A stretch of 64,000 nucleotides of DNA from NCBI GenBank assembly GCA_964649985.1, contig CAZYQX010000014.1, positions 6,124 through 70,123 on the forward strand, written 5' to 3'. The DNA comes from an uncultured Pseudomonadales bacterium. Lineage in GTDB: Bacteria; Pseudomonadota; Gammaproteobacteria; Pseudomonadales; CAZYQX01. The notes below the pieces were generated by a model that saw nothing but the letters and a program-made list of their open reading frames with translations, was not told where the DNA came from and did not search any database. Below, one piece after another: positions 1-64,000 of this stretch. A program made the translations under genes and the position numbers. How positions within the stretch are numbered: position 1 is the stretch's first letter; every line of letters starts with the position of its first letter.

Positions 1-510
1 AAGGCGGCGCAGATGGTGATCGCCACCGAGACCGATCTCGCCCTGCCGGCCAAGGCGCGTGAGCAGCAGCGCTTTCTGGCCGAGTGGAGTGGGGCCGCCG
101 AGGATCAAGTCCGCGTATTTGGCCGTGAGCAGTGGACCGCGCCAGTCGCCTCAGGCTCTGGGGCGCCCAGCCAGATGGTGGTGTGCCCGTGTTCCACCGG
201 CACGCTGTCGGCGATTGCCAGCGGCGCCAGTAACAACCTGATCGAGCGCGCGGCGGACGTGGCGCTGAAGGAAGGCCGCAAGCTGGTGTTGGTGCCGCGT
301 GAGGCCCCGCTCTCGGCCATTCATCTTGAGAACATGCTCAAGCTCGCCAGGCTGGGGGTGGTGATTCTGCCGGCCAGCCCGGGGTTCTATCACCGGCCGG
401 GCTCGGTGGAGGATATGGTGGACTTTGTGGTGGCGCGCATTTTGGGCCAGCTGGGCATCGAGCAGACGCTGCTGCCGCGCTGGGGCGAACAGGTGCAGGC
501 GGAGGATTGA
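1..510 (+). CDS. ubiX: Flavin prenyltransferase UbiX, 5'-truncated by the window edge
   Basis: Frame open from nt 1. The translation contains [35 protein letters not shown] and [10 protein letters not shown], the conserved UbiX/Pad1 blocks. It aligns to E. coli UbiX from roughly residue 35 onward. Confidence 0.85.
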
Positions 511-887
511 ACATGGACTTCAAAGAAGGCGAGTTGATTCCGGCCGGGGGCTATACCGAGCAGGAGCGCAACTGGGCCATGTTGTGCCACCTATCGGTGC
601 TGGGTCAGTTGTTCTTTCCACCGCTGGTGGTGGCGCCCTTTCTGATCTGGTGGTTGAAGGGCGAGTCCCTGCCGCTGGTGCGCCAGCAGGGCAAGGAAGT
701 GCTCAACCTGCAGATCACCCTATTCCTCGCAGGGGTGGTAGCGGCCGTGCTAACGCCCATTCTCGTGGGATTTTTGCTGGCGGGCTTGCTAGCGCTCTAT
801 GCCGGTGTGAGTGGCGTGGTGGCGGCGGTGAATGTGCGTGAAGGCCGGGCCTACCGCTACCCGCTCAATTGGCGGCTGCTGGGTTAA
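507..887 (+). CDS. DUF4870-family small membrane protein
   Basis: 126 aa with the [11 protein letters not shown] head motif followed by hydrophobic helices ([40 protein letters not shown]). Its ATGA start overlaps the ubiX stop. Confidence 0.6.
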
Positions 888-890
888 TTC

Positions 891-1142
891 ATGCAGTGTC
901 GGGACGGCTGTGGCGCCTGCTGTATTGCCCCCTCCATCAGCAGCCCCATTCCGGGCATGCCCGGGGGCAAGCCGGCTGGGGTGCGTTGTATTCAGTTGGA
1001 TGACAGCTTCCGCTGCCGCATTTTCGGGCAGCCGGATCGCCCTGCGGTATGCGCCGGCTTCAAGCCTGGCCTTGATGTGTGCGGCGCAGATCAAGCGCAG
1101 GCGATGCGCTTGATCGGTGAGCTGGAGCGGGCGACGGGATGA
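891..1142 (+). CDS. YkgJ-family cysteine-cluster protein (UPF0153)
   Basis: 83 aa with N-terminal CRDGCGACC (CxxCxxCC-type) plus downstream Cys residues (RCIQL, FRCRIF, AVCAGF, DVCG). Confidence 0.65.
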   Translation: MQCRDGCGACCIAPSISSPIPGMPGGKPAGVRCIQLDDSFRCRIFGQPDRPAVCAGFKPGLDVCGADQAQAMRLIGELERATG

Positions 1143-1741
1143 TGCAATGGCATGATCTGCCCTTGTTCCCGCTGGGGAGTACGTTGTTGCCTGGTGGGCG
1201 CATGCGCTTGCAGGTGTTCGAGCCGCGTTATGTCAGCTTGGTAAGCCGCTGTTTGCGAGAACAATCCACTTTCGGGGTGGTGCTGATCCAGCACGGGCGA
1301 GAGGTGCGCTTAACAGCGCAGGAGGCACTGCCGACGATATCCCAGGTGGGGACCGAGGCGCGCATCATCGATTTTGAAGCGCTGCCCAATGGTTTGCTGG
1401 GGATCACCATTCAAGGGGAGCGGCGGTTTGACGTGCATACCGTGGCGTCTGGGGAACAGGGGCTGGTGCAGGCTCAGATAAGCTGGCGTGCGGGGGCTCC
1501 CGCATTGGCCATTCCGCCAGAGGCCGAGCATTTGCGTGGTGTGCTGGCGGCTCTCGCAGAACATCCTATGCTTAAACAAATGGGGCTCAGCGCTGAGGTG
1601 CACGACGTAGATGCACTGGGCTTCGCGCTGGCGCAGTGCTTGCCACTGCCCGAGTGCGAGCGCCAGGCCCTGTTGTGTGATGACAGCCCCATGGGCAGGC
1701 TCGCCAGGATCGGCGAGTTGGTGCGCGAGATGGGCGGATAA
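1139..1741 (+). CDS. LON substrate-binding (Lon N-terminal) domain protein
   Basis: 200 aa. LPLFPLGSTLLPGGRMRLQVFEPRYVSLV is the typical start of the Lon N-terminal/PUA-like domain. The 4-nt ATGA overlaps the upstream stop. Confidence 0.7.
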   Translation: MMQWHDLPLFPLGSTLLPGGRMRLQVFEPRYVSLVSRCLREQSTFGVVLIQHGREVRLTAQEALPTISQVGTEARIIDFEALPNGLLGITIQGERRFDVHTVASGEQGLVQAQISWRAGAPALAIPPEAEHLRGVLAALAEHPMLKQMGLSAEVHDVDALGFALAQCLPLPECERQALLCDDSPMGRLARIGELVREMGG

Positions 1742-1799
1742 TAAGAACCTGTGTGCCAGGCCCTGAGGGTTTTGTGCGCGCCCCATAGCAGTAGGCACT

Positions 1800-2309
1800 A
1801 TGCCGCGTATCGATCTACTACCCGTTATTTTGGATTTTGAAGCCTCTGGCTTCGGTAGTGGCAGTTATCCCATCGAGGTGGGGGTTGCCCTGCCGGATAG
1901 CTCTACCCATTGTCGCTTGATAAGGCCTGAACCCGAGTGGATTCATTGGGATGTTCAAGCGCAATCGGTGCATGGCATCACCCGGGAGATATTACTCGAG
2001 CGAGGCCATGATGTGCGGGAGTGTTGCCAGTTACTGAATGAGTGGTTAGGCGGTAAGACCGTATATTCTGATGCCTGGGGGCACGACTCTAGCTGGTTGC
2101 ATCTGTTGTTTGATGTGGCTGAGAGTCTGCCGCGCTTTAAGCTTGAAAGTATTCGGGGGTTGCTGACGGAAGCGCAGGTGCAACATTGGCAGATGGCCCG
2201 GCAGCAAGCCATGGATGAGTTGTGTGTGGGGCGTCACCGGGCAAGCTCCGATGCCTTGATTATTCAGCGGGCTTGGCGGCTCTCTATGGAGGCTTCATGT
2301 GGCGTATGA
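1800..2309 (+). CDS. DEDDh-type 3'-5' exonuclease-like protein
   Basis: 169 aa. Exo motif I-like ILDFEASG (DxE), motif II-like YSDAWGHDSSWL, motif III-like HRASSDALII (H-x4-D). Confidence 0.6.
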   Translation: MPRIDLLPVILDFEASGFGSGSYPIEVGVALPDSSTHCRLIRPEPEWIHWDVQAQSVHGITREILLERGHDVRECCQLLNEWLGGKTVYSDAWGHDSSWLHLLFDVAESLPRFKLESIRGLLTEAQVQHWQMARQQAMDELCVGRHRASSDALIIQRAWRLSMEASCGV

Positions 2310-2466
2310 GGGCGAAAGTACTGCCATACAACGATGGCGCCAACACTTAGGATGATGGTCAGGCGGTTCTGATAAGCTGTTTTCTCTGTCCATAAGTATC
2401 GGCGGGGCATGTGAGCGTGCCTTGCTTGCTGGTAGGGACTTTTTTTGAGTGGTTACAGGAGTGGCG

Positions 2467-3315
2467 ATGAGTGCTTCCGTTTTGGAGGAGTTGATTGATG
2501 TCATTCAGGTTGAATGTCTTGATGTAAATTTGTTTAGAGGCAAGTCCTCGATCGGTAATACAGGTCGAGTGATTGGCGATCTGGTGCTGGCTCAGGCCAT
2601 GTATGCAGCTAACTGCACGGTGGATGAGCGCTTTGTCATGCACTCTCTGCACAGTAATTTTCTCATGCAGGGAGATCCCGGCCATCCGCTGTTCTTTAAA
2701 GTGGATTGTATTCGTGATGGCAAGAGCTTTCGCTCGCGTCGCGTTGCTGTCTTGCAGCATGGACGGGTGATCTGCCATCTCACGCTGTCTTATCAATCAC
2801 CTGAATCAGGGCTTGAGCACCAAGATGAAATGCCCCGTGCAATACTCAGCCCGGATGCGCTGGTATCGGATCGGGAGCGCTTCGATAGCTTGCTGGGCGA
2901 TACGGGTTATCCCTGGCCCATTGAGTTCCGCCAGGTGGATCCCGTCTCGCTTGAAAGTCCGATACGGTCTTCGGTTGATAACTGCATATGGTTCAAGACC
3001 CAAGGTTCTGTTGTCGGCGGGCTGGACAAGCACCAAGAGCTGCTTGGCTATGCAACATATAACATGATTCTGTTGACGGCCCTGCGGCCGCATGCCGTCA
3101 ACCCGTGGGTTAACAAGATGCAGGTGGTGACCTTGGATCATTCGTTGTGGCTGCATCGACCCTTCCGTATGGATGAGTGGTTGTTGTATGAGGTGCACAG
3201 CCAGAGTGCGAGTGGTGGACGTGCTTTGGTGCAGGGGAAGATATTTGATCGCGCAGGGCGCCTAGTGGCGTCTGTGGCTCAGGAGGGTTTGATCCGCTTG
3301 GAGGACGAGGATTAA
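2467..3315 (+). CDS. tesB: Acyl-CoA thioesterase II
   Basis: Collinear with E. coli TesB: LFRGKS.., HSLHSNFLMQGDPGHPLFFKVDCIRDGKSFRSRRVAVLQHGRVI.., SYQSPESGLEHQDEMP. The ATG at 2467 is preferred over the GTG at 2449 by N-terminal alignment. Confidence 0.88.
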   Translation: MSASVLEELIDVIQVECLDVNLFRGKSSIGNTGRVIGDLVLAQAMYAANCTVDERFVMHSLHSNFLMQGDPGHPLFFKVDCIRDGKSFRSRRVAVLQHGRVICHLTLSYQSPESGLEHQDEMPRAILSPDALVSDRERFDSLLGDTGYPWPIEFRQVDPVSLESPIRSSVDNCIWFKTQGSVVGGLDKHQELLGYATYNMILLTALRPHAVNPWVNKMQVVTLDHSLWLHRPFRMDEWLLYEVHSQSASGGRALVQGKIFDRAGRLVASVAQEGLIRLEDED

Positions 3316-3440
3316 GAGGCAAAAAGCCTAACAAGAGTGAAACTTACCGCTCTTTTCTGCCAATAATTCTCATGTATCCTGGGGCGGATAGCTCTACCAT
3401 GGCCTGGCGTCACTGATACAGATTCCCCAGGAGGGATACC

Positions 3441-3635
3441 ATGAAAAAAGCGCTTGTACTGACCGCTGCTATGCTGACTCTGGTTGCTTGTGGCAAGCAA
3501 GAAGCTCCCGCTTCCGCTCCTGCTGAACAGGCTGCGCCTGCAGCTGCCCCTGCAGCAGCGCCTGCGGCTCCCGCAGCAGCGCCGGCAGAGCAGGCTGCTC
3601 CTGCAGCGCCTGCGGCTCCTGCCGAGGCCAAGTAA
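3441..3635 (+). CDS. Small Ala/Pro-rich lipoprotein
   Basis: 64 aa with a signal peptide and lipobox (MKKALVLTAAMLTLVAC). The rest is a low-complexity AP(A/E/Q) repeat. A GGAGG-like RBS (ccaggaggga) lies upstream. Confidence 0.6.
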   Translation: MKKALVLTAAMLTLVACGKQEAPASAPAEQAAPAAAPAAAPAAPAAAPAEQAAPAAPAAPAEAK

Positions 3636-3724
3636 TTCGGGCTCGACCGCTTCACGCGGTCGAATGGCCGGATCAGAATGGCGCTACCGAGAGGTGGCGC
3701 CATTTTTGTTTCTGGAGGTGTGAA

Positions 3725-4708
3725 ATGCGAGCCATGGTGTTGCATCAGGCGGGATGCGCCTTGCAGCTTGAATCGCTTGCCAAGCCTGAGCCCGGCCCCG
3801 GGCAGTTGCTGCTTAAAGTGTCGGCGTGCGGTGTTTGCCGCACCGATTTGCACGTGGTGGACGGCGAGTTGGCGGCACCCAAAGCTGATTTGATCCCCGG
3901 TCACCAGATCGTGGGGCACGTGCAGGCGCTGGGTGACGGGGTGGAAGGCTTTGCCCCTGGGCAACGGGTCGGCGTGCCTTGGCTGGGGGGGAGTTGCGGC
4001 GGCTGCGACTACTGTCGCGCGGGGCGGGAGAACCTGTGTGATCAGGCCCGCTATACGGGCTACCAGATCGACGGCGGCTTTGCCGAGTACTGCGTGGCCG
4101 ATGCGCGCTACTGCTTCACGCTGCCGGAGGCATATCCCGATGAACAGGCGGCGCCACTGCTATGCGCCGGGCTTATTGGTTATCGCGCCTACCGCATGGC
4201 GGGCGAGGGGCTTAGGCTCGGGTTGTATGGCTTTGGTGCGGCGGCACACATCCTGATCCAGCTGGCGCGGCATCAAGGGCGGGAGGTGTATGCCTTCACC
4301 CGGGAGGGCGATAGCGCCGCCCAGGACTTTGCCCACTCGCTGGGGGCGACTTGGGCGGGCGCTTCGACGCAGCCGGCCCCGGTGGCGCTGGATGCGGCCA
4401 TCATCTTCGCACCCGACGGCGGCTTGGTGCCGGTGGCCCTGCAAGCGGTTCGCCGGGGTGGCACGGTGGTGTGTGCCGGCATTCACATGAGCCCGATACC
4501 CAGCTTTGACTATTCGCTGTTGTGGGGGGAGCGCACCCTGTGTTCGGTGGCCAATCTCACCCGGGCGGATGGCGAGGAATTCCTGCCTCTGGCTGCGGCT
4601 GTGCCGGTGCGCACAGAGGTGTCGGTCTACCCGCTGGAGCAGACCAATCAGGCCTTGGATGATCTGCGCGCCGGGCGTGTGGTGGGCGCAGTGGTGATTC
4701 GGCCTTAG
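3725..4708 (+). CDS. Zinc-dependent alcohol dehydrogenase family oxidoreductase
   Basis: 327 aa. CGVCRTDLH catalytic-Zn motif, PGHQIVG, structural-Zn Cys cluster GGSCGGCDYCRAGRENLC, Rossmann GLYGFGAAAH. Confidence 0.85.
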   Translation: MRAMVLHQAGCALQLESLAKPEPGPGQLLLKVSACGVCRTDLHVVDGELAAPKADLIPGHQIVGHVQALGDGVEGFAPGQRVGVPWLGGSCGGCDYCRAGRENLCDQARYTGYQIDGGFAEYCVADARYCFTLPEAYPDEQAAPLLCAGLIGYRAYRMAGEGLRLGLYGFGAAAHILIQLARHQGREVYAFTREGDSAAQDFAHSLGATWAGASTQPAPVALDAAIIFAPDGGLVPVALQAVRRGGTVVCAGIHMSPIPSFDYSLLWGERTLCSVANLTRADGEEFLPLAAAVPVRTEVSVYPLEQTNQALDDLRAGRVVGAVVIRP

Positions 4709-4755
4709 TGGCCGTGAGGTGGTGCAGCCCCCTCACGGCGGGCGCGATCAGATGC

Positions 4756-5739
4756 TCAATCCGCCGTGGGCTGCCTAGGCTGCCTGAAGGCGTCGTACCA
4801 TTGCGCCAGTTTGTTGAATGGGCCGTCGCCATCGCAAAATACCGGGCATTCCAGATCTGTTTTCTGCGCCAGGATCGGGAAGTCTTGGGCGAAATTGTTG
4901 TGCGCCGAGCGTTGCATGATCTTGCCCAGCAGCGTGCGCAGCCCGAAGGGCAATTGTGCCGAGCGAACCTTTACGGCATACCAGAGATGAAAGTGATCGT
5001 CGTCGATGGGGCAGTGTGTGTTGATATTGCGTGTGGCCACACTGCCGTCTAGTTCACTCAGCTGGCAGGCGGGGCCGTGATAGGCCACTTTTACGTGGCT
5101 TACCACTTGCCACTGGGAGAGCTTTTTCAACCAGCTGATGGAGTGGTTGGCCAGTTTGTAGAACGGATAGACATATACTGGGTAGCGTTGGCTGGCGACA
5201 TGCTCGGTAAACGAATACTGAAATTCAGCACTGGGGATTTCGGCGCCATGTACGCTGGGGAAATGGCCCCGATCTACGCAGTTTTGTACCAATTTAAAGG
5301 GCTTACCTGGCATCTTCATTTTTTTGACGTGCCAGTTGCTCCAGCCAGCTTCCTTTTCACAGTCCAGGGGCGGGATGCTGTAGTCAGGTGCGCTGCCTTC
5401 GGCGCAATACCACAGGAACACCATCTGATTGACTTCATGGGTCAACCAACGCTTTAGATTGGCCCGGCTTTTCTGTTGTTCGGCATAGGGTATTTCCTCG
5501 CATTGGCCTTGAGCGCCCCAGCGCCAGCCATGGAAGGGGCAGCGCAAGCTGTCGCCTTCAACCGTGCCTTGCGCCAGATTGGCGCCCAGGTGAGGGCACA
5601 CGGCGTCGAGCACGATCACGCCCTGGTCTTGCCCTCTATAGGCGACTAGAGAGCGATTCAGCGCTTTTATTTCGACGGGTTTCTGGGCGAAATCAGAGCT
5701 GACGCCGATGGGGTACCAGCCGCGAGGAAAATCGTGCAT
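4756..5739 (-). CDS. Rieske [2Fe-2S] non-haem-iron oxygenase, KshA/Neverland-like
   Basis: 327 aa. Rieske motif CPHLGANL...CPFHGWRW. Mononuclear-iron motif NCVDRGHFPSVH (D-x2-H-x4-H). Confidence 0.75.
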   Translation of the reverse strand: MHDFPRGWYPIGVSSDFAQKPVEIKALNRSLVAYRGQDQGVIVLDAVCPHLGANLAQGTVEGDSLRCPFHGWRWGAQGQCEEIPYAEQQKSRANLKRWLTHEVNQMVFLWYCAEGSAPDYSIPPLDCEKEAGWSNWHVKKMKMPGKPFKLVQNCVDRGHFPSVHGAEIPSAEFQYSFTEHVASQRYPVYVYPFYKLANHSISWLKKLSQWQVVSHVKVAYHGPACQLSELDGSVATRNINTHCPIDDDHFHLWYAVKVRSAQLPFGLRTLLGKIMQRSAHNNFAQDFPILAQKTDLECPVFCDGDGPFNKLAQWYDAFRQPRQPTAD

Positions 5740-5912
5740 GGGACGTGCGTCTTCCTAACGTGTTTTGTATGTTTGTGTTCCGGTCAGCATATTACTGCGT
5801 ATAACATTGCGGTGAAATAGCAGAGGCGGGGCTGCATCTGGCTGGCGGCTAAGGCATAAGGCGGCGCATGGCGCTGATGATGTGGCTGTTTGCCGCTTGT
5901 CGGTGAGGAGAT

Positions 5913-5940
5913 ATCCGCCTCCCATACGAGGGAGGCGGAT
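5913..5940 (-). terminator. GC-rich hairpin downstream of hsp20, without a U-tract
   Basis: atccgcctccc-atacga-gggaggcggat, an 11-bp perfect stem about 20 nt after the hsp20 stop. No T-run follows on the minus strand. Confidence 0.35.
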
Positions 5941-5958
5941 GCATCGGGGGGTGCGTGC

Positions 5959-6501
5959 CTACTCTGGCTTGATCTCGATGCGTCGGCCGGCTTCCGGGCT
6001 GCCGGGGCGCTTGCCGATGGTCAAGGTCAGCACGCCATTCTTGAATTTGGCGTCGATGCCCTCGGGATTGGCGTTGGCCGGCAAGGTCAGCAGGCGCTGA
6101 AAGGCGCCGTAGCTGCGCTCGATGCGGTGGTAGTTGTTCTGCTTGGATTCCTCTTCCTTGCGCTTCTCACCTTTGATGGTGAGGGTGTCACCGTGCAGTT
6201 CGATGTGGATGTCCTTTTCTTCAACACCGGGCACTTCCAGGCTGATGCGGTAATTTTCGGGGTTTTCCACGATGTCGAGTTGGGGCTTTAGCCAGCCCGC
6301 GTTGCTGGGCATGTCGGGGAAAGCCGGGAAGCCGAAGTTGCGGAAGGCCTCGCCGAACACGCGATCCATCTCTTGTTGCCAGGCGGCCAAGGGGTGGTGC
6401 GAGGGGATGCCCGGCAGCGGGCTGCGCGCCGGCAAGACTTTGCCTTCGTGCTCTTCTTCTTTCTTGAACCAGTTCCAGGGGGAGAGTTTCTTCAGATCCA
6501 T
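5959..6501 (-). CDS. Hsp20/alpha-crystallin small heat-shock protein (IbpA-like)
   Basis: 180 aa. Alpha-crystallin domain DIVENPENYRISLEVPGVEEKDIHIELHGDTLTIKGEK...GAFQRLLTLP...AKFKNGVLTLTI. Strong SD aaaaggagg upstream. Confidence 0.9.
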   Translation of the reverse strand: MDLKKLSPWNWFKKEEEHEGKVLPARSPLPGIPSHHPLAAWQQEMDRVFGEAFRNFGFPAFPDMPSNAGWLKPQLDIVENPENYRISLEVPGVEEKDIHIELHGDTLTIKGEKRKEEESKQNNYHRIERSYGAFQRLLTLPANANPEGIDAKFKNGVLTLTIGKRPGSPEAGRRIEIKPE

Positions 6502-6528
6502 GGAAGCCTCCTTTTGGCTGAGTAAAAG

Positions 6529-6553
6529 ACAGCGGGCGTATGACGCCCGCTGT
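6529..6553 (-). terminator. Hairpin plus U-rich tail between degQ-like gene and hsp20
   Basis: On the minus strand: acagcgggcg-tcata-cgcccgctgt followed by cttttac. It lies about 60 nt after the degQ-like stop and about 30 nt before the hsp20 SD. Confidence 0.45.
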
Positions 6554-6554
6554 T

Positions 6555-6584
6555 TAATGTGACACCAATTTGAAGACTTTCAAG
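6555..6584 (-). promoter_or_regulatory. Sigma32-like heat-shock promoter for hsp20
   Basis: On the minus strand: CTTGAAA (6578-6584), a 15-nt spacer, then TCACATTA (6555-6562). Compare the RpoH consensus CTTGAAA-N13-15-CCCCATNT. The -10 is only a partial match. Confidence 0.4.
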
Positions 6585-6611
6585 CCTCCGGGGCTTGCGC
6601 TTGGTCAAGTT

Positions 6612-7964
6612 TTAGCGAATCACCGCGAAGAAGGTGGAGCCGTCCCTCACGATCTGCAGCAGCAGGCGATTGGCGCCCCGGGCGGCCGCCTGCAGCTCGC
6701 TCATGTTGTGCACCCGGTTGCGGTTGGCGCCTACGATCAGGTCGCCCGCCTGCAGGCCGGATTGGGCGGCCGGGCTGTCGGGTTGTAGATCGGCGATCAC
6801 AACACCCTCGCCATCCGGGCTGTCATGCAGGCGGGTGCCGGCCAGCAGCTTCACCTGGCTCTCGCCGCCCTTGTGCTCGGCCTTGCCGATCTTCAAGGAA
6901 ATCGACTTCTCCTTGCCCTCGCGAATCAGGTCCAGGCTGACATCCTCACCGATCTTGCGGGAGCCCACGTTGGCCCGCAGCTGGGCGCCGGTGTTGACCG
7001 CCTTGCCGTCGATGCGGGTGACCACATCACCGGGTTTGAGGCCGGCTTTGGCGGCGTTGGAGCCTTCCTGCACCTGGGCGATCAGCACGCCGCGCTGCAC
7101 GTCCTTGATCTCCAGCGCCTCGGCCAGCTCGGGCGTGAGGTCCTGAATAATCACTCCCAGCTGGCCGCGCTGTACTTCGCCGTGCTCGAGAATCTGCTCC
7201 AGGCTCGATTTCATCATGTTGGTGGGGATGGCAAAGCCAATGCCGACATTGCCGCCGCTTGGGGCCAGAATGGCGGTGTTGATGCCCACCAGCTCGCCCT
7301 TCAGGTTGACCAGTGCGCCACCGGAGTTGCCGGGGTTGATGGAGGCGTCGGTCTGGATGAAGTCCTCGTAGCCCTCGATGCCCAGGCCCGAGCGGCCCAG
7401 GGCGCTGACCACGCCGCTGGTCACGGTCTGGCCCAAACCAAAGGGATTGCCGATGGCCACCACGAAATCACCCACTTCGACTTTGTCGGAGTCGGCCAGG
7501 GGCAGGGCGGTGAGGCCCTTGGCCTCGATTTGCAGCACTGCCACATCCGCGCCTTCGTCACTGCCCACCAGCTTTGCCTTCAGGCTGCGGCCGTCAGACA
7601 GGCCGACGGTGATTTCGTCGGCGCCTTTTACCACGTGGTGGTTGCTGACCACGATGCCCTTGGCCGCATCGACGATCACGCCCGAACCGGCGGATTGGGT
7701 GCGGCGCTTCTGCTCCGTGGGGGCATTGGGGGGCACATTGAAGAAGCGGCGGAAGAAGGGGTCGTTCAGCAGTGGGTTTTGCACCGTCTGGGTGGCGACC
7801 ACCGAGATGTTGACCACGGCGGGATTCACCTGCTTCAGCATGGGCGCTAGGGTCGGCAGCTGTTGCCCTTGGCTATCGGTGAGCGGCAGGGTGGCGAAGC
7901 TGGGGCTGGCGCTGAGAGCAAGGCAGGCGCTCACCAGGGCACTGCGAATGAAGTTGCGCATCAC
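6612..7964 (-). CDS. Periplasmic Do-family serine endoprotease (DegP/DegQ/MucD-like)
   Basis: 450 aa with a signal peptide. Trypsin-like domain with HVV..(His), DVAVLQI (Asp) and GNSGGALVN (Ser), followed by two PDZ-like regions. Confidence 0.9.
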   Translation of the reverse strand: MMRNFIRSALVSACLALSASPSFATLPLTDSQGQQLPTLAPMLKQVNPAVVNISVVATQTVQNPLLNDPFFRRFFNVPPNAPTEQKRRTQSAGSGVIVDAAKGIVVSNHHVVKGADEITVGLSDGRSLKAKLVGSDEGADVAVLQIEAKGLTALPLADSDKVEVGDFVVAIGNPFGLGQTVTSGVVSALGRSGLGIEGYEDFIQTDASINPGNSGGALVNLKGELVGINTAILAPSGGNVGIGFAIPTNMMKSSLEQILEHGEVQRGQLGVIIQDLTPELAEALEIKDVQRGVLIAQVQEGSNAAKAGLKPGDVVTRIDGKAVNTGAQLRANVGSRKIGEDVSLDLIREGKEKSISLKIGKAEHKGGESQVKLLAGTRLHDSPDGEGVVIADLQPDSPAAQSGLQAGDLIVGANRNRVHNMSELQAAARGANRLLLQIVRDGSTFFAVIR

Positions 7965-8131
7965 GGGGTTCCTGTTGAGATACGTTCGGAATGATTAGAT
8001 GGGGCTGCGTGGCGCAGGTTCAATCCCCCGCCAGAAGTGCGGCTTCAGTTGCGTCGGGGGGCCTAAGTTTCTACCATAGGCGGCTTTGTCCACGTCTTTC
8101 CCGGTGTCGGGTTGATCAAGCAGGATTTCGC

Positions 8132-9712
8132 ATGGCAGAACAGAATTTGGCGTTGACCTTGCCCACCTTGGTGGAGAAGGCCGCTACATTGCATGGAGAG
8201 CGCATTGCCGTTTCAGACGGTGCGCAGCAGGTGAGCTATAGCGAACTCGACCGCCTTCGGCTGCAGGCGGCAAAAGCCTTTCTGGCGGCGGGCCTGAAGC
8301 ACGGCGACCGCATCGCCATCTGGGCACCCAACCAGCTGGAGTGGATACTGGCGGCCATCGGCGCCCAGACCATCGGCGGTGTGGTGGTGCCCCTGAATAC
8401 CCGCATGAAGGGCAGCGAGGCCGGTTTCGTGCTGGGCCGCAGTGGTGCCAGCATGCTGTTTACCGTGTCGGGCTTCCTCAAGTTGGACTACCCGGTGCTG
8501 TTGAAGAATGAACAATTGCCGGCGCTGGCGCGCACCGTGATGCTGGCGGGGCAAAGTGAGGTGGCGGGCACCCAGTCCTGGGCCGATTTCCTCGCCCTGG
8601 GTGCTGCCGTGAGCGATGCCGAGGTGGCCGCGCGTGCGGCGGCGGTGCAGCCGGATGATGTGATGGACCTGCTGTTCACCTCGGGCACCACCGGCCGGCC
8701 CAAGGGCGTGATGTCCAGCCACCGGCAGAACATCCAGGCCTTCCGCTCCTGGGGCGAGACCGTCGGCCTCAATCAGGACGATGTGTACCTGATCATCAAC
8801 CCGTTCTTCCATTCCTTCGGCTACAAGGCCGGCTGGCTGGCGGCCATCATCCAGGGCTGCAAGCTGATCCCGGTGCAGACCTTCGATCTGGATGGCACCC
8901 TGGAGACCATCCAGCGCGAGCGCGTCACCATGCTGCCCGGGCCGCCGACCATCTATCAATCGCTGCTGGCACACCCCAACCGCGGTGCCTATGACCTCTC
9001 CAGCCTGCGCCTGGCGGTGACCGGCGCGGCGGCGGTGCCGGTGGAGCTGGTCAAGCGTATCACCAGCGATCTGGGCTTCCAGAGCGTGGTGACCGCCTAC
9101 GGCCTGACCGAATCCTCCGGGGTGGTGACCATCTGCCGCCCGGATGATGATCCGGAAACCATCGCCACCACCGCCGGCCGCGCCATTCCCGGCGTGGAGG
9201 TCAAGTGCGTGGACCCGCAGGGCGCCACCGTACCCCCCGGCGAGGCCGGCGAGGTGTGGGTGCGCGGCTTCAACGTGATGAAGGGTTACTTCGAGGACGA
9301 AGCCGAAACCGCCAAGGCCATCGACGCCGAGGGCTGGCTGCACACCGGCGATGTGGGTGTGATGGATGCGCGCGGCTATCTGCGCATCACCGATCGCATC
9401 AAGGATCTGTTCATCGTCGGCGGCTTCAACGTCTACCCGGCGGAGCTGGAAAACGCCATGTCCACCATCCCCGGGGTGGTGCAGGTGGCGGTGATCGGCA
9501 TTCCCGACGAGCGCATGGGCGAGGTGGCCATGGCCTGGATCGTCAAGGCCGCCGGCAGTGAGCTGACCGAGCAGCAGGTGATCGACTGGTGCCGCGAGCA
9601 CATGTCCAACTACAAGGTGCCGCGCCTGGTGCGCTTCCTGGACGCGATGCCGCTGAACGCCTCCGGCAAGATCACCAAGCCCGCCCTGCGGGAGATGGTG
9701 GCGGCCAAATAA
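8132..9712 (+). CDS. AMP-forming acyl-CoA synthetase, FadD3-like (candidate HIP-CoA ligase)
   Basis: AMP-binding motifs LLFTSGTTGRPKGV, TAYGLTE, GEVWVRG, GWLHTGDVG, PLNASGKITK. The ATG at 8132 (MAEQNLALTLPT..) is preferred over the Arg/Cys-rich upstream extension from 7991. The HIP-CoA ligase role is inferred from cluster context. Confidence 0.75.
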   Translation: MAEQNLALTLPTLVEKAATLHGERIAVSDGAQQVSYSELDRLRLQAAKAFLAAGLKHGDRIAIWAPNQLEWILAAIGAQTIGGVVVPLNTRMKGSEAGFVLGRSGASMLFTVSGFLKLDYPVLLKNEQLPALARTVMLAGQSEVAGTQSWADFLALGAAVSDAEVAARAAAVQPDDVMDLLFTSGTTGRPKGVMSSHRQNIQAFRSWGETVGLNQDDVYLIINPFFHSFGYKAGWLAAIIQGCKLIPVQTFDLDGTLETIQRERVTMLPGPPTIYQSLLAHPNRGAYDLSSLRLAVTGAAAVPVELVKRITSDLGFQSVVTAYGLTESSGVVTICRPDDDPETIATTAGRAIPGVEVKCVDPQGATVPPGEAGEVWVRGFNVMKGYFEDEAETAKAIDAEGWLHTGDVGVMDARGYLRITDRIKDLFIVGGFNVYPAELENAMSTIPGVVQVAVIGIPDERMGEVAMAWIVKAAGSELTEQQVIDWCREHMSNYKVPRLVRFLDAMPLNASGKITKPALREMVAAK

Positions 9713-9876
9713 GCGGCCTGCACCATTCTGGAGTGCCCGAGCCGGCCAGCCCTTGTGGGGCTGGCCACTTCAGCGCCTGACAGCGGGGGGCGGTTTCGGG
9801 TAGAATTATGCGTTTGTCCGCGCCCGTGTCTGGAATAGGGTGCGCCTGTCACTGAAACCGTATTAGAGGAGCCTGC

Positions 9877-10752
9877 ATGAACAAGCTCATGAGCGCGCAA
9901 CAGGTCGTCAGCCAACTGCGCGACGGCATGACCATCGGTATTGGCGGCTGGGGTCCGCGCCGCAAGCCCATGGCACTGATCCGCGAAATTCTGCGCTCCG
10001 ATCTGAAAGATCTGACCGTGGTTGCCTACGGTGGCGCCGATGTCGGCATGCTGTGCGCGGCAGGCAAGGTCAAGAAGGTGGTATTCGCCTTCGTATCCCT
10101 CGACTTCATCCCGCTCGAGCCCTATTTCCGCAAGGCCCGCGAGGCCGGTGAGCTGGAAACCATGGAAGTCGACGAAGGCATGTTCCTGCTGGGCCTGAAG
10201 GCCGCCGCCATGCGCGTGCCCTTCATCCCCACCCGCATCGGCCTGGGCACCGACGTGCTGAAGTACAACCCCGAGATCAAGGTGGTTGACTCCCCTTACG
10301 ACGACAAAGCCTGGGTCGCCATGCCCGCCATCCAGCTGGACGCGGCCCTGCTGCACGTTGACCGCGCCGACAGCCGCGGCGTGTGCCAGGTGAAAGGCCC
10401 CGACCTGTACATGGACGACCTGTTCGCCCGCGCCGCCGACCGCACCTTCGTCACCTGTGACGAGCTGGTCGATACCGAATTCTTCGCCCAGGGTGAAGAA
10501 GCGCGTTACGTGTTCTGGGAGCGCAGCGAAACCAGCGGTGTGGTGCACATCCCCGGTGGGGCGCACCCCACCTCCTGCTCGCCACTGTACGGCTTCGACA
10601 CCAAGCACTTTGCCGAGTACGCCGGCAGCGTGAAGGAAGAGGGCGGCTGGCAGGGCTATGTGGACAAATACGTTGCCTGCTCCGAGGAGGAGTACCAGGC
10701 GAAAGTGGGCGGCCTCGAAGCCATCCGCAAGCTGCCGATGCCGGTGTTTTGA
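9877..10752 (+). CDS. CoA-transferase family subunit A (IpdA/ScdL1-like)
   Basis: 291 aa. DGMTIGIGGWG and the class-I CoA-transferase alpha pattern, paired with the following beta-like subunit. Confidence 0.75.
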   Translation: MNKLMSAQQVVSQLRDGMTIGIGGWGPRRKPMALIREILRSDLKDLTVVAYGGADVGMLCAAGKVKKVVFAFVSLDFIPLEPYFRKAREAGELETMEVDEGMFLLGLKAAAMRVPFIPTRIGLGTDVLKYNPEIKVVDSPYDDKAWVAMPAIQLDAALLHVDRADSRGVCQVKGPDLYMDDLFARAADRTFVTCDELVDTEFFAQGEEARYVFWERSETSGVVHIPGGAHPTSCSPLYGFDTKHFAEYAGSVKEEGGWQGYVDKYVACSEEEYQAKVGGLEAIRKLPMPVF

Positions 10753-10790
10753 TACCGCGCTGACCTCCACGAGCTAACGAATTCAGGATT

Positions 10791-11603
10791 GTGACCATGA
10801 GTACTCCGGCAACCGAATACACCCTGGCCGAGCTGATGATCTGCGCTGGCGCGCAGGCTTGGGCCTACGACGGCGAAGTGCTGGCCACCGGCATCGGCGT
10901 GATCCCGCGCCTGGCGGCCTCCCTCTGCATGCTGACCATCAACCAGGATCTGATGATGACCGACTCCGAGGCCTGGCTGGTCTCCGAGCCCGTGCCCATC
11001 GGCCCGCGTGGCGACTACCAGATCAAGCGCGAGACCTGGATGGGCTTCTCCCGCATCTTCGACAACGTGTGGGGCGGCAAGCGCCACGCCATGATCGGCC
11101 CCACCCAGGTGGATCGCTGGGGCGCGGCCAACATCTCCTGCGTGGGCGGCACCTACCAGAAGCCTAAAGTGCAGATGCTCGGCGTGCGCGGCCTGCCCGG
11201 CAACTCCATCAACCACGCCAACTCCTTCTTCGTGCCCGGGCACAACAAGAAGGTGTTCGTGGAAGGCGAGTGCGACATGGTCGCCTCCATCGGCTACAAC
11301 CCCGAGCGCCTGCCCAAGGGTTACACCCAGGACGACGTGGACATCCGCTGGATCCTCACCGATCTGTGCATCCTGGAATTCCGCGGCCCCAACAAGCAGT
11401 GCAGCATTCGCTCCCTGCACCCCGGTGTGACCGTGGAAGACGTGGTGGAAAACACCGGCTTCCCGCTGCACATCCCGGCCAACATCCCCACCACGCCTGC
11501 CCCCACCGTGGAGCAGTTGGAGCTGCTGGCCAAGCTTGACCCGCACAACCTGCGCGCCAAGCAGCTGAAGGACAACCCGCCCGGCGTGCGGGTCAAGCAG
11601 TAA
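10791..11603 (+). CDS. CoA-transferase family subunit B (IpdB/ScdL2-like)
   Basis: 270 aa, adjacent to subunit A. Ketoacid-CoA-transferase beta-like N-terminus (YTLAELMICAGAQAW...VLATGIGVIPRLAA). Confidence 0.7.
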   Translation: MTMSTPATEYTLAELMICAGAQAWAYDGEVLATGIGVIPRLAASLCMLTINQDLMMTDSEAWLVSEPVPIGPRGDYQIKRETWMGFSRIFDNVWGGKRHAMIGPTQVDRWGAANISCVGGTYQKPKVQMLGVRGLPGNSINHANSFFVPGHNKKVFVEGECDMVASIGYNPERLPKGYTQDDVDIRWILTDLCILEFRGPNKQCSIRSLHPGVTVEDVVENTGFPLHIPANIPTTPAPTVEQLELLAKLDPHNLRAKQLKDNPPGVRVKQ

Positions 11604-11649
11604 GTCTGTGTCGGTTGGGCGATGGCGCAGAGGCCCTGCGGCCCGTCCA

Positions 11650-11681
11650 TCGCCACCCCGGCCCTCCCCGAGGGGGAGGGC
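11650..11681 (+). repeat. REP-like hairpin element (PEGEG family), weak copy
   Basis: gccaccccggCCCTCCCCGAGGGGGAGGG, intercistronic between the ipdB-like and ipdC-like genes. Confidence 0.5.
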
Positions 11682-11746
11682 GCCGGGCCGCAATGCCCTC
11701 TGGGTGATGCGCGCCCGCAGCCGCAAACCATCTGATTGAGGCCCCG

Positions 11747-12823
11747 ATGTCCAACATCCTCAACACCCGTATCACCGAAATGCTGGGCTGCCAGTATCCG
11801 ATCATCCAGACCGCCATGGGCTGGGTGGCTGATCCCCGCTTGGTGGCGGGCACCTGCAACGCCGGTGGCTTTGGCTTCCTGGCCGGTGCCACCATTCCGC
11901 CGGACCAGATGGAAGCGGCGATCCTGCAGACCAAGCAGCTCACCGACAAGCCCTTCGGCGTCAACTTCCACATGTACCAGAACAATGCGCCACAGATCGT
12001 GGACATGGTGGTGCGCCACGGCGTGCGCGCGGTGAGCTACTCCCGCTCGCCGGGCAAGGACATGGTGAAGAAGCTGAAGGATGCGGGCGTGATCTGCATT
12101 CCCACCATCGGCTTGCCCAAGCACGCCGCCAAGGCGATCGAGATGGGCGCCGATGCGGTGACCATCCAGGGCGGTGAGGGCGGCGGCCACACCGGCGCGG
12201 TGCCCACCACGCTGCTGGTGCCGCAGGTGATCGACGCGGTGGCCGGCAAGGTGCCAGTGTTGGCGGCGGGCGGTTTCAAGGACGGTCGTGGCCTGGTGGC
12301 GGCGATGGCCTGGGGCGCCGATGGCATCGCCATGGGCACCCGCTTCCTGCTGACCCAGGAATCGCCGGTGCCGGCCGAGACCAAGCAGCGCTACCTGGCC
12401 TGCAAGAACCCGGCGGACATCATCGTCTCCAAGGCGTTGGATGGCCTGCCCCAGCGCATGATCACCAACGAGTTCCTGGGCGCCATCGAGAAGGCCGGCC
12501 CGATCGGCCGCCTGCTGATCGCCGCCCAGAGTGGCCTGCGCTACATGAAGTTGTCTGGCGCCAGCCCGGTGGAGTTGTTCAAAGCCGCCGGCGAGATGGT
12601 CAAAAACGACGGCCTCACCTGGTCCCAGGCGCTGTTCTCGGCCAATGCGCCGATGATCATCCAGAAGGCCATGGTGGATGGTCGCCCGGCCGAGGGCGTG
12701 CTGCCGTCCGGCCAGGTCGCGGGCACCATCGACGACCTGCCCACCTGCGCCGAGTTGATCCAGCGTATCGTGAGCGAGGCGGAAGATCGCCTGCGTTTCC
12801 TGGCGGCCAAGGTCAACCCGTAA
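11747..12823 (+). CDS. Nitronate monooxygenase-family FMN enoyl reductase (IpdC/ScdK-like)
   Basis: 358 aa. NMO/2-nitropropane-dioxygenase signature QYPIIQTAMGWV, IQGGEGGGHTG, AAGGFKDGRG. Confidence 0.8.
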   Translation: MSNILNTRITEMLGCQYPIIQTAMGWVADPRLVAGTCNAGGFGFLAGATIPPDQMEAAILQTKQLTDKPFGVNFHMYQNNAPQIVDMVVRHGVRAVSYSRSPGKDMVKKLKDAGVICIPTIGLPKHAAKAIEMGADAVTIQGGEGGGHTGAVPTTLLVPQVIDAVAGKVPVLAAGGFKDGRGLVAAMAWGADGIAMGTRFLLTQESPVPAETKQRYLACKNPADIIVSKALDGLPQRMITNEFLGAIEKAGPIGRLLIAAQSGLRYMKLSGASPVELFKAAGEMVKNDGLTWSQALFSANAPMIIQKAMVDGRPAEGVLPSGQVAGTIDDLPTCAELIQRIVSEAEDRLRFLAAKVNP

Positions 12824-12826
12824 TCG

Positions 12827-12870
12827 AACACCACCCCCTCCCCAGCCCTCCCCCTGAAGGGGAGGGGGTG
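12827..12870 (+). repeat. REP-like hairpin element (PEGEG family), forward copy
   Basis: aacaccaccccctccccagCCCTCCCCCTGAAGGGGAGGGGGtgaat. It forms an inverted doublet with the copy at 12938-12974. Confidence 0.8.
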
Positions 12871-12937
12871 AATCGCTGCATACCGCGAGGTGCTGCGTTT
12901 GTGACCTGAGGGTCTCAAACAGGGCACTGATCTGCAG

Positions 12938-12974
12938 CCCACCCCTCAGGGGGCGGGCAGGGTGGGGGTGGTTT
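12938..12974 (-). repeat. REP-like hairpin element (PEGEG family), reverse copy
   Basis: cccacccctcagggggcgggcagggtgggggtggttt, which is the reverse complement of AAACCACCCCCACCCTGCCCGCCCCCTGAGGGGTGGG. Confidence 0.8.
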
Positions 12975-13016
12975 AACTTGCCAGGCACCGAGTGTCGGCT
13001 CCAGAGGATTGAGAAC

Positions 13017-13769
13017 ATGTCACAGCCCTTCAACACCACCATCAACGACGGCATTGCCGAGCTGATCTTCAACAAGCCGCCGGTCAACGCCTTCAGCTCC
13101 GCCGGCTGGGCCGCCATCGCCAAGGAAATTGAAGACCTGGGTAACAACGACGCGGTGCGCGTGATCATCATCGCCGCCGAGGGCCGTGGTTTCTGCGCCG
13201 GTGTGGACATCAAGGAACTGGCCGCCGACGGCAGCCTGATCACCAAGGTGAACAAGGGCAACTACGACACCTTCAAGGCCATCCACCTGAACTCCAAGCC
13301 GGTGATCGTGGCGGTGCACGGCTTCGTGCTGGGCGGCGGCATCGGCATCAGCGGCGCGGCCGACATCATCATCGCCTCCGAGTGCGCCACCTTCGCGGTG
13401 CCCGAGGTGGATCGCGGTGCCATGGGCGGCGGCGCTCACCTGCAGCGCATGTTCCCGGTGCAGAAAGTGCGCTACATGTACTTCACCGGCGAGGCCATCG
13501 ACGCCCAGGAAGCCTACCGCCTGGGCGCGGTCGAGCGCGTGGTGAAGCGCGAGGAGCTGCTGCCCACCGCCCGCGCCATCGCCGCCAAGATCGCCGAGAA
13601 GAGCCCGGTGATGATCGCCCTGGCCAAGGAAGCCCTGACCGGCATCGAAGACGGCAACCTGGAAGACAAGTACCGCTGGGAGCAGGGCTTCACCCTGCAG
13701 GCCTACAGCGACAAGGACTCCCAGGAAGCCCGCGACGCCTTCGTCGAGAAGCGCGAAGCCAAGTTCTGA
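13017..13769 (+). CDS. Enoyl-CoA hydratase/isomerase family protein (EchA20-like)
   Basis: Crotonase motifs AEGRGFCAGVDIKEL and AVHGFVLGGGIGISGAADIIIAS. The ATG at 13017 has an upstream agagga RBS. Confidence 0.85.
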   Translation: MSQPFNTTINDGIAELIFNKPPVNAFSSAGWAAIAKEIEDLGNNDAVRVIIIAAEGRGFCAGVDIKELAADGSLITKVNKGNYDTFKAIHLNSKPVIVAVHGFVLGGGIGISGAADIIIASECATFAVPEVDRGAMGGGAHLQRMFPVQKVRYMYFTGEAIDAQEAYRLGAVERVVKREELLPTARAIAAKIAEKSPVMIALAKEALTGIEDGNLEDKYRWEQGFTLQAYSDKDSQEARDAFVEKREAKF

Positions 13770-13853
13770 TTGGGCATTGACTAGTTGATTGTGCCCCCGC
13801 GCGGCGGGGGCGGTTCCGCCGGGGCCACCGGCGTACGAGCAAGGGTTTGAACG

Positions 13854-15017
13854 ATGGATCTCGCATTTACCGACAAGCAGAAGGCCTTCCGCGCCGAAAT
13901 CCGCGAGTGGCTGGCCAACAACGTGCCCGCCGAGCCGCTGAAGACCTTCGACACCGCCGAGGGCTTCCAGCAGCACCGCGAGTGGGAAGCCAAGCTGAAC
14001 CAGGGCCGCTGGGGCATGGTGACCTGGCCGAGCGAGCTGGGCGGCCGCGACGCCGACCTGATCGAATGGCTGATCTTCGAGGAAGAGTACTACCGCGCCG
14101 GTGCCCCGCTGCGGGTGAACCAGAACGGCATCTTCCTGCTCGGCCCCACCCTGATGGAGTACGGCACCGAAGAGCAGAAGGCGCGCATTCTGCCCAAGAT
14201 GGCCTCCTGTGAAGACGCCTGGGCCCAGGGCTGGTCCGAGCCGGGTGCCGGTTCCGACATGGCGGCGATCCGCTCCAAGGCCGAGCTGGACGGCGAGTAC
14301 TACGTGATCAACGGCCAGAAGACCTGGTCCACCCGCGCGGTGTTCGCGGACTGGTGCTTCGGCATGTTCCGCACCGATCCCGAGTCCAAGCGCCACCACG
14401 GCCTGACGTTCATCCTGGTGCCGCTGAACACCCCCGGCATCACCGTGCGTCCGATCCCCCAGCTGGACGGCCTGCCCGGCTTCGCCGAGATCTTCTTCGA
14501 CAACGTGCGCGTGCACGTGTCCAACCGTCTGGGCGGTGAGGGCGAGGGCTGGAAAGTGGCCATGGCCACCGCTGGCTTCGAGCGCGGCCTGATGCTGCGC
14601 TCGCCTGCGCGCTTCCAGGAAACCGCCCGCCGCCTGGTCAACCTGTACAAGGAAAACCAGGCCTCCGCCGATCGCGACCCCTCCGTGCGCGACGCGGTGC
14701 TGAAGGCGTGGATGGACGCCGAGGCCTACTGCCTGACCACCTATCAGACCGCCTGCCGCCTGATCAACGGTGGCCACATCGGCGCCGAGGCCTCCACCAA
14801 CAAGATCTTCTGGTCCGAGCTGGATCAGCGCATGCACGAGACTGCCATGAGCATTCTCGGCGCCCGCGCCGAGCTGCTGCCCCACGCGCCAGACGCCCAG
14901 GGCGTCGGCACCTGGCTGGACGGCTTCCTGTTCGCCCAGTCCGGCCCCATCTACGCCGGTACCAACGAAATTCAGCGCAACATCATCGCCGAGCGCATGC
15001 TCGGTATGCCGCGCTAA
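13854..15017 (+). CDS. Acyl-CoA dehydrogenase (class with ..IYAGTNEIQRNIIAE C-terminus)
   Basis: 387 aa. ACAD N-terminal, middle and C-terminal domains (WAQGWSEPGAGSD, INGQKTWST, IYAGTNEIQRNIIAERMLG). Confidence 0.85.
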   Translation: MDLAFTDKQKAFRAEIREWLANNVPAEPLKTFDTAEGFQQHREWEAKLNQGRWGMVTWPSELGGRDADLIEWLIFEEEYYRAGAPLRVNQNGIFLLGPTLMEYGTEEQKARILPKMASCEDAWAQGWSEPGAGSDMAAIRSKAELDGEYYVINGQKTWSTRAVFADWCFGMFRTDPESKRHHGLTFILVPLNTPGITVRPIPQLDGLPGFAEIFFDNVRVHVSNRLGGEGEGWKVAMATAGFERGLMLRSPARFQETARRLVNLYKENQASADRDPSVRDAVLKAWMDAEAYCLTTYQTACRLINGGHIGAEASTNKIFWSELDQRMHETAMSILGARAELLPHAPDAQGVGTWLDGFLFAQSGPIYAGTNEIQRNIIAERMLGMPR

Positions 15018-15038
15018 CCGTACGCCTGGGAGACGATC

Positions 15039-16079
15039 ATGGATTTCACCTTTACCGAAGACCAGGAACTGTTCCGCGATAGCGCCCGCGAGTTTCTGGT
15101 GAACGAAGTCACCGCCGAGAAGACCCGCGAGCTGTGGGAGACCGAGACCGGCCGCAGCCCCGAGCTGTGGGGCCAACTGGCCGAGCTGGGCCTGACCGCC
15201 ATCACCGTGCCTGAAGAGCACGGCGGTCTTGGCATGAACGAGCTGGACATGGTGCTGATCGCCATGGAGTGCGGCTATGTGGCCCTGCCCGAGCCGCTGC
15301 TGGACACCGTACTGGTGGCCGCGCCCATGCTGGCGCAACTGCCGATCGGCGCCGAGTGGCTGCCGAAGATCGCCAGTGGCGAAGCCAAGGTGGCCGTGGG
15401 CCACGGCATCAACCCCTTCGTGGCCGATGCCCACGTGGCCGACCTCCTGCTGATGCAGTACGGCGACGAAGTGCACGCCCTGACCCAGGATCAGGTCAAG
15501 CTGACCCGCAATGAGTCGGTGGACCCCTCGCGCCGCATCTTCCGCGTGGAGTGGACCCCGTCCAACGCCACCCGCGTCGCCAGTGACGCTCAGGCCCTGT
15601 GGAACCAGGCGCTGAACCGCGCCGCCCTGGCCTGTGCCGCGCAGAGCCTGGGTGCCGCCCAGCGCATGATCGACATCTCCGTGCAGTACACCAGCGAGCG
15701 CCACCAGTTTGGCAAGCCGATTGGCTCCTTCCAGGCGGTGAAGCACCACATGGCGAACATCGCCTACAAACTGGAGTACGCCAAGGCCCCGCTGTACCGC
15801 GCCGCCTATGCCCTGGCCCACGGCCAGGCCATCGCCGACGTAGCAGTGAGCCACGCCAAGATCGCCGCCTCCGAAGTGGGCCAGATCGCCGCCAAGAACG
15901 GCATTCAGGTGCACGGCGCGATGGGCTACACCTGGGAAGTGGACCTGCACATCTTCATGAAGCGCGCCTGGACCCTGGACAGCACCTGGGGCGACCGCGC
16001 CTTCCATAAGCAGCGCGTGGCCGAATTTGTACTGGCCGACAACGCGCCAATTGGTGCAGGCTTTACCTTCGCGGCTTGA
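15039..16079 (+). CDS. Acyl-CoA dehydrogenase-family partner subunit (shorter; GYTWEVDLH class)
   Basis: 346 aa, 21 nt downstream of the previous ACAD. C-terminus VHGAMGYTWEVDLHIFMKRAW. Confidence 0.8.
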   Translation: MDFTFTEDQELFRDSAREFLVNEVTAEKTRELWETETGRSPELWGQLAELGLTAITVPEEHGGLGMNELDMVLIAMECGYVALPEPLLDTVLVAAPMLAQLPIGAEWLPKIASGEAKVAVGHGINPFVADAHVADLLLMQYGDEVHALTQDQVKLTRNESVDPSRRIFRVEWTPSNATRVASDAQALWNQALNRAALACAAQSLGAAQRMIDISVQYTSERHQFGKPIGSFQAVKHHMANIAYKLEYAKAPLYRAAYALAHGQAIADVAVSHAKIAASEVGQIAAKNGIQVHGAMGYTWEVDLHIFMKRAWTLDSTWGDRAFHKQRVAEFVLADNAPIGAGFTFAA

Positions 16080-16103
16080 TCCCCGGTGCGGATATCCCCG
16101 CCG

Positions 16104-16140
16104 CCGCCCCCTCGGGGGTGGGCCAGAGCGGGGCTGGTTT
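16104..16140 (-). repeat. REP-like hairpin element (PEGEG family), diverged reverse copy
   Basis: ccgccccctcgggggtgggccagagcggggctggttt, which is the reverse complement of AAACCAGCCCCGCTCTGGCCCACCCCCGAGGGGGCGG. Confidence 0.55.
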
Positions 16141-16187
16141 TTCCCGGGGCGGAATGAGGTTCCGCTCCACTTTGAGAGGCTTGAATC

Positions 16188-17336
16188 ATGGCTGAAGCTT
16201 ATATCGTCGACGCGCTGCGTTCGCCCACCGGTCGCCGCAAGGGTGGCCTGGCCCATGTGCACGGTGCCGACCTCGGCGCCCACGTGCTGAAGGCGCTGGT
16301 GGAGCGCAACGGCATTCCCGACAACGAATACGACGATGTGATCTTCGGCTGCGTGGACACCATCGGGCCGTTGGCCGGTGACATCGCGCGCACCTGCTGG
16401 CTGGCCGCTGGCCTGTCCCAGGAAGTGCCGGGCACCACCATCGATCGCCAGTGTGGTTCCTCCCAGCAGGCGGTGCACTTTGCCGCCCAGGCCATCATGT
16501 CCGGCACCATGGACGTGGTGGTGGCCGGTGGCGTGCAGACCATGACCCAGATTCCCATCTCCTCGGCCATGACCGCCGCCGAGCCGCTGGGCTTCAAAGA
16601 CCCCTTCTCCGGCTCCAAAGGCTGGGTGGCCCGCTACGGCGCGACCCCACCGACCCAGTTCAACTCCGCCCAGATGATCGCCGACAAGTGGGGCCTGAGC
16701 CGCCAGGATCTGGAGATCTTCTCGCTGGAGTCGCACAACCGCGCCCTGCGCGCCATCGCCGAAGGCCGCTTCAAGCGTGAGATCGTGCCGCTGGAAGGCG
16801 TGGAGCACGACGAAACCCCGCGCCAGAGCTCGCTGGAGAAAATGGCCCAGCTGGAAGGTATCTTCGGTTGCGACAAAGTCACTGCCGGTGTCGCTAGCCA
16901 GACCTGCGACGCCTCCAGCGCCATGCTGATCGTGTCCGAGGCCGCCCTGAAGCGCTACAACCTGACCCCGCGCGCCCGCATCCACCACATGAGCGTGCGC
17001 GCCGAAGACCCGATCTGGATGCTCACCGCGCCGATCCCGGCGACGCGTTACGCCCTGAAAAAAGCCGGCATGAGCATGCAGGACATCGACTTGGTCGAAA
17101 TCAACGAAGCCTTCGCTTCCGTGGCCATGGCCTGGTTGAAGGAAATGGACTACCCGCACGAGAAGACCAACGTCAACGGCGGCGCCATCGCCCTGGGCCA
17201 CCCACTGGGTGCCACCGGCACCAAGCTGATGACCACCCTGTTGCACGAACTGGAGCGCACCGGTGGTCGCTACGGCCTGCAGACCATGTGTGAAGGTGGT
17301 GGGCAGGCGAATGTGACCATTATCGAGCGCTTGTAA
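16188..17336 (+). CDS. Acetyl-CoA C-acyltransferase (thiolase, FadA6-like)
   Basis: 382 aa. Nucleophile region [27 protein letters not shown], and C-terminal CEGGGQA. Confidence 0.9.
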
Positions 17337-17432
17337 GCCTCGGGACGATCTCGGTGAGCAGCCAAGTGCCGGCATGCCTCCCATGAGGGAGTCATGCCCA
17401 AACGAATTCAACGCATTTTGAGGAGAGCAACA

Positions 17433-18320
17433 ATGGCAGGTATCTGTGACGGTCGCGTAGTCATCATCACCGGCGCCGGTGGCGGTCTGGGCGCTGCCCA
17501 CGCGCGCACCTTCGCCGCCGAAGGCGCGTCCGTGGTGGTCAACGACATCAACCTGGCCGCCGCCCAGAAAGTGGTGGACGAGATCGTCGCGGCCGGTGGC
17601 AAGGCCGTGGCCAACAGCTCCGACATCACCAACTACGCCGACAGCGAAAACGCCGTCAAGCAGGCCATCGAAACCTTCGGCGACTTGCACGTGGTAGTGA
17701 ACAACGCCGGCATCAACCGCGACCGCATGTTCGCCTCCATGACCGAGGCCGAGTGGGATGCCATCATGGCGGTGCACCTGAAGGGCCACTTCTGCATCTC
17801 TTCCCACGCCGTGCACTACTGGCGCGACCAGGCCAAGGCTGGCAAGCAGGTGGATGCACGCATCATCAACACCACCTCCGGCGCGGGCCTGCAGGGCTCC
17901 ATTGGCCAGTCCAACTACGCCGCCGCCAAGGCCGGCATCGCCGCGCTGACCCTGAACCAGGCCGCCGAGCTGGGCCGCTACGGCATCACCGCCAATGCCA
18001 TCGCCCCGGCCGCCCGCACCGGCATGACCACCGCGGTTGAGTCCATGGCCACCCGCATGGCCGCGCCCACCGACGGCAGCTTCGACTACTGGGCGCCGGA
18101 GAACGTCTCCTCCCTGCTGGTATGGCTGGGCTCCGCCCAGGCCGCTCACGTCACCGGTCGCGTTTTCGAGTCAGAAGGTGGCAAAATCTCCATCGCCGAT
18201 GGCTGGCGCAGCACCGAGGGCGTGGACAAAGGCGCCCGCTGGGAGCCGGCCGAAGTGGGCGAGGCGGTCAAGCAACTGCTGGCCAAGGAAGTACCAGCGC
18301 AGAAGGTGTACGGCACCTGA
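17433..18320 (+). CDS. Short-chain dehydrogenase/reductase (SDR)
   Basis: ITGAGGGLGAAHA (TGxxxGxG), NNAG, and catalytic YAAAKAG (YxxxK). ATG at 17433 after a gaggag RBS. Confidence 0.85.
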   Translation: MAGICDGRVVIITGAGGGLGAAHARTFAAEGASVVVNDINLAAAQKVVDEIVAAGGKAVANSSDITNYADSENAVKQAIETFGDLHVVVNNAGINRDRMFASMTEAEWDAIMAVHLKGHFCISSHAVHYWRDQAKAGKQVDARIINTTSGAGLQGSIGQSNYAAAKAGIAALTLNQAAELGRYGITANAIAPAARTGMTTAVESMATRMAAPTDGSFDYWAPENVSSLLVWLGSAQAAHVTGRVFESEGGKISIADGWRSTEGVDKGARWEPAEVGEAVKQLLAKEVPAQKVYGT

Positions 18321-18332
18321 TTGCCTGGCAAT

Positions 18333-18372
18333 AAACCATCCCCGCGCCAGCACTTCCCTTGAAGGGGAGGGC
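18333..18372 (+). repeat. REP-like hairpin element (PEGEG family), diverged forward copy
   Basis: aaaccatccccgcgccagcaCTTCCCTTGAAGGGGAGGG, immediately upstream of the DUF559 pseudogene. Confidence 0.55.
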
Positions 18373-18431
18373 ATTGCCCTCGGCGAGTCATGCACGTGAG
18401 TGACGGGGGATGAGATACGGATGATACGCTG

Positions 18432-18842
18432 ATGGATCAACGGATGATCCAGCGCGCCCGGCAGTTGCGGCGCGACACCACTGACGCAGAGCGGTGGTTG
18501 TGGCGCCACTTGCGGCAGCAGCAATTGCAGGGCTATCGCTTTTGACGGCAGCGGCCGGTCGGGCCCTACATCGCGGACTTTGCCTGCCTGCGCCCCCGGC
18601 TCGTGGTCGAGCTGGATGGCAGTCAGCATGTCGCGATGGCCGAGTATGATGACGCTCGCAGCCAGTACTTGTTGCGGGAGGGTTTCCGAGTCCTGAGATT
18701 CTGGAACCACGAGGTTTTTGAGAATATCGAAGGGGTGTTTCAGGTGATTCTTCATGCCTTGGAGAACCACCCCCACCCCAACCCTCCCCCTGAGGGGGAG
18801 GGGGCAGGCCTGTGTGCGGGCGCCGGTGTTGCTGCGCCATAA
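18432..18842 (+). pseudogene. DUF559 (restriction-endonuclease-like fold) protein gene, interrupted by an in-frame TGA
   Basis: The single frame reads MDQRMIQRARQLRRDTTDAERWLWRHLRQQQLQGYRF*RQRPVGPYIADFACLRPRLVVELDGSQH...LREGFRVLRFWNHEVFENIEGV. The TGA at 18543-18545 sits where family members have Arg (CGA). The last ~25 codons run into a REP copy. Confidence 0.8.
18765..18805 (+). repeat. REP-like hairpin element (PEGEG family), forward copy
   Basis: aaccacccccaccccaaCCCTCCCCCTGAGGGGGAGGGGG. It overlaps the 3' end of the DUF559 reading frame. Confidence 0.8.
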
Positions 18843-18908
18843 GGGGTGATCCTTATGGTGTATACCCGATGCCGACCACAGGCCCTGTTTTCGTGGCGAC
18901 AACCCCAT

Positions 18909-18948
18909 CCCCTCCCCCTCAGGGTGAGGGCCAGGGTGGGGGTGGTTT
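18909..18948 (-). repeat. REP-like hairpin element (PEGEG family), reverse copy
   Basis: cccctccccctcagggtgagggccagggtgggggtggttt. It forms an inverted doublet with 18765-18805. Confidence 0.8.
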
Positions 18949-18999
18949 CGTGCCTTCCGCCGATGTCGCGGCGGGCTCAACACGCAGAGATTGACCACC

Positions 19000-20163
19000 A
19001 TGGAATTCGCTTTCACCGAAGAGCAATTGATGATCCGCGAGGCCGCCGAGAGCTTCCTCGCCGACAAATCCACCAGCGAAGCCGTGCGCAAAGCCATGGC
19101 CACCGAGGCCGGTTTCGACCCCGAGCTGTGGACGGCCATCGCCACCGAAATGGGCTGGCCCGCCATCCACATCCCCGAGGCATACGGCGGTCTGGGGCTG
19201 GGCTATGTAGAGCTGGTGGCGATTCTCGAGCAGATGGGCCGCCGCCTGCTGTGCTCGCCGTTTTTCTCCACCGTCTGCCTGGGCGCCAACGCGCTGCTGG
19301 TGGCCGGTTCCGAGGCGCAGAAGCAGGAATACCTGCCGCAGATCGCCGCCGGTGAACTCACCGCCACCCTGGCCTACACCGGCGTGTCCGGCCGCTGGGA
19401 TCTGGACGGCATCGGCGCCACCTGGATGCAGGAAGGCGACGACTACGTGCTGAACGGCACCCTGCGCTACGTGCCCGATGGCCACACCGCTGGCCTGCTG
19501 ATCATCGCCGCCCGCCAGCCTGGCTCCCAGGGCGAGCAGGGCGTGGCCTTGTTCACCGTGCCCGCCGACAGCGCCGGCGTGGCCCGCGAGTGGCTGCCGA
19601 CCATGGACCAGACCCGCAAGCAGGCGCAGATCGTGCTGACCGGCCTGCGCCTGCCGGCCGCCGCCAAGATGGACGGCACCGCCGCCGCGCTGGAGAAGGT
19701 GTTGGACCTGGCCGCCATCAGCATCGCCGCCGATCAGGTGGGCGGCGCTCAGCAGGCGCTGGACATCACCGTCGACTACGTCAAGGAGCGCAAGCAGTTC
19801 GGCCGCGCCATCGCCAGCTACCAGGCGATCAAGCACCGCTGCGCCGACATGATGGCGAAGACCGAAGTATGCCGCTCGGCCATCTACTACGCCGCCTGCG
19901 TGGCGCAGGAAGCGCTGTTCGGCGAGGGCGAGGAATCCGCCGCCATTGCCAGCGAGCTGTCCGAAGCCGCCAGCATGGCCAAGGCCTACTGCTCCGATGC
20001 CTACTTCTTCAACGCCGGCTGCGGCATTCAGCTGTTCGGTGGCGTCGGCTTCACTTGGGAATACGACATCCACTTGTTCTTCAAGCGCGCCAAGAGCACC
20101 GAGACCTTCCTGGGCAACGGTGCCTATCATCGCGAGAAGATCGCGAAGCAGCTGCTTGGTTGA
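19000..20163 (+). CDS. Acyl-CoA dehydrogenase-family protein (GFTWEYDIH class)
   Basis: The MEFAFTEEQ.. start parallels the MDFTFTEDQ start of the 15039 paralogue (an alternative ATG lies at 18991). C-terminus FGGVGFTWEYDIHLFFKRAK. Confidence 0.8.
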   Translation: MEFAFTEEQLMIREAAESFLADKSTSEAVRKAMATEAGFDPELWTAIATEMGWPAIHIPEAYGGLGLGYVELVAILEQMGRRLLCSPFFSTVCLGANALLVAGSEAQKQEYLPQIAAGELTATLAYTGVSGRWDLDGIGATWMQEGDDYVLNGTLRYVPDGHTAGLLIIAARQPGSQGEQGVALFTVPADSAGVAREWLPTMDQTRKQAQIVLTGLRLPAAAKMDGTAAALEKVLDLAAISIAADQVGGAQQALDITVDYVKERKQFGRAIASYQAIKHRCADMMAKTEVCRSAIYYAACVAQEALFGEGEESAAIASELSEAASMAKAYCSDAYFFNAGCGIQLFGGVGFTWEYDIHLFFKRAKSTETFLGNGAYHREKIAKQLLG

Positions 20164-20181
20164 GGCCTGGAGGACAGAACT

Positions 20182-21366
20182 ATGAAACTTACGTTCAGTA
20201 AAGAAGACGAGCTGTTCCGCCAGGAAGTTGCCACCTGGCTGAAAGACAACCTCAAGGGCGAGTTCGAGCACATCCGCTTCCGCGGTGGCCCGGGCGACGA
20301 GCACATGTTCCCCGAAGAGCGCAAGCACTGGGAGCAGAAGCTGGCCCAGGGCGGCTGGACCTGCATTGGCTGGGCCAAGGAGCACGGCGGTCGCGGCGCC
20401 TCCATCGAGCAGCAGGTGATCTTCTTCGAAGAATACGCCCGCGCCGGTGGCCCCGGCCGCGTCGGCCACATCGGTGAAGGCCTGGCGGGCCCCACCATCG
20501 CCGCCTTCGGCACCGATGAGCAGCGCGCCAAATACCTGCCCGGCATCGTCAAGGGCACCGAGTTGTGGTGCCAGGGCTACTCCGAGCCGGCGGCGGGTTC
20601 CGACCTGGCGGCGGTGAAGACCAAGGCGGTGTTCGACCAAGCCAAGGGCAAGTGGGTGATCAACGGCCAGAAGGTGTGGACCTCCCTGGCCCACGAATCC
20701 GACTGGTGCTTCGTGGTGGCGCGCACCGATCCCACCACCAGCGATCACAAGGGCCTGGGCTTCTTCCTGGTGTCCATGCACCAGCCGGGCGTCACCGTGC
20801 GCCCGATCGAGCAGCTCACCGGCACCTGCGAGTTCAACGAGGTGTTCTTTGACGATGCCGTCGCCGACGACATCCTCGGCCAGCCCGGTGAAGGCTGGAA
20901 GATCGCCATGGCGCTGCTCGGCTTCGAGCGCGGCGTGTCCACCCTCGGCCAGCAGATGCTGTTCCAGAACGAGCTGGACGAGATCATCCGCGCCGCCAAG
21001 GACAACGGCCAGGCCCAGAACCCGGACATCCGCGCCCGCATCGCCGAGGCCCACGCCGGCCTGCGCATCATGCGCTACAACGCCATGCGCATGCTGAGCG
21101 ACGGCTCCGGTGGCGCCACCCAGAAGGCCTCCCTGGTGTACAAACTGCACTGGGCCACCTGGCACCGCCACCTGGGCAAGCTGGCCATGGACGTGCTGGG
21201 CGCCGAGAGCGAGATCTGCGAATCCGGCCCGTACAACCTGACGCGCCTGCAGTCCATGTATCTGTTCACGCGCTCCGACACCATCTACGGCGGCACCAAC
21301 CAGATCCAGCGCAACATCATCGCCGAACGCGGGCTGGACATGCCGCGCGAGCCGAAAGGCCGCTGA
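20182..21366 (+). CDS. Acyl-CoA dehydrogenase (class with ..IYGGTNQIQRNIIAE C-terminus)
   Basis: 394 aa. WCQGYSEPAAGSD, INGQKVWTS, IYGGTNQIQRNIIAERGL. It is a paralogue of the 13854 gene. Confidence 0.85.
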   Translation: MKLTFSKEDELFRQEVATWLKDNLKGEFEHIRFRGGPGDEHMFPEERKHWEQKLAQGGWTCIGWAKEHGGRGASIEQQVIFFEEYARAGGPGRVGHIGEGLAGPTIAAFGTDEQRAKYLPGIVKGTELWCQGYSEPAAGSDLAAVKTKAVFDQAKGKWVINGQKVWTSLAHESDWCFVVARTDPTTSDHKGLGFFLVSMHQPGVTVRPIEQLTGTCEFNEVFFDDAVADDILGQPGEGWKIAMALLGFERGVSTLGQQMLFQNELDEIIRAAKDNGQAQNPDIRARIAEAHAGLRIMRYNAMRMLSDGSGGATQKASLVYKLHWATWHRHLGKLAMDVLGAESEICESGPYNLTRLQSMYLFTRSDTIYGGTNQIQRNIIAERGLDMPREPKGR

Positions 21367-21423
21367 TCAACCGCCTATGCGGGGCCCGCTCGGCGGGCCC
21401 CCGGTAAATTTTGAGGACAGCTC

Positions 21424-22215
21424 ATGACCGCCACCAAGAATCCCCAATACGTCCAGGGCCACGGCCTGCTGAAGGGCAAGTCCGTGCTGATCACCGCCTC
21501 CGCCGGTGCTGGCATCGGCTTCTCCGCCGCCACCCGCGCGGTGGAAGAGGGCTGCCGCGCCATCGTGCTGAGCGATGTGCACGAGCGCCGCCTGGCCGAA
21601 TCCGTAGAGAAACTGAAGGCCGACACCGGCCTGCAGGAAGTGTACGGCAAGCTCTGCAACGTCACCGTTGAAGAAGAAGTGCAAGCCCTGGTGGACTACG
21701 CCGAACAAGTGATGGGCGGCGTAGACGTGCTGATCAACAACGCCGGCCTGGGCACCTCCAAGCTGCTGGTGGAGATGGACGACGCCGAGTGGAACAAGGT
21801 CATCGACGTCACCCTCAATGGCACCATGCGCATGACCCGCTACATGATGAAAATCATGATGGCCCGCAAGGCCGGCGTGATCGTCAACAACGCCTCGGTG
21901 CTCGGCTGGCGTGCACAGAAAGAGCAGGCCCACTACGCCGCCGCCAAGGCCGGTGTCATGGCACTGACCCGCTGCGCCGCCCTGGAAGCCGCCGATCACG
22001 GCATCCGCATCAACGCCGTGGCGCCTTCCATCGCCATGCACCCGATGCTGCGCAAATCCGCCCCGGCCGACCTGCTGGCTGAGTTGGAAGCCAAGGAAGC
22101 CTTCGGCCGCGCCGCCGAGACCTGGGAAGTCGCCAACGTGATGATCTTCCTGGCCTCCGATTACTCCAGCTATCTCACCGGTGAAGTGATCTCCTGCTCC
22201 AGCCAGCGCGCCTGA
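21424..22215 (+). CDS. Short-chain dehydrogenase/reductase (SDR; IpdF-like by context)
   Basis: 263 aa. ITASAGAGIG, NNAG, YAAAKAG. Confidence 0.8.
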   Translation: MTATKNPQYVQGHGLLKGKSVLITASAGAGIGFSAATRAVEEGCRAIVLSDVHERRLAESVEKLKADTGLQEVYGKLCNVTVEEEVQALVDYAEQVMGGVDVLINNAGLGTSKLLVEMDDAEWNKVIDVTLNGTMRMTRYMMKIMMARKAGVIVNNASVLGWRAQKEQAHYAAAKAGVMALTRCAALEAADHGIRINAVAPSIAMHPMLRKSAPADLLAELEAKEAFGRAAETWEVANVMIFLASDYSSYLTGEVISCSSQRA

Positions 22216-22234
22216 TCGCCGGCCGGACTACAAA

Positions 22235-22256
22235 GGGGCGCAACGCGCCCCTTTTT
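22235..22256 (+). terminator. Rho-independent terminator ending the acyl-CoA (steroid) operon
   Basis: ggggcgc-aac-gcgcccc followed by ttttt, 20 nt after the SDR stop. Confidence 0.85.
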
Positions 22257-22324
22257 CATTTGCCGCCAGGCTATGCTTGGCATGACCTCCCGTGACCTCA
22301 CGCCTCTCTACAGCGGACTCTCCC

Positions 22325-23032
22325 ATGACAGACCCCGTGCGCCTCTCCAAATACCTGGCCCAGACCCTGCCGTGCTCCCGCCGCGAGGCGGAACTCTACA
22401 TCGAAGGCGGCTGGGTGCTGGTGGATGGCGAGGTGGTGGACGACCCGCGCACCCCGGTGGCCGGCCAGCAGGTGAGCCTGCATCCCGAGGCCACCCTGGA
22501 GCCGCTGCCGCCGGTGACGATCCTGCTGCACAAACCCGCCGGCAGCCCCGCCGCCGCCAGCGAGCGCCTCACCCCGGCCAACCGCTCCGCACAAGATGCC
22601 TCAGGGATTCGCCTGATTCGCCGCCACTTCCAGCGGCTCACCGCCTGCATGGCGCTGGCCGACGCAGCCTGCGGCCTGCAGGTCTACACCCAGGATGGCC
22701 GCGTGGCGCGCAAACTCAGCGAAGATGCCGACCTGCTGGAGCAGGAACTGATCGTCGAGGTGGGCAGTACCCTGACGCCGGAGTTGCTGGCGCGCCTGAA
22801 CCAGGCCGGCAAGGCGCTGACGCGGCCGGTGCAGGGGCTCAAGATCAGCCAGCAGAGCGAGCAGCGGCTGCGCTTTGCGCTGAAAGGGCCCGCGCCGGGC
22901 TTTGTGGAGGAGGTGTGCCAGCGAGCGGGGTTGACGGTGTTGGGCATCAAGCGCTTGCGGATTGGGCGGGTGGCGATGTCGGGCTTGGCGGTAGGGGAGT
23001 GGCGTTATTTGCCGACGGGGACGCGGTTTTAG
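22325..23032 (+). CDS. S4-domain pseudouridine-synthase-like protein (RsuA/RluF-like, atypical catalytic motif)
   Basis: S4 domain RLSKYLAQ..SRREAELYIEGGWVLVDGEVV. The core aligns to the RsuA family, but the GRLD..GLLLLT motif reads MALADAACGLQVYTQDG. Confidence 0.6.
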   Translation: MTDPVRLSKYLAQTLPCSRREAELYIEGGWVLVDGEVVDDPRTPVAGQQVSLHPEATLEPLPPVTILLHKPAGSPAAASERLTPANRSAQDASGIRLIRRHFQRLTACMALADAACGLQVYTQDGRVARKLSEDADLLEQELIVEVGSTLTPELLARLNQAGKALTRPVQGLKISQQSEQRLRFALKGPAPGFVEEVCQRAGLTVLGIKRLRIGRVAMSGLAVGEWRYLPTGTRF

Positions 23033-23138
23033 AGCGGGGCTGGTGTTTGTCTTCAGGCCCCACCCGCCAGCCAGCACTGAATGAAATTTGCGTATGGCCT
23101 GGTTGATCGAAGTCACCACCCGCAGGCGCTGCGCTGAT

Positions 23139-23180
23139 CCCCTCCGCCTCCGCCTCCGGGGGAGGGCTAGGGGGGTGTTT
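23139..23180 (-). repeat. REP-like hairpin element (PEGEG family), reverse copy with (CCTCCG)x3
   Basis: cccctccgcctccgcctccgggggagggctaggggggtgttt. It lies at the left border of the AT-richer island. Confidence 0.7.
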
Positions 23181-23407
23181 CCTGCAGGCGCATCGGTTTT
23201 TTGGGCTGCGTAGTTGTCAGCCGTTTACAGGGGGCATGCCTGCGGGGGGGGGGGCGTTGTGTGTGCGCTTACTTCTTCTTTAGATCTTCTAATGAGTGAC
23301 ATGGCTGGTTTGTCTAAGTAAACTTAAGCCGCTAAAAAATTAAGCAATAGTGAGTTTTTAGTTGCTCAGCTTTTTTTGATTGCCACACTGTCTTAAAAGG
23401 ACTTGAG

Positions 23408-24667
23408 ATGTCTCTCGCCAGATGGAAATTACTTCTAGCCATTGTTTCCGTTCTTGAGCTGGCTGCCTGCTCGACAACAAGAATACCGCCAGAGTACCGT
23501 GCCCAATATGCAGGCCTTTCCGATGATCAGATTGATTTAATTGTACGCAGCGATGAAGCACATCAGGAGCTTCTGAGACAAGGGATGATCAGCCAAGAAG
23601 CCAGCCTGACCCGCTATGTTGAGGGGATCACAGCTCGCTTGCTGAAGCCTGTTCAATACGCGTTACCACCACAATTGCACATTCGTGTTTATGTTTTGCG
23701 CGATCCCCAGATCAATGCAATGGCGATGCCGAACGGCAATATTTATGTAAACGAAGGTTTGCTGGTTCGATTCCAGAATGAGGCGCAGCTTGCCTTTGTT
23801 CTCGGCCACGAGGTTTCGCATGTCACCGAGCAGCATTCACTAAAGGCACGGCAGGCAACGAAAACAACATCGGTTCTTCTCAACACTGCCGGAATGGTGC
23901 TAGACCCGAACTTAAGCATCATGGCTTCCATGTTGTATCTGTCTAACCACAGTCGAGATGCTGAAAGTGAGTCCGACCTAAAGGGATTGGACCTCATGTG
24001 TACGGCGGGGTATCAAGCTGACCAGTCTGTGAAAGCCATTGAGCTGTTACTTGAGGCCAAATCTGCAGATGCAATGACGGGTTCCATTTGGGGTAGCCAC
24101 CCTGGATTAAAGGACCGCATGAAGAATCTCGGCCAAGCCGGGTTGGCGAACCCAAATTGCGCTGGCAGCGAGGTGGAGGAGGGCGCTTTTACTGCGGTGA
24201 TCACTGATCAAGTTATCCAGGATGTGATCGAAATGAAACAGCGTCGTCGAAGTTATCAAAGCGCTTTTGATGTGAGCCAGGCACGCGCAATACAGCGCCC
24301 TCATGAAGTGCGGTATGTCTACCTAATGGGTGAGAGTCTCCGTCTGAAAGCGAGAGATCCCAAAGGTGCTGCGGAAGAAAGCCTATATTTAGAAGCTGGC
24401 AGCTTGCCGAGCGAAGTAAAAGTCACAGCCAAAATGAAAGCATACGAGGCTGAACGGCCTGAAACCGAAGCCCGTTCAGCTAAGTATCTGCAGGAGGCAA
24501 TCGCACTCGATCCTGGGTTCGCTCCTGCATACAGAGGTTTGGGGCTTCTTGCACAACAGCAAGGACTTAAGGATGAGGCGAAAAGTCAGTTGTCGCGTTA
24601 TCTGGAGCTAGCACCGACTGCGAAGGACAAACTATTTGTGGCTTCGCTCATTAAGTCGATTAAATGA
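23408..24667 (+). CDS. M48-family zinc metalloprotease lipoprotein with C-terminal TPR-like region
   Basis: 419 aa. Lipobox LELAAC, HEVSH (HExxH) in LGHEVSHVTEQH, C-terminal TPR-like AIALDPGFAPAYRGLGLL...LSRYLELAP. Confidence 0.75.
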   Translation: MSLARWKLLLAIVSVLELAACSTTRIPPEYRAQYAGLSDDQIDLIVRSDEAHQELLRQGMISQEASLTRYVEGITARLLKPVQYALPPQLHIRVYVLRDPQINAMAMPNGNIYVNEGLLVRFQNEAQLAFVLGHEVSHVTEQHSLKARQATKTTSVLLNTAGMVLDPNLSIMASMLYLSNHSRDAESESDLKGLDLMCTAGYQADQSVKAIELLLEAKSADAMTGSIWGSHPGLKDRMKNLGQAGLANPNCAGSEVEEGAFTAVITDQVIQDVIEMKQRRRSYQSAFDVSQARAIQRPHEVRYVYLMGESLRLKARDPKGAAEESLYLEAGSLPSEVKVTAKMKAYEAERPETEARSAKYLQEAIALDPGFAPAYRGLGLLAQQQGLKDEAKSQLSRYLELAPTAKDKLFVASLIKSIK

Positions 24668-24699
24668 TTTTTCATGAAACGTTAAAAAGGAGATTTTAG

Positions 24700-25410
24700 G
24701 TGAAAAAAATTGCTTTTTTTATGGTCATGCCAGTGATCCTGAGTATAGTTGGTTGTGGTTATACGACCGTACGCCAAGATGCGGATTGGCCTGCACGGAA
24801 GTCTGAAATTAAAACCATTGCCGTTGCTGTGAACAAGATCAATGTGGTCGAAGTGAATATGACGGGTGATGGTGGCCATGTGAAAGAGCAAGAGAAAGCT
24901 CTGGCCCAATATTCTGAGCAGGGACTGGTTAATGCTTTGTCGCAACATGGTTTTGTTGGTCGCAGCATTACCGGCGAAGAGTTGTCCAGTAATCCAGACC
25001 TGGCATTCGCAGTAAAGGAATTGGCCCAGAGTTACGAAGCTCTTGCGAAAGAGACCTATAAAACGCCTGCAATTCATGAAAAAATTGCCTACAAAACAGA
25101 TCTTAATGTTGGTGCAGCTGCTGCACCGGTGGCCGCAGCCACAGGTAGCGATGCTATCTTATTGGTAGATTACGATGGCTTTACTATTTCTTCGGGAAAA
25201 ATGGTAGCCAACATTGTCGTCGGTGCATTGCTAGGTTCAACTGCAGTTCCTCAACCAGCGGTCACTTCGCGCTTTGTATTGATTGATGGCCACAATGGAG
25301 ATGTTCTGTGTTCTAACATGGTGTCCATGCCGGGGGAGCCCAGCTATGCGGCACCAGCGCAGTCGGGAGCTGTATTAAAGGATATGCTTAGCGTATCAAA
25401 GGCAAAATGA
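24700..25410 (+). CDS. Lipoprotein of unknown function
   Basis: 236 aa. Signal peptide and lipobox (MKKIAFFMVMPVILSIVGC). I recognise no family. Separated by 32 nt from the M48 gene with its own aaaggag RBS. Confidence 0.55.
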   Translation: MKKIAFFMVMPVILSIVGCGYTTVRQDADWPARKSEIKTIAVAVNKINVVEVNMTGDGGHVKEQEKALAQYSEQGLVNALSQHGFVGRSITGEELSSNPDLAFAVKELAQSYEALAKETYKTPAIHEKIAYKTDLNVGAAAAPVAAATGSDAILLVDYDGFTISSGKMVANIVVGALLGSTAVPQPAVTSRFVLIDGHNGDVLCSNMVSMPGEPSYAAPAQSGAVLKDMLSVSKAK

Positions 25411-25566
25411 CCTTTTGGCCTTGTATAGCGTGCAATAACCAATGAGCAATGTGGCTTATCACTGCTTGAGTGGGGCTCATAGAAACAAAAAACAAAAGGA
25501 CACTCATAAAGCTCATTGACTAGCCAATGCTCACGGCCTGAGTAAGCGTGCCATGACTTACCGCAC

Positions 25567-25840
25567 GGTGCAGTTGTCCCCCTTGTAGTGAGCCGAGCGA
25601 AGTGCGGCTGATAGGGGGCAATTGGCCATGGATGGCCAATTGAGCGGCCTCGAATCAGGGATGAGCGTGGCCGCGACCCCGTGGCAGACGTGCTTCGATC
25701 GGGTAGCCCGGAGCGCAGCGCAGGGCCGAACGGTCAGGGGGCGCGGGGGAGTCCAGAGGGGCGCCGCGAAGCGCCCTTCTGGGGCCAGTCCGGCCCGAGG
25801 ACAGCGAGGCTAGATCGAGAGATGCGCTCATAGGTCAGCA
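25567..25840 (+). repeat. Long structured repeat, copy A (~270 bp, conserved ends and variable centre)
   Basis: It shares with copy B the 5' block ggtgcaGTTgTCCCCCTTgtAGTGAGCCGAGcGaaG and a ~150-bp 3' block (..cgaacggtCAGGGGGCGCGGGGGAGTCCAGAGGGGCGCCGCGaAGCGCCCTTCTGGGGCCAGTCCGGCCCGAGGACAGCGAGGCTAgATCGAGAGATGCGCTC..GGTCAGCA). There is no ORF of 60 aa or more with a coding look. Confidence 0.85.
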
Positions 25841-25915
25841 GTTAGACCAGTTTTAACCACCTCACGCAAACCACTACCGCAATCGAATTCCATCATCGAG
25901 GCCGCAGATGGCTTT

Positions 25916-25975
25916 GGGGCCTGTACGCTCAGAGGGCAGCGAAGCTAAATCGAGTGATGCGCTAGTCGGCCAGCA
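25916..25975 (+). repeat. Diverged direct copy of the GGGG-headed core unit
   Basis: GGGGCCTGTACGCTCAGAGGGCAGCGAAGCTAAATCGAGTGATGCGCTAGTCGGCCAGCA aligns without gaps to 25781-25840. Confidence 0.75.
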
Positions 25976-26160
25976 GCTAAGCACCTCACGCATCTGCCAT
26001 CAAACACCTAAGAGCCCATTCAAAATCTCACTGAAGGGCGCATCGCTGCGTTGAAATGGGCCTCAGTATGCTCACATACGCACGATATGCTCGGCTTGTT
26101 CGGCCCATTCCGGCCTTGTGCAGCATCCCTTGATCGGGTATTTCAACAGCCTGTTAGCAC

Positions 26161-26478
26161 CTAAAAGCCGCTAATGAGAAAATCTAGCGCAGCGATGATT
26201 TCATCGCGCTGCTCACTGATGTCAGCGACTTCTTTACCAAGGTCGCGCCGATGAACACCTGCAATTTGCGGTGTAAGCATCAAATAGTCTCTTCCTTCCA
26301 CGCGAAGCAACGGCGTCAAACCTGTTATTTGCGCAATTGCCTTCTTGTCGCAAGGTGCAAGCGGTGCAACAACACAGGTTTGGAGCGTATCAAGTAAGTC
26401 TGTTTGTACATTAAGCAAATAAGGAAAGCGCTTCTTGCTCTGCGCATTGGGGTTTGCGTAAACCGTAAATTGCTTCAT
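26161..26478 (-). CDS. ccdB: Type II toxin CcdB (gyrase poison family)
   Basis: 105 aa. MKQFTVYANPNAQSKKRFPYLLNVQTDLLD...LTPLLRVEGRDYLMLTPQIAGV is the typical CcdB pattern. Its ATGA start overlaps the ccdA stop. Confidence 0.85.
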   Translation of the reverse strand: MKQFTVYANPNAQSKKRFPYLLNVQTDLLDTLQTCVVAPLAPCDKKAIAQITGLTPLLRVEGRDYLMLTPQIAGVHRRDLGKEVADISEQRDEIIAALDFLISGF

Positions 26479-26723
26479 CAAAAACTTCTCAGGCCATCGC
26501 TGAAAACACCATGATCGTCTACGTGATTGTTGTATGCCTCGATGGCTTCCTGGTTTTGCCGTTTCCAATCTTCCCGTTGTTTCGCGCGAATTTGTTCAAC
26601 TAGCGCTTGCTCAAGGGCGGCGGATAGATTGATCTCTAGTGCGCGCGCCTTCTTTAATAAGTCACTGTTTATGCTGAGATTTGTCGCACGCTTTGGGGCG
26701 TTTAGATCGTATATTGCAAGCAT
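26478..26723 (-). CDS. ccdA: Type II antitoxin CcdA
   Basis: 81 aa. KRATNLSINSDLLKKARALEINLSAALEQALVEQIR..W..N..AI..YN is the CcdA family pattern. Its position is upstream of and overlapping ccdB. Confidence 0.8.
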   Translation of the reverse strand: MLAIYDLNAPKRATNLSINSDLLKKARALEINLSAALEQALVEQIRAKQREDWKRQNQEAIEAYNNHVDDHGVFSDGLRSF

Positions 26724-26828
26724 TGGGCTGCCCTCTATCTTCGATGCGTATAGCGTATGCGCATGGGGTCTGCGGGTCAAATGGGCGCTTAACAAAAAGG
26801 ACGCCTCCCTTGTGCTATAGCGCGCGCA

Positions 26829-26975
26829 TAGGTGGGGTCCAGACCCGACATTTATCCCCAGGTGGCACTGGCCGCAAATTGCGGGCTTCTGCTATGGCAT
26901 TCTCTTGCGTCGTCCCGCGTGCCAGTTAAGCTGGGCTCAGGTTTCATAAATGTCGGGTCTCGACCCGACGCATCT
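26829..26975. repeat. Inverted doublet of a second REP family (ATAAATGTCGGGTCTNGACCCNAC), REPIN-like
   Basis: The left copy taggtggggtccagacccgacatttatcc is the reverse complement of ggATAAATGTCGGGTCTGGACCCCAC. The right copy is tcATAAATGTCGGGTCTCGACCCGACgc. About 90 bp lie between them. Confidence 0.75.
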
Positions 26976-27067
26976 GCTCATCGAGCAGACAGCCCGCACA
27001 ACACCGCCAAGCAATCTGCCCCAGCTGCTAAAATCCCCACCCCACATCGCAAACGGTTGATCTCGCC

Positions 27068-27784
27068 ATGAGTCGCACAAAATGGATTGCAGGTGTTGGC
27101 CTGGCGCTGGTCATGGCCGGCGGTGGCTTGGTCTACAACACCTTTTTCACCGCCCCCGCATCGCAAGCACTGCCGTTGCCGCAGGCTCTGGTATCCCTCG
27201 ATAGCCCGGCCGGGCAGGCGCTGCTGGCCATGAGTGAGTCAAAGCAGGATTTCGAACAGTTACAGGCCGTGTTGCCCGCGCAGTCGCGCATGGCGTTTTG
27301 TGGCGTGGCAACGCTGCTGGGGGTACAGAACGCCGCCCTCAAGCCCCAGGGCGAAAGCTACGACCAGCAGACACTGTTTGCCTCCCCGGCGGGGCAGGTT
27401 AAATCGTCGCTTGCCGTGAGTTTTCAGGGCATTAATCTGAATGAATTGGCGCAGATGTTCAGCGCACTCGGCTACCAGGTGCAGCGCACGCCGGTGAACG
27501 CCGAGACCTCGCTGGCGCGCTTCAGAGCGGAGCTAAAAGCGAGCCTCGCCGATGGCACATCGTTTGTCGTGGTGAACTATGCGCGCGGGGTGTTGGGCCA
27601 GGCGGGCATGGGCCACATCTCACCGATTGGCGCCTACAACGCGGTGGAAGACAAGGTACTGGTCATGGATGTGGCCAAACACAAATACCCCTACACGTGG
27701 GTGCCGCTGAACAGCCTGTGGCAGGCGATGAACACCCAGGGCGACGACGGTGTGGCACGCGGCTACATCATCGCGACGCGCTAG
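27068..27784 (+). CDS. Phytochelatin-synthase-like (papain-fold C83) protein with N-terminal signal/anchor
   Basis: 238 aa. N-terminal hydrophobic segment WIAGVGLALVMAGGGLV. Candidate catalytic triad contexts MAFCGVATL (Cys), GHISPIGAYN (His), LVMDVA (Asp). Confidence 0.7.
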   Translation: MSRTKWIAGVGLALVMAGGGLVYNTFFTAPASQALPLPQALVSLDSPAGQALLAMSESKQDFEQLQAVLPAQSRMAFCGVATLLGVQNAALKPQGESYDQQTLFASPAGQVKSSLAVSFQGINLNELAQMFSALGYQVQRTPVNAETSLARFRAELKASLADGTSFVVVNYARGVLGQAGMGHISPIGAYNAVEDKVLVMDVAKHKYPYTWVPLNSLWQAMNTQGDDGVARGYIIATR

Positions 27785-27996
27785 CGGCAGGGGGGCAATA
27801 GGCTAAGGGCATTGCGCTGCATGGTCGGTGAGTTTCTCGGCGTGGTTAACCGAGAGGAGCAGAGAGGAACAAAAGGACACCCAAGTTGTTTGTTTTATAG
27901 CCAGATTTTGGTGGGGGAATAAGCAAGGGGCATTGCGCCGAGTGGCTGGTTAGACTGACTACTGCGACCAAGAATACGCGCCGCCACTTGCAGCGC

Positions 27997-28266
27997 GGTG
28001 CTGTTTCCCCCCTTAAAGTGAGCCGAGGAGCGGAGGCCGGGCGCGGAAAAAGGGCGAGGACTGTTTGAGCGTAGCCGTAGGCGGAGCGAGTTCCGCAGCC
28101 CCCGCGAACGGCTGAGCACCGCAGGTTACCCCGGCTGCGCAGCAGCCGGGGGCGAACGTCCAGGGGGCGCGGGGGAGTCCAGAGGGGCGCCGCGCAGCGC
28201 CCTTCTGGGGCCAGTCCGGCCCGAGGACAGCGAGGCTAAATCGAGAGATGCGCTCGTCGGTCAGCA
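27997..28266 (+). repeat. Long structured repeat, copy B
   Basis: See copy A. The 3' 110 bp is nearly identical (28150-28266 vs 25733-25840). It contains a perfect 10-bp hairpin ccccggctgc-gca-gcagccgggg where copy A has an imperfect one. Confidence 0.85.
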
Positions 28267-28327
28267 TTTAACCTGATTAAACTATTTCACCCGCGCCCAA
28301 TCAAACGCCTCGACCCTCACGGCAGAA

Positions 28328-28352
28328 GGGGCCAGTCCGGCCCGAGGACAGC
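28328..28352 (+). repeat. Direct copy of 25-nt core GGGGCCAGTCCGGCCCGAGGACAGC
   Basis: Identical 25-mer to 25781-25805 and 28207-28231. Confidence 0.85.
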
Positions 28353-28428
28353 AGGCTTAAATCAATTCGCCAAACTTATCGGTTGGCTGGCGCTAAAGGC
28401 TATTGGAATAAGTTGGGCTTGCCCCTCT

Positions 28429-28453
28429 GGGGCCAGTCCGGCCCGAGGACAGC
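28429..28453 (+). repeat. Direct copy of 25-nt core GGGGCCAGTCCGGCCCGAGGACAGC
   Basis: Identical 25-mer, the third copy in the tandem series at the right side of the island. Confidence 0.85.
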
Positions 28454-28549
28454 AAGGGTGATCTGCGTACTAATGTTATCGAGATCTGGTTGAGCAATAC
28501 GAAGTGACTCGGTAGCCCTCGCAGCCAAAACAGATGATGAAACGGCTGG

Positions 28550-28591
28550 AAACACCACCCCCACCCTAGCCCTCCCCCTGAGGGGGGAGGG
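28550..28591 (+). repeat. REP-like hairpin element (PEGEG family), forward copy
   Basis: aaacaccacccccaccctagCCCTCCCCCTGAGGGGGGAGGG. It lies at the right border of the island, inverted relative to 23139-23180. Confidence 0.8.
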
Positions 28592-28611
28592 AATTGCAGA
28601 GAGCGAGGGGC

Positions 28612-29847
28612 TCAGCCCCCCAGCAACTCCCGCGCAAACTGAATCTGCTTCGGCAAGCAAATGCGCTTCAGATCGTAGTTTTCCACCACGTGCTGGCGCG
28701 CCCGCTGGCGCATGTCCTGGTAGCGCTCCGGTTCCGCCAGGGCGCTCACCACCCGTTCGCTGAAGCCCTTCTGATCAAAGAAATCGAACAGCAGGCCGGT
28801 CTTGCCGTCTTCCATCGCTTCCAGCACCGGCGGGGTGGAGGAGGCGATCACGGTGCATTCGGCGGCCATGGACTCCAGCAACGACCAGGACAGCACGAAG
28901 GGGTAGGTGAAATAGGCGTGGGCGCGGGACACCTGCAGTACGCGCAGGTAGTCGGCGTAGGGCAGCTTGCCGAGGAAGTGCACGCGGTTCAGGTCTAGTT
29001 TGTCGCCGACCTCTTTCAGCAGGGCGATTTTCCAGTTCTCGGCGTCCTTGGGCTTGCGGCCGTAGCTGACGTCTTCACCGCCAATGATCAGGGTGTGGGC
29101 TTCGGGGCGCTGGCGCTGGATTTCGGGCAGGGCGCGCATGAACACGTGGAAGCCCCGGTGGGGCTCCAGGTTGCGGTTGACCAGGGTGAGCACCTCGTGC
29201 TGCCGGGTCAGTTGCACGCCACTGGGTGTGGTGAAGCTGGCGTTGGCGTCGGGCACCACCACATCGGTGTCGATGCCTTCGTGGATGACCTGGATGCGCG
29301 GCTGATATTCCTCCGGGAACAGACTGCGCTGCCACTGAGTCGGGCTCCAGCCGCGATCGACGCCGGTCCAACTCAGTAGGTGGGTGGCGTTGCGGGTGCG
29401 CAGGCGGAAGCGGTCGTCGAACTGCAGCGGGAACTCGGGGTCGTAGCCGGCGTCTCCGCCCTCGGCGTGGTAGTAGTATTCGAAGTAGCCGACGATGCGG
29501 GCCTCGGGGAAGATGTCGCGCAGGTAGAGGGCTTCACCCCAGCCGGCGTGGGCGAAGATCACCGAGGGTTTGAAGCCCTGTTTCTTGAGGTCCTGGCACA
29601 GCCTCACCACCGCCTGGCCGCGCAGCACGTTTTCTTCCAGCCCGCGCAGGTAGTGATGGGTTTGTGGGGCGGCGGCGCGCGGCATTTCATAGCCGACCAG
29701 CTTGACCCCTTGGGTCATGGCTTGTTGGCGCAGTACGTTCTGCTTTTCGCCAATGCCTACCACCACGTTTTTACTGTTTTGGGCCAGGTAGGTGGCGAGG
29801 TGGCGGAACTGGCCGGGGAAATTCTGGTGGAGAAACAGTATGTGCAT
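28612..29847 (-). CDS. Glycosyltransferase family 4 (GT-B fold)
   Basis: MHILFLHQNFPGQFRHL N-terminus. C-terminal GT4 pattern FVLSWSLLESMAAECTVIASSTPPVLEAMEDGKTGLLFDF (E-x7-E-like). Confidence 0.75.
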   Translation of the reverse strand: MHILFLHQNFPGQFRHLATYLAQNSKNVVVGIGEKQNVLRQQAMTQGVKLVGYEMPRAAAPQTHHYLRGLEENVLRGQAVVRLCQDLKKQGFKPSVIFAHAGWGEALYLRDIFPEARIVGYFEYYYHAEGGDAGYDPEFPLQFDDRFRLRTRNATHLLSWTGVDRGWSPTQWQRSLFPEEYQPRIQVIHEGIDTDVVVPDANASFTTPSGVQLTRQHEVLTLVNRNLEPHRGFHVFMRALPEIQRQRPEAHTLIIGGEDVSYGRKPKDAENWKIALLKEVGDKLDLNRVHFLGKLPYADYLRVLQVSRAHAYFTYPFVLSWSLLESMAAECTVIASSTPPVLEAMEDGKTGLLFDFFDQKGFSERVVSALAEPERYQDMRQRARQHVVENYDLKRICLPKQIQFARELLGG

Positions 29848-29967
29848 GCTACATCCATGAACAGGACATGCCCCAGGCAACTGCGCGCGGGCTTTGTTAT
29901 TGGACGTGCATCATAGCAAGGATGGGGCAGGAATGCCCCCGCATCGGGCGATGCGGGGGCGGGGTCT

Positions 29968-31125
29968 TCAGTCGATGAAGTGGGCCGCCAGGGGCGGGAA
30001 GCCGTTGAATTCCACCGAGCTGTAGCTGGTGGTGTAGGCGCCGGTGGCCAGCCAGTAGAGCTTGTCGCCGGCTTCCAGCGACAGCGGCAACATCACCATT
30101 TGGTCTTCGTACATGATGTCCATGCTGTCGCAGGTGGGGCCGGCGATCACACATTCTTCCAACTCGCCGTCGCGCTCGCTTACCAGCGGGTAGCGGATGG
30201 CTTCGCCCAGGGTTTCGATCAGGCCGCCGAACAGGCCGACATCGGCGAATACCCAGCGGTTCACCGCGTCGCGGGATTTGCGGGAGACCAGGATGACCTC
30301 GCTCACCAACACGCCGGCATCACCTACCAGGGAGCGACCGGGCTCCAGCACGATGCGCGGTTGCTTGTCACCGAAATCTTCTTCCAGATAGCGGATGATC
30401 TGGCGGGCGTAGTGATCCAGGTCGTGGGTCTTGTTGTCGTAGTTGGCCGGCAGGCCGCCGCCGAGGTTGAGCAGCTCGATCTGGATGTCGTGGGCCTTGA
30501 GTCGGTCGGCGATGAACTTGCACTTGGCAATGGCCGCATCCCAGGCAGAGGTTTCACGCTGCTGTGAGCCCACGTGGAAGGAGATGCCCATGGGGCGCAG
30601 GCCCAGCTCCTTGGCCAGCACCATCAGTTCGATGGCCATATCGGGCTGGCAGCCAAATTTGCGCGACAGCGGCCAGTCGGCGGTTTCGGAGCCCTCGGTG
30701 AGGATGCGAATGAACACATCGGCGCCCGGGGCGTTTTCGGCCAGGCTGCGGATGTCCATTTCGGAGTCCGAGGCAAACAGGCGCACGCCTTTCTCGAAGC
30801 AGTAGCGTACGTGGGCACCCTTCTTGATGGTGTTGCCAAAGCTCACTCGGTCGGCGGGCACGCCCAGCTCCAGCAGCTTGTCCAGCTCGTAGATGGAGGC
30901 GACGTCGAAGCTGCTGCCCAGGTCGCGCAGGCGGCTGAGCACTTCGTTGGCGGGGTTGGCCTTGACCGCGTAGTAGATACCGGCGCCGGGGAAGATGTCT
31001 TCCATCAGGCGGTAGTTTTCTTCGATCTTGCCCAGGCTGACCGCGAGAAAGGGCGTGGGCTGGCTGTGGGCCAGAGCCTTGATGCGGGCCGAGGTGTCGG
31101 CGTCAAAATAGTCGCTGAAGTCCAT
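29968..31125 (-). CDS. Type III PLP-dependent Orn/Lys/Arg decarboxylase (eukaryote-type ODC fold)
   Basis: PLP-Lys context YYAVKANP, SFHVGSQQ, NLGGGLP, and C-terminal beta-barrel AGPTCDSMD. Confidence 0.85.
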   Translation of the reverse strand: MDFSDYFDADTSARIKALAHSQPTPFLAVSLGKIEENYRLMEDIFPGAGIYYAVKANPANEVLSRLRDLGSSFDVASIYELDKLLELGVPADRVSFGNTIKKGAHVRYCFEKGVRLFASDSEMDIRSLAENAPGADVFIRILTEGSETADWPLSRKFGCQPDMAIELMVLAKELGLRPMGISFHVGSQQRETSAWDAAIAKCKFIADRLKAHDIQIELLNLGGGLPANYDNKTHDLDHYARQIIRYLEEDFGDKQPRIVLEPGRSLVGDAGVLVSEVILVSRKSRDAVNRWVFADVGLFGGLIETLGEAIRYPLVSERDGELEECVIAGPTCDSMDIMYEDQMVMLPLSLEAGDKLYWLATGAYTTSYSSVEFNGFPPLAAHFID

Positions 31126-31239
31126 GATGGATCCTCCCCGCGAGGCTGGCTGAATGGCCGCGTATTTTAGCAACAGGGGCGCGGGCTTACATGCGATTTT
31201 GCGTGAATTTTGCGCTGTCTTGAGCCGGGGCTGGGGCGT

Positions 31240-33081
31240 TCACAGGGCGGTGGGGGGGAGCGGGCAATCCAGGGCCAGGGCCACGGCACGCATCAGCTCC
31301 TGTGCTTCTGGGCCGTCAGCTAAGCATGACAGACAGGCTTTGAGCAGCAAGGGGCGCTGGAGTGGCTGGAGTTGCCGCAGTTGCTCCAGGGCTGCGCTGA
31401 ACATGGGCAGGTCGATAACCCGGCGAGGGAGAGGAATATCCTGCCCGAGGTGTTGTTCCGCGCGCTCAAATGCTTCCAGCACGGCATCGCCTTCGCGGCG
31501 AAAATGGGCCAGGAAACTGAGCAGCACGCCTATTGCGGGGGCCAAACTTTGCAGGGAGCGTTGGCTGCGGATGCGTTTTATTGCGTTGCAGAGTGGGTAT
31601 AGCGTGAGTTGGTAGACCAGCCACTCCGAGAGGTCGGTTGTGCCATCCGCGTCGATCAGTTGGCGGGCAAGGGTCTGCAGCGCTGCGCGTTGGGTGGGGC
31701 TGGCGTCGTGCAGGGTGGGGATGAGGAGTTCCAGCAGCGGCAACCTGTGTGCTGGTGTTAACGCCTCCAGTGCCGGCAGCACGGCCATGAGCCATGGGCT
31801 GAGATCAGGCCAACTGTGGTGTATCGCGTCGAGCTGTTGTTGGCGCAAGCGCGCATCGGCTGACAATAACAGCGCCACCACAATGGACATGGCCCCATCC
31901 AGTGCCGTGGCGGCGTGCTGGAGTTGGGGCGGGAGTTGTTGCAGCGCAGTGCGGGCGTGTTCGATGGCGTCTGCGGCGTGGTCATGCGAGGTGGCGTTGG
32001 GCGTCAGCGTGCTCAGCTCGCTATCGCGCAAGGTGTCTTGGGGGGCGGGGTCGGGGAAATGCCCATCCCACTCGGGTTCCAGGCGCCTGATGCGTTCATC
32101 GAGGGGCGGATGTGTTGCAAACAACCGCTGAGGGTGCGCGAACATGCTGCCGAAAAACAGATGGCTGTAGCAGTCTGCGTTGCGATGCTGCATCTGGGAG
32201 CCGCAGTGTGCGTTGCCGATGCGCTTCAGTGCATTGGCGATGCCTGTGGGATTGCGGGTGAATTGCACCGCTGAGGCGTCGGCCAGGAATTCACGCTCGC
32301 GGCTGACGGCGGCCTTTATCAGCCGGCCCACCAGCATGCCAATGGCTCCCAGTGCCATTAGGCCGATGCCGAGCAGGGCCAATAACAATTTCGCCCGTGC
32401 GCTGTCTTTGCCGTGGGAACTCACTTCGTTGGCCATGCGCAATGCAATGCGACCACTCAGGTAAATGAAGAGAATGCCGTGCAGCAGGGACAACAGTTGT
32501 GTGTTCAGCCGCATGTCACCATTGTGGATGTGGCTAAATTCATGGCCGATCACGCCCTGAAGTTCATCGCGGTTAAGCTGCTCAAGGGCGCCTCGCGTAA
32601 CGCCGATCACGGCGTCGTGCAGGGTGTAACCTGCGGCAAAGGCGTTGATGCCCGGCTCATCCATGAGGTAGACCGCCGGCACGGGCGTGCCGGAGGCAAT
32701 GGCCATTTCTTCCACGATGTTGAGCAGGCGCCGTTCCAGCGGGGAGGCGAGCCCGGGGTGCAAGCGGGTGCCGCCCAGGGATTCAGCCACTACGCGACCT
32801 CCTCGGCGGAGCTGGTACCACTTGTATAGTGTGATGCTCGCGATGCCACTGATGACAACGGCACTGGTGAGCAGGAATTGCCAGGGCTGGACTTTCATCA
32901 GCGCGTGGTGGACGGGGTGCGGGCTTGCTATACCGCCCTGCAGCAATTCTGCCCCCTGTAAAAAAACCACCAGCAATAGGTTGGTGGCCACTAGAAGCGC
33001 CACGATGGCCAGACAGAACAACAGCATCAATAGGCGCGTTGAGCGCCGGGCGCTCTCCTGTTGTTCAAAGAAGTTGAGCAT
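31240..33081 (-). CDS. M48-family (HtpX-like) membrane metallopeptidase with ~280-aa unassigned helical C-terminal domain
   Basis: 613 aa. N-terminal TM helices, IGHEFSHIHNGD (HExxH), further TM helices, then a Leu/Ala-rich C-terminal region that I cannot assign. Confidence 0.75.
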   Translation of the reverse strand: MLNFFEQQESARRSTRLLMLLFCLAIVALLVATNLLLVVFLQGAELLQGGIASPHPVHHALMKVQPWQFLLTSAVVISGIASITLYKWYQLRRGGRVVAESLGGTRLHPGLASPLERRLLNIVEEMAIASGTPVPAVYLMDEPGINAFAAGYTLHDAVIGVTRGALEQLNRDELQGVIGHEFSHIHNGDMRLNTQLLSLLHGILFIYLSGRIALRMANEVSSHGKDSARAKLLLALLGIGLMALGAIGMLVGRLIKAAVSREREFLADASAVQFTRNPTGIANALKRIGNAHCGSQMQHRNADCYSHLFFGSMFAHPQRLFATHPPLDERIRRLEPEWDGHFPDPAPQDTLRDSELSTLTPNATSHDHAADAIEHARTALQQLPPQLQHAATALDGAMSIVVALLLSADARLRQQQLDAIHHSWPDLSPWLMAVLPALEALTPAHRLPLLELLIPTLHDASPTQRAALQTLARQLIDADGTTDLSEWLVYQLTLYPLCNAIKRIRSQRSLQSLAPAIGVLLSFLAHFRREGDAVLEAFERAEQHLGQDIPLPRRVIDLPMFSAALEQLRQLQPLQRPLLLKACLSCLADGPEAQELMRAVALALDCPLPPTAL

Positions 33082-33087
33082 GGGCTA

Positions 33088-33681
33088 TCAGAAACTGACC
33101 TTGGGGGCCGCCTGCAGGTTTGCCCGTTCGGGGAGGTCAAGTAGCGCGGCATCCCGAGCGTGGCCGAAAGAGGCGGCGAAGAGTGCGGCGGGAAAGCTTT
33201 GTCGGAAGGTGTTGTATTCCGTTACCGCGTCGTTGAAGGCCTGACGGGCGAAGGCGACCTTGTTCTCGCTGGAGGTGAGCTCTTCGGAGAGTTGCTGCAT
33301 GGTGCTGTTGGCTTTGAGGTCGGGGTAGGCCTCCATCACGACATTGAATTGCCCCATGGCGCGCCCGAGTGCGGCCTCTGCTGAGCCCAGCGCAGAGGTG
33401 GCCGCGTCGTCACCCGGGTTGATCTTCATGCGGTCTAGCCCGGCCAGGGCCTGATTGCGCGCGGCGATGACGGCTTCCAGCGTCTCCCGCTCGTGGGTGA
33501 GGTAGGCCTTGGCGGTTTCCACCAGATTGGGGATGAGATCGTAACGCCGGCGCAGCTGCACATCGATTTGGGCAAAGGCGTTCTGGTAGCGGTTTTTGAG
33601 CGCGACCAAGCGGTTGTATAGATATATGACCAGCCCCACGCATAGGGCCAGGATGATGAGCAGAATGCCTAGGCTATCCAT
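33088..33681 (-). CDS. LemA family protein
   Basis: 197 aa. N-terminal TM, then YNRLVALKNRYQNAFAQIDVQLRRRYDLIPNLVETAK..ERETL, the LemA signature. Its stop is 6 nt before the M48 start. Confidence 0.85.
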   Translation of the reverse strand: MDSLGILLIILALCVGLVIYLYNRLVALKNRYQNAFAQIDVQLRRRYDLIPNLVETAKAYLTHERETLEAVIAARNQALAGLDRMKINPGDDAATSALGSAEAALGRAMGQFNVVMEAYPDLKANSTMQQLSEELTSSENKVAFARQAFNDAVTEYNTFRQSFPAALFAASFGHARDAALLDLPERANLQAAPKVSF

Positions 33682-33718
33682 GTGGTCTGTTCCATGTTGT
33701 TTGTTTTGCCATTCTGGA

Positions 33719-36403
33719 TCAGTTCTGTGCGCTTAACAATGCCCGCCCCAGCTCGCGCGCCAGCGCTACGCTGCTGACGGGTTTGCTGAGTACAGCCATG
33801 GCCCCGGCCGCTTGTAGCGCGCTGATGGTGTCGCTATCTTGCTGGCTTGTCATGGACAGCAGCGGCAGGGGCGCATCGGCGCGGCGTGCGGCCATCAGGC
33901 GCAGTGCGCGTGGCATTTCGGTGCCGCCCAGGCGGGGTAGCTCGCTGTCTATGATCAGCGCTGCAATCGACTGCCAGTGCTGTTCGGCATAATCGAGCGC
34001 CTCTTGGGCATCAACACAGAAGTGCGGCCTGAAGCCGAGGCGTTCCAGCTGTTGTTTTAGCAATCGAGCGTTTACGGGATTGTCGTCCACCACTACCGTC
34101 AGTGGGCGGTGACGCACGATGTTTTCCCGTTCCGTGTTGAGGGCAATAAGCTCACTGATCAGCTGCCCGAAAACCATGCTGCGCACGGGTTTGGCAAAAT
34201 ACAGGGCACCCGCCAGCTCTTCGCCCGCGCGCAGGGCTGAGAGATCCTTAGCGGATAGAACGAGCAGGCCCTCTTTGGGCAGGGAGTCAAGTTCTGCCAG
34301 CAAGGTAGAAGAAAGCCATTGGGAGGCTTCTGGCAGGCGAGGGTTGAACGCGATTACGTCCGGGGCGGTCCGTCCATCCAGCAACTCTATGCCTTGGCTC
34401 ATGTCTGCTGCATACAGAACGTCCATGCCCCAGTCGCGCGCTTCATCCGTGAGCGCAATGCGGTCAGCACTATCGGTATCCACCAATAGCAGGGTTTGCT
34501 GACGGACAGCGGGCAGCGCAACCTGCAGGGTCTGCTGGCAGAATTCGAAGGCCAATGTCAGGCTGTAGCTGCGCCCGCTTCCCTTGTGCGTGGAGATCTG
34601 CAGATCACCGCCCAGGTGTCTCGCCAGTGCGCGGCAGCCTTCCAGATTGATGTCTGAGAAGATGGGCTGAGATCCCTCTGCAGGGGAGAGCTCCTGCGCC
34701 GTTTCTGGGGCAAGCGTGTGAATGCTGCTGTCGTCCAGAGTGAAGCATAGGCGCAGCGGCCCTGCTTCAGTGGCTGGGACGCGCTCTACGCGTAGCAGCA
34801 AGTGGCCACGGTAGGCGCGGTGCATGGCATGGTCCAACAGGCCGATCAGCATGCGCCGCAGGCGCGGCTCATCTCCGCTGAGAAGCATGGGGATTTCGGG
34901 CGCAATATCCACGCCAATGGTCAGCCCTGTGGCACGCGCGCGCGATAGCAGGGTCTGCAGAACATCGCTCAACACGATGTCCAGACAGAAATCGAGACGG
35001 TTCGTGTGCAGGAGGTCGCGTCGCATGCGGGCCATGTCTTCCAGATTTTCCAGCGTCACCTGCAAGCGGGCGGCACTGCGTTCAATGTGCAGCGCTGTGC
35101 GTGCCTGTTCCACGGGGATGCGTGCCTTGGCCAGCCGGCTTATCAACGAGAAGAAACCTTCCAGCGCGGGGTGCAAGTTGAGTGAGATGCGTGCCAGAAG
35201 CTGCTGCTGTGTGCTGGCGAGCGCCTCTTGTCTTGCTTGCTGTAGGCTTACCGGGTTGTTCGTGGGGCTCAGGTTGGTCGATTGCGTGTCGAGCCCCTTG
35301 AGCATGATGGCCCCACTGAGCAATGCCGTAAGAAGTAACAGCAAGTCGCGTTGCTCGGCGGCCCAGAGCCAGTGGTAGCTGACAAATTGTAAGGCCGTCG
35401 GGATGGTCGCCGCCATGAGAATGCTGATGGCAAAGGCCGTGGCGCCCGGGAAGTCGCGCTCGCGGTTGACACTTGCTGTCACAAGGGCCACGGCGATGAG
35501 GAAGCCGAAGCACGCGAGATAGAGAAATTTGAACAATGGAATGTTGCCTGCTGCGGCGAGGGGCAGAAGCACCACGGCGGTACTTAGCAGATACAGGTTG
35601 AAACCAAGATGAAGCCGCGGATGGCGGTTTTTACTCTGATAGACCTCGCGCAGTAGCGCGGCAGCGATGAGCAATGTTGCACTTTGGGCAAGCAATGTGA
35701 ATGAGGTGTTGAGCAGGCCGGCACCCAGCAGCTGGTGCTTGCCGCTGTATGCCAGCACGTTGGCCAATAGCCAGCCCGCCAGCCAGGCAAAGGCCGCTGT
35801 CTTTGCCCGCCACTGGCTGCTGGCGCTCAGCAGGGTCACGCCGAGTGCCGCACCGACCACGAGCCATTCGAGGAGTTTGTTTTGGGCATTTGTTTCCAAC
35901 AGTGAGTTACTGCTGTGAACACGCAGAGAGAGGGAAAGCTGGTCGCGGCTTTGCAGGCAGAGCAACACGGTTTGGGGCGTATTGTTGAGTATGCGGATGG
36001 GCAGTGAGGGAAAACCTTGGGCACTCAATATCGGCCTGACATCCAGAGGCGTGACCAGACTGTTGCTGGCACTGAACGCGCTAAAGTGCTCCAGTGAAGC
36101 ATTGGCCACGCTGATCCAGAGTGTGTCGTTTTCGGTGCGTGGCAACTGCAGTTTGATCCACACGTTTGCCGCTCGCATGCCGAGCTGCGCTGGGGTTTTG
36201 CCGTCGCTGAGCTTGCGCCAATGGCTCTGCGGGAGCGCAGCAATCTGCTGGGCATCCTGCGGGCCGAGTGGGGAGAGCAGATAAACCGCGTCAGCAACGC
36301 TGTCCGTGTCGGAGCGCGTGGATTCCTGCGCCATGCTGTTAGCGGTACTCGTCATCAGCCAGGCGGTTAAAGCAGTCAATAGCAGGGCGCGTAGCGTAAT
36401 CAT
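33719..36403 (-). CDS. 7TMR-DISM hybrid sensor kinase-like protein with degenerate ATP-binding motifs, plus C-terminal receiver
   Basis: 894 aa. Signal peptide, periplasmic domain, about 7 TM helices, H-box-like ISLNLHPALEG. The N-box reads LLDHAM (Asn to Asp) and G1 reads TLDDSS (no DxGxG). The terminal REC has ALIIDSELPRLGG. Confidence 0.7.
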   Translation of the reverse strand: MITLRALLLTALTAWLMTSTANSMAQESTRSDTDSVADAVYLLSPLGPQDAQQIAALPQSHWRKLSDGKTPAQLGMRAANVWIKLQLPRTENDTLWISVANASLEHFSAFSASNSLVTPLDVRPILSAQGFPSLPIRILNNTPQTVLLCLQSRDQLSLSLRVHSSNSLLETNAQNKLLEWLVVGAALGVTLLSASSQWRAKTAAFAWLAGWLLANVLAYSGKHQLLGAGLLNTSFTLLAQSATLLIAAALLREVYQSKNRHPRLHLGFNLYLLSTAVVLLPLAAAGNIPLFKFLYLACFGFLIAVALVTASVNRERDFPGATAFAISILMAATIPTALQFVSYHWLWAAEQRDLLLLLTALLSGAIMLKGLDTQSTNLSPTNNPVSLQQARQEALASTQQQLLARISLNLHPALEGFFSLISRLAKARIPVEQARTALHIERSAARLQVTLENLEDMARMRRDLLHTNRLDFCLDIVLSDVLQTLLSRARATGLTIGVDIAPEIPMLLSGDEPRLRRMLIGLLDHAMHRAYRGHLLLRVERVPATEAGPLRLCFTLDDSSIHTLAPETAQELSPAEGSQPIFSDINLEGCRALARHLGGDLQISTHKGSGRSYSLTLAFEFCQQTLQVALPAVRQQTLLLVDTDSADRIALTDEARDWGMDVLYAADMSQGIELLDGRTAPDVIAFNPRLPEASQWLSSTLLAELDSLPKEGLLVLSAKDLSALRAGEELAGALYFAKPVRSMVFGQLISELIALNTERENIVRHRPLTVVVDDNPVNARLLKQQLERLGFRPHFCVDAQEALDYAEQHWQSIAALIIDSELPRLGGTEMPRALRLMAARRADAPLPLLSMTSQQDSDTISALQAAGAMAVLSKPVSSVALARELGRALLSAQN

Positions 36404-36411
36404 GTACTGGC

Positions 36412-39081
36412 TCAGATGGCGTTTGCGTTGGGAAGGCAGATTTTTTGCAGCTGGCGTCCAAGTTCTGCTGACAGGACGGGTTTTTCCAGCACGGCATCTA
36501 TACCGGCCGCCCGGGCGCGGCTGTGTTCGATACTGCCGGCACTCAACAGCAGCAGTGGCAGTCGTGGGCTACCTTGGCTGGCCTCCCGGGCACGGATTTC
36601 CCGGGCGCAACGCAGCCCATCCATGATCGGCATGTTGGCACTCAGCAGGGCGCAATCGTAATCCTGCGTATGCGCCACCAGTTCTTCCAAGGCGCTGACG
36701 CCGTCTGGGCAGGTCTTGACACTCGCACCCAGCTGGCGGAGCAGCCCTTGGGTGACGATCTGCGCTGTAGGGTCATCTTCAGCCAACAGCACCCTCAAGT
36801 TGAGTGTCGACTCGGGAGCGGCTGAGTTGGACACGGTTTCTGTGACGACTTCAATGCGCTGTGCTGCCCGAATGCTGCTTTGCAAGCTGCTGAGATCGAT
36901 CGGTTTGGGTGTGAGCCTGAACCCTGGTGCCTGGTGCGCACTGAACTTGATGTCAGAGCACATCAAAATGATGTTTCTTGGGGCGAGGGGGGCAGCGCGG
37001 TAATGTTCTATGAGGCGGCTGAGCGACTCTTCATCGAGAGGCGGTGCGACAATGAACAGCATATGAGCGCGTTCACCTCGGCGCAGCGCATCTTCACTGA
37101 CGGTGTTCACGCCCCATAGGGCTAGCTGTTCTGCAATGGCATGGCGGATGAAATGGGAACCTCCAGCCAGGCCCACGCGGGTTCCTTGCAGTGCCATGGC
37201 ATCACCGGACGATGGGGGGAAACCCACCGGGCAGGGGAGCGTGAAGCCGTATTGCGTGGGCGTCTTGTTTCGGTCGCGCCAAACCCCACCCATTTCGTCG
37301 AGCAGGCGCGCACAGCGGTCACTTGGCTGCGCCATGCTGGATGCATCATTGGCTCCGAACAGTTCCACTTGGAATTGCAAGAGCACGCTGCCGGCGCGGA
37401 TTTCTTCCACTTGGCAACGCAAGGTTATCCCCGGCACACCCTGGCTCAGTGCGTGGTTGAGTAGCTCCAGCAGCACTTCCTGCAAGCGTTGTCGATCGAG
37501 TTTGCATTGAGGTGGCACGTCGGGTGACAGCAGCAGTGCCAGCTCTTGATTATTGAGGCTGGCGCCTGAGGCAAGGCTGTTAAGCAGTGCGGTGAGGAAC
37601 ACTGGCAATTCGGTGTCCTCGCGTTCCAATTGGCTGCTGCCTTCGCGTTGACGGCGGGTGTCAATCACATCATCAAGTAATGTCAGCAGGCCAGTGCCAG
37701 TTTGTTCTATCTGAACCAAGGCGGCGTTAAGGCCAGCAGGGATCGGTTGTGAGCGCATCATTTGCGCTAGCCCGAGGCAGTCTGACATGGGGGCTCTTAC
37801 GGCGTGCCCCAAGGTAGTACTCATCATGGCCTTTATACTGCCTACCGCTTTCTCGTGGGCGTTGTTTTGCGTTTCTGCCCGAGCTTGCGACCTGAGGTAT
37901 TGCTCTCGGTGAGAGATGGCCATGGTGAGGGCCAAGATGGCGAAGCCGATGAGCACTGAACCAATGGGTTGTAGCAGGTCAACACGCTGACTGAGGCCTG
38001 TGCTCAGTACGATCAGGAGGCTGCCCACCACGGTTAACAGCAGGGTTCCCACCAGGTAGGGAATGGCGGGTGTATAGCCCTGGTGCATCCTGTTCCATGC
38101 CAGGCGAATGAAGATCAGCGATGCAATGAAAATGATGGGTGTCATCAGTGTCAGCATCAGGGCTTCCGGAATGCCTGCCGTCACGCCCACCGCCCAGGCG
38201 GCACTGTATGCGGCGTAAAAGCCAAGCAGTCGATGTGTGTTCTGATGCCTTCTTGCGGTATCGAAAATCTGTTGGCTGACCAGCGCATGAAACGTTATCG
38301 CCAGCAGTGGGGCGCCCACTCTGAACAGCGTGGCGAGGAGCGAATTTTCTGCGGTCAGCAGGTGGAAATCATTGTTGCGGGCACCCGTTGCTGCCACCGT
38401 TGCCAGGCAGAGCCCGGCCATGAGCCAGTTGCTGAATCCGCCTTGGCGCATGCCATTAAGCAGGTGAAAGATGCACAGGCCCGCCAGCAGGCCCATACCC
38501 AAGCCGCTTGCCAGCTTTAGCCAGTGTTGGTACTGAAGATAGCCGGCCTCACTTCTTAGTTGAACGGGAAAGGTGTCGATGCGCAGGTCATATGCACGCA
38601 GATAGTAAATTTGCGAGCTGTTGGCCGGCAGATGTAGCCGAGCCACGGGGAGCGCATTGCCAAATGAAAGTGCCTGCGTGCTGTGCGTGCCAAGTTGCTG
38701 GCTAACCCAGCCTTGTTGGGACGCCTGGTAGATATCAACCCGTTCAATGTCTGGATTCGGGATCTCCAGAATCAGGTTGATATCTTCTGCGGTGGGATTG
38801 CTCAACAAGAAGCGGAACCAGAATACCCGTTGACGTGTGCTCGTCCCGCCACCGGCCTTGCCGTTAAACGCCTGGAAGGCCGGCGCCTGGCGGTCGGCTT
38901 CCTCTACGCTCCACTTCCCGGCGCCATCCTCCACAAAGCGCAGTTGCCTGCTGATGTCGAAGCCTGTCGCCAGTTTGTCAGGCTGCACGATGGTTGGGCT
39001 GTCGTCGGCTGCGTGGCTGCCCATCGCAAGGAGCAGTAGCAGAAGGCTGGTAGTGAGGTGTTGTATGAGCCTGCTGATCAT
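36412..39081 (-). CDS. 7TMR-DISM hybrid sensor kinase-like protein with degenerate G-boxes and an Asp-less C-terminal receiver
   Basis: Signal peptide MISRLIQHLTTSLLLLLLAMGSHA (an alternative GTG start lies at 39117). Periplasmic domain, about 7 TM helices, H-box TLGHAVRAPMS, N-box LLNHAL, no DxGxG or GxGLG. The receiver reads CALLSANMPIMDG where the phospho-acceptor Asp is expected. Confidence 0.7.
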   Translation of the reverse strand: MISRLIQHLTTSLLLLLLAMGSHAADDSPTIVQPDKLATGFDISRQLRFVEDGAGKWSVEEADRQAPAFQAFNGKAGGGTSTRQRVFWFRFLLSNPTAEDINLILEIPNPDIERVDIYQASQQGWVSQQLGTHSTQALSFGNALPVARLHLPANSSQIYYLRAYDLRIDTFPVQLRSEAGYLQYQHWLKLASGLGMGLLAGLCIFHLLNGMRQGGFSNWLMAGLCLATVAATGARNNDFHLLTAENSLLATLFRVGAPLLAITFHALVSQQIFDTARRHQNTHRLLGFYAAYSAAWAVGVTAGIPEALMLTLMTPIIFIASLIFIRLAWNRMHQGYTPAIPYLVGTLLLTVVGSLLIVLSTGLSQRVDLLQPIGSVLIGFAILALTMAISHREQYLRSQARAETQNNAHEKAVGSIKAMMSTTLGHAVRAPMSDCLGLAQMMRSQPIPAGLNAALVQIEQTGTGLLTLLDDVIDTRRQREGSSQLEREDTELPVFLTALLNSLASGASLNNQELALLLSPDVPPQCKLDRQRLQEVLLELLNHALSQGVPGITLRCQVEEIRAGSVLLQFQVELFGANDASSMAQPSDRCARLLDEMGGVWRDRNKTPTQYGFTLPCPVGFPPSSGDAMALQGTRVGLAGGSHFIRHAIAEQLALWGVNTVSEDALRRGERAHMLFIVAPPLDEESLSRLIEHYRAAPLAPRNIILMCSDIKFSAHQAPGFRLTPKPIDLSSLQSSIRAAQRIEVVTETVSNSAAPESTLNLRVLLAEDDPTAQIVTQGLLRQLGASVKTCPDGVSALEELVAHTQDYDCALLSANMPIMDGLRCAREIRAREASQGSPRLPLLLLSAGSIEHSRARAAGIDAVLEKPVLSAELGRQLQKICLPNANAI

Positions 39082-39278
39082 GGAGCTGTCTGGAATCTCA
39101 ACTATGGTTATGCGCACTGTCGGATGAAGAACGCCAAGGATTTAGGACGGTACGCCGCTTCGAGTAGGTTTCAGATGAACATAGTGTAGCAGTCGTCAGC
39201 AGCGGGGCTGCTTGTACTTGGTGGCCGGTGGGGAATCCCTTAAGATAGCGGCCTCCTATTATTGTGGTGGAACAGAAC

Positions 39279-40052
39279 ATGGGCTTTGAGTGGTTGCTGG
39301 ATCCCCAGCTGCTGGTCGCGTTGGTGACACTTACGGCACTGGAGATCGTGCTGGGCGTCGACAACATCATCTTTATCTCGATCCTGGTGGGGCGCCTGCC
39401 CGAGCACCAGCGCGCCCGGGCGCGCACCCTGGGCCTGGGATTGGCGATGTTGAGCCGCATTGCGCTATTGTTGTCGCTGGCCTGGATGATGGGCCTCACC
39501 GAGACGCTGTTCACTGTGATGGGGCAGGAGATTTCCTGGCGCGACATCATCCTGGGCGGTGGTGGTTTGTTCCTGCTGGCCAAGAGCACCATGGAAATCC
39601 ATGCCTCGCTGGAGGGTGAGCCGGATCAAAGCTCTCCGGCTGTGGCGGGTTCCAGCCTGTTTATCGGCACCCTGGTGCAGATCGCCATCATCGATATCGT
39701 GTTCTCGCTGGACTCCGTAATCACCGCCGTGGGCATGGTGCAGAACATTCCGGTGATGGTCACGGCCATCATGATCGCGGTGGGCGTAATGCTGTTTGCC
39801 GCGGGCCCCATCGGCGACTTTGTTGACCGCCACCCGACGGTGAAGATTCTGGCCCTCAGCTTCCTGATCCTGGTGGGTACGGCGCTGATTGCCGAGGCGC
39901 TGGATTTCCACGTGCCCAAGGGTTACATCTATTTCGCCATGGCCTTCTCGGTGGTGGTGGAGATGATCAACCTGCGGCTGCGCAAGAAGTTCGAGCCGGT
40001 GGATCTGCACAAGCCGTTGATGCATCCCGATGAGGACCGGGCCGGGAGCTGA
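39279..40052 (+). CDS. TerC-family integral membrane protein
   Basis: MGFEWLLDPQLLVALVTLTALEIVLGVDNIIFISILV matches the TerC/YoaE-type N-terminus. Multiple TM helices. Confidence 0.8.
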   Translation: MGFEWLLDPQLLVALVTLTALEIVLGVDNIIFISILVGRLPEHQRARARTLGLGLAMLSRIALLLSLAWMMGLTETLFTVMGQEISWRDIILGGGGLFLLAKSTMEIHASLEGEPDQSSPAVAGSSLFIGTLVQIAIIDIVFSLDSVITAVGMVQNIPVMVTAIMIAVGVMLFAAGPIGDFVDRHPTVKILALSFLILVGTALIAEALDFHVPKGYIYFAMAFSVVVEMINLRLRKKFEPVDLHKPLMHPDEDRAGS

Positions 40053-40179
40053 TGCGAGCGCCCATAGGCGGGAGGCTTGGCCTCCCGCCATCGGCTCCAC
40101 CCGGGCCCCAAACGGGTGATGTAGCGGCGCCTCGGGCCGGCTAAGCTGCCGGTTCGAGCATCCTGTGGGAGTACGCGCC

Positions 40180-41064
40180 GTGAAAGTGGGTCTTTGTTTG
40201 CCCTATATGAAACCCGGCATCGACCGGGCCTGTGTTCTGGACTGGTGTCGCGAGGTCGATGCCGGCCCATTTGACAGCCTCTCCTGCGGTGAGCGCATCA
40301 CCGGCTACACCATGGAAATGCGCGTGATGCTCTCGGCGGCGGCCGCTGTGACCGAGCGCGTGCGCATCATTCCCACCCTCTATGTACTCCCCATGCATTC
40401 TGCCGTGCTCACGGCCAAGGAAATTGCCACCCTGGACGTGTTGTCGGGCGGTCGCGTGGCCGCGACGGTGGGCGTGGGCGGGCGCGAGAATGACTATCGC
40501 GCGGTGGGGGCCTCCTTCGCCAAGCGCCACGAACGCATGGACCAACAAGTGGCCGAGATGCGCGCCACCTGGCGCGGCGAGGTGCCGTTTGAGGGGTGTG
40601 ATGAGGTAGGGCCGCGCCCGGTGCGGGGTGATGTACCTATTTATGCGGGGGTGATGGGGCCAAAGAGCATGGCCCGGGCCGCCCAGTGGGCGGATGGGGT
40701 TTACTGTTTCTCGATGAATGGCGAGGCCCGGGAAATCGAAGCCATGTTCAATATGGCACGCGAGGCCTGGCAGGCGGCAGGGCGAGAAAAGCCGCCTTAT
40801 CTGATCGGCGGTTTCTGGTACTCACTGGCACCGGACGCCCAGCCGGCCCTGCGGCAGTATGTGTTCGACTATCTGCGCACCATGGGCGACGACTTCGCCC
40901 ACATGATGGCCGACACCATGACCCGCCATAGCCCCGAGGCGGTGGCCCATGGGCTGGAGATCATGCGCCAGGCGGGCGCCGACGAGGTCTTCCTGGTGCC
41001 GGCCACGGCCCACCTCGACGAGGTGCGGCGGGTGGCGCCGGTGGTGGCGCCGTTCCGGGGGTGA
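40180..41064 (+). CDS. Luciferase-like (LLM class) flavin-dependent oxidoreductase
   Basis: LSGGRVAATVGVGGRENDY and the overall TIM-barrel LLM pattern. The GTG at 40180 is preferred (the ORF is open from the GTG at 40165). Confidence 0.65.
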   Translation: MKVGLCLPYMKPGIDRACVLDWCREVDAGPFDSLSCGERITGYTMEMRVMLSAAAAVTERVRIIPTLYVLPMHSAVLTAKEIATLDVLSGGRVAATVGVGGRENDYRAVGASFAKRHERMDQQVAEMRATWRGEVPFEGCDEVGPRPVRGDVPIYAGVMGPKSMARAAQWADGVYCFSMNGEAREIEAMFNMAREAWQAAGREKPPYLIGGFWYSLAPDAQPALRQYVFDYLRTMGDDFAHMMADTMTRHSPEAVAHGLEIMRQAGADEVFLVPATAHLDEVRRVAPVVAPFRG

Positions 41065-41138
41065 GGGTTCAGGGCTTCGTACACTCGCCATAATCCAGTA
41101 TGCTTCGCGCCCAATATCAGGTGTCAGGAATCAAGACG

Positions 41139-43196
41139 ATGATGCAGGTACTGGTGTGGGGAGCCATCTCCCTGCTGGGGGCGGGGGCGCTGGCCGTGAT
41201 GGCCCTGAATCGTGGCGAGAGCGTCAATGCCCTATGGTTGGTGGTGGCCTCCCTGAGTGTGTACGCCATCGCCTATCGCTTCTATAGCCGCTTCATCTGC
41301 CAGCGGGTGATGCAGCTGGACGACCGCCGGCTCACGCCGGCCGAGCGCATGAATGATGGCCTGGACTATGTGCCCACCCACAAGTGGGTGCTGTTTGGCC
41401 ACCATTTCGCCGCCATTGCCGGTGCGGGGCCGCTGGTGGGGCCGGTGCTGGCGGCGCAGATGGGCTATCTGCCGGGCACCCTGTGGTTGCTGGCCGGTGT
41501 GATGCTGGCCGGCGCGGTTCAGGATGCCATGATCCTGTTTATTTCGGCTCGCCGTGATGGCCGCTCCTTGGGCGAGATCATCCGCCAGGAAATGGGCCAG
41601 GTGGCCGGCGTGGTGGGCATGATCGGCATTCTCGCCATCGTCATCATCCTGCTGGCGGTGCTGGGCATGGTGGTGGTGAAGGCGCTGATGCACAGTGCCT
41701 GGGGGACCTTCACGCTGGTGGCCACCGTGCCCATCGCCGTGTTCATGGGCCTGTACATGCGCTATCTGCGCCCGGGGCGGGTGCTGGAAATATCCGTGGT
41801 GGGCTTTGCCCTGCTGATGGGCTCCATCGTCGCCGGGCAGTGGGTGGCCGAGCACCCGGTGTTGGCACCCATCTTTACCCTCAAGGGCGAGACGCTGGCG
41901 CTGTGGCTGATTGGCTACGGTTTCGTGGCCTCGGTGTTGCCGGTGTGGTTGCTGTTGGCGCCGCGCGATTATCTGTCCACCTTCCTGAAAATTGGCACCA
42001 TCGCGGGCCTGGCAATCGGCATTCTGTGGGTGGCGCCACCGCTGCAGATGCCGGCGGTGACCCAGTTCATCGACGGTACCGGCCCGGTGTTCGCCGGCTC
42101 GCTGTTTCCCTTCCTGTTCATCACCATTGCCTGCGGTGCAGTCTCGGGTTTCCACTCGCTGGTCTCATCGGGCACCACACCCAAGATGCTGGAGCGGGAG
42201 TCGCACATCCGGCCCATCGGTTATGGTGCGATGTTGATGGAATCCTTCGTGGCGGTGATGGCCATGGTGGCCGCCTGTGTGCTCGACCCCGGGGTGTATT
42301 TCGCGTTGAACAGCTCCCCGGCCCTGATCGGCAAGACCACCGCCGAAGCGGCCCAAGCCATTTCGCAGTGGGGCTTCCTGATCACCCCCGAGGCGCTGGA
42401 GCAGATGGCGCGTGATGTGGGCGAGCAGAGCATTCTCTCCCGCACCGGCGGTGCGCCCACCCTGGCGGTGGGGATGGCCAAGATCCTGTCGGATGTGATC
42501 GGCGGCCAGGCCATGATGGCGTTCTGGTATCACTTCGCCATTCTGTTTGAAGCGCTGTTCATCCTGACCACCATCGATGCAGGCACGCGGGTCTGCCGCT
42601 TCCTGATCCAGGACCTGCTGGGCACCGCTCACCCGGCGCTGGCCCGCACCGACTCCTGGGGCGCCAACATGCTGGCCACCGGCCTGGCGGTGGGCGGCTG
42701 GGGTTGGTTCCTCTACCAGGGCGTGGTGGACCCTTTCGGCGGCATCAACACCTTGTGGGCGCTGTTTGGCATCGCCAACCAGATGTTGGCGGGCATGGCC
42801 CTGATGCTGGCCACGGTGGTGTTGGTACGCATGGGCAAGGCGCGCTTTGCCTGGGTGACGGCGCTACCGGCTGCCTGGGTGCTGATCGTGACCATGACGG
42901 CAGGCTGGCAGAAGCTGTTCAGTGACAATCCGAAAATCGGCTTCCTGTCGCATGCGGAAAAATTCCAGGCCGCCATTGATCGGGGCGAGGTGCTGGCGCC
43001 GGCCAAGGACATGGCGCAGATGAAACTGGTGGTGTTCAACGACTATGTGGATGCCGCCATGGGGGCGATCTTCATGGTGGTGGTCGTGGCCATGCTGTTG
43101 TTCGCCATTCGCGCCTGTCGCCAGGCCCTGGCGGCGGGGCAGCCCACGGCCTCTGAAACCGCGCCGGTGTGGCGCCAGGAGCCGGCACATGGCTGA
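41139..43196 (+). CDS. cstA: Carbon starvation protein A (peptide/pyruvate transporter family)
   Basis: ALNRGESVNALWLVVASLSVYAIAYRFYSRFI is collinear with the E. coli CstA N-terminus. About 18 TM segments. Confidence 0.9.
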   Translation: MMQVLVWGAISLLGAGALAVMALNRGESVNALWLVVASLSVYAIAYRFYSRFICQRVMQLDDRRLTPAERMNDGLDYVPTHKWVLFGHHFAAIAGAGPLVGPVLAAQMGYLPGTLWLLAGVMLAGAVQDAMILFISARRDGRSLGEIIRQEMGQVAGVVGMIGILAIVIILLAVLGMVVVKALMHSAWGTFTLVATVPIAVFMGLYMRYLRPGRVLEISVVGFALLMGSIVAGQWVAEHPVLAPIFTLKGETLALWLIGYGFVASVLPVWLLLAPRDYLSTFLKIGTIAGLAIGILWVAPPLQMPAVTQFIDGTGPVFAGSLFPFLFITIACGAVSGFHSLVSSGTTPKMLERESHIRPIGYGAMLMESFVAVMAMVAACVLDPGVYFALNSSPALIGKTTAEAAQAISQWGFLITPEALEQMARDVGEQSILSRTGGAPTLAVGMAKILSDVIGGQAMMAFWYHFAILFEALFILTTIDAGTRVCRFLIQDLLGTAHPALARTDSWGANMLATGLAVGGWGWFLYQGVVDPFGGINTLWALFGIANQMLAGMALMLATVVLVRMGKARFAWVTALPAAWVLIVTMTAGWQKLFSDNPKIGFLSHAEKFQAAIDRGEVLAPAKDMAQMKLVVFNDYVDAAMGAIFMVVVVAMLLFAIRACRQALAAGQPTASETAPVWRQEPAHG

Positions 43197-43392
43197 GTTG
43201 CGCATTCGCCAGGTGCTGGCCCGCATCGGTCAGACTGCCCGCTTGATGGTGGGGGTGGGGGACTACCAGGCCTACCTGCGGCACATGGCGCAACACCACC
43301 CCGAGCTGGCACCGTTGAGTGAGGCCGATTTTGTTCGCCGGGCGGTTGAGGCCCGGTATGGCGGAGGCAAGCTACAGCGCTGCCCCTGCTAG
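43189..43392 (+). CDS. YbdD/YjiX family small protein (DUF466)
   Basis: 67 aa. MVGVGDYQAYLRHMAQHHPE..LSEADFVRR...RYGGG..RCPC. It overlaps the cstA stop (ATGGCTGA), the canonical cstA-ybdD arrangement. Confidence 0.85.
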   Translation: MAELRIRQVLARIGQTARLMVGVGDYQAYLRHMAQHHPELAPLSEADFVRRAVEARYGGGKLQRCPC

Positions 43393-43441
43393 CGTTGTAC
43401 CGCCGTACACGTTCTCTGGGGGATCACTGGTGCAGATCAAT

Positions 43442-43468
43442 GTTTAAACAACCGATGGGTGTTTAAAC
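43442..43468. promoter_or_regulatory. Two GTTTAAAC palindromes 19 bp apart upstream of the hlyD/ABC-2 operon
   Basis: tGTTTAAACaaccgatgggtGTTTAAACt, 35-60 nt upstream of the HlyD-family start. Candidate operator. Confidence 0.3.
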
Positions 43469-43501
43469 TGAGTCTCAGTACGGGTGGATGAGGAAGCCCT
43501 G

Positions 43502-44488
43502 ATGGCACGCGTGGTGGCGGTTCTTTTATTGCTGATGGCGGTGGTGTCGGCGGTTGCATGGTACAAGCGCCCCGCCCCGAACGGCGGTGAGCTGGCGCTC
43601 TACGGCAATGTCGAGATCAGGCAAGTCAACCTCGGCTTCAATGTCGAGGGCCGGTTGGCCAGCATGCTGTTGGAGGAGGGGGACCAGGTGCGCCAAGGGC
43701 AAGCCATTGCCCGCATGGACACCGGTTACCTGCAGGATGCCGTGAGCATCGCCGATGGACGGGTGGCGGCGGCTGAGGCTCAGTTGGCCATGTTGCGCAC
43801 CGGCTCTCGCCCGCAGGAAATTGAACAGGCGCGAGCGGCGGTGAAATCTGCCGAGGCGGCCTACCAAGATGCGGAGCGCCATTTCGGCCGGGAGCTGGCG
43901 CTGTTCAAGCAGGGCGTCGCAGGTACCCGGGCCGGGGTCGACAGCGCAACAGCCGCTCGGGATCGCGCTCAGGCGGCGTTGGCGTCGGTGCGCGAACAAC
44001 TCGACCTGGCTCAGGTGGGCCCGCGGGACGAGCAGATTAAAGCGGCCGAAGCTCAGTTGCAGGCTGAGCGTGGCTTGCAGTCGCTGATGCAGCGGCGACT
44101 GCGGGATGCCGAGTTGTTCGCGCCGGCAGACGGCACCCTCCTCAGCCGGGTGCACGAGCCGGGCGAGGTGCTCGCGCCGGGGGCCACCGTTTATACCTTG
44201 GCCCTCAAATCGCCTCTTTGGGTGCGCGCCTTCGTCGGCGAGGCTCAGCTGGGCCGCGTGCGCGCTGGCCAGCAGGTGGAGGTGAGCTGCGATTCGGCGC
44301 CTGGTACGCGCTTCAAGGGGCAGGTAGGTTTTATCTCGCCCACTGCCGAATTCACGCCGAAAACGGTGGAAACCCCCGAATTGCGCACTGATCTGGTCTA
44401 TCGCTTGCGGGTGGTGATGGCGCCCGGCAGCGAGGAGGTGCTTCGTCAGGGCATGCCGGTGACAGTGCATGTGCCCGCCACCCGCTGA
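43502..44488 (+). CDS. HlyD-family membrane fusion protein (YbhG-like)
   Basis: N-terminal TM MARVVAVLLLLMAVVSAV, lipoyl-like hairpins and coiled coil (AEAQLAMLRTGSRPQEIEQARAAV), C-terminal beta-barrel. The ORF is also open from the GTG at 43484. Confidence 0.85.
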   Translation: MARVVAVLLLLMAVVSAVAWYKRPAPNGGELALYGNVEIRQVNLGFNVEGRLASMLLEEGDQVRQGQAIARMDTGYLQDAVSIADGRVAAAEAQLAMLRTGSRPQEIEQARAAVKSAEAAYQDAERHFGRELALFKQGVAGTRAGVDSATAARDRAQAALASVREQLDLAQVGPRDEQIKAAEAQLQAERGLQSLMQRRLRDAELFAPADGTLLSRVHEPGEVLAPGATVYTLALKSPLWVRAFVGEAQLGRVRAGQQVEVSCDSAPGTRFKGQVGFISPTAEFTPKTVETPELRTDLVYRLRVVMAPGSEEVLRQGMPVTVHVPATR

Positions 44489-46214
44489 GTTGCCGCTGGC
44501 CCGCCTGCAAGGGCTGGGCAAAGCTTTCCGCTCTGCCGCAGGCGATGTGCACGCCCTGCGCGGCGTGACAGCCGACATTGGCCCAGGAATTACGGGCCTG
44601 GTGGGGCCCGATGGCGCCGGCAAGACCACACTTTTGCGGCTACTGGCTGGGCTGCTGGCACCTGATACGGGTAGTGCCAGCGTGCTGGGTTGGGACAGCG
44701 TGCGCGACACCCGCGATATCCGTGCCTCGATTGGCTACATGCCGCAACGCTTCGGCCTGTATGAAGACCTCACGGTGATTGAGAACCTGAGGCTCTATGC
44801 GCGCTTGCGCGCGCTGCCCAAGCCCCTTTGGGCGGCTACCTTTGAGCGCCTGCTGGGCTTCACCGGCCTGGAGCATTTTACTGGTCGCCTGGCGGCCAAG
44901 CTGTCCGGGGGCATGAAGCAGAAGTTGGGCCTGGCCTGCGCCCTGATTCGCGAGCCCCGTCTGTTACTGTTGGATGAACCCAGCGTAGGGGTTGACCCCA
45001 TTTCCCGGTGTGAATTGTGGCGCATGGTGCGTGCACTAGTGGCCGACGGCATCGGTGTGGTGTGGAGCACCGCCTACCTGGATGAAGCCGAGCTATGTGA
45101 ACGCGTGCTGTTGCTTTACCAGGGCGAATTGCTGTTTGACGGTGTGCCCGCGGATTTCACTGCACAAGTCGCTGGACGCTCCTTCAGCCTGTGCGATCCG
45201 GCGCAGGACAAACGCCAGCTGGCGCGCAGGGCGATGCACGACCCACAGGTGCTCGATGTGGTGATTCAGGGCGATGCCCTGCGCATAGTCACGCGTCAAG
45301 CCACGCGGCCACCTGTGGTGGCGGCCTGGGGAGGGCAGGCGTCACTGAAGCCCTGCGCGCCGCGATTCGAGGACGCGGTGATCGCTTGTTTGAGGGAGCA
45401 GCGCGGGGTGCGTCCCGATGTCCAATCAAGCGCCATGCCGCTGGGGCGGGCGCGTGATCATGCCGGGCCGCCGGTGAGGGTTGAGAATCTGTGTCGGGAT
45501 TTCGGTGCGTTTCGCGCCGTCGATGATGTCAGCTTCAGCCTCGCACGCGGTGAAGTGTTTGGGCTCATCGGCCCGAATGGCGCAGGCAAGTCCACCGTGT
45601 TCAAAATGCTGTGTGGCCTGTTGCCTCCCAGCGCAGGTCGGGCCGAGGTGGTGGGTATCGATCTGGCGGATTCTCCCGCCGAGGCCCGGGCTCGGCTGGG
45701 TTATATGGCGCAGCGTTTCTCTCTCTATGCCGATCTCAGCGCGCTGGAGAATCTGCGCTTCTTCGCCGGCGCATATGGCTTGGACAAGCGGCAGAGCGAG
45801 CGCGCCATCCGCGAGGTGTCGGATTATCTTGAGTTGGCACCTTACTGGGCGATGACGGCCGCCGAGCTGCCGCTGGGTTTCAAACAACGGCTGGCGCTCG
45901 CCTGCGCGGTGATGCACCGCCCGGAGATCCTGTTTCTGGATGAGCCTACCTCCGGGGTGGACCCGCTCACCCGGCGGGATTTCTGGCAGCGTATCAACGA
46001 CATGGTGGGGCAGGGTGTCACGGTGCTGGTGACCACCCACTTCCTGGAAGAGGCAGAGTACTGCGATCGCATTGCCTTGATTTACCGAGGGCGCATGATA
46101 GCGCTGGGCAGGCCCGATGAGATAAAAGCGCGTTGTCCGCAGCCTGCGGCCACCCTGGAGGAGGCCTTCGTGCAGCTGGTGGCCCGCTTTGATCAGGGGG
46201 GCAGTCATGCTTAG
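44469..46214 (+). CDS. ABC transporter ATP-binding protein with two fused ATPase domains (YbhF-like)
   Basis: Two Walker A (GPDGAGKTT, GPNGAGKST), two signatures (LSGGMKQK, LPLGFKQR) and two Walker B (LLLLDEP, ILFLDEP). Confidence 0.9.
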   Translation: MCPPPAELPLARLQGLGKAFRSAAGDVHALRGVTADIGPGITGLVGPDGAGKTTLLRLLAGLLAPDTGSASVLGWDSVRDTRDIRASIGYMPQRFGLYEDLTVIENLRLYARLRALPKPLWAATFERLLGFTGLEHFTGRLAAKLSGGMKQKLGLACALIREPRLLLLDEPSVGVDPISRCELWRMVRALVADGIGVVWSTAYLDEAELCERVLLLYQGELLFDGVPADFTAQVAGRSFSLCDPAQDKRQLARRAMHDPQVLDVVIQGDALRIVTRQATRPPVVAAWGGQASLKPCAPRFEDAVIACLREQRGVRPDVQSSAMPLGRARDHAGPPVRVENLCRDFGAFRAVDDVSFSLARGEVFGLIGPNGAGKSTVFKMLCGLLPPSAGRAEVVGIDLADSPAEARARLGYMAQRFSLYADLSALENLRFFAGAYGLDKRQSERAIREVSDYLELAPYWAMTAAELPLGFKQRLALACAVMHRPEILFLDEPTSGVDPLTRRDFWQRINDMVGQGVTVLVTTHFLEEAEYCDRIALIYRGRMIALGRPDEIKARCPQPAATLEEAFVQLVARFDQGGSHA

Positions 46215-47469
46215 GGAATCGCTGAAGAACGCCTTCACCTCGCGCAAGCCCAGGCAAACGCTTGCGCAAGCGCGTGATCTGCCGGGGGCAAATGCGCATT
46301 TGCAGCCAGGTTCAGCACCGCCGGCGTGGCGGCAACGCGGTGTTCAGCGCTTCCTCAATGTAGGGCGCCTGGTGGCACTGGTCCACAAGGAGAGCTTACA
46401 GATCTTGAGGGACCCCTCCAGCCTGGTGGTGGCCTTCGTACTGCCTGCCATCCTGTTGATATTGTTCGGTTTCGGCGTCTCGCTGGATCTGCGCGAAGTG
46501 CGCATTGGTGTCGTCAATCAGAGCCGTGATGTCGCGGCGGAGAGCTTGGTCACAAGCCTGGAGCAGGCCAGTTTCTTCGCCGTGACGCGCTATCAGAGTC
46601 GGCAGCAGGCTCAGCAGGCGTTGCATGCCGGAGAGCTCAAGGCGCTGGTCGTGGTGGATGAGCGCTTTAGTGCCAAGTTGCGCAAAGGCGAGGGGGCTCC
46701 CCTGCAACTGCTGACGGATGGCACCGATGCCAACACCGCCCGTTTGCTGCAGGGCTATGTCGCAGGTGTGCTGGGCAACTGGGGCCGACAGGAACAGCAA
46801 CAGCTGGCGGTAGAGCCTGTTGAGCGCATTGAGCTTGAGGCGCGCATGTGGTTCAACCCCGCCCTCAAAAGCCGCTATTTCCTTGTGCCTGGGCTAATGG
46901 CCATGATCATGACCCTGGTGGGCACACTGATGACTGCCCTGGTGGTGGCCAGGGAGTGGGAGCGCGGCACCATGGAAGCATTGATGGCGACCCCGGTCAG
47001 TACCACCGAGCTGATGTTGGGGAAACTGTTGCCCTTTTATGTGCTCGGCATGGGCGGCATGTTGCTGATTACCTGGATGGCCATCTATGTCTTTGGGGTG
47101 CCTTTCCGTGGTTCTCTGGGGATGTTGCTGTTATCCGGCACGGTATTTCTGGTGGGGGCCCTGGCCTTGGGTTTGCTGGTGTCCACGTTGGCCCGAGATC
47201 AGTTCGTGGCCTCTCAGATAGCCCTGGTGGTGAGCACACTGCCGGCTTTTTTCCTGTCGGGATTCGTGTTCGAGCTGGATAGCGCCCCGGCGCCGATACA
47301 ATGGCTCAGCGTGATCATACCGGCAAAATATTTCATCAGAATCTTGCAGACCTTGTTCCTGGCGGGGGATGTGAGCGAGGTGATCTGGCGCAATCTGTTT
47401 GCTATGGGGGTCATCAGTGCTGGTCTGGTGCTGGCCACCATGGCGCTTACCCGCCGGCGGCTGGAGTGA
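46207..47469 (+). CDS. ABC-2 type transporter permease (YbhS-like)
   Basis: ABC-2 membrane domain with a large first periplasmic loop and six TM helices. The start overlaps the ATPase stop. Confidence 0.8.
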   Translation: MLRESLKNAFTSRKPRQTLAQARDLPGANAHLQPGSAPPAWRQRGVQRFLNVGRLVALVHKESLQILRDPSSLVVAFVLPAILLILFGFGVSLDLREVRIGVVNQSRDVAAESLVTSLEQASFFAVTRYQSRQQAQQALHAGELKALVVVDERFSAKLRKGEGAPLQLLTDGTDANTARLLQGYVAGVLGNWGRQEQQQLAVEPVERIELEARMWFNPALKSRYFLVPGLMAMIMTLVGTLMTALVVAREWERGTMEALMATPVSTTELMLGKLLPFYVLGMGGMLLITWMAIYVFGVPFRGSLGMLLLSGTVFLVGALALGLLVSTLARDQFVASQIALVVSTLPAFFLSGFVFELDSAPAPIQWLSVIIPAKYFIRILQTLFLAGDVSEVIWRNLFAMGVISAGLVLATMALTRRRLE

Positions 47470-47474
47470 GCCAG

Positions 47475-48584
47475 ATGTGGCGACTGATTGAGAGTTTGAT
47501 TATCAAGGAGCTGCTACTGCTGTGGCGGGATCGTCGCAGCCGGCTGGCGTTGCTGTTGCCACCGTTTATGCAGCTGTTTGTATTTTCCTATGCGGCGACC
47601 TACGACGTGACCAGCGCCACACTGGCGATTCTGAATCGCGATGGTGGCCAAGCCTCCCGGGAATTGGTCAGCCGGGTGGCGGGGGCGCCCTTGTTCAGGG
47701 GCGTGATTTACGCCCGCAGTGAAGCCGAGTTGCGCGCTTTAATCGATCAGCAGCACAGCGTTGTGGCGCTCTCCATCGATAGCCGCTTCAGCGCCGCCCT
47801 GGCCCGTGGCGAGCCTGCGCGGTTGCAGTTGTTGATGGATGGCCGCCGTTCGAATGCTGCCCAGATCCTGCAGGGCTATCTGCAGGCCATCGTCCAGCGC
47901 TATGGCGCCGAGATCGGGGTGCCCATGGTGCTGGCGGGGGCTGGCCCGTCCTTGACGACGCGTCACTGGTTCAATCCGCGCCTGGAGAGCCTGTGGGTTG
48001 TGGTGCCGGCGCTGGTGGGTATCCTCACCATGTTGATCACCATGATCATCGGCGCCATCTCGTTGGCGCGGGAGCGCGAGCTAGGCACCCTGGAGCAACT
48101 GTTGGTCACCCCCCTGCAACCCTGGCAGATCATGCTGGGCAAGTTGGTGCCCGCCGTGCTGGTGGGCATGATCGAGGGCGTGACGGTGACGTTGATCAGT
48201 CAAACCTGGTTTGGCGTGCCGTTGATCGGGCCGTTGTGGGTATTCTTCATCGGCCTGGCCTGTTTCATCTGGTCAGTGGTGGGGGTGGGGGTGTTCATCT
48301 CCATTTTCACGCGCACCCAGCAGCAGGCCCTGGTGGGGGTGATGCTGTTCACCATGCCCTGCGTGATACTGTCGGGCTTCATCGCTCCGGTGGAAAACAT
48401 GCCCGAGTGGTTGCAGTGGCTGACCATGGTCAATCCATTGCGCTATTTCTATCAGCTGGTGCATGGTGTCTTTCTGCGCGACGCGCCGTTGCTGGTGTTG
48501 TGGCACAGCCTGTGGCCGCTGCTGTTGATTGGCATGCTGACCTTGGCATTGGCCGCGCGGTATTTTCGTCGCAGGCTCTACTAG
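47475..48584 (+). CDS. ABC-2 type transporter permease (YbhR-like)
   Basis: Paralogue of the previous gene. MWRLIESLIIKELLLLWRDRRS start, 5 nt after the upstream stop. Confidence 0.8.
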   Translation: MWRLIESLIIKELLLLWRDRRSRLALLLPPFMQLFVFSYAATYDVTSATLAILNRDGGQASRELVSRVAGAPLFRGVIYARSEAELRALIDQQHSVVALSIDSRFSAALARGEPARLQLLMDGRRSNAAQILQGYLQAIVQRYGAEIGVPMVLAGAGPSLTTRHWFNPRLESLWVVVPALVGILTMLITMIIGAISLARERELGTLEQLLVTPLQPWQIMLGKLVPAVLVGMIEGVTVTLISQTWFGVPLIGPLWVFFIGLACFIWSVVGVGVFISIFTRTQQQALVGVMLFTMPCVILSGFIAPVENMPEWLQWLTMVNPLRYFYQLVHGVFLRDAPLLVLWHSLWPLLLIGMLTLALAARYFRRRLY

Positions 48585-48800
48585 GGAACGCCAGGGGCAT
48601 GCCATGACGGTATGCGGATGATGTTCAACACATCGTCATGATTGCGGCCATTCATCGTTTCGATCGCCACTTCTCACGGTCTTGTAACCACGATTGTGTC
48701 ATTCTGGCCCGTTCGGGCCTCACTGTGCACCATGCAAGAGCTTTTCAGTACTGCCTGCCCTTGTTACTCTAAGGCCGGTGTCACCAAGAATGATAACGAT

Positions 48801-49127
48801 ATGAAACAACGCACACGGAAATCTGCCGTCGTGTCACTCACGCTTATTGGCAGTGCACTCTCCGGCTGTTCTGATAATGCGGATCTCATCCGCGACGTCT
48901 ACAACGATTACGCCGACTGCATGGCGGAGTGGGGTGATAGCTCACTCTGCGAAGAGCAGCAGAGCGATATCGGCGGTGATGCGCGCACGGTCTTTTATGG
49001 CCCCCCTTACAAGCCGGGGCATCGCCCCGACTATGTACTGGGCTTTGGCAAGAGCATCGCCACTGAATCGGTGGAAAAGGCCGGCTTTGGCCAGACGGCC
49101 GAAACGCTGGATGTCGCGGGCGGCTGA
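48801..49127 (+). CDS. DUF1190-family lipoprotein (YgiB/YjfM-like)
   Basis: MKQRTRKSAVVSLTLIGSALSGC lipobox. Its position directly upstream of, and overlapping, a GSP-synthetase-like gene matches E. coli ygiBC. Confidence 0.65.
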   Translation: MKQRTRKSAVVSLTLIGSALSGCSDNADLIRDVYNDYADCMAEWGDSSLCEEQQSDIGGDARTVFYGPPYKPGHRPDYVLGFGKSIATESVEKAGFGQTAETLDVAGG

Positions 49128-50259
49128 GGTGATTCGCGAGCGCTTGATACCGCGCCAGGACTGGCAGCAACGCTGCGAGTCCCAGGGCTTCATGTTTCAC
49201 TCGGTGGGCGGCGTCTACTGGGATGAATCAGCCTGTTACCGCTTCGACAGCGCGCAGGTGGATCAACTCGAAGCAGCGGCCAACGATCTGCACCACTGCT
49301 GCCTGGAACTGGTCGAGCGGGTGGTGGCGGGTGGCCACTACGAGCGCTTTGCCATTCCCGAGTCGGCCATCGGGCTGATCGAAGCCTCCTGGCGCGCGGG
49401 TGAAGCGGCGCTCTACGGCCGCTTCGACTTCAGCTGGAATGGCCGCGGTGAGCCCAAATTGCTGGAGTACAACGCCGATACGCCGACTTCGCTGTTGGAA
49501 GCCAGCGTGGTGCAGTGGTTCTGGCTGCAAGACGTACAACCCGATGCCGATCAGTTCAACGGCATTCACGAACACTTGCTGGCGCGCTGGCAGGCCCTGG
49601 CCGCCGAGCGGGGGGCTGGGCCGGTCTATTTCACCAGTGTGCCCACCAGTGCCGAGGATTTCGGCAACATTGAATACATGCGCGACGTGGCGCTGCAGGC
49701 CGGCGTCGACGCGCGACACATTTTTGTGGATGATATCGGCTGGGATCGCCGGCAGCGCTGTTTTGTCGATGCAGAGGGCCAGCGCCTCGACTGGTTGGTG
49801 AAGCTCTACCCGTGGGAGTGGTTGATGCAGGAGCGCTTTGGCGAGCACTTGGCGCCTGCCAGGCCGCGCATTATCGAGCCCGCCTGGAAGATGCTGCTCT
49901 CCAACAAGGCGCTGCTGCCATTGCTGTGGCAGATGTTCCCGGGCCATCCCAATCTGTTGCCGGCGTCGTTTCGTGCCGAAGACATCCGCGGGGATTTTGT
50001 GCGCAAGCCGATCCTGTCGCGGGAAGGGGCCAATGTCACCGCGTTGTTTCAGGGCCATTGCTGGCAGACCAGCGGTGCCTATGGCGCCGAGGGCTTTGTT
50101 TACCAGGCGGCGGCACCGCTGCCCTGCCACGATGGCAATTACCCTGTGCTCGGGGTCTGGATGGTGGGTGATGCCGCCGCCGGCATGGGCATTCGGGAAG
50201 ATGACACACCCATAACGCGCAATACCAGCCGTTTTGTACCGCACTACTTTGTTCACTGA
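49111..50259 (+). CDS. Glutathionylspermidine synthase-like ATP-grasp protein (YgiC/YjfC family)
   Basis: RFDF..NG.PKLLEYNADTPTSLLEASVVQW.., KPILSREGANV, and the GxWMVGD pattern of the GSP-synth preATP-grasp family. Confidence 0.8.
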   Translation: MSRAAEVIRERLIPRQDWQQRCESQGFMFHSVGGVYWDESACYRFDSAQVDQLEAAANDLHHCCLELVERVVAGGHYERFAIPESAIGLIEASWRAGEAALYGRFDFSWNGRGEPKLLEYNADTPTSLLEASVVQWFWLQDVQPDADQFNGIHEHLLARWQALAAERGAGPVYFTSVPTSAEDFGNIEYMRDVALQAGVDARHIFVDDIGWDRRQRCFVDAEGQRLDWLVKLYPWEWLMQERFGEHLAPARPRIIEPAWKMLLSNKALLPLLWQMFPGHPNLLPASFRAEDIRGDFVRKPILSREGANVTALFQGHCWQTSGAYGAEGFVYQAAAPLPCHDGNYPVLGVWMVGDAAAGMGIREDDTPITRNTSRFVPHYFVH

Positions 50260-50276
50260 AAACTGGGGAAGACTCA

Positions 50277-50687
50277 ATGGAAAAGTTGGACGTATACCTG
50301 CAGACGCTGCCAATGTTCGCGGCCTATTTCGGCCTGGCGGTGGCGCTGTTCCTGGTATTCCTGATCATCTACATCCGGGTGACGCCCTACGATGAGTTTG
50401 ATCTGATCAAGGAGGGCAATACCGCGGCGGCCGCCAGCCTGTCGGGCTCGGTACTGGGCTTTATCGTGCCGCTCTCCAGCGTGGTGGCCAACAGCCTGGA
50501 TATCTACGACATGGCGCTGTGGGCCACGGTGGCGCTGTTTGTGCAGCTGCTGGCGTTCTTTGGTCTGCGCCTGGCCATGCCCACCATGCTGCAGGGCATT
50601 CCCCATGGCAATGTGGCTCAGGGGCTGATCGTCGGCATCATGTCTGTGGCGGCCGGCATCATCAACGCGGCGTGCATGTTCTATTGA
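50277..50687 (+). CDS. DUF350 (YjfL-like) membrane protein
   Basis: 136 aa with four hydrophobic helices. RVTPYDEFDLIKEGNTAAA motif. Confidence 0.7.
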   Translation: MEKLDVYLQTLPMFAAYFGLAVALFLVFLIIYIRVTPYDEFDLIKEGNTAAAASLSGSVLGFIVPLSSVVANSLDIYDMALWATVALFVQLLAFFGLRLAMPTMLQGIPHGNVAQGLIVGIMSVAAGIINAACMFY

Positions 50688-50725
50688 GGCGTTGAAGGAG
50701 GGCGAACCCCGCCCTCCTGCAACTG

Positions 50726-51181
50726 TCAGCGCGGCTCATCTTCGCCGTCAAGGCGCTTGAGGGTCTGCTTCAGCTTGCGCACCACCTCCCGGTAGCGGGC
50801 GGGGTCTTCGGCCTGGGCGTGCGCCAGCTGCTTCACAAAATCCTCCATGGCATCCCGCTCCAGGCGGTCGTTGTGGCGATGGGCCACCGCCTTGGCGGTT
50901 TGCTGCAGTTCCCGCAGCGCATGGAGGGCCTGGCGATCCTTGCTGTCGCCGGGTTCCGGCAGCTGTCGGCTGAGGGCGCTCACCGCCTCCAGAATCACGC
51001 TCAGCTGCTTGCCGTAACTGCCCACCTCTTTCAATACCGCCGATTCCACTTCTACGTCGCGCGGATTGCTGTTGAACACGATCTGCGGGCTGAAGAAGTG
51101 ATCCCAACGAGTGGCGGGGTTGTAATTGAAGTCGCGCAAGGACTGATTGAAGGCCGACAGCAGGTCGAACGGGCTGTTCAT
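50726..51181 (-). CDS. Hypothetical protein (helical, acidic C-terminus)
   Basis: 151 aa starting MNSPFDLLSAFNQ with a gggagga RBS. The longer 253-aa ORF form would overlap tag and has junk-like composition. I recognise no family. Confidence 0.5.
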   Translation of the reverse strand: MNSPFDLLSAFNQSLRDFNYNPATRWDHFFSPQIVFNSNPRDVEVESAVLKEVGSYGKQLSVILEAVSALSRQLPEPGDSKDRQALHALRELQQTAKAVAHRHNDRLERDAMEDFVKQLAHAQAEDPARYREVVRKLKQTLKRLDGEDEPR

Positions 51182-51252
51182 GAAACTATCCTCCCTGGAT
51201 GAGGTGACCCGGGCAGTATTGTCCCAACCTGCCTGCGTTGTCCACCGCGGCG

Positions 51253-51846
51253 TCAGCGGCGCGCCAGCGCGCTGCAGGCCGCGTGGCGGTGGCAGCTCAC
51301 CAGGTGGTCGTTCACCATGCCGGTAGCCTGCATGAAGGCATAGCAGATGGTGCTGCCCACGAAGCGGAAGCCGCGCGCCTTCAATGCCTTGCTCATGGCA
51401 TCCGAGGCGGGGGTACTCGCGGGCAGCTCCGCCAGGGTTTGCCAGTGGTTGACGATCGGTTGGCCGTCTACGAAGCGCCACAGCCACTGGCTGAAGTCCT
51501 CGCCGGCCTCGGTGAAGGCCAGATAGGCCCGCGCGTTGCCGATGGCGGCCTGTATTTTCAGCCGATTGCGCACGATGCCTGGGTCAGCCATCAGGCGTGC
51601 CACGTCGCGCTCGTCGAAGCCGGCCATGCGCGAGGCGTCAAATTGGGCGAAGGCCGCACGAAAGTTGTCGCGCTTGCGCAGAATGGTGATCCAGCTCAAG
51701 CCGGCCTGCATGCCCTCCAGAATCAGGAATTCGAACAGCGCATCGCTGTCGCGCAGGGGGACGCCCCACTCCTGATCGTGGTAGTGCTGGTAGAGTGGAT
51801 CGGTGCCGCACCAGGGGCAGCGCACGGGGGCGTTCATCGCTATCAT
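51253..51846 (-). CDS. tag: DNA-3-methyladenine glycosylase I
   Basis: RCPWCGTDPLYQHYHDQEWGVP and FEFLILEGMQAGLSWITILRKR are the Tag signature. Confidence 0.9.
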   Translation of the reverse strand: MIAMNAPVRCPWCGTDPLYQHYHDQEWGVPLRDSDALFEFLILEGMQAGLSWITILRKRDNFRAAFAQFDASRMAGFDERDVARLMADPGIVRNRLKIQAAIGNARAYLAFTEAGEDFSQWLWRFVDGQPIVNHWQTLAELPASTPASDAMSKALKARGFRFVGSTICYAFMQATGMVNDHLVSCHRHAACSALARR

Positions 51847-51876
51847 GTTCTCTTGAATCTTCGGCCGGATTAAAAC

Positions 51877-52632
51877 ATGCCACGAAAGCCTGTTGCCAGT
51901 GGGGCCCCCGAGCGCTCGGTGGGGGTGGCCAGGGCGCTGTCAAAGCTGGGGTATTGCTCGCGCAGCCAGGCGCAAGCGCTGGTGCAGGCGGGGCGCGTCA
52001 GTGTCAACGGCAAGCGCGTGTCCGACCCCGAATTCCGCACCCGCATGAGCCATGATCTGCTGCGGGTCGATGGCGAGCGGGTGCAGGCCCGCACGCCGCG
52101 TTATTACATGCTCAACAAACCGCGCGGGGTGGTGACCACCGCCAGCGACGAACACGGTCGGGATACCGTATATCGCTTCATCCCCGAGGGGCAGTGGCTG
52201 GCGCCGGTGGGCCGCCTGGACAAGGCCAGTGAGGGGCTGCTGCTGGTCAGCAATGACACCGAGTGGTCCAGCCGGGTATTGGACCCGGCCTCGCACCTGC
52301 CCAAGACCTATCACGTTCAAGTGGGGGGGCATCCCGCGCCGGCGTTGCTGGCGTCGATGCGGACGGGCTGTGTGGTGGATGGCGAGCCGCTCAAGGTGGT
52401 GACGGTGGCGGAGCTGCGCCGCGGCGAAAAAAACTGCTGGCTGGAAATCGTGCTGGATGAAGGGCGCAACCGGCACATTCGCCGCTTGCTGGAGGCCCTG
52501 GGGCTGGAGGTGACGCGGTTGGTGCGCATCGCCATTGGTGAATTGCAGCTGGGGGCGCTGGGCAAGGGCCAGCTGCGCCCACTGACGGCTGAAGAAGTGG
52601 CCTATCTGGCCCCGGGAGGGCGTTGTGAGTGA
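51877..52632 (+). CDS. rRNA pseudouridine synthase, RsuA/RluB/E/F family
   Basis: S4 domain plus canonical catalytic motif [21 protein letters not shown] and GRNRHIRR. Confidence 0.85.
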
Positions 52633-54052
52633 GGTTCAGCCCCTGTTTCTGGCAGGGCACGCGGTACAGACCGCGCAGGCGCTGCCTGTTCATGACAAAT
52701 TCAGCGGTGCCCTCATCGGCCAGGTGAGCCTGGCGAACCACGCGGTGCTGGAGCAGGCGGCCAGCGCGGCGGTGCGGGCGGCAGCGGCCATGGCCGCCAT
52801 GCCGATGTATCGCCGGCAGGAGGTGCTCTATCACTGCGTGGCAGAGTTCCAGCGGCGCGCGGAGCCGTTGGCCGAGCTGTTATGCGCGGAGGCCGGCAAG
52901 ACCCTGCGCGATGCCCGGGCAGAAGTGAGCCGGCTGATCGACACCTTCCGGCTGGCGGCCGAGGAAGCGCCACGCCTGCACGGCGAGGTGATGGCACTGG
53001 ATGTCTCCCCGCGCGGGGAGGGCTATCGCGGCATGTCGCGCCGGGTGCCGGTGGGGCCGTGTGCCTTTATCGCGCCGTTCAACTTCCCCCTCAATCTGGC
53101 GGCGCACAAGGTGGCGCCGGCCATTGCCACCGGCTGCCCCTTCGTGCTCAAACCCGCCAGCCTGACGCCCATGAGTGCCCTGGTGATGGGGGAGGTGTTG
53201 GCCGCTGCGGGCTTGCCCGAGGGGGCTTTTTCCATTCTGCCCAGCAGCCGGGAGGCGGCGGAGCTGCTGGTGGCGGACGAGCGCTTCAAGCTGCTGAGCT
53301 TCACCGGCTCGCCCCAGGTGGGGTGGCCGATGAAGCAGCGTGCCGGCAAGAAAAAGGTGGTGCTGGAGCTGGGCGGCAATGCGGCGGCCATCGTCGACGA
53401 GACCTTCCCGCTGGCGCCTGCCGTGGAGCGCTGTGCTTTCGGTGCCTTTTATCAATCCGGCCAGAGTTGTATCAGTGTGCAGCGCATTCTGGTGCACCGC
53501 TCGTGCTACGAGGTCTTCCGCACCGCGCTGGTGAGCCGGGCGCAGTCCATGACCCTGGGCGATCCCCGGCTGGAGCACACCCAACTGGGGCCACTGATCA
53601 GCGAAGCAGAGGCCGCCCGGGTGGCACAGTGGGTGGACGAGGCGGTGGCGGCGGGGGCCACGCTGCTGTGCGGTGGATACCGACAGGGTGTGATGATGCC
53701 GGCGACCGTGCTGGAAAATGTGCCCAAGCACTGTCGCTTGTATCGGGAAGAAGTGTTTGGCCCGGTATGTATATTGTCGCCTTTCGACGAGTTCGAGCAG
53801 GCACTGGCTGAAGTCAATGATTCGGCCTACGGGCTCCAGGCCGGGGTATTCACCCGTGACGTGCAGCGCGCCCACCAGGCCTGGGATCAGCTGGAAGTAG
53901 GTGGTGTGGTGATCGGCGACGTGCCTGCCTGGCGCGCCGACAATATGCCCTACGGCGGCGTGAAGGACAGTGGCCAGGGCCGGGAAGGGGTGCGCTACGC
54001 CATGGAGGACATGACGGAGCAGCGCTTGCTGGTGATCAAGCAATATCGCTAG
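52625..54052 (+). CDS. NAD(P)-dependent aldehyde dehydrogenase family protein
   Basis: 475 aa. [15 protein letters not shown] (catalytic Glu), [13 protein letters not shown] (catalytic Cys), EEVFGPV. GTG start overlapping the upstream stop. Confidence 0.85.
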
Positions 54053-54277
54053 CCGGAACGCCTCTGGCAGCCCCTTCCGCTGATGCTCTCAAGCCTCAGC
54101 AGTGCAAGATGGCGGCCGCAGAATACCCGCTAACTCCTTGTGTTATGGCCGCTTTGCTTGTCGGCTGGGGATGTGTCTACTACAGTCAAAGAACAAATGT
54201 AGTGACCGTTACATAAGAGTGTCCGCCCGCCGGCCTGCCGAGGGATCAACGGTGGCCGAATGGGTGACAGGGGATCT

Positions 54278-55282
54278 ATGCCAATAGCCCGCGCTTTGAG
54301 TTTCGCCAGTGTGCGAACATGCCGCACCGCTTGGGGTGTGCTCGTCTGCACGCTGTTCATTCTGGCGGGGTGCGAGGGGCCCAAGCACGATCTGCGCATT
54401 GCGACCAATCTTTGGGTGGGTTACCAGCCGCTTTTCTTGGCGCGTGAGCGCGGTTTTATTGATGCCCAACAGTTCCGGCTGGTGGAGTTTGGCACCAGCA
54501 GAGAGTCGTTGCGCGCGTTTCGAAATGGCGAGGTTGAGCTGGCTGCGCTGACCCTGGACGAAGTGCTCCGCTTGCGTGCTGAGTCGCATGACGTGCGCGT
54601 TCTCCTGGTGATGGATTACTCCGAAGGCGCCGATGCCTTGCTTGTGCCTGGTCTACTGCAGAGCGTGGCAGAGATCAAGGGGCGGCGTGTTGGTGTCGAA
54701 CCGGGGGCGGTGGGCAGCTATCTATTGCGCAGAGCACTGCACAAAGCAGGCCTGAAACCAGCGGATATACAGGTCGTGCCGGTGGAGGCACCAGATCACC
54801 CTTCAGCTTTCTCGAACAACAAGGTGGATGCCTTGGTGACTTACGAGCCTATGAAGTCACAACTTTTGGGGCAGGGGGCTCGGCAGTTATTTAGCAGTGA
54901 GGACATCCCCGGCGAAATTGTGGATGTTCTGGCAGTGCGCGGCTCTGTGGCAGATAGCCGCGCCCGAGATTTGCAACTTTTGATCAACGGCTGGTTCATG
55001 GCTCTGCAAGACCAACGCAAACAACCTCTTGAGGCTGCTCGCCTGATGGCACCTCGCATAGGCATGACCGACGAACAGTGGGTGGCGGCCTCCGCAGAGC
55101 TGCATTTTCCGGATCAGCCTGAAAACTGCAAGCACATACGTGGTGGTGATCATTCCGCGCTGAACGGCGTGGCCATGCGCATGGCCGCCGTCATGCTTGA
55201 AGACAAGCTCATCAATCAATCACCCTCACTCAATGGTTTGATTGTTGCTGATGCCGAAAAGCTGTTGGGGTGCATCAAATGA
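54278..55282 (+). CDS. NMT1/TauA/SsuA-like periplasmic substrate-binding lipoprotein
   Basis: Lipobox FILAGC. Type-2 SBP pattern (LRIATNLWVGYQPLFLARERG..., GRRVGVEPGAVGSYLL). An alternative ATG lies at 54260. Confidence 0.65.
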   Translation: MPIARALSFASVRTCRTAWGVLVCTLFILAGCEGPKHDLRIATNLWVGYQPLFLARERGFIDAQQFRLVEFGTSRESLRAFRNGEVELAALTLDEVLRLRAESHDVRVLLVMDYSEGADALLVPGLLQSVAEIKGRRVGVEPGAVGSYLLRRALHKAGLKPADIQVVPVEAPDHPSAFSNNKVDALVTYEPMKSQLLGQGARQLFSSEDIPGEIVDVLAVRGSVADSRARDLQLLINGWFMALQDQRKQPLEAARLMAPRIGMTDEQWVAASAELHFPDQPENCKHIRGGDHSALNGVAMRMAAVMLEDKLINQSPSLNGLIVADAEKLLGCIK

Positions 55283-58197
55283 GCGTATCTGGGGCGACGT
55301 GGCTCTATCGCTATCCACTGAAATTCAGCTTACCGGTTGGCTTGGCCTTGGTAGCGCTGGTTTTTTTCTTCGTGTATGTCTTCAACCTGTGGCAAGCCCA
55401 CCGTGATGCCCTGATCTTTGATGCACGAGAAGCCATTACATCCGATGTAACGCGTTTGCAGCGACAATTCCAGTATCTGGTGGATCATGGCGACAACGCC
55501 CAGCTGCAGGAAGAAATGGCCTATATGGGGGCTGATTTACGCGTGCGTATTGCGGCTGTCCTGGATGAGCGCCAGCACGTGATTGCCTCTACCAGCCGCA
55601 CCGATTTGGTTGGTAGCAATAATGGCGATGCCCTGGCAAGGGCCGGGCTAGAGAGTGTATCGAACAAGCTGTGGCCATTGTTGGATGAATTGCGCCGGGA
55701 GCAGGCGGTAGATAGCTGGCTGTTTACCGAGCAGGGTGTGCTGCTCGCTGCGGCTCCTCTTACCATGGGCAGAACGCCTGAGAGCCTGAGTGGCCAGCAG
55801 GAGGCCATGATTGTATTGGGGTGGGATCTGGAGGCGCTGTACTGGACGGCCCTGGAGAAAACCCTCATCACAACGGCAAAATTTGCTCCAGTGGCCATCA
55901 TAGGCATCGTGGTGATTGGTTTCATCCTACATGTGATGCTGGCTCGTCGTCTTGATTTATTGGCGCATACCGCCGAGCAGTTGGCCGCCGGTGACTTGGG
56001 CGTGCGCAGCGCGCTGTTTGGCTCGGATGAAGTTGGGCGCTTGGCCCGTGCTTTTAACGAGATGAGCGATACGCTGGGCTTGCAGTGGGGTCGGTTACAG
56101 GAGAGCGAGCGACGCCTCTCCCTCAGCCAGACCTTTTCCGGCATTGGCACCTGGGAGTGGGATATCGGCAGCGGCGTTTTGGTGCTGACGGCCACCACCT
56201 ATCGCTTGTTGGGTTTGCCGCCCAATAGCCAGGTCAGTTTCGGGCAGTTCCTTGAGCTTCTCGATCCGGTGGATGCCCAGCGTCTGAGACAGGCCATGGA
56301 CGCGACTCTCAGCCAAGGCAAACCCCTCTCGGCGGTATATGGGCTTGAGCTTGCCACTGGTGAACAGCGCTGGCTGATGCAGCGCGGTGACGTACTGCGT
56401 GATGAGCACGGTGCGCCGCAGCGCATGTACGGTGTATTGCAGGATATTACCCCGCAAAAACAGGCCGAGTTTGCGCTATATCGCGAAAAAGAAAAGGCTC
56501 AAGTGACCCTGGCGTCCATTGTGGATGGTGTGGTCACCACCGATACGGAAGGCCGCATCAGCTACATGAACCCGGTGGCCGAGCAATTGACCGGCTGGGA
56601 GGCTATGGAAGCCCAGGGGCGGCCTGTAGGTGAAGTGGTGTGTCTGTTGGACGACATGACTCACGAACCTCTGGACAACCCGCTGCACCGAGTCTTGCAT
56701 GATGGCCGATCCGTGGGCTTGCCAGGCCAGGCACTGCTGCGTTCGCTGCGGGGGGGCGAGTCGGTGGTAGAGGAGTCCATGGCGCCGCTGCGGGATCGCG
56801 ACGGCACCATACTGGGGGCGGTGCTGGTGCTGCACGACGTGACTGAGGCGCGGGAGATGGCCTTGCGCATCACCTGGCAAGCGACCCATGACAGCCTCAC
56901 CGGGCTAGTCAATCGCGCCGCCTTTGAAGATCAGCTGAGAACCCTGTTGCGAGGGGCGGATAATCGCGAGCACAACAAGATCCACACCTTGCTCTACATA
57001 GACTTGGATCAGTTCAAAGTCGTCAACGATATCGCTGGCCACGTGGCGGGTGATGAATTGCTGAAGCAAGTGTGTGGCCTAATGCAACAGCACGTTGGCG
57101 AGCGGGATGTGCTGGCCCGCTTGGGCGGCGACGAGTTTGGCCTGATTCTCGATGATTGCCGCATTGCCAAGGCCAGGCTGGTGGCAGAGCGTTTACACCA
57201 GTCGGTGGATTCTTTCCGCTTCGCCTGGAATGATCGCGTCTTTCGCATCGGGCTGAGCATCGGTGCGCTGGAGTTTCAGGCCGGGGAGGGCAATCTTTCT
57301 GATCTCATGAGCGCGGCTGATCTGGCCTGTTATGCGGCCAAGAATTCGGGCCGCGGGCGCACGCACATTTACGCCACTGAAGACGCCTACCTACAGCAGC
57401 ACCGCAGTGAGATGGACTGGGCGGCCCGGGTCAATGAGGCGGTGGAGGATGACCGGCTTGAGCTGTGGGGCCAGCGCCTGATGTGTATCAACCCCATCTG
57501 CGCCGAGCCCGGCTTGCACTTCGAAGTGTTGGTGCGGTTGCGGGACGAAAACGGCAACCTGGTGGCCCCAGGGGTGTTTCTGCCTGCGGCCGAGCGCTAT
57601 GACCTGATGGCCATTGTCGACCGCTGGATCATCAACAAATCCTTCGCCATGGTCGCGGAACACCTGCGCCGGCGCGGTGGCAAGGGCATCGCCCAATGTG
57701 CGATCAACTTGTCCGGCATCTCTCTGGGCAGTGAACAACTGTTGCCCTATGTGCGCAGCAAGCTGGAAGAATACGCGCTGCCGCCCGAAGTGTTCTGTTT
57801 TGAAATCACGGAAACCGCGGCCATTTCCAACTATCAGACTGCGCTGCGCTTTATTCGTGAAATCAAGGGGTTGGGTTGCCGTTTCGCGTTGGATGATTTT
57901 GGCAGTGGCCTGTCGTCGTTCTCTTATCTACGCAACTTGCCGGTGGACTATCTGAAGATCGATGGTTCATTTGTGCGCGGCATTTGCTCCGATCCGGTCA
58001 ATCGGGCGCTGGTGGGCAACATCAACAGCATTGGCCACCTGTTGGGCAAGCGCACCATTGCCGAGTATGCCGAAGACGAATCCACCATCGCCTTGCTGCG
58101 TGAGCTGGCGGTGGATTATGCCCAGGGCTATGGCGTGAGCCGACCTGAGCCATTGGCTGACATGTTGCGTGCGGCGGAGGGGGGGCTGCGCGTCTGA
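55279..58197 (+). CDS. Membrane sensor HAMP-PAS-PAS-GGDEF-EAL protein (c-di-GMP turnover)
   Basis: Two TM helices flank a ~190-aa periplasmic region. HAMP (GRLARAFNEM), two PAS, RLGGDEFGLIL (GGDEF), EAL-domain motifs FEVLVRL, FEITE, DDFGSG. The ATG at 55279 overlaps the SBP stop (ATGA). Confidence 0.9.
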   Translation: MSVSGATWLYRYPLKFSLPVGLALVALVFFFVYVFNLWQAHRDALIFDAREAITSDVTRLQRQFQYLVDHGDNAQLQEEMAYMGADLRVRIAAVLDERQHVIASTSRTDLVGSNNGDALARAGLESVSNKLWPLLDELRREQAVDSWLFTEQGVLLAAAPLTMGRTPESLSGQQEAMIVLGWDLEALYWTALEKTLITTAKFAPVAIIGIVVIGFILHVMLARRLDLLAHTAEQLAAGDLGVRSALFGSDEVGRLARAFNEMSDTLGLQWGRLQESERRLSLSQTFSGIGTWEWDIGSGVLVLTATTYRLLGLPPNSQVSFGQFLELLDPVDAQRLRQAMDATLSQGKPLSAVYGLELATGEQRWLMQRGDVLRDEHGAPQRMYGVLQDITPQKQAEFALYREKEKAQVTLASIVDGVVTTDTEGRISYMNPVAEQLTGWEAMEAQGRPVGEVVCLLDDMTHEPLDNPLHRVLHDGRSVGLPGQALLRSLRGGESVVEESMAPLRDRDGTILGAVLVLHDVTEAREMALRITWQATHDSLTGLVNRAAFEDQLRTLLRGADNREHNKIHTLLYIDLDQFKVVNDIAGHVAGDELLKQVCGLMQQHVGERDVLARLGGDEFGLILDDCRIAKARLVAERLHQSVDSFRFAWNDRVFRIGLSIGALEFQAGEGNLSDLMSAADLACYAAKNSGRGRTHIYATEDAYLQQHRSEMDWAARVNEAVEDDRLELWGQRLMCINPICAEPGLHFEVLVRLRDENGNLVAPGVFLPAAERYDLMAIVDRWIINKSFAMVAEHLRRRGGKGIAQCAINLSGISLGSEQLLPYVRSKLEEYALPPEVFCFEITETAAISNYQTALRFIREIKGLGCRFALDDFGSGLSSFSYLRNLPVDYLKIDGSFVRGICSDPVNRALVGNINSIGHLLGKRTIAEYAEDESTIALLRELAVDYAQGYGVSRPEPLADMLRAAEGGLRV

Positions 58198-58216
58198 ATG
58201 TGGTGCGGTGAAGGTG

Positions 58217-58267
58217 AAAAAAATGCGCCGCTAGCACGGCAGGCACATCTGCCGGCTAGTCTGGCGC
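58217..58267 (-). terminator. Strong Rho-independent terminator (minus-strand orientation)
   Basis: On the minus strand: gcgcc-aga-ctagc-cggcag-atgtgc-ctgccg-t-gctag-c-ggcgc (16 bp in total), then a + ttttttt. Confidence 0.75.
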
Positions 58268-58327
58268 TGAAGGGTCGTTAGCCGAGAACATCGAGCATTC
58301 CCACCCTGAGGCCGTTAACTCAGGATG
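58217..58327 (-). ncRNA. Candidate Fur-repressed small RNA (~110 nt, promoter to terminator, no ORF)
   Basis: Bounded by the predicted sigma70 promoter/Fur box (58330-58362) and the terminator. It has a 5' hairpin cctgag-ttaacggc-ctcagg and a central unpaired stretch. I recognise no family. Confidence 0.4.
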
Positions 58328-58329
58328 TT

Positions 58330-58362
58330 GTTAATGATAATTGTTATCATGTGTGGCGGCAA
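58330..58362 (-). promoter_or_regulatory. Fur box overlapping a sigma70 promoter
   Basis: GTTAATGATAATTGTTATC (58330-58348) matches GATAATGATAATCATTATC at 16/19 positions. On the minus strand: TTGCCG (58357-58362), a 17-nt spacer, then TATCAT (58334-58339). Confidence 0.6.
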
Positions 58363-58377
58363 GCGCTTTTTTGAACA

Positions 58378-59088
58378 TCAGCCGCCGGTCAGCACTCTCT
58401 CCGGGTAATTGCAGAACACCCCGTCCACCCCCAAAGCGCGCATCAAGGTGATGTCTTCCGGGGTATTCACGGTATAGACAAACACCTTGAGCCCGCGCCG
58501 GTGGGCGTCGTCCACCAGCGCCTGATCGACGAAATCCAGTGAGGGATGCACGGAAAAGGCCCCCAGTGCCTGGGCGCTGGCGGCGCCATCGGCGGGCACG
58601 CCGTAATACAGCGCTCCCAGCGGCGTGTCGGGGGCGGCCGAGCGGAAGGCCTGCAAGGCGCGGTGATCGAAGGACGACACCAGCACCGCCTGCGGCGACC
58701 AGCCCGCCTCGTATTGCCGCTTCAGGAAGGTCGCCAGCAGAGGCGCGGTGCCAGGGCCTTTGAGCTCGACGTTGATGCCCGCTCGTCCACGGCACAGCGC
58801 AAACACCTCATCCAGGGTCGGAATGCGCTCGCCATCACCGGCATCCAGACTGCGCAGATAACTGAAGGATGCGTCCATGATACGGCCGTGACCGTTGGTG
58901 GTGCGCTCCAGCCGGTCGTCGTGAAACACCACCAGCGCCCCTTCCACCGCATAGACATCCAGCTCGATCCACTGGCAGCCCAGGCTGATAGCGTGTTCTA
59001 TCGAGCGCAGGGTGTTCTCCGGGGCGTGGCCCATCGCCCCGCGATGGCCAATGCAGAGAAAATCGGGCAGGTGTTGGAGGCTGATCAT
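58378..59088 (-). CDS. Glycerophosphodiester phosphodiesterase (GDPD/UgpQ-like)
   Basis: MISLQHLPDFLCIGHRGAMGHAPENTLRS (HRG..ENT motif), ELDV, FHDDRLERTTNG. The ATG at 59088 is preferred over the upstream extension. Confidence 0.85.
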   Translation of the reverse strand: MISLQHLPDFLCIGHRGAMGHAPENTLRSIEHAISLGCQWIELDVYAVEGALVVFHDDRLERTTNGHGRIMDASFSYLRSLDAGDGERIPTLDEVFALCRGRAGINVELKGPGTAPLLATFLKRQYEAGWSPQAVLVSSFDHRALQAFRSAAPDTPLGALYYGVPADGAASAQALGAFSVHPSLDFVDQALVDDAHRRGLKVFVYTVNTPEDITLMRALGVDGVFCNYPERVLTGG

Positions 59089-59186
59089 GGCGCTGTCACC
59101 GGGTACACTACTACATTGATGATAATTGTAGGGGGCGTTGCCCGCGCCTGTCGCGCGGAACATGGCGTCCACCTGGTTGGAGCCCC

Positions 59187-59912
59187 ATGACTATCGAGCC
59201 TACCCCGGCGCTGCTCACCGGCCAGACGGCCGCCCATCTGGTCAGGCTGCACGCGGATAATCCCCACGCGCCGTTGGTGCACCCGGCGATACGCGAGCCC
59301 TTGCTGGCACTGCAGCGGGATGCTGCGGATGCCGGCTTTTCACTCTGGATCGCCAGCAGTTATCGCTCTTTCGAACGGCAACTGGCGATCTGGAATGAGA
59401 AGGCCGAAGGGCGCCGCCGGGTGGTGGATGACCATGACCGCCCACTGGATATGGCGGCCCTCAGCCCCGAACAGCGCGTGCACGCCATTCTGCGCTTCTC
59501 CGCCTTACCCGGTAGCTCCCGCCACCACTGGGGCACGGATGTGGATGTGTACGACCGCGCGGCGGTGCCAGAGGGCTACCATGTGCAGCTGACACCGGAG
59601 GAGTCGCAGGGTTTGTTTGGTGACTTTCACCGCTGGCTGGATCAACGCATGGCGGAGGGGCGCAGCCATGGTTTCTACCGTTGTTACCGCGAGGATCGCG
59701 GCGGTGTGGTCGCGGAGCCTTGGCACCTGAGCCATGCTGCCACGGCCGCCGCCTATGAGGTGCGGTTGCAGCCAGACTTGCTACGCCAGGTATTGGAGGC
59801 GGCGCCACTGGCGTTGAAAGACGAAGTGTTGCCACGGCTTGAACAGTTGTTCGAGCGCTATGTGTGCGTGGCCCCGGGCTGGAGCAATCCCGGCACGCCT
59901 GCCACAATGTAG
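59187..59912 (+). CDS. M15-family (VanY/LD-carboxypeptidase-like) zinc peptidase
   Basis: SSYRSFERQ, SRHHWGTDVDV (H-x6-D zinc site) and PWHLSH. Confidence 0.8.
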   Translation: MTIEPTPALLTGQTAAHLVRLHADNPHAPLVHPAIREPLLALQRDAADAGFSLWIASSYRSFERQLAIWNEKAEGRRRVVDDHDRPLDMAALSPEQRVHAILRFSALPGSSRHHWGTDVDVYDRAAVPEGYHVQLTPEESQGLFGDFHRWLDQRMAEGRSHGFYRCYREDRGGVVAEPWHLSHAATAAAYEVRLQPDLLRQVLEAAPLALKDEVLPRLEQLFERYVCVAPGWSNPGTPATM

Positions 59913-59933
59913 GCAGTTTTGCGGAGTGATGAC

Positions 59934-60740
59934 ATGACCATTCAGCCCGAGCCTGCAGCGGATGCGCTGTGGGAGGCGATACGTGGCGAGGCCCAGGCCA
60001 ATGCCCTGAACGAGCCAGTGCTGGCTAGCTTTTATCACGCCAATATTCTCAATCACCGCAGCCTTGAAGACGCGATTGCTTTCCATCTGGCCAGCAAGCT
60101 GGACTGCTCCGATCTGGCCGCCATGTCGGTGCGGGAGGTGTTTGAGGATGCCTTCGCGGCAGATCCATCTATTTCCGCCGCCATGAGGGCAGATATCGAA
60201 GCGGTCAAGGCGCGCGATCCAGCCTGTGGTGGTTTTTCGGTGCCGGTGCTGTTTTTTAAAGGCTTTCAGGCGTTGCAGACCTACCGGGTGGCGCACTGGC
60301 TGTGGCTGGGGGGGCGCCGCCAGCTGGCGCTGTTTCTGCAACATCGGGTGGCCAGCCTACTGGATCTGGACATTCACCCTGCCGCGACCATCGGCCGGGG
60401 GGTATTGATTGACCACGGCACTGGTGTGGTGATCGGTGAGACGGCGGTGGTGGGCGACAATGTGTCCATGCTGCATGGCGTGACGCTGGGCGGCTCAGGC
60501 AAGGGCGGTGATCGCCACCCCAAGATCGGCGCGGGCGTGCTGATTGCGGCAGGGGCCAAGGTGCTGGGCAATGTGCGGGTGGGCGAGGGGGCTAAAATCG
60601 GTGCCGGTAGCCTGGTGCTGGAAGATGTGCCTGCCCACACCACCGTGGCCGGGGTGCCGGCGCGCGTGGTGGGGCGCCCGCGCAGTGAGCAGCCAGCCTT
60701 GGACATGAATCACCAGCTGGGCGATATGCTCCGGCAGTGA
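59934..60740 (+). CDS. cysE: Serine O-acetyltransferase
   Basis: SATase N-terminal helical domain (ASFYHANILNH, DIEAVKARDPAC) and hexapeptide repeats IHPAATIGRGVLIDHGTGVVIGETAVVGDNVSMLHGVTLGG. Confidence 0.9.
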   Translation: MTIQPEPAADALWEAIRGEAQANALNEPVLASFYHANILNHRSLEDAIAFHLASKLDCSDLAAMSVREVFEDAFAADPSISAAMRADIEAVKARDPACGGFSVPVLFFKGFQALQTYRVAHWLWLGGRRQLALFLQHRVASLLDLDIHPAATIGRGVLIDHGTGVVIGETAVVGDNVSMLHGVTLGGSGKGGDRHPKIGAGVLIAAGAKVLGNVRVGEGAKIGAGSLVLEDVPAHTTVAGVPARVVGRPRSEQPALDMNHQLGDMLRQ

Positions 60741-60741
60741 A

Positions 60742-61692
60742 CTATGTCCGATTAAGTTGCGTGTAGACCGCGCGATTTCGCCCTTCCGCTTTGGCTTGGT
60801 AGAGGCATTCGTCGGCGCGCCGAAACAGCCTGTTAACGGGGCCCTCAGCGCGATCAATGTGCACGCCGCCAATTGAGGCGGTGGCAATCCCCCACGGGGG
60901 GGTTTTGTCATGTGGCAGGCCCCGCTCCCTGATGGCGCAGAGCACTTGTTCAGTCACTGCTTGGCCCATCTGCTCACCGATGCCGGGCATGACCAAGGCG
61001 AACTCTTCGCCGCCATAGCGCGCGGCAAAGGCACCTGGACAGATGTCGCGAACATGCGCTGCGATGGTGTCTTCGAGCGTGCGGGCAATCTGCTTCAGGC
61101 AGTCATCGCCTTCGAGGTGTCCGTAGTGGTCGTTGAACTGCTTGAAGCGATCCACGTCGATCATCAACAGCGTAAAGGGTAGGCCTTGCGCGCTTGCTTC
61201 CTCCCATAAACTGTCAACTCTTCGATCCATGCCGCGGCGATTGCACAGGCCGGTGAGGCCGTCCTGACTGGCCAGTGAGGCCAGCTTTTCATTGGCGGCA
61301 GCCAAGCGACGCCGCAGGGCGGCGATGCGGGCCATGGCTTTCATCTTGGCCTGTAGCACTTCCTCTGGGATGGACTTGGCCATGAAGTCATCTGCACCGG
61401 CCTCAATCGCATGCAGGAAGTTTTCCACTGTGTCGGAGGCGGTGAGAAAAATGATCGGCGTCCACGCCCAGGCTTCTTGGGCTTCGATGGCGCGAATCTC
61501 GCAGGTGGCCTCGAAGCCGCTCATCACCGGCATTTCGATATCCATCAGAACAAGATCGGGGGCTGTGGTGCGGAATAGCTCAACCGCCATGCGACCATTC
61601 TCGGCCAGCACCACCTCGTGGCCGCTGTCACGCAACCGGGCTGCCATCAGGGCCGCGAGGGAGCGCACATCTTCGACCAACAGGATTTTCAT
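60742..61692 (-). CDS. Response regulator with GGDEF output (PleD/WspR-type diguanylate cyclase)
   Basis: REC MKILLVEDV...DLVLMDIEMPVMSGFE, coiled linker, GGDEF domain with RYGGEEFALVM. Confidence 0.9.
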   Translation of the reverse strand: MKILLVEDVRSLAALMAARLRDSGHEVVLAENGRMAVELFRTTAPDLVLMDIEMPVMSGFEATCEIRAIEAQEAWAWTPIIFLTASDTVENFLHAIEAGADDFMAKSIPEEVLQAKMKAMARIAALRRRLAAANEKLASLASQDGLTGLCNRRGMDRRVDSLWEEASAQGLPFTLLMIDVDRFKQFNDHYGHLEGDDCLKQIARTLEDTIAAHVRDICPGAFAARYGGEEFALVMPGIGEQMGQAVTEQVLCAIRERGLPHDKTPPWGIATASIGGVHIDRAEGPVNRLFRRADECLYQAKAEGRNRAVYTQLNRT

Positions 61693-61846
61693 GCATGATT
61701 GCTCGTTGCCTTGCCGTGAAAGCGGCTGCTGACGATGTTAATGATAGCGGTTACGGCACCAAATGCACGCTAAGCTCCAGGTGTTAGTCAGTATGCTTGG
61801 CTGGGCACAGGCCTGTGCCATGTTGTGAGCACGGCGGGAAAGATCT

Positions 61847-61875
61847 AAAAAAAAGGCCTCCGCAGGGGAGGCCTT
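61847..61875 (-). terminator. Rho-independent terminator of sodB
   Basis: On the minus strand: aaggcctcc-cctgc-ggaggcctt followed by tttttttt, 23 nt after the sodB stop. Confidence 0.9.
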
Positions 61876-61897
61876 CTTCACGCGCCAATCGCCGCAA

Positions 61898-62479
61898 TTA
61901 CTTGGCGAACTGCTCGGCCACGAACTTCCAGTTCACCAGGTTCCAGAACGCTTCAACGTACTTGGGACGCAGGTTGCGGTAGTCGATGTAGTAGGCGTGC
62001 TCCCACACATCGCAGGTCAGCAGGGCGGTCTTGCCTTCGGTCAGCGGGCAGCCGGCTGCGCCCATGTTGACGATTTCAACGGAGCCGTCGGCATTCTTCA
62101 CCAGCCAGGTCCAGGCGGAGCCGAAGTTGCCTACCGCAGAGGCGCTGAACTTGGCTTTGAAATCGGCAAAGGAGCCAAACGCCTTGTTGATGGCGTCGGC
62201 CAGGGCGCCGGTAGGCTCACCGCCAGCGTTGGGGGCCAGGCAGTTCCAGTAGAAGGTGTGGTTCCAGATCTGGGCAGCGTTGTTGTAAATGCCGCCAGAG
62301 GAGGTCTTGATGATCTCTTCCAGGCTCTTGCCTTCAAACTCGGTACCGGGTACCAGGTTGTTCAGGTTCACCACGTAGGCGTTGTGGTGCTTGCCGTGGT
62401 GAAACTCGAGGGTTTCAGCGGAGATGTGCGGCTCCAGCGCGTTTTTCTCGTAGGGCAGAGCGGGAAGTTCAAATGCCAT
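61898..62479 (-). CDS. sodB: Iron superoxide dismutase
   Basis: MAFELPALPYEKNALEPHISAETLEFHHGKHH, AAQIWNHTFYW, DVWEHAYYIDYRN, with Fe-type residues (AAQ..NHTFYW). Confidence 0.92.
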   Translation of the reverse strand: MAFELPALPYEKNALEPHISAETLEFHHGKHHNAYVVNLNNLVPGTEFEGKSLEEIIKTSSGGIYNNAAQIWNHTFYWNCLAPNAGGEPTGALADAINKAFGSFADFKAKFSASAVGNFGSAWTWLVKNADGSVEIVNMGAAGCPLTEGKTALLTCDVWEHAYYIDYRNLRPKYVEAFWNLVNWKFVAEQFAK

Positions 62480-62693
62480 GATATCCACCTCGAAATGGAG
62501 TTGTTGTCAGCTTAACGACCGGCGTGGACTCTAGCAGATTCGGAAGAATCTCGCCAAGTAAAAGACCAATCAAAATGCTAGGAAAAGCCGTATTTGCTGG
62601 CTTTGCGGCATTTGCACCGCTCCCTGGCCGCCCAGCGGGCAGCGCAGCAGGTATAATGGGCCTTCATTTTGATGTTCCCTCAGGATTGCCAGT

Positions 62694-63506
62694 ATGCCGC
62701 GCCGCGACGACGACCTAGCCGAACTCAGCATTGTGCCCGAGCGCGATGAGCTGCGGGCGCGCCAGCGCCCTGCGCCAGAGCATCGCGCCCAGGAGCCCCG
62801 CAGTGTGCACAGCCCCGGGCCGGCCATGGCGGCCTCGGGCGGTGGCGGGCAGATCCTCGCTTCTGTGGTGGCGGTGGTGGCCTGCCTGTGGGCCGGCTAT
62901 CTGCAGTGGAGCAGTATCGGCCTGCAGGAAAAGCTGGCCGCCTCCGATGCGCGCATTGCCAGCCTCGAAGCCCGCCTTTCCAGCACCGACCAGATGGTCA
63001 GCCAGGCCAACGATCAACTGGAGGACAAGCTCAAAGAAGTGTCTTCCGAGGTCGACAAGTTGTGGGCGTCTGCCTGGCGCAAGAACAAGGATCTGATCGA
63101 CCGCACCACCGCCGACCTGAAGAAACTGGGGTCTGACATCCAGGCCCAGGTGGAGGGTGCGCGCAAGTCCAACGAGAAACTGAGTAATGTACAGGGTCAG
63201 ATCGATGGCCTGAGCAAGAAACTGGCGGCGGTGGAGAGCCTGAAGAAGCAGCTGGACGAGCTGAGCAAATCCCTGGATGCCACCGGCAAACAGCTGGAAA
63301 GCCAGGGGCAAAAACTGGCGACGGTGGAAAAGTCGACCGGCTCGGTGAACGAAATCTCCACCCAGATCGAGGCGGTGTCGGAACAGTTGGGTGGCATAGA
63401 AAACCGCGTGGGTGAAGTGGAGCAGGACATCCAGTCCATCAATGCCTTCCGCAAGCAGGTCAATGCCCGCTTGAATGCGTCCCAGGGGGGCAGCCAGGCG
63501 CAATAA
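62694..63506 (+). CDS. Membrane-anchored coiled-coil protein of unknown function
   Basis: 270 aa. Charged N-terminus, one TM (ILASVVAVVACLWAGYL), then ~200 aa of heptad-like K/E/Q/L-rich sequence. Confidence 0.55.
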   Translation: MPRRDDDLAELSIVPERDELRARQRPAPEHRAQEPRSVHSPGPAMAASGGGGQILASVVAVVACLWAGYLQWSSIGLQEKLAASDARIASLEARLSSTDQMVSQANDQLEDKLKEVSSEVDKLWASAWRKNKDLIDRTTADLKKLGSDIQAQVEGARKSNEKLSNVQGQIDGLSKKLAAVESLKKQLDELSKSLDATGKQLESQGQKLATVEKSTGSVNEISTQIEAVSEQLGGIENRVGEVEQDIQSINAFRKQVNARLNASQGGSQAQ

Positions 63507-63551
63507 GTTTTTACGGTGGGCTCGCCCGCCATTAGCAAGACGGATGGTTTT

Positions 63552-64000
63552 ATGAGTCAACGCACCCTGGCCCTGATCTTCGGTGGCCCTTCCGCCGAGC
63601 ACGACATTTCGCTGGTGTCGGCCCGCTGCATTCTGGCCGCGCTCGATCGCCAGCAATTCGCCCCGGTGTTGCTGGGCATCGCGCGGGATGGGCAGTGGTA
63701 TCTGGTGGAGGAAAGCCTGCTGCAGCAGACGTCTTTCGACGCCCCGGTGGAAGTGGCCAGTGGCCGGCCGGTGTTCCTGCTGCGCGAGTCGGGCGTGGTC
63801 AAGGTGGTCGATCAGGGCACGCGCCAGGATGTGCAGAGCATCGACGTGGCCTTTCCCATCGTGCACGGCCCGGGCGGGGAGGACGGCGCCCTGCAAGGCA
63901 TGTTGCGCCTGCTCAACCTGCCCTTCGTCGGCTGCGACGTGGCATCGTCCGCCGCCGGCATGGACAAGGAGTTCACCAAGCGCCTGTTGCTGAGCGCCGG
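63552..64000 (+). CDS. ddl: D-alanine--D-alanine ligase, 3'-truncated by the window edge
   Basis: MSQRTLALIFGGPSAEHDISLVSA..., FPIVHGPGGEDGALQGMLRLLNLPFVGCDV, DKEFTKRLL. The frame is open to nt 64000. Confidence 0.85.
   Translation, partial: MSQRTLALIFGGPSAEHDISLVSARCILAALDRQQFAPVLLGIARDGQWYLVEESLLQQTSFDAPVEVASGRPVFLLRESGVVKVVDQGTRQDVQSIDVAFPIVHGPGGEDGALQGMLRLLNLPFVGCDVASSAAGMDKEFTKRLLLSA

Follow-up and report, generated by a model that had tools for sequence, protein, structure and literature searches.

A small, low-GC island in the window, that is, in the whole 64-kb stretch of DNA analysed here, carries a modular, non-coding repeat in two full copies, A (25547-25865, plus strand) and B (27977-28290, plus strand), which folds better as plus strand than as minus strand and whose centre, in copy A, is a near-threshold match to the RNA family TwoAYGGAY (RF01731). 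The repeat can tentatively be read, with a probability of about 0.4, as a plus-strand modular structured element that would be transcribed with the genes upstream of it and would act as a scaffold presenting an exchangeable central domain. Copy A is located 3' of a lipoprotein gene (24700-25410) and copy B 3' of a phytochelatin-synthase-like (PCS) gene (27068-27784) that matches Pfam PF05023. The lipoprotein has one homologue, with 65% identity, whose locus runs on as an operon devoid of the repeat element, and no relative above 50% identity was found for the phytochelatin-synthase-like protein.

The likeness of the two copies, which amounts to 72% identity over 322 alignment columns with an E-value of 1e-45 in a blastn comparison of the island with the 64-kb window, is far above chance level, and both copies were also recovered by nhmmer (300 bits for A); the repeat of about 270 bp that the initial annotation had placed 3' of two plus-strand cargo genes is therefore real, and its homology exceeds the coordinates given there by about 20 nt on either side. 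In the MAFFT alignment of the two copies the conservation is a mosaic, with identities of about 25% in the post-stop spacer, 76% in the 5' block (25547-25600), 45% in the centre (25601-25700), 71% in the middle (25701-25735), 96% (101/105) in the 3' block (25736-25840 in A, 28162-28266 in B, plus strand), and 42% in the tail past it, in agreement with the conserved 5' block, nearly identical 3' block, and weaker middle match already described. In particular, the segments 25723-25844 and 28149-28270 are 93% identical in an ungapped alignment. On the left the similarity between A and B fades gradually with no sharp edge; the conserved 3' block stops almost abruptly, within about 10 nt, at ...GGYCAGCA in A, in B, and in a truncated copy at 25913-25982, with weak similarity beyond this point. 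The full unit measures 300-500 nt, and all the copies, the two full ones and at least three truncated ones, lie on the same strand, which is that of the upstream genes. No further copy was detected by nhmmer outside 25411-28460, i.e. in the other 58 kb of the window. The host has a separate REP-like family, D2, whose sequence is unrelated to the A/B repeat.

The post-stop spacers of A (25411-25546) and B (27785-27976), both on the plus strand, have short motifs in common: AACAAAAGGACAC is located at 25491-25503 and 27868-27880, 81 and 84 nt past the stop codons, which end at 25410 and 27784, exactly as had been observed, and the GCAATA-type motif recorded upstream of both copies corresponds to GCAATAACCAATGAGCAATGTGGC in A (25432-25455) and to two direct motifs in B (27795-27819 and 27906-27929). 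Since no plus-strand terminator-like site is present between the upstream gene and the element at either locus, the element may be co-transcribed as a 3' extension of that gene; on the same strand, no promoter-like or terminator-like sites for a discrete RNA were detected flanking A or B. Both full units have a 5' clamp, which consists of the hairpin H0 and of the conserved sequence GGTGCWGTT..CCCCCTT..AGTGAGCCGAG. H0, the 5' boundary hairpin (CGTGC...GCACG at 25547-25567 in A; CGCGCCGC-CACTT-GCAGCGCG at 27977-27997 in B; plus strand), has five pairs retained by RNAalifold, one of which shows a compensatory U-A to C-G change, and a second T-A/C-G exchange, noticed by eye only, is found higher in the stem.

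The 105-nt 3' module is almost invariant and contains a long hairpin (25753-25782 in A, 28179-28208 in B), a short one with a purine tail, and a third whose loop is GAGA; the four substitutions between A and B all fall at positions that are unpaired in the consensus fold, in predicted loops. The 24-nt core GGGCCAGTCCGGCCCGAGGACAGC (25782-25805 in A, plus strand), a 5-bp hairpin with a 5-nt loop and a GAGGACAGC tail, has four exact matches (at 25782, 28208, 28329, and 28430), none being expected from shuffled sequences, and the exact cores are spaced 101-134 nt with diverged linkers; the core is intact also in the truncated copies that trail each full unit. These plus-strand copies had been missed when the repeat was described as present twice, a count that holds for the full copies. 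The first of them, truncated and diverged, comes directly after A (25913-25982; 78-82% identity by blastn, E-value of 6.5e-12 by nhmmer) and spans the short hairpin through the block end, and the other two are located at 28328-28364 (blastn and nhmmer), with an exact core and decayed flanks, and at 28421-28459, with 95% identity over 37 nt and with the long hairpin's 3' arm still included. Each truncated copy starts either close to the base of the short hairpin or within the 3' arm of the long one, and continues in the 3' direction. The persistence of the exact core in four places, amid decayed flanks in the truncated copies, points to constraint or gene conversion on the 3' module and hints at a specific binding partner, under an RNA or a DNA reading; recent gene conversion, instead of selection, may account for the 96% identity in the 3' block.

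Every hairpin quoted in the initial annotation is present: CAATTGGCCAT/ATGGCCAATTG in A (25619-25642), whose arms are 100% complementary; CCAGAGGGGCGC/GCGCCCTTCTGG and GGGCC-AGTCC-GGCCC, in both A and B; and the plus-strand GCA-loop hairpin, which is imperfect in A (25706-25726) and has a perfect 10-bp stem in B (28129-28151, CCCCGGCTGC-GCA-GCAGCCGGGG). Folding of the plus strand is favoured by 15-19 kcal/mol over that of the minus strand, and its z-scores, though modest, are also better (-3.35 and -2.17 versus -2.76 and -1.36); the G-U wobbles of the long hairpin and of the closing stem of A become C-A mismatches on the opposite strand. Wobble pairs and strand bias are compatible equally well with a single-stranded DNA intermediate. 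Double changes are only 5 in 68 predicted pairs, in a comparison of two sequences with a structure derived from those same two. The element has no terminal inverted repeats, as had been stated.

The central domain of A (25586-25709, plus strand) is predicted by minimum free energy folding to form a TwoAYGGAY-like three-way junction, whose closing stem has about 22 pairs with single-nucleotide interruptions. In cmscan this domain aligns with the full RF01731 model (1-168) with a score of 40.3 bits, 2.7 bits short of the gathering score of 43 bits, and E-values of 3e-4 in 3.4 kb and 3.7e-5 in 0.4 kb; the match is seen only with lax filters and is absent from the E-value scan of the 64 kb with stricter filters. 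The previous statement that the repeat matches no RNA family thus holds at Rfam gathering thresholds, at which no match was obtained, but overlooked this near-threshold similarity. The domain displays the family traits, namely two AYGGAY-type loops, CAUGGAUG (25627-25634) with AUGGAU and CAGGGAUG (25656-25663) with the variant AGGGAU, and a long P1 stem, an element that in TwoAYGGAY is often very long, up to 24 bp according to the authors of the family (PMC2864571 supplement; Weinberg et al. 2010); it also has an AG linker, and its CANGGAUG loops are 29 nt apart. The Psychromonas seed members of TwoAYGGAY have CAGGGAUG-type loops too, including the identical 12-mer AAUCAGGGAUGA. The central domain of B (28030-28125, plus strand) has its own GC closing stem (GGCCG..CGCGG / CCGCG..CGGCU), does not contain any CANGGAUG loop, and has no Rfam match. 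The two centres had been considered unrelated in sequence; they are not entirely so, being placed in the same scaffold, with the flanks of the closing stem and the TTGAGCG junction in common.

Both loops of A agree with the CsrA SELEX consensus RUACARGGAUGU, in which GGA is exposed in a hairpin loop (PMC4347634), and TwoAYGGAY was independently predicted to be CsrA-binding (PMC4333381). The density of GGA is 1.6-2.2 per 100 nt versus 1.3 in the whole window, so that it is not enriched, and no GacA/UvrY box (TGTAAG-N6-CTTACA-like) is found near A or B; the idea of the whole element as a Csr sponge was rejected due to the lack of GGA enrichment, of a GacA box, and of a terminator. No csrA gene is present in the 64-kb window, a result that is silent on the rest of the genome.

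The search for relatives of the repeat covered several collections. The exact 24-mer core has no matches in genome, metagenome, and viral contigs, and with copy A as the blastn query plasmids and phages gave none either; a degenerate pattern of the core produced 19 matches in genome contigs and a pattern of the 5' block produced seven in metagenome contigs, all discarded because the likeness is confined to the pattern itself. As far as searched, the repeat is therefore unique to this island, a circumstance that the initial annotation had named as speaking against its proposal. Given that no relatives were found in these collections, the function of the repeat is only inferred, and the structured-RNA reading has no covariation backing from homologues beyond the island. 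At both loci, the short-read contigs of the source samples break off at the equivalent column of the alignment, with final 31-mers at 25576-25606 and 28006-28036; the contig over B is present in two samples, and A and B have no 31-mer in common at the contig ends. This may point to additional copies or variants that have a defined left boundary near YCCCCCTT; judging by where the contigs end, the boundary could lie at 25577 and 28007.

In the plus-strand RNA reading, each full unit would begin just past the stop codon of a plus-strand gene and would comprise a spacer with short motifs, the 5' clamp, a self-closed centre, and the three-hairpin 3' module of 105 nt. The repeat would work as a 3' extension of the upstream transcript, in which its 5' and 3' modules would form a stable scaffold that protects the end of the transcript or presents the centre, which would be an exchangeable payload. 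The payload of A would be a TwoAYGGAY-type double hairpin whose two CANGGAUG loops have the sequence and geometry expected of a high-affinity site for a CsrA/RsmA dimer, and it might bring the mRNA of the upstream gene under the control of Csr or else titrate CsrA/RsmA; the payload of B differs from that of A. If this reading is true, TwoAYGGAY, an orphan motif for 16 years, acquires a genomic context as a swappable insert in a larger conserved scaffold located on the 3' ends of acquired genes, with a bearing on how newly acquired genes could be wired into a global post-transcriptional regulon. A broader and improbable version of it regards TwoAYGGAY as only the centre of a larger multi-copy modular family, common to AT-rich Psychromonas and to this GC-rich proteobacterium. 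The parts of such a family would be an upstream GGACACCCAA box, the 5' clamp, the payload centre, a long clamp hairpin, and tandem modules of a short hairpin plus purine tail; its role would be that of a mobile RNA (or single-strand) scaffold setting protein-binding payloads downstream of horizontally acquired genes, with a CsrA-type decoy in A and another payload in B, and the breaks of the contig graph at one alignment column would represent further members with a defined 5' end.

Among the alternatives, a decayed or unrecognised coding sequence, either a pseudogene or a small-protein gene duplicated with its surroundings, is close to refuted already. Open frames of 50-84 codons span the conserved block on both strands, and on the plus strand the third codon positions of one frame are GC-rich; however, the open frames differ between the copies, the minus-strand ORF being in a different frame in A and in B, the four substitutions of the 3' block occupy codon positions 2, 1, 3, and 2, and the wider unit of A (25411-25860) has eight stop codons in the one frame reported. 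Moreover, the 84-aa minus-strand ORF has no homologue among 5.8 billion clusters, the 50-aa plus-strand frame has none among 1.84 billion representatives, and the exact spurious ORF, used as a handle for DNA homologues, is on record in no assembly; the element is non-coding, and the absence of coding potential reported initially is confirmed. The main rival, which is somewhat doubtful, is a DNA-level repeat, i.e. either a REP/BIME- or NIME-like intergenic mosaic or an element that descends from a single-strand transposon (IS200/IS605, RAYT-type) and is not autonomous. Its hairpins would serve, on one DNA strand, as recognition sites for an enzyme whose gene is elsewhere in the genome, any transcript being incidental, and its truncated copies would be remnants of repeated local insertion or of unequal crossing-over. 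The lack of terminal inverted repeats together with hairpin-rich ends and a single orientation of the copies, the nearly abrupt end of the 3' block, the coincident contig ends in both loci, and the exact hairpin core amid decaying flanks, comparable to REP sequences or dRS3, all suit such an element, as does the fact that the host has a REP-like family of its own (D2). In fact, the repeat fits the REP/BIME- or NIME-like trait of a short palindromic core in extragenic DNA arrayed with other motifs. Nevertheless, Pfam domains of a transposase, RAYT, integrase, or recombinase are not found among the ORFs scanned in the 64-kb window, the other 58 kb of which contain no copies, and neither the pattern scans of genome, metagenome, and viral contigs nor BLAST against plasmids and phages revealed one; the left boundary is gradual, the Rfam families for omega-RNA and IS605 still give no match when E is raised to 10, and a purely DNA-level element leaves the TwoAYGGAY-type fold in the centre of A unexplained. 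If the DNA reading is true, the repeat is another lineage-specific mosaic, useful chiefly as a marker of recombination or assembly breakpoints.

It is distinctly unlikely that A and B are recombination sites or scars, namely cassette-boundary or attL/attR-type direct repeats produced by the site-specific insertion of the 2.4-kb ccdAB-PCS segment, with the truncated 3' modules as displaced fragments of earlier insertions, as in integron arrays or in tandem islands at tRNA genes. Such an origin would agree with the different GC content of the segments that the repeats separate (47-50% for M48-lipoprotein, 47% for ccdAB, and 61% for PCS), with the reverse orientation of the toxin-antitoxin pair (ccdAB), as in chromosomal cassette arrays, with the end of the M48-lipoprotein operon, which is severed right past the lipoprotein stop in comparison with its sole homologous locus (L003), and with truncated copies that start at a hairpin foot or arm and extend 3'. 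On the other hand, the window contains neither an integrase gene nor a tRNA or tmRNA gene, the fragments lie only 38-60 nt past the preceding copy, too near for former islands, and the contig of the left flank would stop 30 nt earlier than it does if the contig ends reflected an excision polymorphism at the repeats. An attC site requires R'' and R' (RYYYAAC/GTTRRRY) bounding one imperfect palindrome of about 57-150 nt, and when both strands of 23000-28700 were scanned by script, no such inverse-core pair was seen within A and B or directly beside them; the sole pair, at 26787-26931, is elsewhere in the island, about 0.1 being expected by chance. In the absence of inverse-core pairs and of a single imperfect palindrome, the attC reading was rejected. 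With regard to the four options proposed initially, a structured ncRNA, a 3'-UTR module, a recombination site, and a decayed mobile element, the strong structuring on the plus strand is borne out, whereas an attC-like architecture is not.

The island resembles integron attC sites and integrase-less cassette arrays in that every cargo gene has a repeat after it, the cargo has mixed GC content and a reverse toxin-antitoxin cassette, and short "empty" units occur; unlike them, the repeat has no inverse-core pairs, its unit is 2-4 times the usual length of attC, and no integron integrase is present in the window. REP/BIME of Enterobacteria and Pseudomonas, NIME/dRS3 of Neisseria, and BOX of pneumococcus are extragenic sequences, clustered downstream of genes and made of short modules that are variably combined. 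The present repeat shares with them the extragenic position 3' of genes, the modular and clustered organization, and a short hairpin core that is intact in decayed arrays; it differs in its much longer unit, large structured centre, and exclusively direct orientation, in being missing from the other 58 kb of the window, and in that the D2 family of the host is unrelated to it in sequence. The ends of IS200/IS605 elements, palindrome-associated elements, and TnpB omega-RNA scaffolds similarly lack terminal inverted repeats and have strand-specific hairpins in a fixed orientation, and the conserved right-hand block of about 105 nt with a nearly abrupt end is also reminiscent of them; in contrast, no tnpA/tnpB gene or remnant is found in the window, A and B lose their similarity gradually on the left, a conserved target tetranucleotide could not be recognised, and Rfam IS605-orfB and HEARO give no match at E = 10.

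Among RNAs, the sRNAs CsrB, RsmX, RsmY, and RsmZ resemble the centre of A in exposing GGA in hairpin loops, in the CANGGAUG context, and in a spacing apt for one CsrA dimer; however, the repeat has only two such loops, in A only, lacks GGA enrichment, a GacA/UvrY box, and an intrinsic terminator, and is in an apparent 3'-UTR position, whereas these sRNAs are free-standing genes. With respect to TwoAYGGAY, the score below gathering, the absence of the motif from B, and the conserved 5' and 3' blocks lying outside the Rfam model are differences; the three-way junction, the long closing stem, and the two loops with their 29-nt spacing are shared by the centre of A. When the flanks of A and B were compared with the Psychromonas copies by Smith-Waterman alignment against shuffles, the upstream similarity was marginal (p about 0.03-0.1) and the downstream one absent (p about 0.6); nhmmer of the flanks found nothing in these copies, and a covariance model of the Psychromonas 3' modules with long and short hairpins did not match the 3' block. 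As these tests are marginal or null, the homology of the Psychromonas flanks is kept only as a lead. A further resemblance to the element described here is that TwoAYGGAY occurs in Psychromonas ingrahamii in several clustered copies, after which come a long perfect hairpin and tandem modules made of a short hairpin plus a purine-rich tail.

The element repeated behind two genes of the island is a real, non-coding feature and is more elaborate than the initial annotation described. Copy A (25547-25865) lies 3' of the lipoprotein gene (24700-25410) and copy B (27977-28290) 3' of the phytochelatin-synthase-like (PCS) gene (27068-27784); the two-copy repeat is borne out by a sensitive blastn search with 23000-28700 as query and the whole window as target, which aligns them at 72% identity over 322 columns (E 1e-45), and gap-free extension gives 93% identity between 25723-25844 and 28149-28270. 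The conservation is strongly mosaic: identity is ~25% in the post-stop spacer, with islands of identity, 76% in the 5' block (25547-25600 in A), 45% in the centre (25601-25700), 71% in the middle (25701-25735), 96% (101/105) in the 3' block (25736-25840), and 42% in the tail. All the hairpins previously quoted are found in the sequence, as is the shared AACAAAAGGACAC 81 and 84 nt past the two stop codons. The count of two is correct for full copies and had overlooked three truncated copies of the 3' module on the same strand, at 25913-25982, 28328-28364, and 28421-28459. The 24-mer GGGCCAGTCCGGCCCGAGGACAGC recurs without change in four copies and is absent from shuffles; in the truncated copies its surroundings are barely recognisable through decay.

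A further, heavily decayed unit may follow the truncated copy at 25913-25982: by eye, 26027-26124 contains GAAGGGCGC...GCG, resembling the long hairpin of the element (25753-25782 in A, 28179-28208 in B), and GGCCCATTCCGGCC-TTGTGCAGC (26102-26124), resembling the 24-nt core; nhmmer does not detect this putative unit. The spacer of B has two direct copies of a GCAATA-type motif (27795-27819 and 27906-27929), with a counterpart in A at 25432-25455. This motif is similar to the long hairpin's 5' arm (AAGGGGCATTGCGCC vs AGAGGGGCGCCGCGC), so the post-stop spacers may be repeat modules in decay themselves.

Open reading frames of 50–84 codons span the conserved block; however, their frames differ between the copies, the wider A unit (25411-25860) has 8 stops in the one frame reported for it, in the most coding-like frame the four substitutions that separate A and B in the 3' block occupy codon positions 2, 1, 3, and 2, and the two translated frames tested have no homologue in two protein collections. 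On these grounds a coding sequence is rejected as highly improbable, in agreement with the earlier statement that coding potential is lacking.

Both copies fold strongly on the plus strand: the predicted energies are -142.0 kcal/mol (z -3.35) for A and -145.2 kcal/mol (z -2.17) for B, against -123.3 (z -2.76) and -129.9 kcal/mol (z -1.36), respectively, on the minus strand. On the other strand, C-A mismatches would replace one G-U pair of the long hairpin and two of A's closing stem, the four 3'-block substitutions are all at unpaired positions of the consensus fold, and a pair of the 5' boundary hairpin (25547-25567 in A, 27977-27997 in B) is kept through a U-A to C-G exchange. A plus-strand single-stranded form is thus favoured, though weakly, as these points come from two sequences and from a structure drawn from the same two, and this evidence would fit RNA and single-stranded DNA alike.

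The earlier failure to recognise an RNA family holds at Rfam gathering thresholds, where there is no match, but the centre of A comes close to one. In particular, 25586-25709 (+) matches the TwoAYGGAY RNA motif (RF01731) end to end, scoring 40.3 bits where the cut-off is 43 (E 3e-4 with permissive filters over a 3.4-kb region; E 3.7e-5 when only 401 nt are searched; lost in a 64-kb scan with stricter filters). The match is structurally sensible in the predicted fold: the closing stem of A has about 22 pairs, the corresponding P1 stem being often very large according to the motif's authors, and the hairpin loops, spaced 29 nt apart, are CAUGGAUG and CAGGGAUG. Each of them agrees with the SELEX consensus of CsrA, RUACARGGAUGU, and presents GGA in a hairpin loop (PMC4347634); on such loop grounds TwoAYGGAY has been proposed as a CsrA binder (PMC4333381). 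Copy B has neither such loops nor an Rfam match. Since the flanking segments GAGCCGAG and GGUWRCCCCGG are retained in it, as are a TTGAGCG junction and a GC-rich closing stem of its own, A and B appear to have a common scaffold and to differ in the enclosed part.

Among the options initially listed (structured ncRNA, 3'-UTR module, recombination site, decayed mobile element), the preferred one, with a probability of about 0.4, is a modular structured repeat that would be transcribed from the plus strand together with the upstream gene, as its 3' extension. Around an exchangeable central domain there would be a conserved 5' clamp and a 3' module of three hairpins; in A this domain would serve a CsrA/RsmA dimer as a ligand with two sites. 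With no relatives found in the collections searched, this function is inferred. A REP/NIME-like or single-strand-transposon-derived DNA repeat, with which the fold is equally compatible, is somewhat less probable. Scars of cassette-boundary or att-type recombination are rather improbable: a scan finds no integron-type inverse-core pair in or beside A or B, so that an attC site is rejected for both. Part of the probability is assigned to none of these readings. The sole attC-like pair of the island is GCTTAAC...GTTAAGC at 26787-26931, a perfect RYYYAAC/GTTRRRY pair with a spacing of 145 nt (chance expectation about 0.1); it begins with TTAACAAAAAGGACGCC, similar to the AACAAAAGGACAC motif, and overlaps a miniature element, an arrangement that a single hairpin would not allow.

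The copies sit in a ~5.4-kb low-GC stretch (roughly 23190-28550; GC 47–50% vs 62–68% in the flanks) between two convergent host genes. It contains an M48/TPR peptidase gene and the lipoprotein gene, copy A with its truncated follower, ccdB-ccdA on the minus strand, the miniature inverted-repeat element, the PCS-like gene, and copy B with two truncated followers. The miniature element (26832-26975, ~140 bp), flanked by the ccdA promoter region on one side and the PCS-like gene on the other, has terminal inverted repeats of ~20–23 bp containing GACCCGACATTTAT, a DNA fold z of -4.3, and no second copy in the window. Neither tRNA genes nor integrase, transposase, or recombinase domains are found in the window. 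Directly after both convergent genes lies a copy of D2, a different REP-like repeat (AACACCACCCCC..CCCTCCCCCTGAAGGGGAGGGG) that occurs host-wide just 3' of genes and forms a strong hairpin; plus-strand copies are at 12827-12867, 18332-18372, 18763-18803, and 28551-28591 and an inverted one, read by eye, at ~23140-23180, so that inverted copies bracket the island. The short-read contigs of three samples stop within this repeat, in each case 55 nt beyond the stop codon of the glycosyltransferase gene.

The sole lipoprotein homologue (65% identity) belongs to a longer operon with no element behind the lipoprotein gene, and therefore the element was not inherited with that gene as its 3' end. Compared with this locus (L003, 3937-8439), where a DUF945 gene and another gene come after the lipoprotein, the island M48/TPR-lipoprotein pair is truncated. 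The island M48 peptidase is a second, foreign copy of its family, since the locus has (at 31240-33681 and 33719-39117) its own M48 peptidase paired with a LemA-family gene and adjoined by two tandem hybrid sensor kinase/response-regulator genes (~900 aa, 7TMR-DISM domains).

In the source samples, the short-read contigs carrying the lipoprotein (L002) and PCS (L001) genes end at 25606 and 28036, and the final 31-mer of each starts a base ahead of a shared alignment column (25577 and 28007, where YCCCCCTT starts). L001 begins at 26122, and the contig over the B locus is identical in two samples. Since A and B have no common 31-mer at this site, they do not themselves cause the graph branching, and the contig ends suggest that the samples contain allelic variants or additional copies; they seem to misfit a simple excision polymorphism, which would break left-flank contigs 30 nt earlier.

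The homologue search proposed for the repeat returned the truncated local copies and nothing outside the island: profile searches of both strands of the remaining 58 kb gave no additional copy, the core and the 5' block, each taken by itself in exact or degenerate form, had only chance, pattern-confined matches in genome, metagenome, and viral collections, and blastn found none in plasmids and phages. The larger scaffold matches nothing described, while part of the element resembles a known orphan RNA motif, below the family's curated threshold. The TwoAYGGAY seed members of Psychromonas ingrahamii carry the same CAGGGAUG loop variant as A and the same 12-mer, AAUCAGGGAUGA. Comparison of the Psychromonas flanks with the element gives nothing by nhmmer, a covariance model built on the Psychromonas module gives no match to the 3' block, and in local alignments against dinucleotide shuffles the upstream flanks are marginal (p about 0.03–0.1 per copy) and the downstream ones do not beat the shuffles (p about 0.6). 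The objective tests do not carry the parallel, which is a lead only: in the authors' alignment with flanks, the seven P. ingrahamii loci are clustered repeats with conserved flanks, having a GGACACCCAAA box upstream, a long perfect hairpin after P1, and a module, recurring in tandem at ~125–150 nt, in which AAGACCAAC comes after a short GC hairpin, CGCC-GUCAGG-GCGG; the counterparts in A and B are AACAAAAGGACACCCAAG, the 12-bp hairpin, GGGCC-AGUCC-GGCCC with GAGGACAGC, and tandem copies at 101–134 nt.

Follow-up and report, generated by a model that had tools for sequence, protein, structure and literature searches.

A predicted Fur-repressed small RNA gene, shared by two lineages, in the gap between convergent genes of an uncultured gammaproteobacterium

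A 180-nt gap between two convergent genes in the 64-kb stretch of DNA analysed here (hereafter the window) probably holds an independently transcribed, Fur-repressed gene for a noncoding RNA of ~110 nt. The product would most likely belong to the RyhB/PrrF functional class of iron-starvation sRNAs and be the founding example of a sequence family previously undescribed. A more limited proposition, that the gap contains a structured, ORF-less RNA unit which has been under selection, we hold with high confidence. Transcription, start site, Fur binding, iron response, Hfq dependence, and every target discussed below are features that we infer from the sequence and its comparison with a second lineage. 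The case suggests that an sRNA of the Fur class can be recognised in the raw sequence of an uncultured gammaproteobacterium and corroborated by covariation in a single relative.

The gap lies between the end of the GGDEF-EAL ORF at 58197 and the GDPD stop codon at 58380-58378, in agreement with the spacing between the two 3′ ends given in a preliminary description of this DNA, and every element that the description had assigned to the minus strand of the gap was found in its place. Read along that strand, the elements are AAAAGCGC; the −35 hexamer TTGCCG, which begins 16 nt past the GDPD stop codon; a 17-nt spacer; TATCAT; ~6 nt; a 9-bp hairpin; a stretch with little pairing that includes GAAUGCUC and GCUAACGACCCU; a GC-rich hairpin of 17 pairs; and U7 (Table 1). 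From the GDPD stop codon to U7 no other terminator is predicted, either in the window or in the second lineage introduced below, and the U7 terminator probably also ends the transcript of the upstream GDPD gene. When the terminator hairpin (58224-58270) is read on the plus strand, A7 precedes it and no T run follows; the GGDEF-EAL gene is thus left without an obvious intrinsic terminator, and its transcription may continue into the sRNA gene in antisense.

Table 1. Positions of the predicted sRNA gene, its parts, its neighbours, and the candidate target in the window
Feature	Position	Strand	Remarks
PAS-GGDEF-EAL gene	55270-58197	+	Convergent with GDPD
Predicted sRNA, ~110 nt	58217-58328	−	Start placed at ~58326-58329 from the position of the −10 hexamer
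Intrinsic terminator, GCGCC...GGCGC	58217-58267	−	17 pairs, two bulges; U7 at 58223-58217
Single-stranded linker GCUAACGACCCU	58271-58282	−	Includes putative seed copy 2, UAACGACC, at 58273-58280
Possible weak middle hairpin, GGGAAUG...UGUUCUC	58283-58301	−	From the consensus fold; includes conserved GAAUGCUC
5′ hairpin	58302-58327	−	9-bp stem; 8-nt loop UUAACGGC (58311-58318), putative seed copy 1
Fur box (predicted)	58330-58349		19-mer at 58330-58348; 7-1-7 core at 58335-58349
−10 hexamer TATCAT	58334-58339	−	Promoter scan; identical in L029
−35 hexamer TTGCCG	58357-58362	−	Promoter scan; conserved AAAGYGC upstream at 58363-58369
GDPD (glycerophosphodiester phosphodiesterase) gene	58378 to ~59088	−	Other flank of the gap
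sodB gene	61898-62479	−	Candidate target in the window
Candidate target site GGUCGUUAaGCUGA	62507-62520	−	−41 to −28 of the sodB leader

The promoter scan identifies a sigma-70-like arrangement, TTGCCG, 17 nt, and TATCAT, at 58362-58334 on the minus strand with 9 of 12 matches, one of two sites this good in the 3-kb region where 0.7 would be expected; the −35 hexamer is weak, matching at 4 of 6 positions in the window and at 3 of 6 in L029 of the second lineage, whose promoter the scan does not call. Within the same segment, GTTAATGATAATTGTTATC at 58330-58348 matches the Fur 19-mer consensus (which may not be the host's own) at 16 of 19 positions and is the only site in the entire 64-kb window with three or fewer mismatches (0.01 expected), and the 7-1-7 Fur core TGATAATnATTATCA at 58335-58349 matches at 13 of 14 positions, with a single mismatch. 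The Fur box covers both the −10 hexamer and the spacer, which is where a repressor would be expected to sit, and the consensus and promoter scans together uphold the earlier reading of a 16/19 box laid over a minus-strand promoter. The window offers no other Fur-regulated gene for comparison, and no fur or hfq gene was found in it.

Folding of the 112-nt RNA (58328 to 58217) gives −47.6 kcal/mol, with z = −3.46 against dinucleotide shuffles, and the homologous RNA of L029 gives a fold z of −4.79. The 5′ hairpin, unpaired centre, and terminator with U7 that had been proposed for the RNA all appear in the predicted fold, and the loop UUAACGGC and linker GCUAACGACCCU are unpaired in the minimum-energy folds of both lineages. 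The octamer UAACGRCC is common to loop and linker, two segments that are both exposed and invariant, and we take it to be the seed.

Comparison with relatives provides the strongest argument that the unit is real. A search with the GDPD protein of a collection of 5.8 billion proteins returned only three close lineages, with GDPD identities of 100%, 83%, and 71%, and the RNA is present in just the first two: the 100% match (L028) is the window sequence itself, and the 83% lineage (L029, L030, and L031) carries a clearly homologous unit. Specifically, i) the L029 Fur box occupies the same promoter position as in the window, so that a box lies over the sRNA core promoter in both lineages, with 16/19 and 13/14 matches each; ii) TATCAT is identical, the −35 hexamer retains its TTGC, the spacing is unchanged at 17 nt, and AAAG(C/T)GC upstream of the −35 hexamer is likewise kept; iii) the loop is identical at 8 of 8 positions and the linker at 12 of 12; and iv) among 30 consensus pairs, substitutions affect both partners in 8 and one partner in 2, and all scored positions remain paired. 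The changes are spread over two of the helices, since 4 of the 8 pairs scored in the 5′ hairpin differ on both sides and 1 on one side with pairing kept throughout, and 4 of the 14 consensus pairs of the terminator differ on both sides, again with pairing kept; the middle hairpin is neither backed nor opposed by covariation because 7 of its 8 pairs do not vary. When the 3′ partners were slid by 1 to 3 columns as a control, pairing fell to 40-48% and no double changes were seen. The covariation as a whole is one pairwise comparison, between the two lineages that carry the unit.

The pattern of conservation also marks out the limits of the unit. The RNA block is 69% identical between the two lineages and the promoter block 28/40, compared with neutral proxies of 48.5% at GDPD third codon positions and 39% downstream of the U tract, the latter no better than an arbitrary alignment. 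The conserved block spans ~−45 (relative to the inferred start) to the U tract, and outside it the window and L029 do not align. Between the GDPD stop codon and the unit, L029 has an unrelated insert of ~105 nt (L029:2056-2160) without counterpart in the window, and this indel stops exactly where the conserved promoter block begins. The convergent neighbour in L029 is a thiolase gene with its own terminator, as opposed to GGDEF-EAL in the window. Conservation and covariation of the spacer in related genomes had been suggested as a check on the preliminary description, and the box, the −10 hexamer, the spacing, and the helices are all kept in the L029 lineage. With promoter, operator, helices, and two single-stranded segments all apparently under selection, the unit has the look of a self-contained gene for a noncoding RNA.

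We found no unit in the 212 nt available downstream of GDPD in the 71% lineage (L032, L033, and L034). A 46-nt tandem repeat of 2.2 copies with 87% matches stands at the position of the sRNA there (L032:2035-2135, also in L033 and L034), and the contig ends before any further feature appears.

We were unable to trace the RNA further. R1, a covariance model derived from both lineages, gives them scores of 129-133 bits, recognises a single copy in the 64-kb window, and has no match in 46 loci from elsewhere. Contigs of a genome collection scanned with the GDPD protein gave a best match of 56% (Thiothrix MAGs), and the RNA was present in 0 of 27 loci; the GDPD relatives at 63-65% (L035, L036, and L051) differ in gene order and lack the RNA; a blastn search of a plasmid collection gave no match; and a search with the EAL domain led to a best orthologue of 66% in a Thiohalobacter sp. 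MAG, on a contig without the RNA. Gammaproteobacterial MAGs make up the nearest named relatives, Thiothrix and Thiolinea for GDPD and Thiohalobacter for the EAL domain; those of SodB are assorted Gammaproteobacteria. Pattern scans yielded a sole metagenome match (L037), which lacks a Fur box, a hairpin, and a terminator and was dismissed as chance, and 10 viral-contig matches, also attributed to chance, all of which the covariance model rejected. L036, one of the distant GDPD relatives, repeats ATTATCATTAACAAC exactly over 15 nt (L036:1693-1707), between glutaredoxin-like and hydrolase genes; the sequence corresponds to the right half of the window Fur box with its flank, and this may be another Fur site.

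Nor does the RNA belong to a known family in Rfam. The whole window has no match to Rfam 15 at gathering thresholds; a search of either lineage against 4227 Rfam families at E ≤ 10 returned only sub-threshold noise of the terminator type; and models for RyhB, PrrF/ArrF, NrrF, HrrF, FsrA, and IsaR1 match neither lineage. The lack of resemblance to RyhB and PrrF noted earlier thus extends to covariance models, and the RNA would stand outside both families even if it works as they do. The seed sequences turned up in the literature only as unrelated primers, in no relevant context.

Because no terminator intervenes between GDPD and the unit, some or all of the RNA could arise by read-through, and a first alternative is that the structured RNA is simply the 3′ UTR and terminator that end the GDPD mRNA, set free by processing if it is released at all; the Fur-like palindrome would then be a roadblock or incidental, and no separate promoter would be under its control. 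We consider this unlikely. It would account for the position of the unit directly downstream of GDPD in both lineages, for the lack of any other predicted terminator up to U7, and for the weak −35 hexamers, and it has a precedent in BrrF, a Fur-class sRNA cut from an upstream mRNA (PMC7377471). It does not readily explain why TATCAT, TTGC, and the exact 17-nt spacing have been kept despite the ~105-nt insert in L029, or why conservation starts at ~−45, away from the GDPD stop codon. We also know of no link between GDPD and iron, which counts against the same explanation. Origins from an own promoter and from GDPD read-through are nevertheless compatible and can coexist. A different proposal accepts an independent sRNA gene and has its operator read by a regulator other than Fur, for example another Fur-family protein, in response to a signal other than iron. 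The Fur consensus used may not be the one the host employs, the AT-rich palindromes of Fur-family regulators look alike, and the window half-site TTGTTATCA is slightly Zur-like; but the Fur-type core TGATAATnATTATCA matches at 13 of 14 positions in both lineages, the classical GATAATGATTATC is found in the L029 copy, which lacks a Zur-like half, and Zur and PerR cores differ from Fur at positions that are kept here, so that we regard a non-Fur regulator as distinctly unlikely.

That the gap is functionless, a bidirectional terminator of convergent genes next to a chance AT-rich, Fur-like sequence, we consider highly improbable. The hairpin does lie between two convergent genes, and the promoter and Fur box are consensus matches only; yet no T run follows the hairpin on the plus strand, the block with box, loop, and linker is ~70% identical where neutral sequence is 39-48% identical, 8 of the changes are compensatory, and the convergent gene in L029 is a different one with a terminator of its own. 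The thought that the RNA encodes a very small protein is barely credible. The preliminary description had seen no plausible ORF and a single ATG, and the former judgement stands while the latter does not: the window copy has three ATGs, which open frames of 6, 11, and 5 codons. None of these has a Shine-Dalgarno sequence at a usable distance, no start codon, stop, or frame is conserved in L029, and an indel shifts the frames; as no ATG frame is kept in the second lineage, we continue to read the RNA as noncoding.

We conclude that the gap probably harbours a Fur-repressed sRNA gene with its own promoter, and the following course of events would be consistent with its layout. When iron is available, Fe-Fur would occupy the 19-bp box over the −10 hexamer and spacer and exclude RNA polymerase; when iron is scarce, Fur would be released, and sigma-70 polymerase would start near 58328 and stop at U7, 58217. 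The resulting RNA would display the loop UUAACGGC, the unpaired linker GCUAACGACCCU, and the terminator hairpin with its U tail. Hfq usually binds such a terminator hairpin and U tail, and would probably do so here. The two copies of UAACGRCC could then serve as seeds that pair with mRNAs containing GGYCGUUA, and synthesis of dispensable iron proteins would be reduced, sodB being the one candidate target visible in the window. Fur repression and pairing with the mRNAs of iron proteins constitute the mechanism summarised for RyhB and PrrF (PMC7377471).

The evidence on sodB points both ways, and we regard it as a doubtful direct target. The sodB leader contains GGUCGUUAAGCUGA at −41 to −28, including the 8-mer GGUCGUUA that the preliminary description had located at −41 to −34 (62520-62513), and two pairings are conceivable for the site, one of 9 bp with the loop and one of 8 + 5 bp, interrupted by a single bulge, with the linker. 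In 128 kb (both strands), GGYCGUUA occurs three times, twice as the sRNA gene in antisense and once in the sodB leader; the invariant unpaired segments have ~6-8 octamer matches in the window, of which only that of sodB lies in a real 5′ leader, and the whole RNA body has 142. The site precedes the ribosome-binding region and probably forms the extreme 5′ end of the transcript. At −19.5 kcal/mol the sodB duplex ranks ~99th in this G+C-rich window, where whole-RNA duplex-energy scans are dominated by long, G+C-rich, imperfect duplexes and do not discriminate; and in a relative with a 93%-identical SodB, which may itself lack the sRNA, the −10 region TGCTAGAGT is kept and the target site is absent from the leader. 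The ranking and the absence of the site bear out the caution, voiced from the outset, that the 8-mer could be a chance match. The sodB promoter GAATCTGCTAGAGTCC(C)ACGCC, with the extended −10 element TGCTAGAGT, is conserved between the window (62521-62545, minus strand) and this relative (L038:2669-2692); past the promoter, the two leaders have fully diverged down to the Shine-Dalgarno sequence.

Elsewhere in the window, genes of lipid- or steroid-type catabolism are densely clustered at 2449-23106 and include those for an acyl-CoA thioesterase, a KshA-like Rieske oxygenase (4756-5739, minus strand), a FadD3-type CoA ligase, a CoA-transferase, at least 4 acyl-CoA dehydrogenases, a thiolase, and short-chain dehydrogenases; the Rieske oxygenase is an iron protein, and its gene has no seed match at its start. 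A seed 8-mer before the minus-strand ORF 9610-10770 was rejected because that ORF is spurious, the real gene being one for a CoA-transferase on the plus strand. The minus-strand frames 9610-10770 and 11321-13261 have no Pfam match, and the plus-strand genes that they overlap, for the CoA-transferase and a nitronate monooxygenase, do. An open frame of 1709 codons at 13020-18149 (minus strand) runs antisense to an acyl-CoA dehydrogenase/thiolase/short-chain dehydrogenase operon (13854-18320, plus strand) and is probably an artefact of high G+C content, since Pfam recognises the plus-strand genes. Genes for LemA and an HtpX-like M48 peptidase lie beside a pair of neighbouring hybrid sensor kinase/response-regulator genes (33719-39117, minus strand), each of ~900 codons. 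Phytochelatin-synthase-like and glutathionylspermidine-synthase genes, at 27068-27784 and 48847-50259 (both plus strand), have thiol- or metal-stress functions and are uncommon together.

A more elaborate version of the proposal would make the RNA the representative of a Fur sRNA family with a duplicated seed, acting at the extreme 5′ end of the sodB mRNA instead of its ribosome-binding site and having a dual origin with the GDPD mRNA. As the GDPD terminator is shared, such an RNA would combine an iron-controlled promoter of its own with the 3′ end of an mRNA for phospholipid turnover, and it would integrate two signals. We think this improbable in its full form. If the simpler proposal is true, the candidate adds one more family to the class, supplies a covariance model for annotating related MAGs, and defines a seed, UAACGRCC, for target prediction. 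It would leave the understanding of the Fur-sRNA class unchanged and is, as a new sequence family within a well-known functional class, useful rather than surprising.

Fur-controlled sRNAs run the iron-sparing response in many bacteria, and each lineage seems to have invented its own, which is why such RNAs cannot be found by homology. The likeness of the candidate to known members is one of architecture: a Fur box over a promoter, an ORF-less unit, and a terminator, on which the preliminary description had based its comparison with RyhB and PrrF, can all be recognised in the sequence. RyhB of Enterobacteria and Vibrio (RF00057) has, like the candidate, a Fur box directly over the promoter and an ORF-less RNA of ~90-110 nt that starts with a hairpin, leaves its seed unpaired, and ends in an intrinsic terminator with U tail, and sodB is its expected target class; but the candidate does not match RF00057 at E ≤ 10, its seed sequence differs, and its sodB site would lie at the 5′ end of the leader (−41 to −28), whereas that of RyhB is at the start codon. 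PrrF1/PrrF2 of Pseudomonas and ArrF of Azotobacter (RF00444) share with it a high-G+C gammaproteobacterial host, a promoter with a Fur box, and a hairpin terminator; the genomic context differs, RF00444 does not match, and the tandem pair of the Pseudomonas aeruginosa type contrasts with a single copy in the 64-kb window.

Similar in genomic setting is BrrF/ncS63 of Burkholderia, an iron-starvation sRNA which also lies immediately downstream of a protein gene, has no similarity to other Fur-class sRNAs, and shows that new families of the class keep appearing (PMC7377471). BrrF itself lacks a Fur box and is excised from the mRNA of hemP, a Fur-regulated gene, whereas the candidate has a box on its own predicted promoter and follows GDPD, which is not iron-related. 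NrrF of Neisseria, HrrF of Haemophilus (PMC4144887), and RusT of Caulobacter (PMC11005374) differ from the candidate in host lineage and are unmatched by it in Rfam searches, but they are, as it would be, lineage-restricted and under Fur or iron control, and they came to light in the same way, through an intergenic Fur box followed by a terminator.
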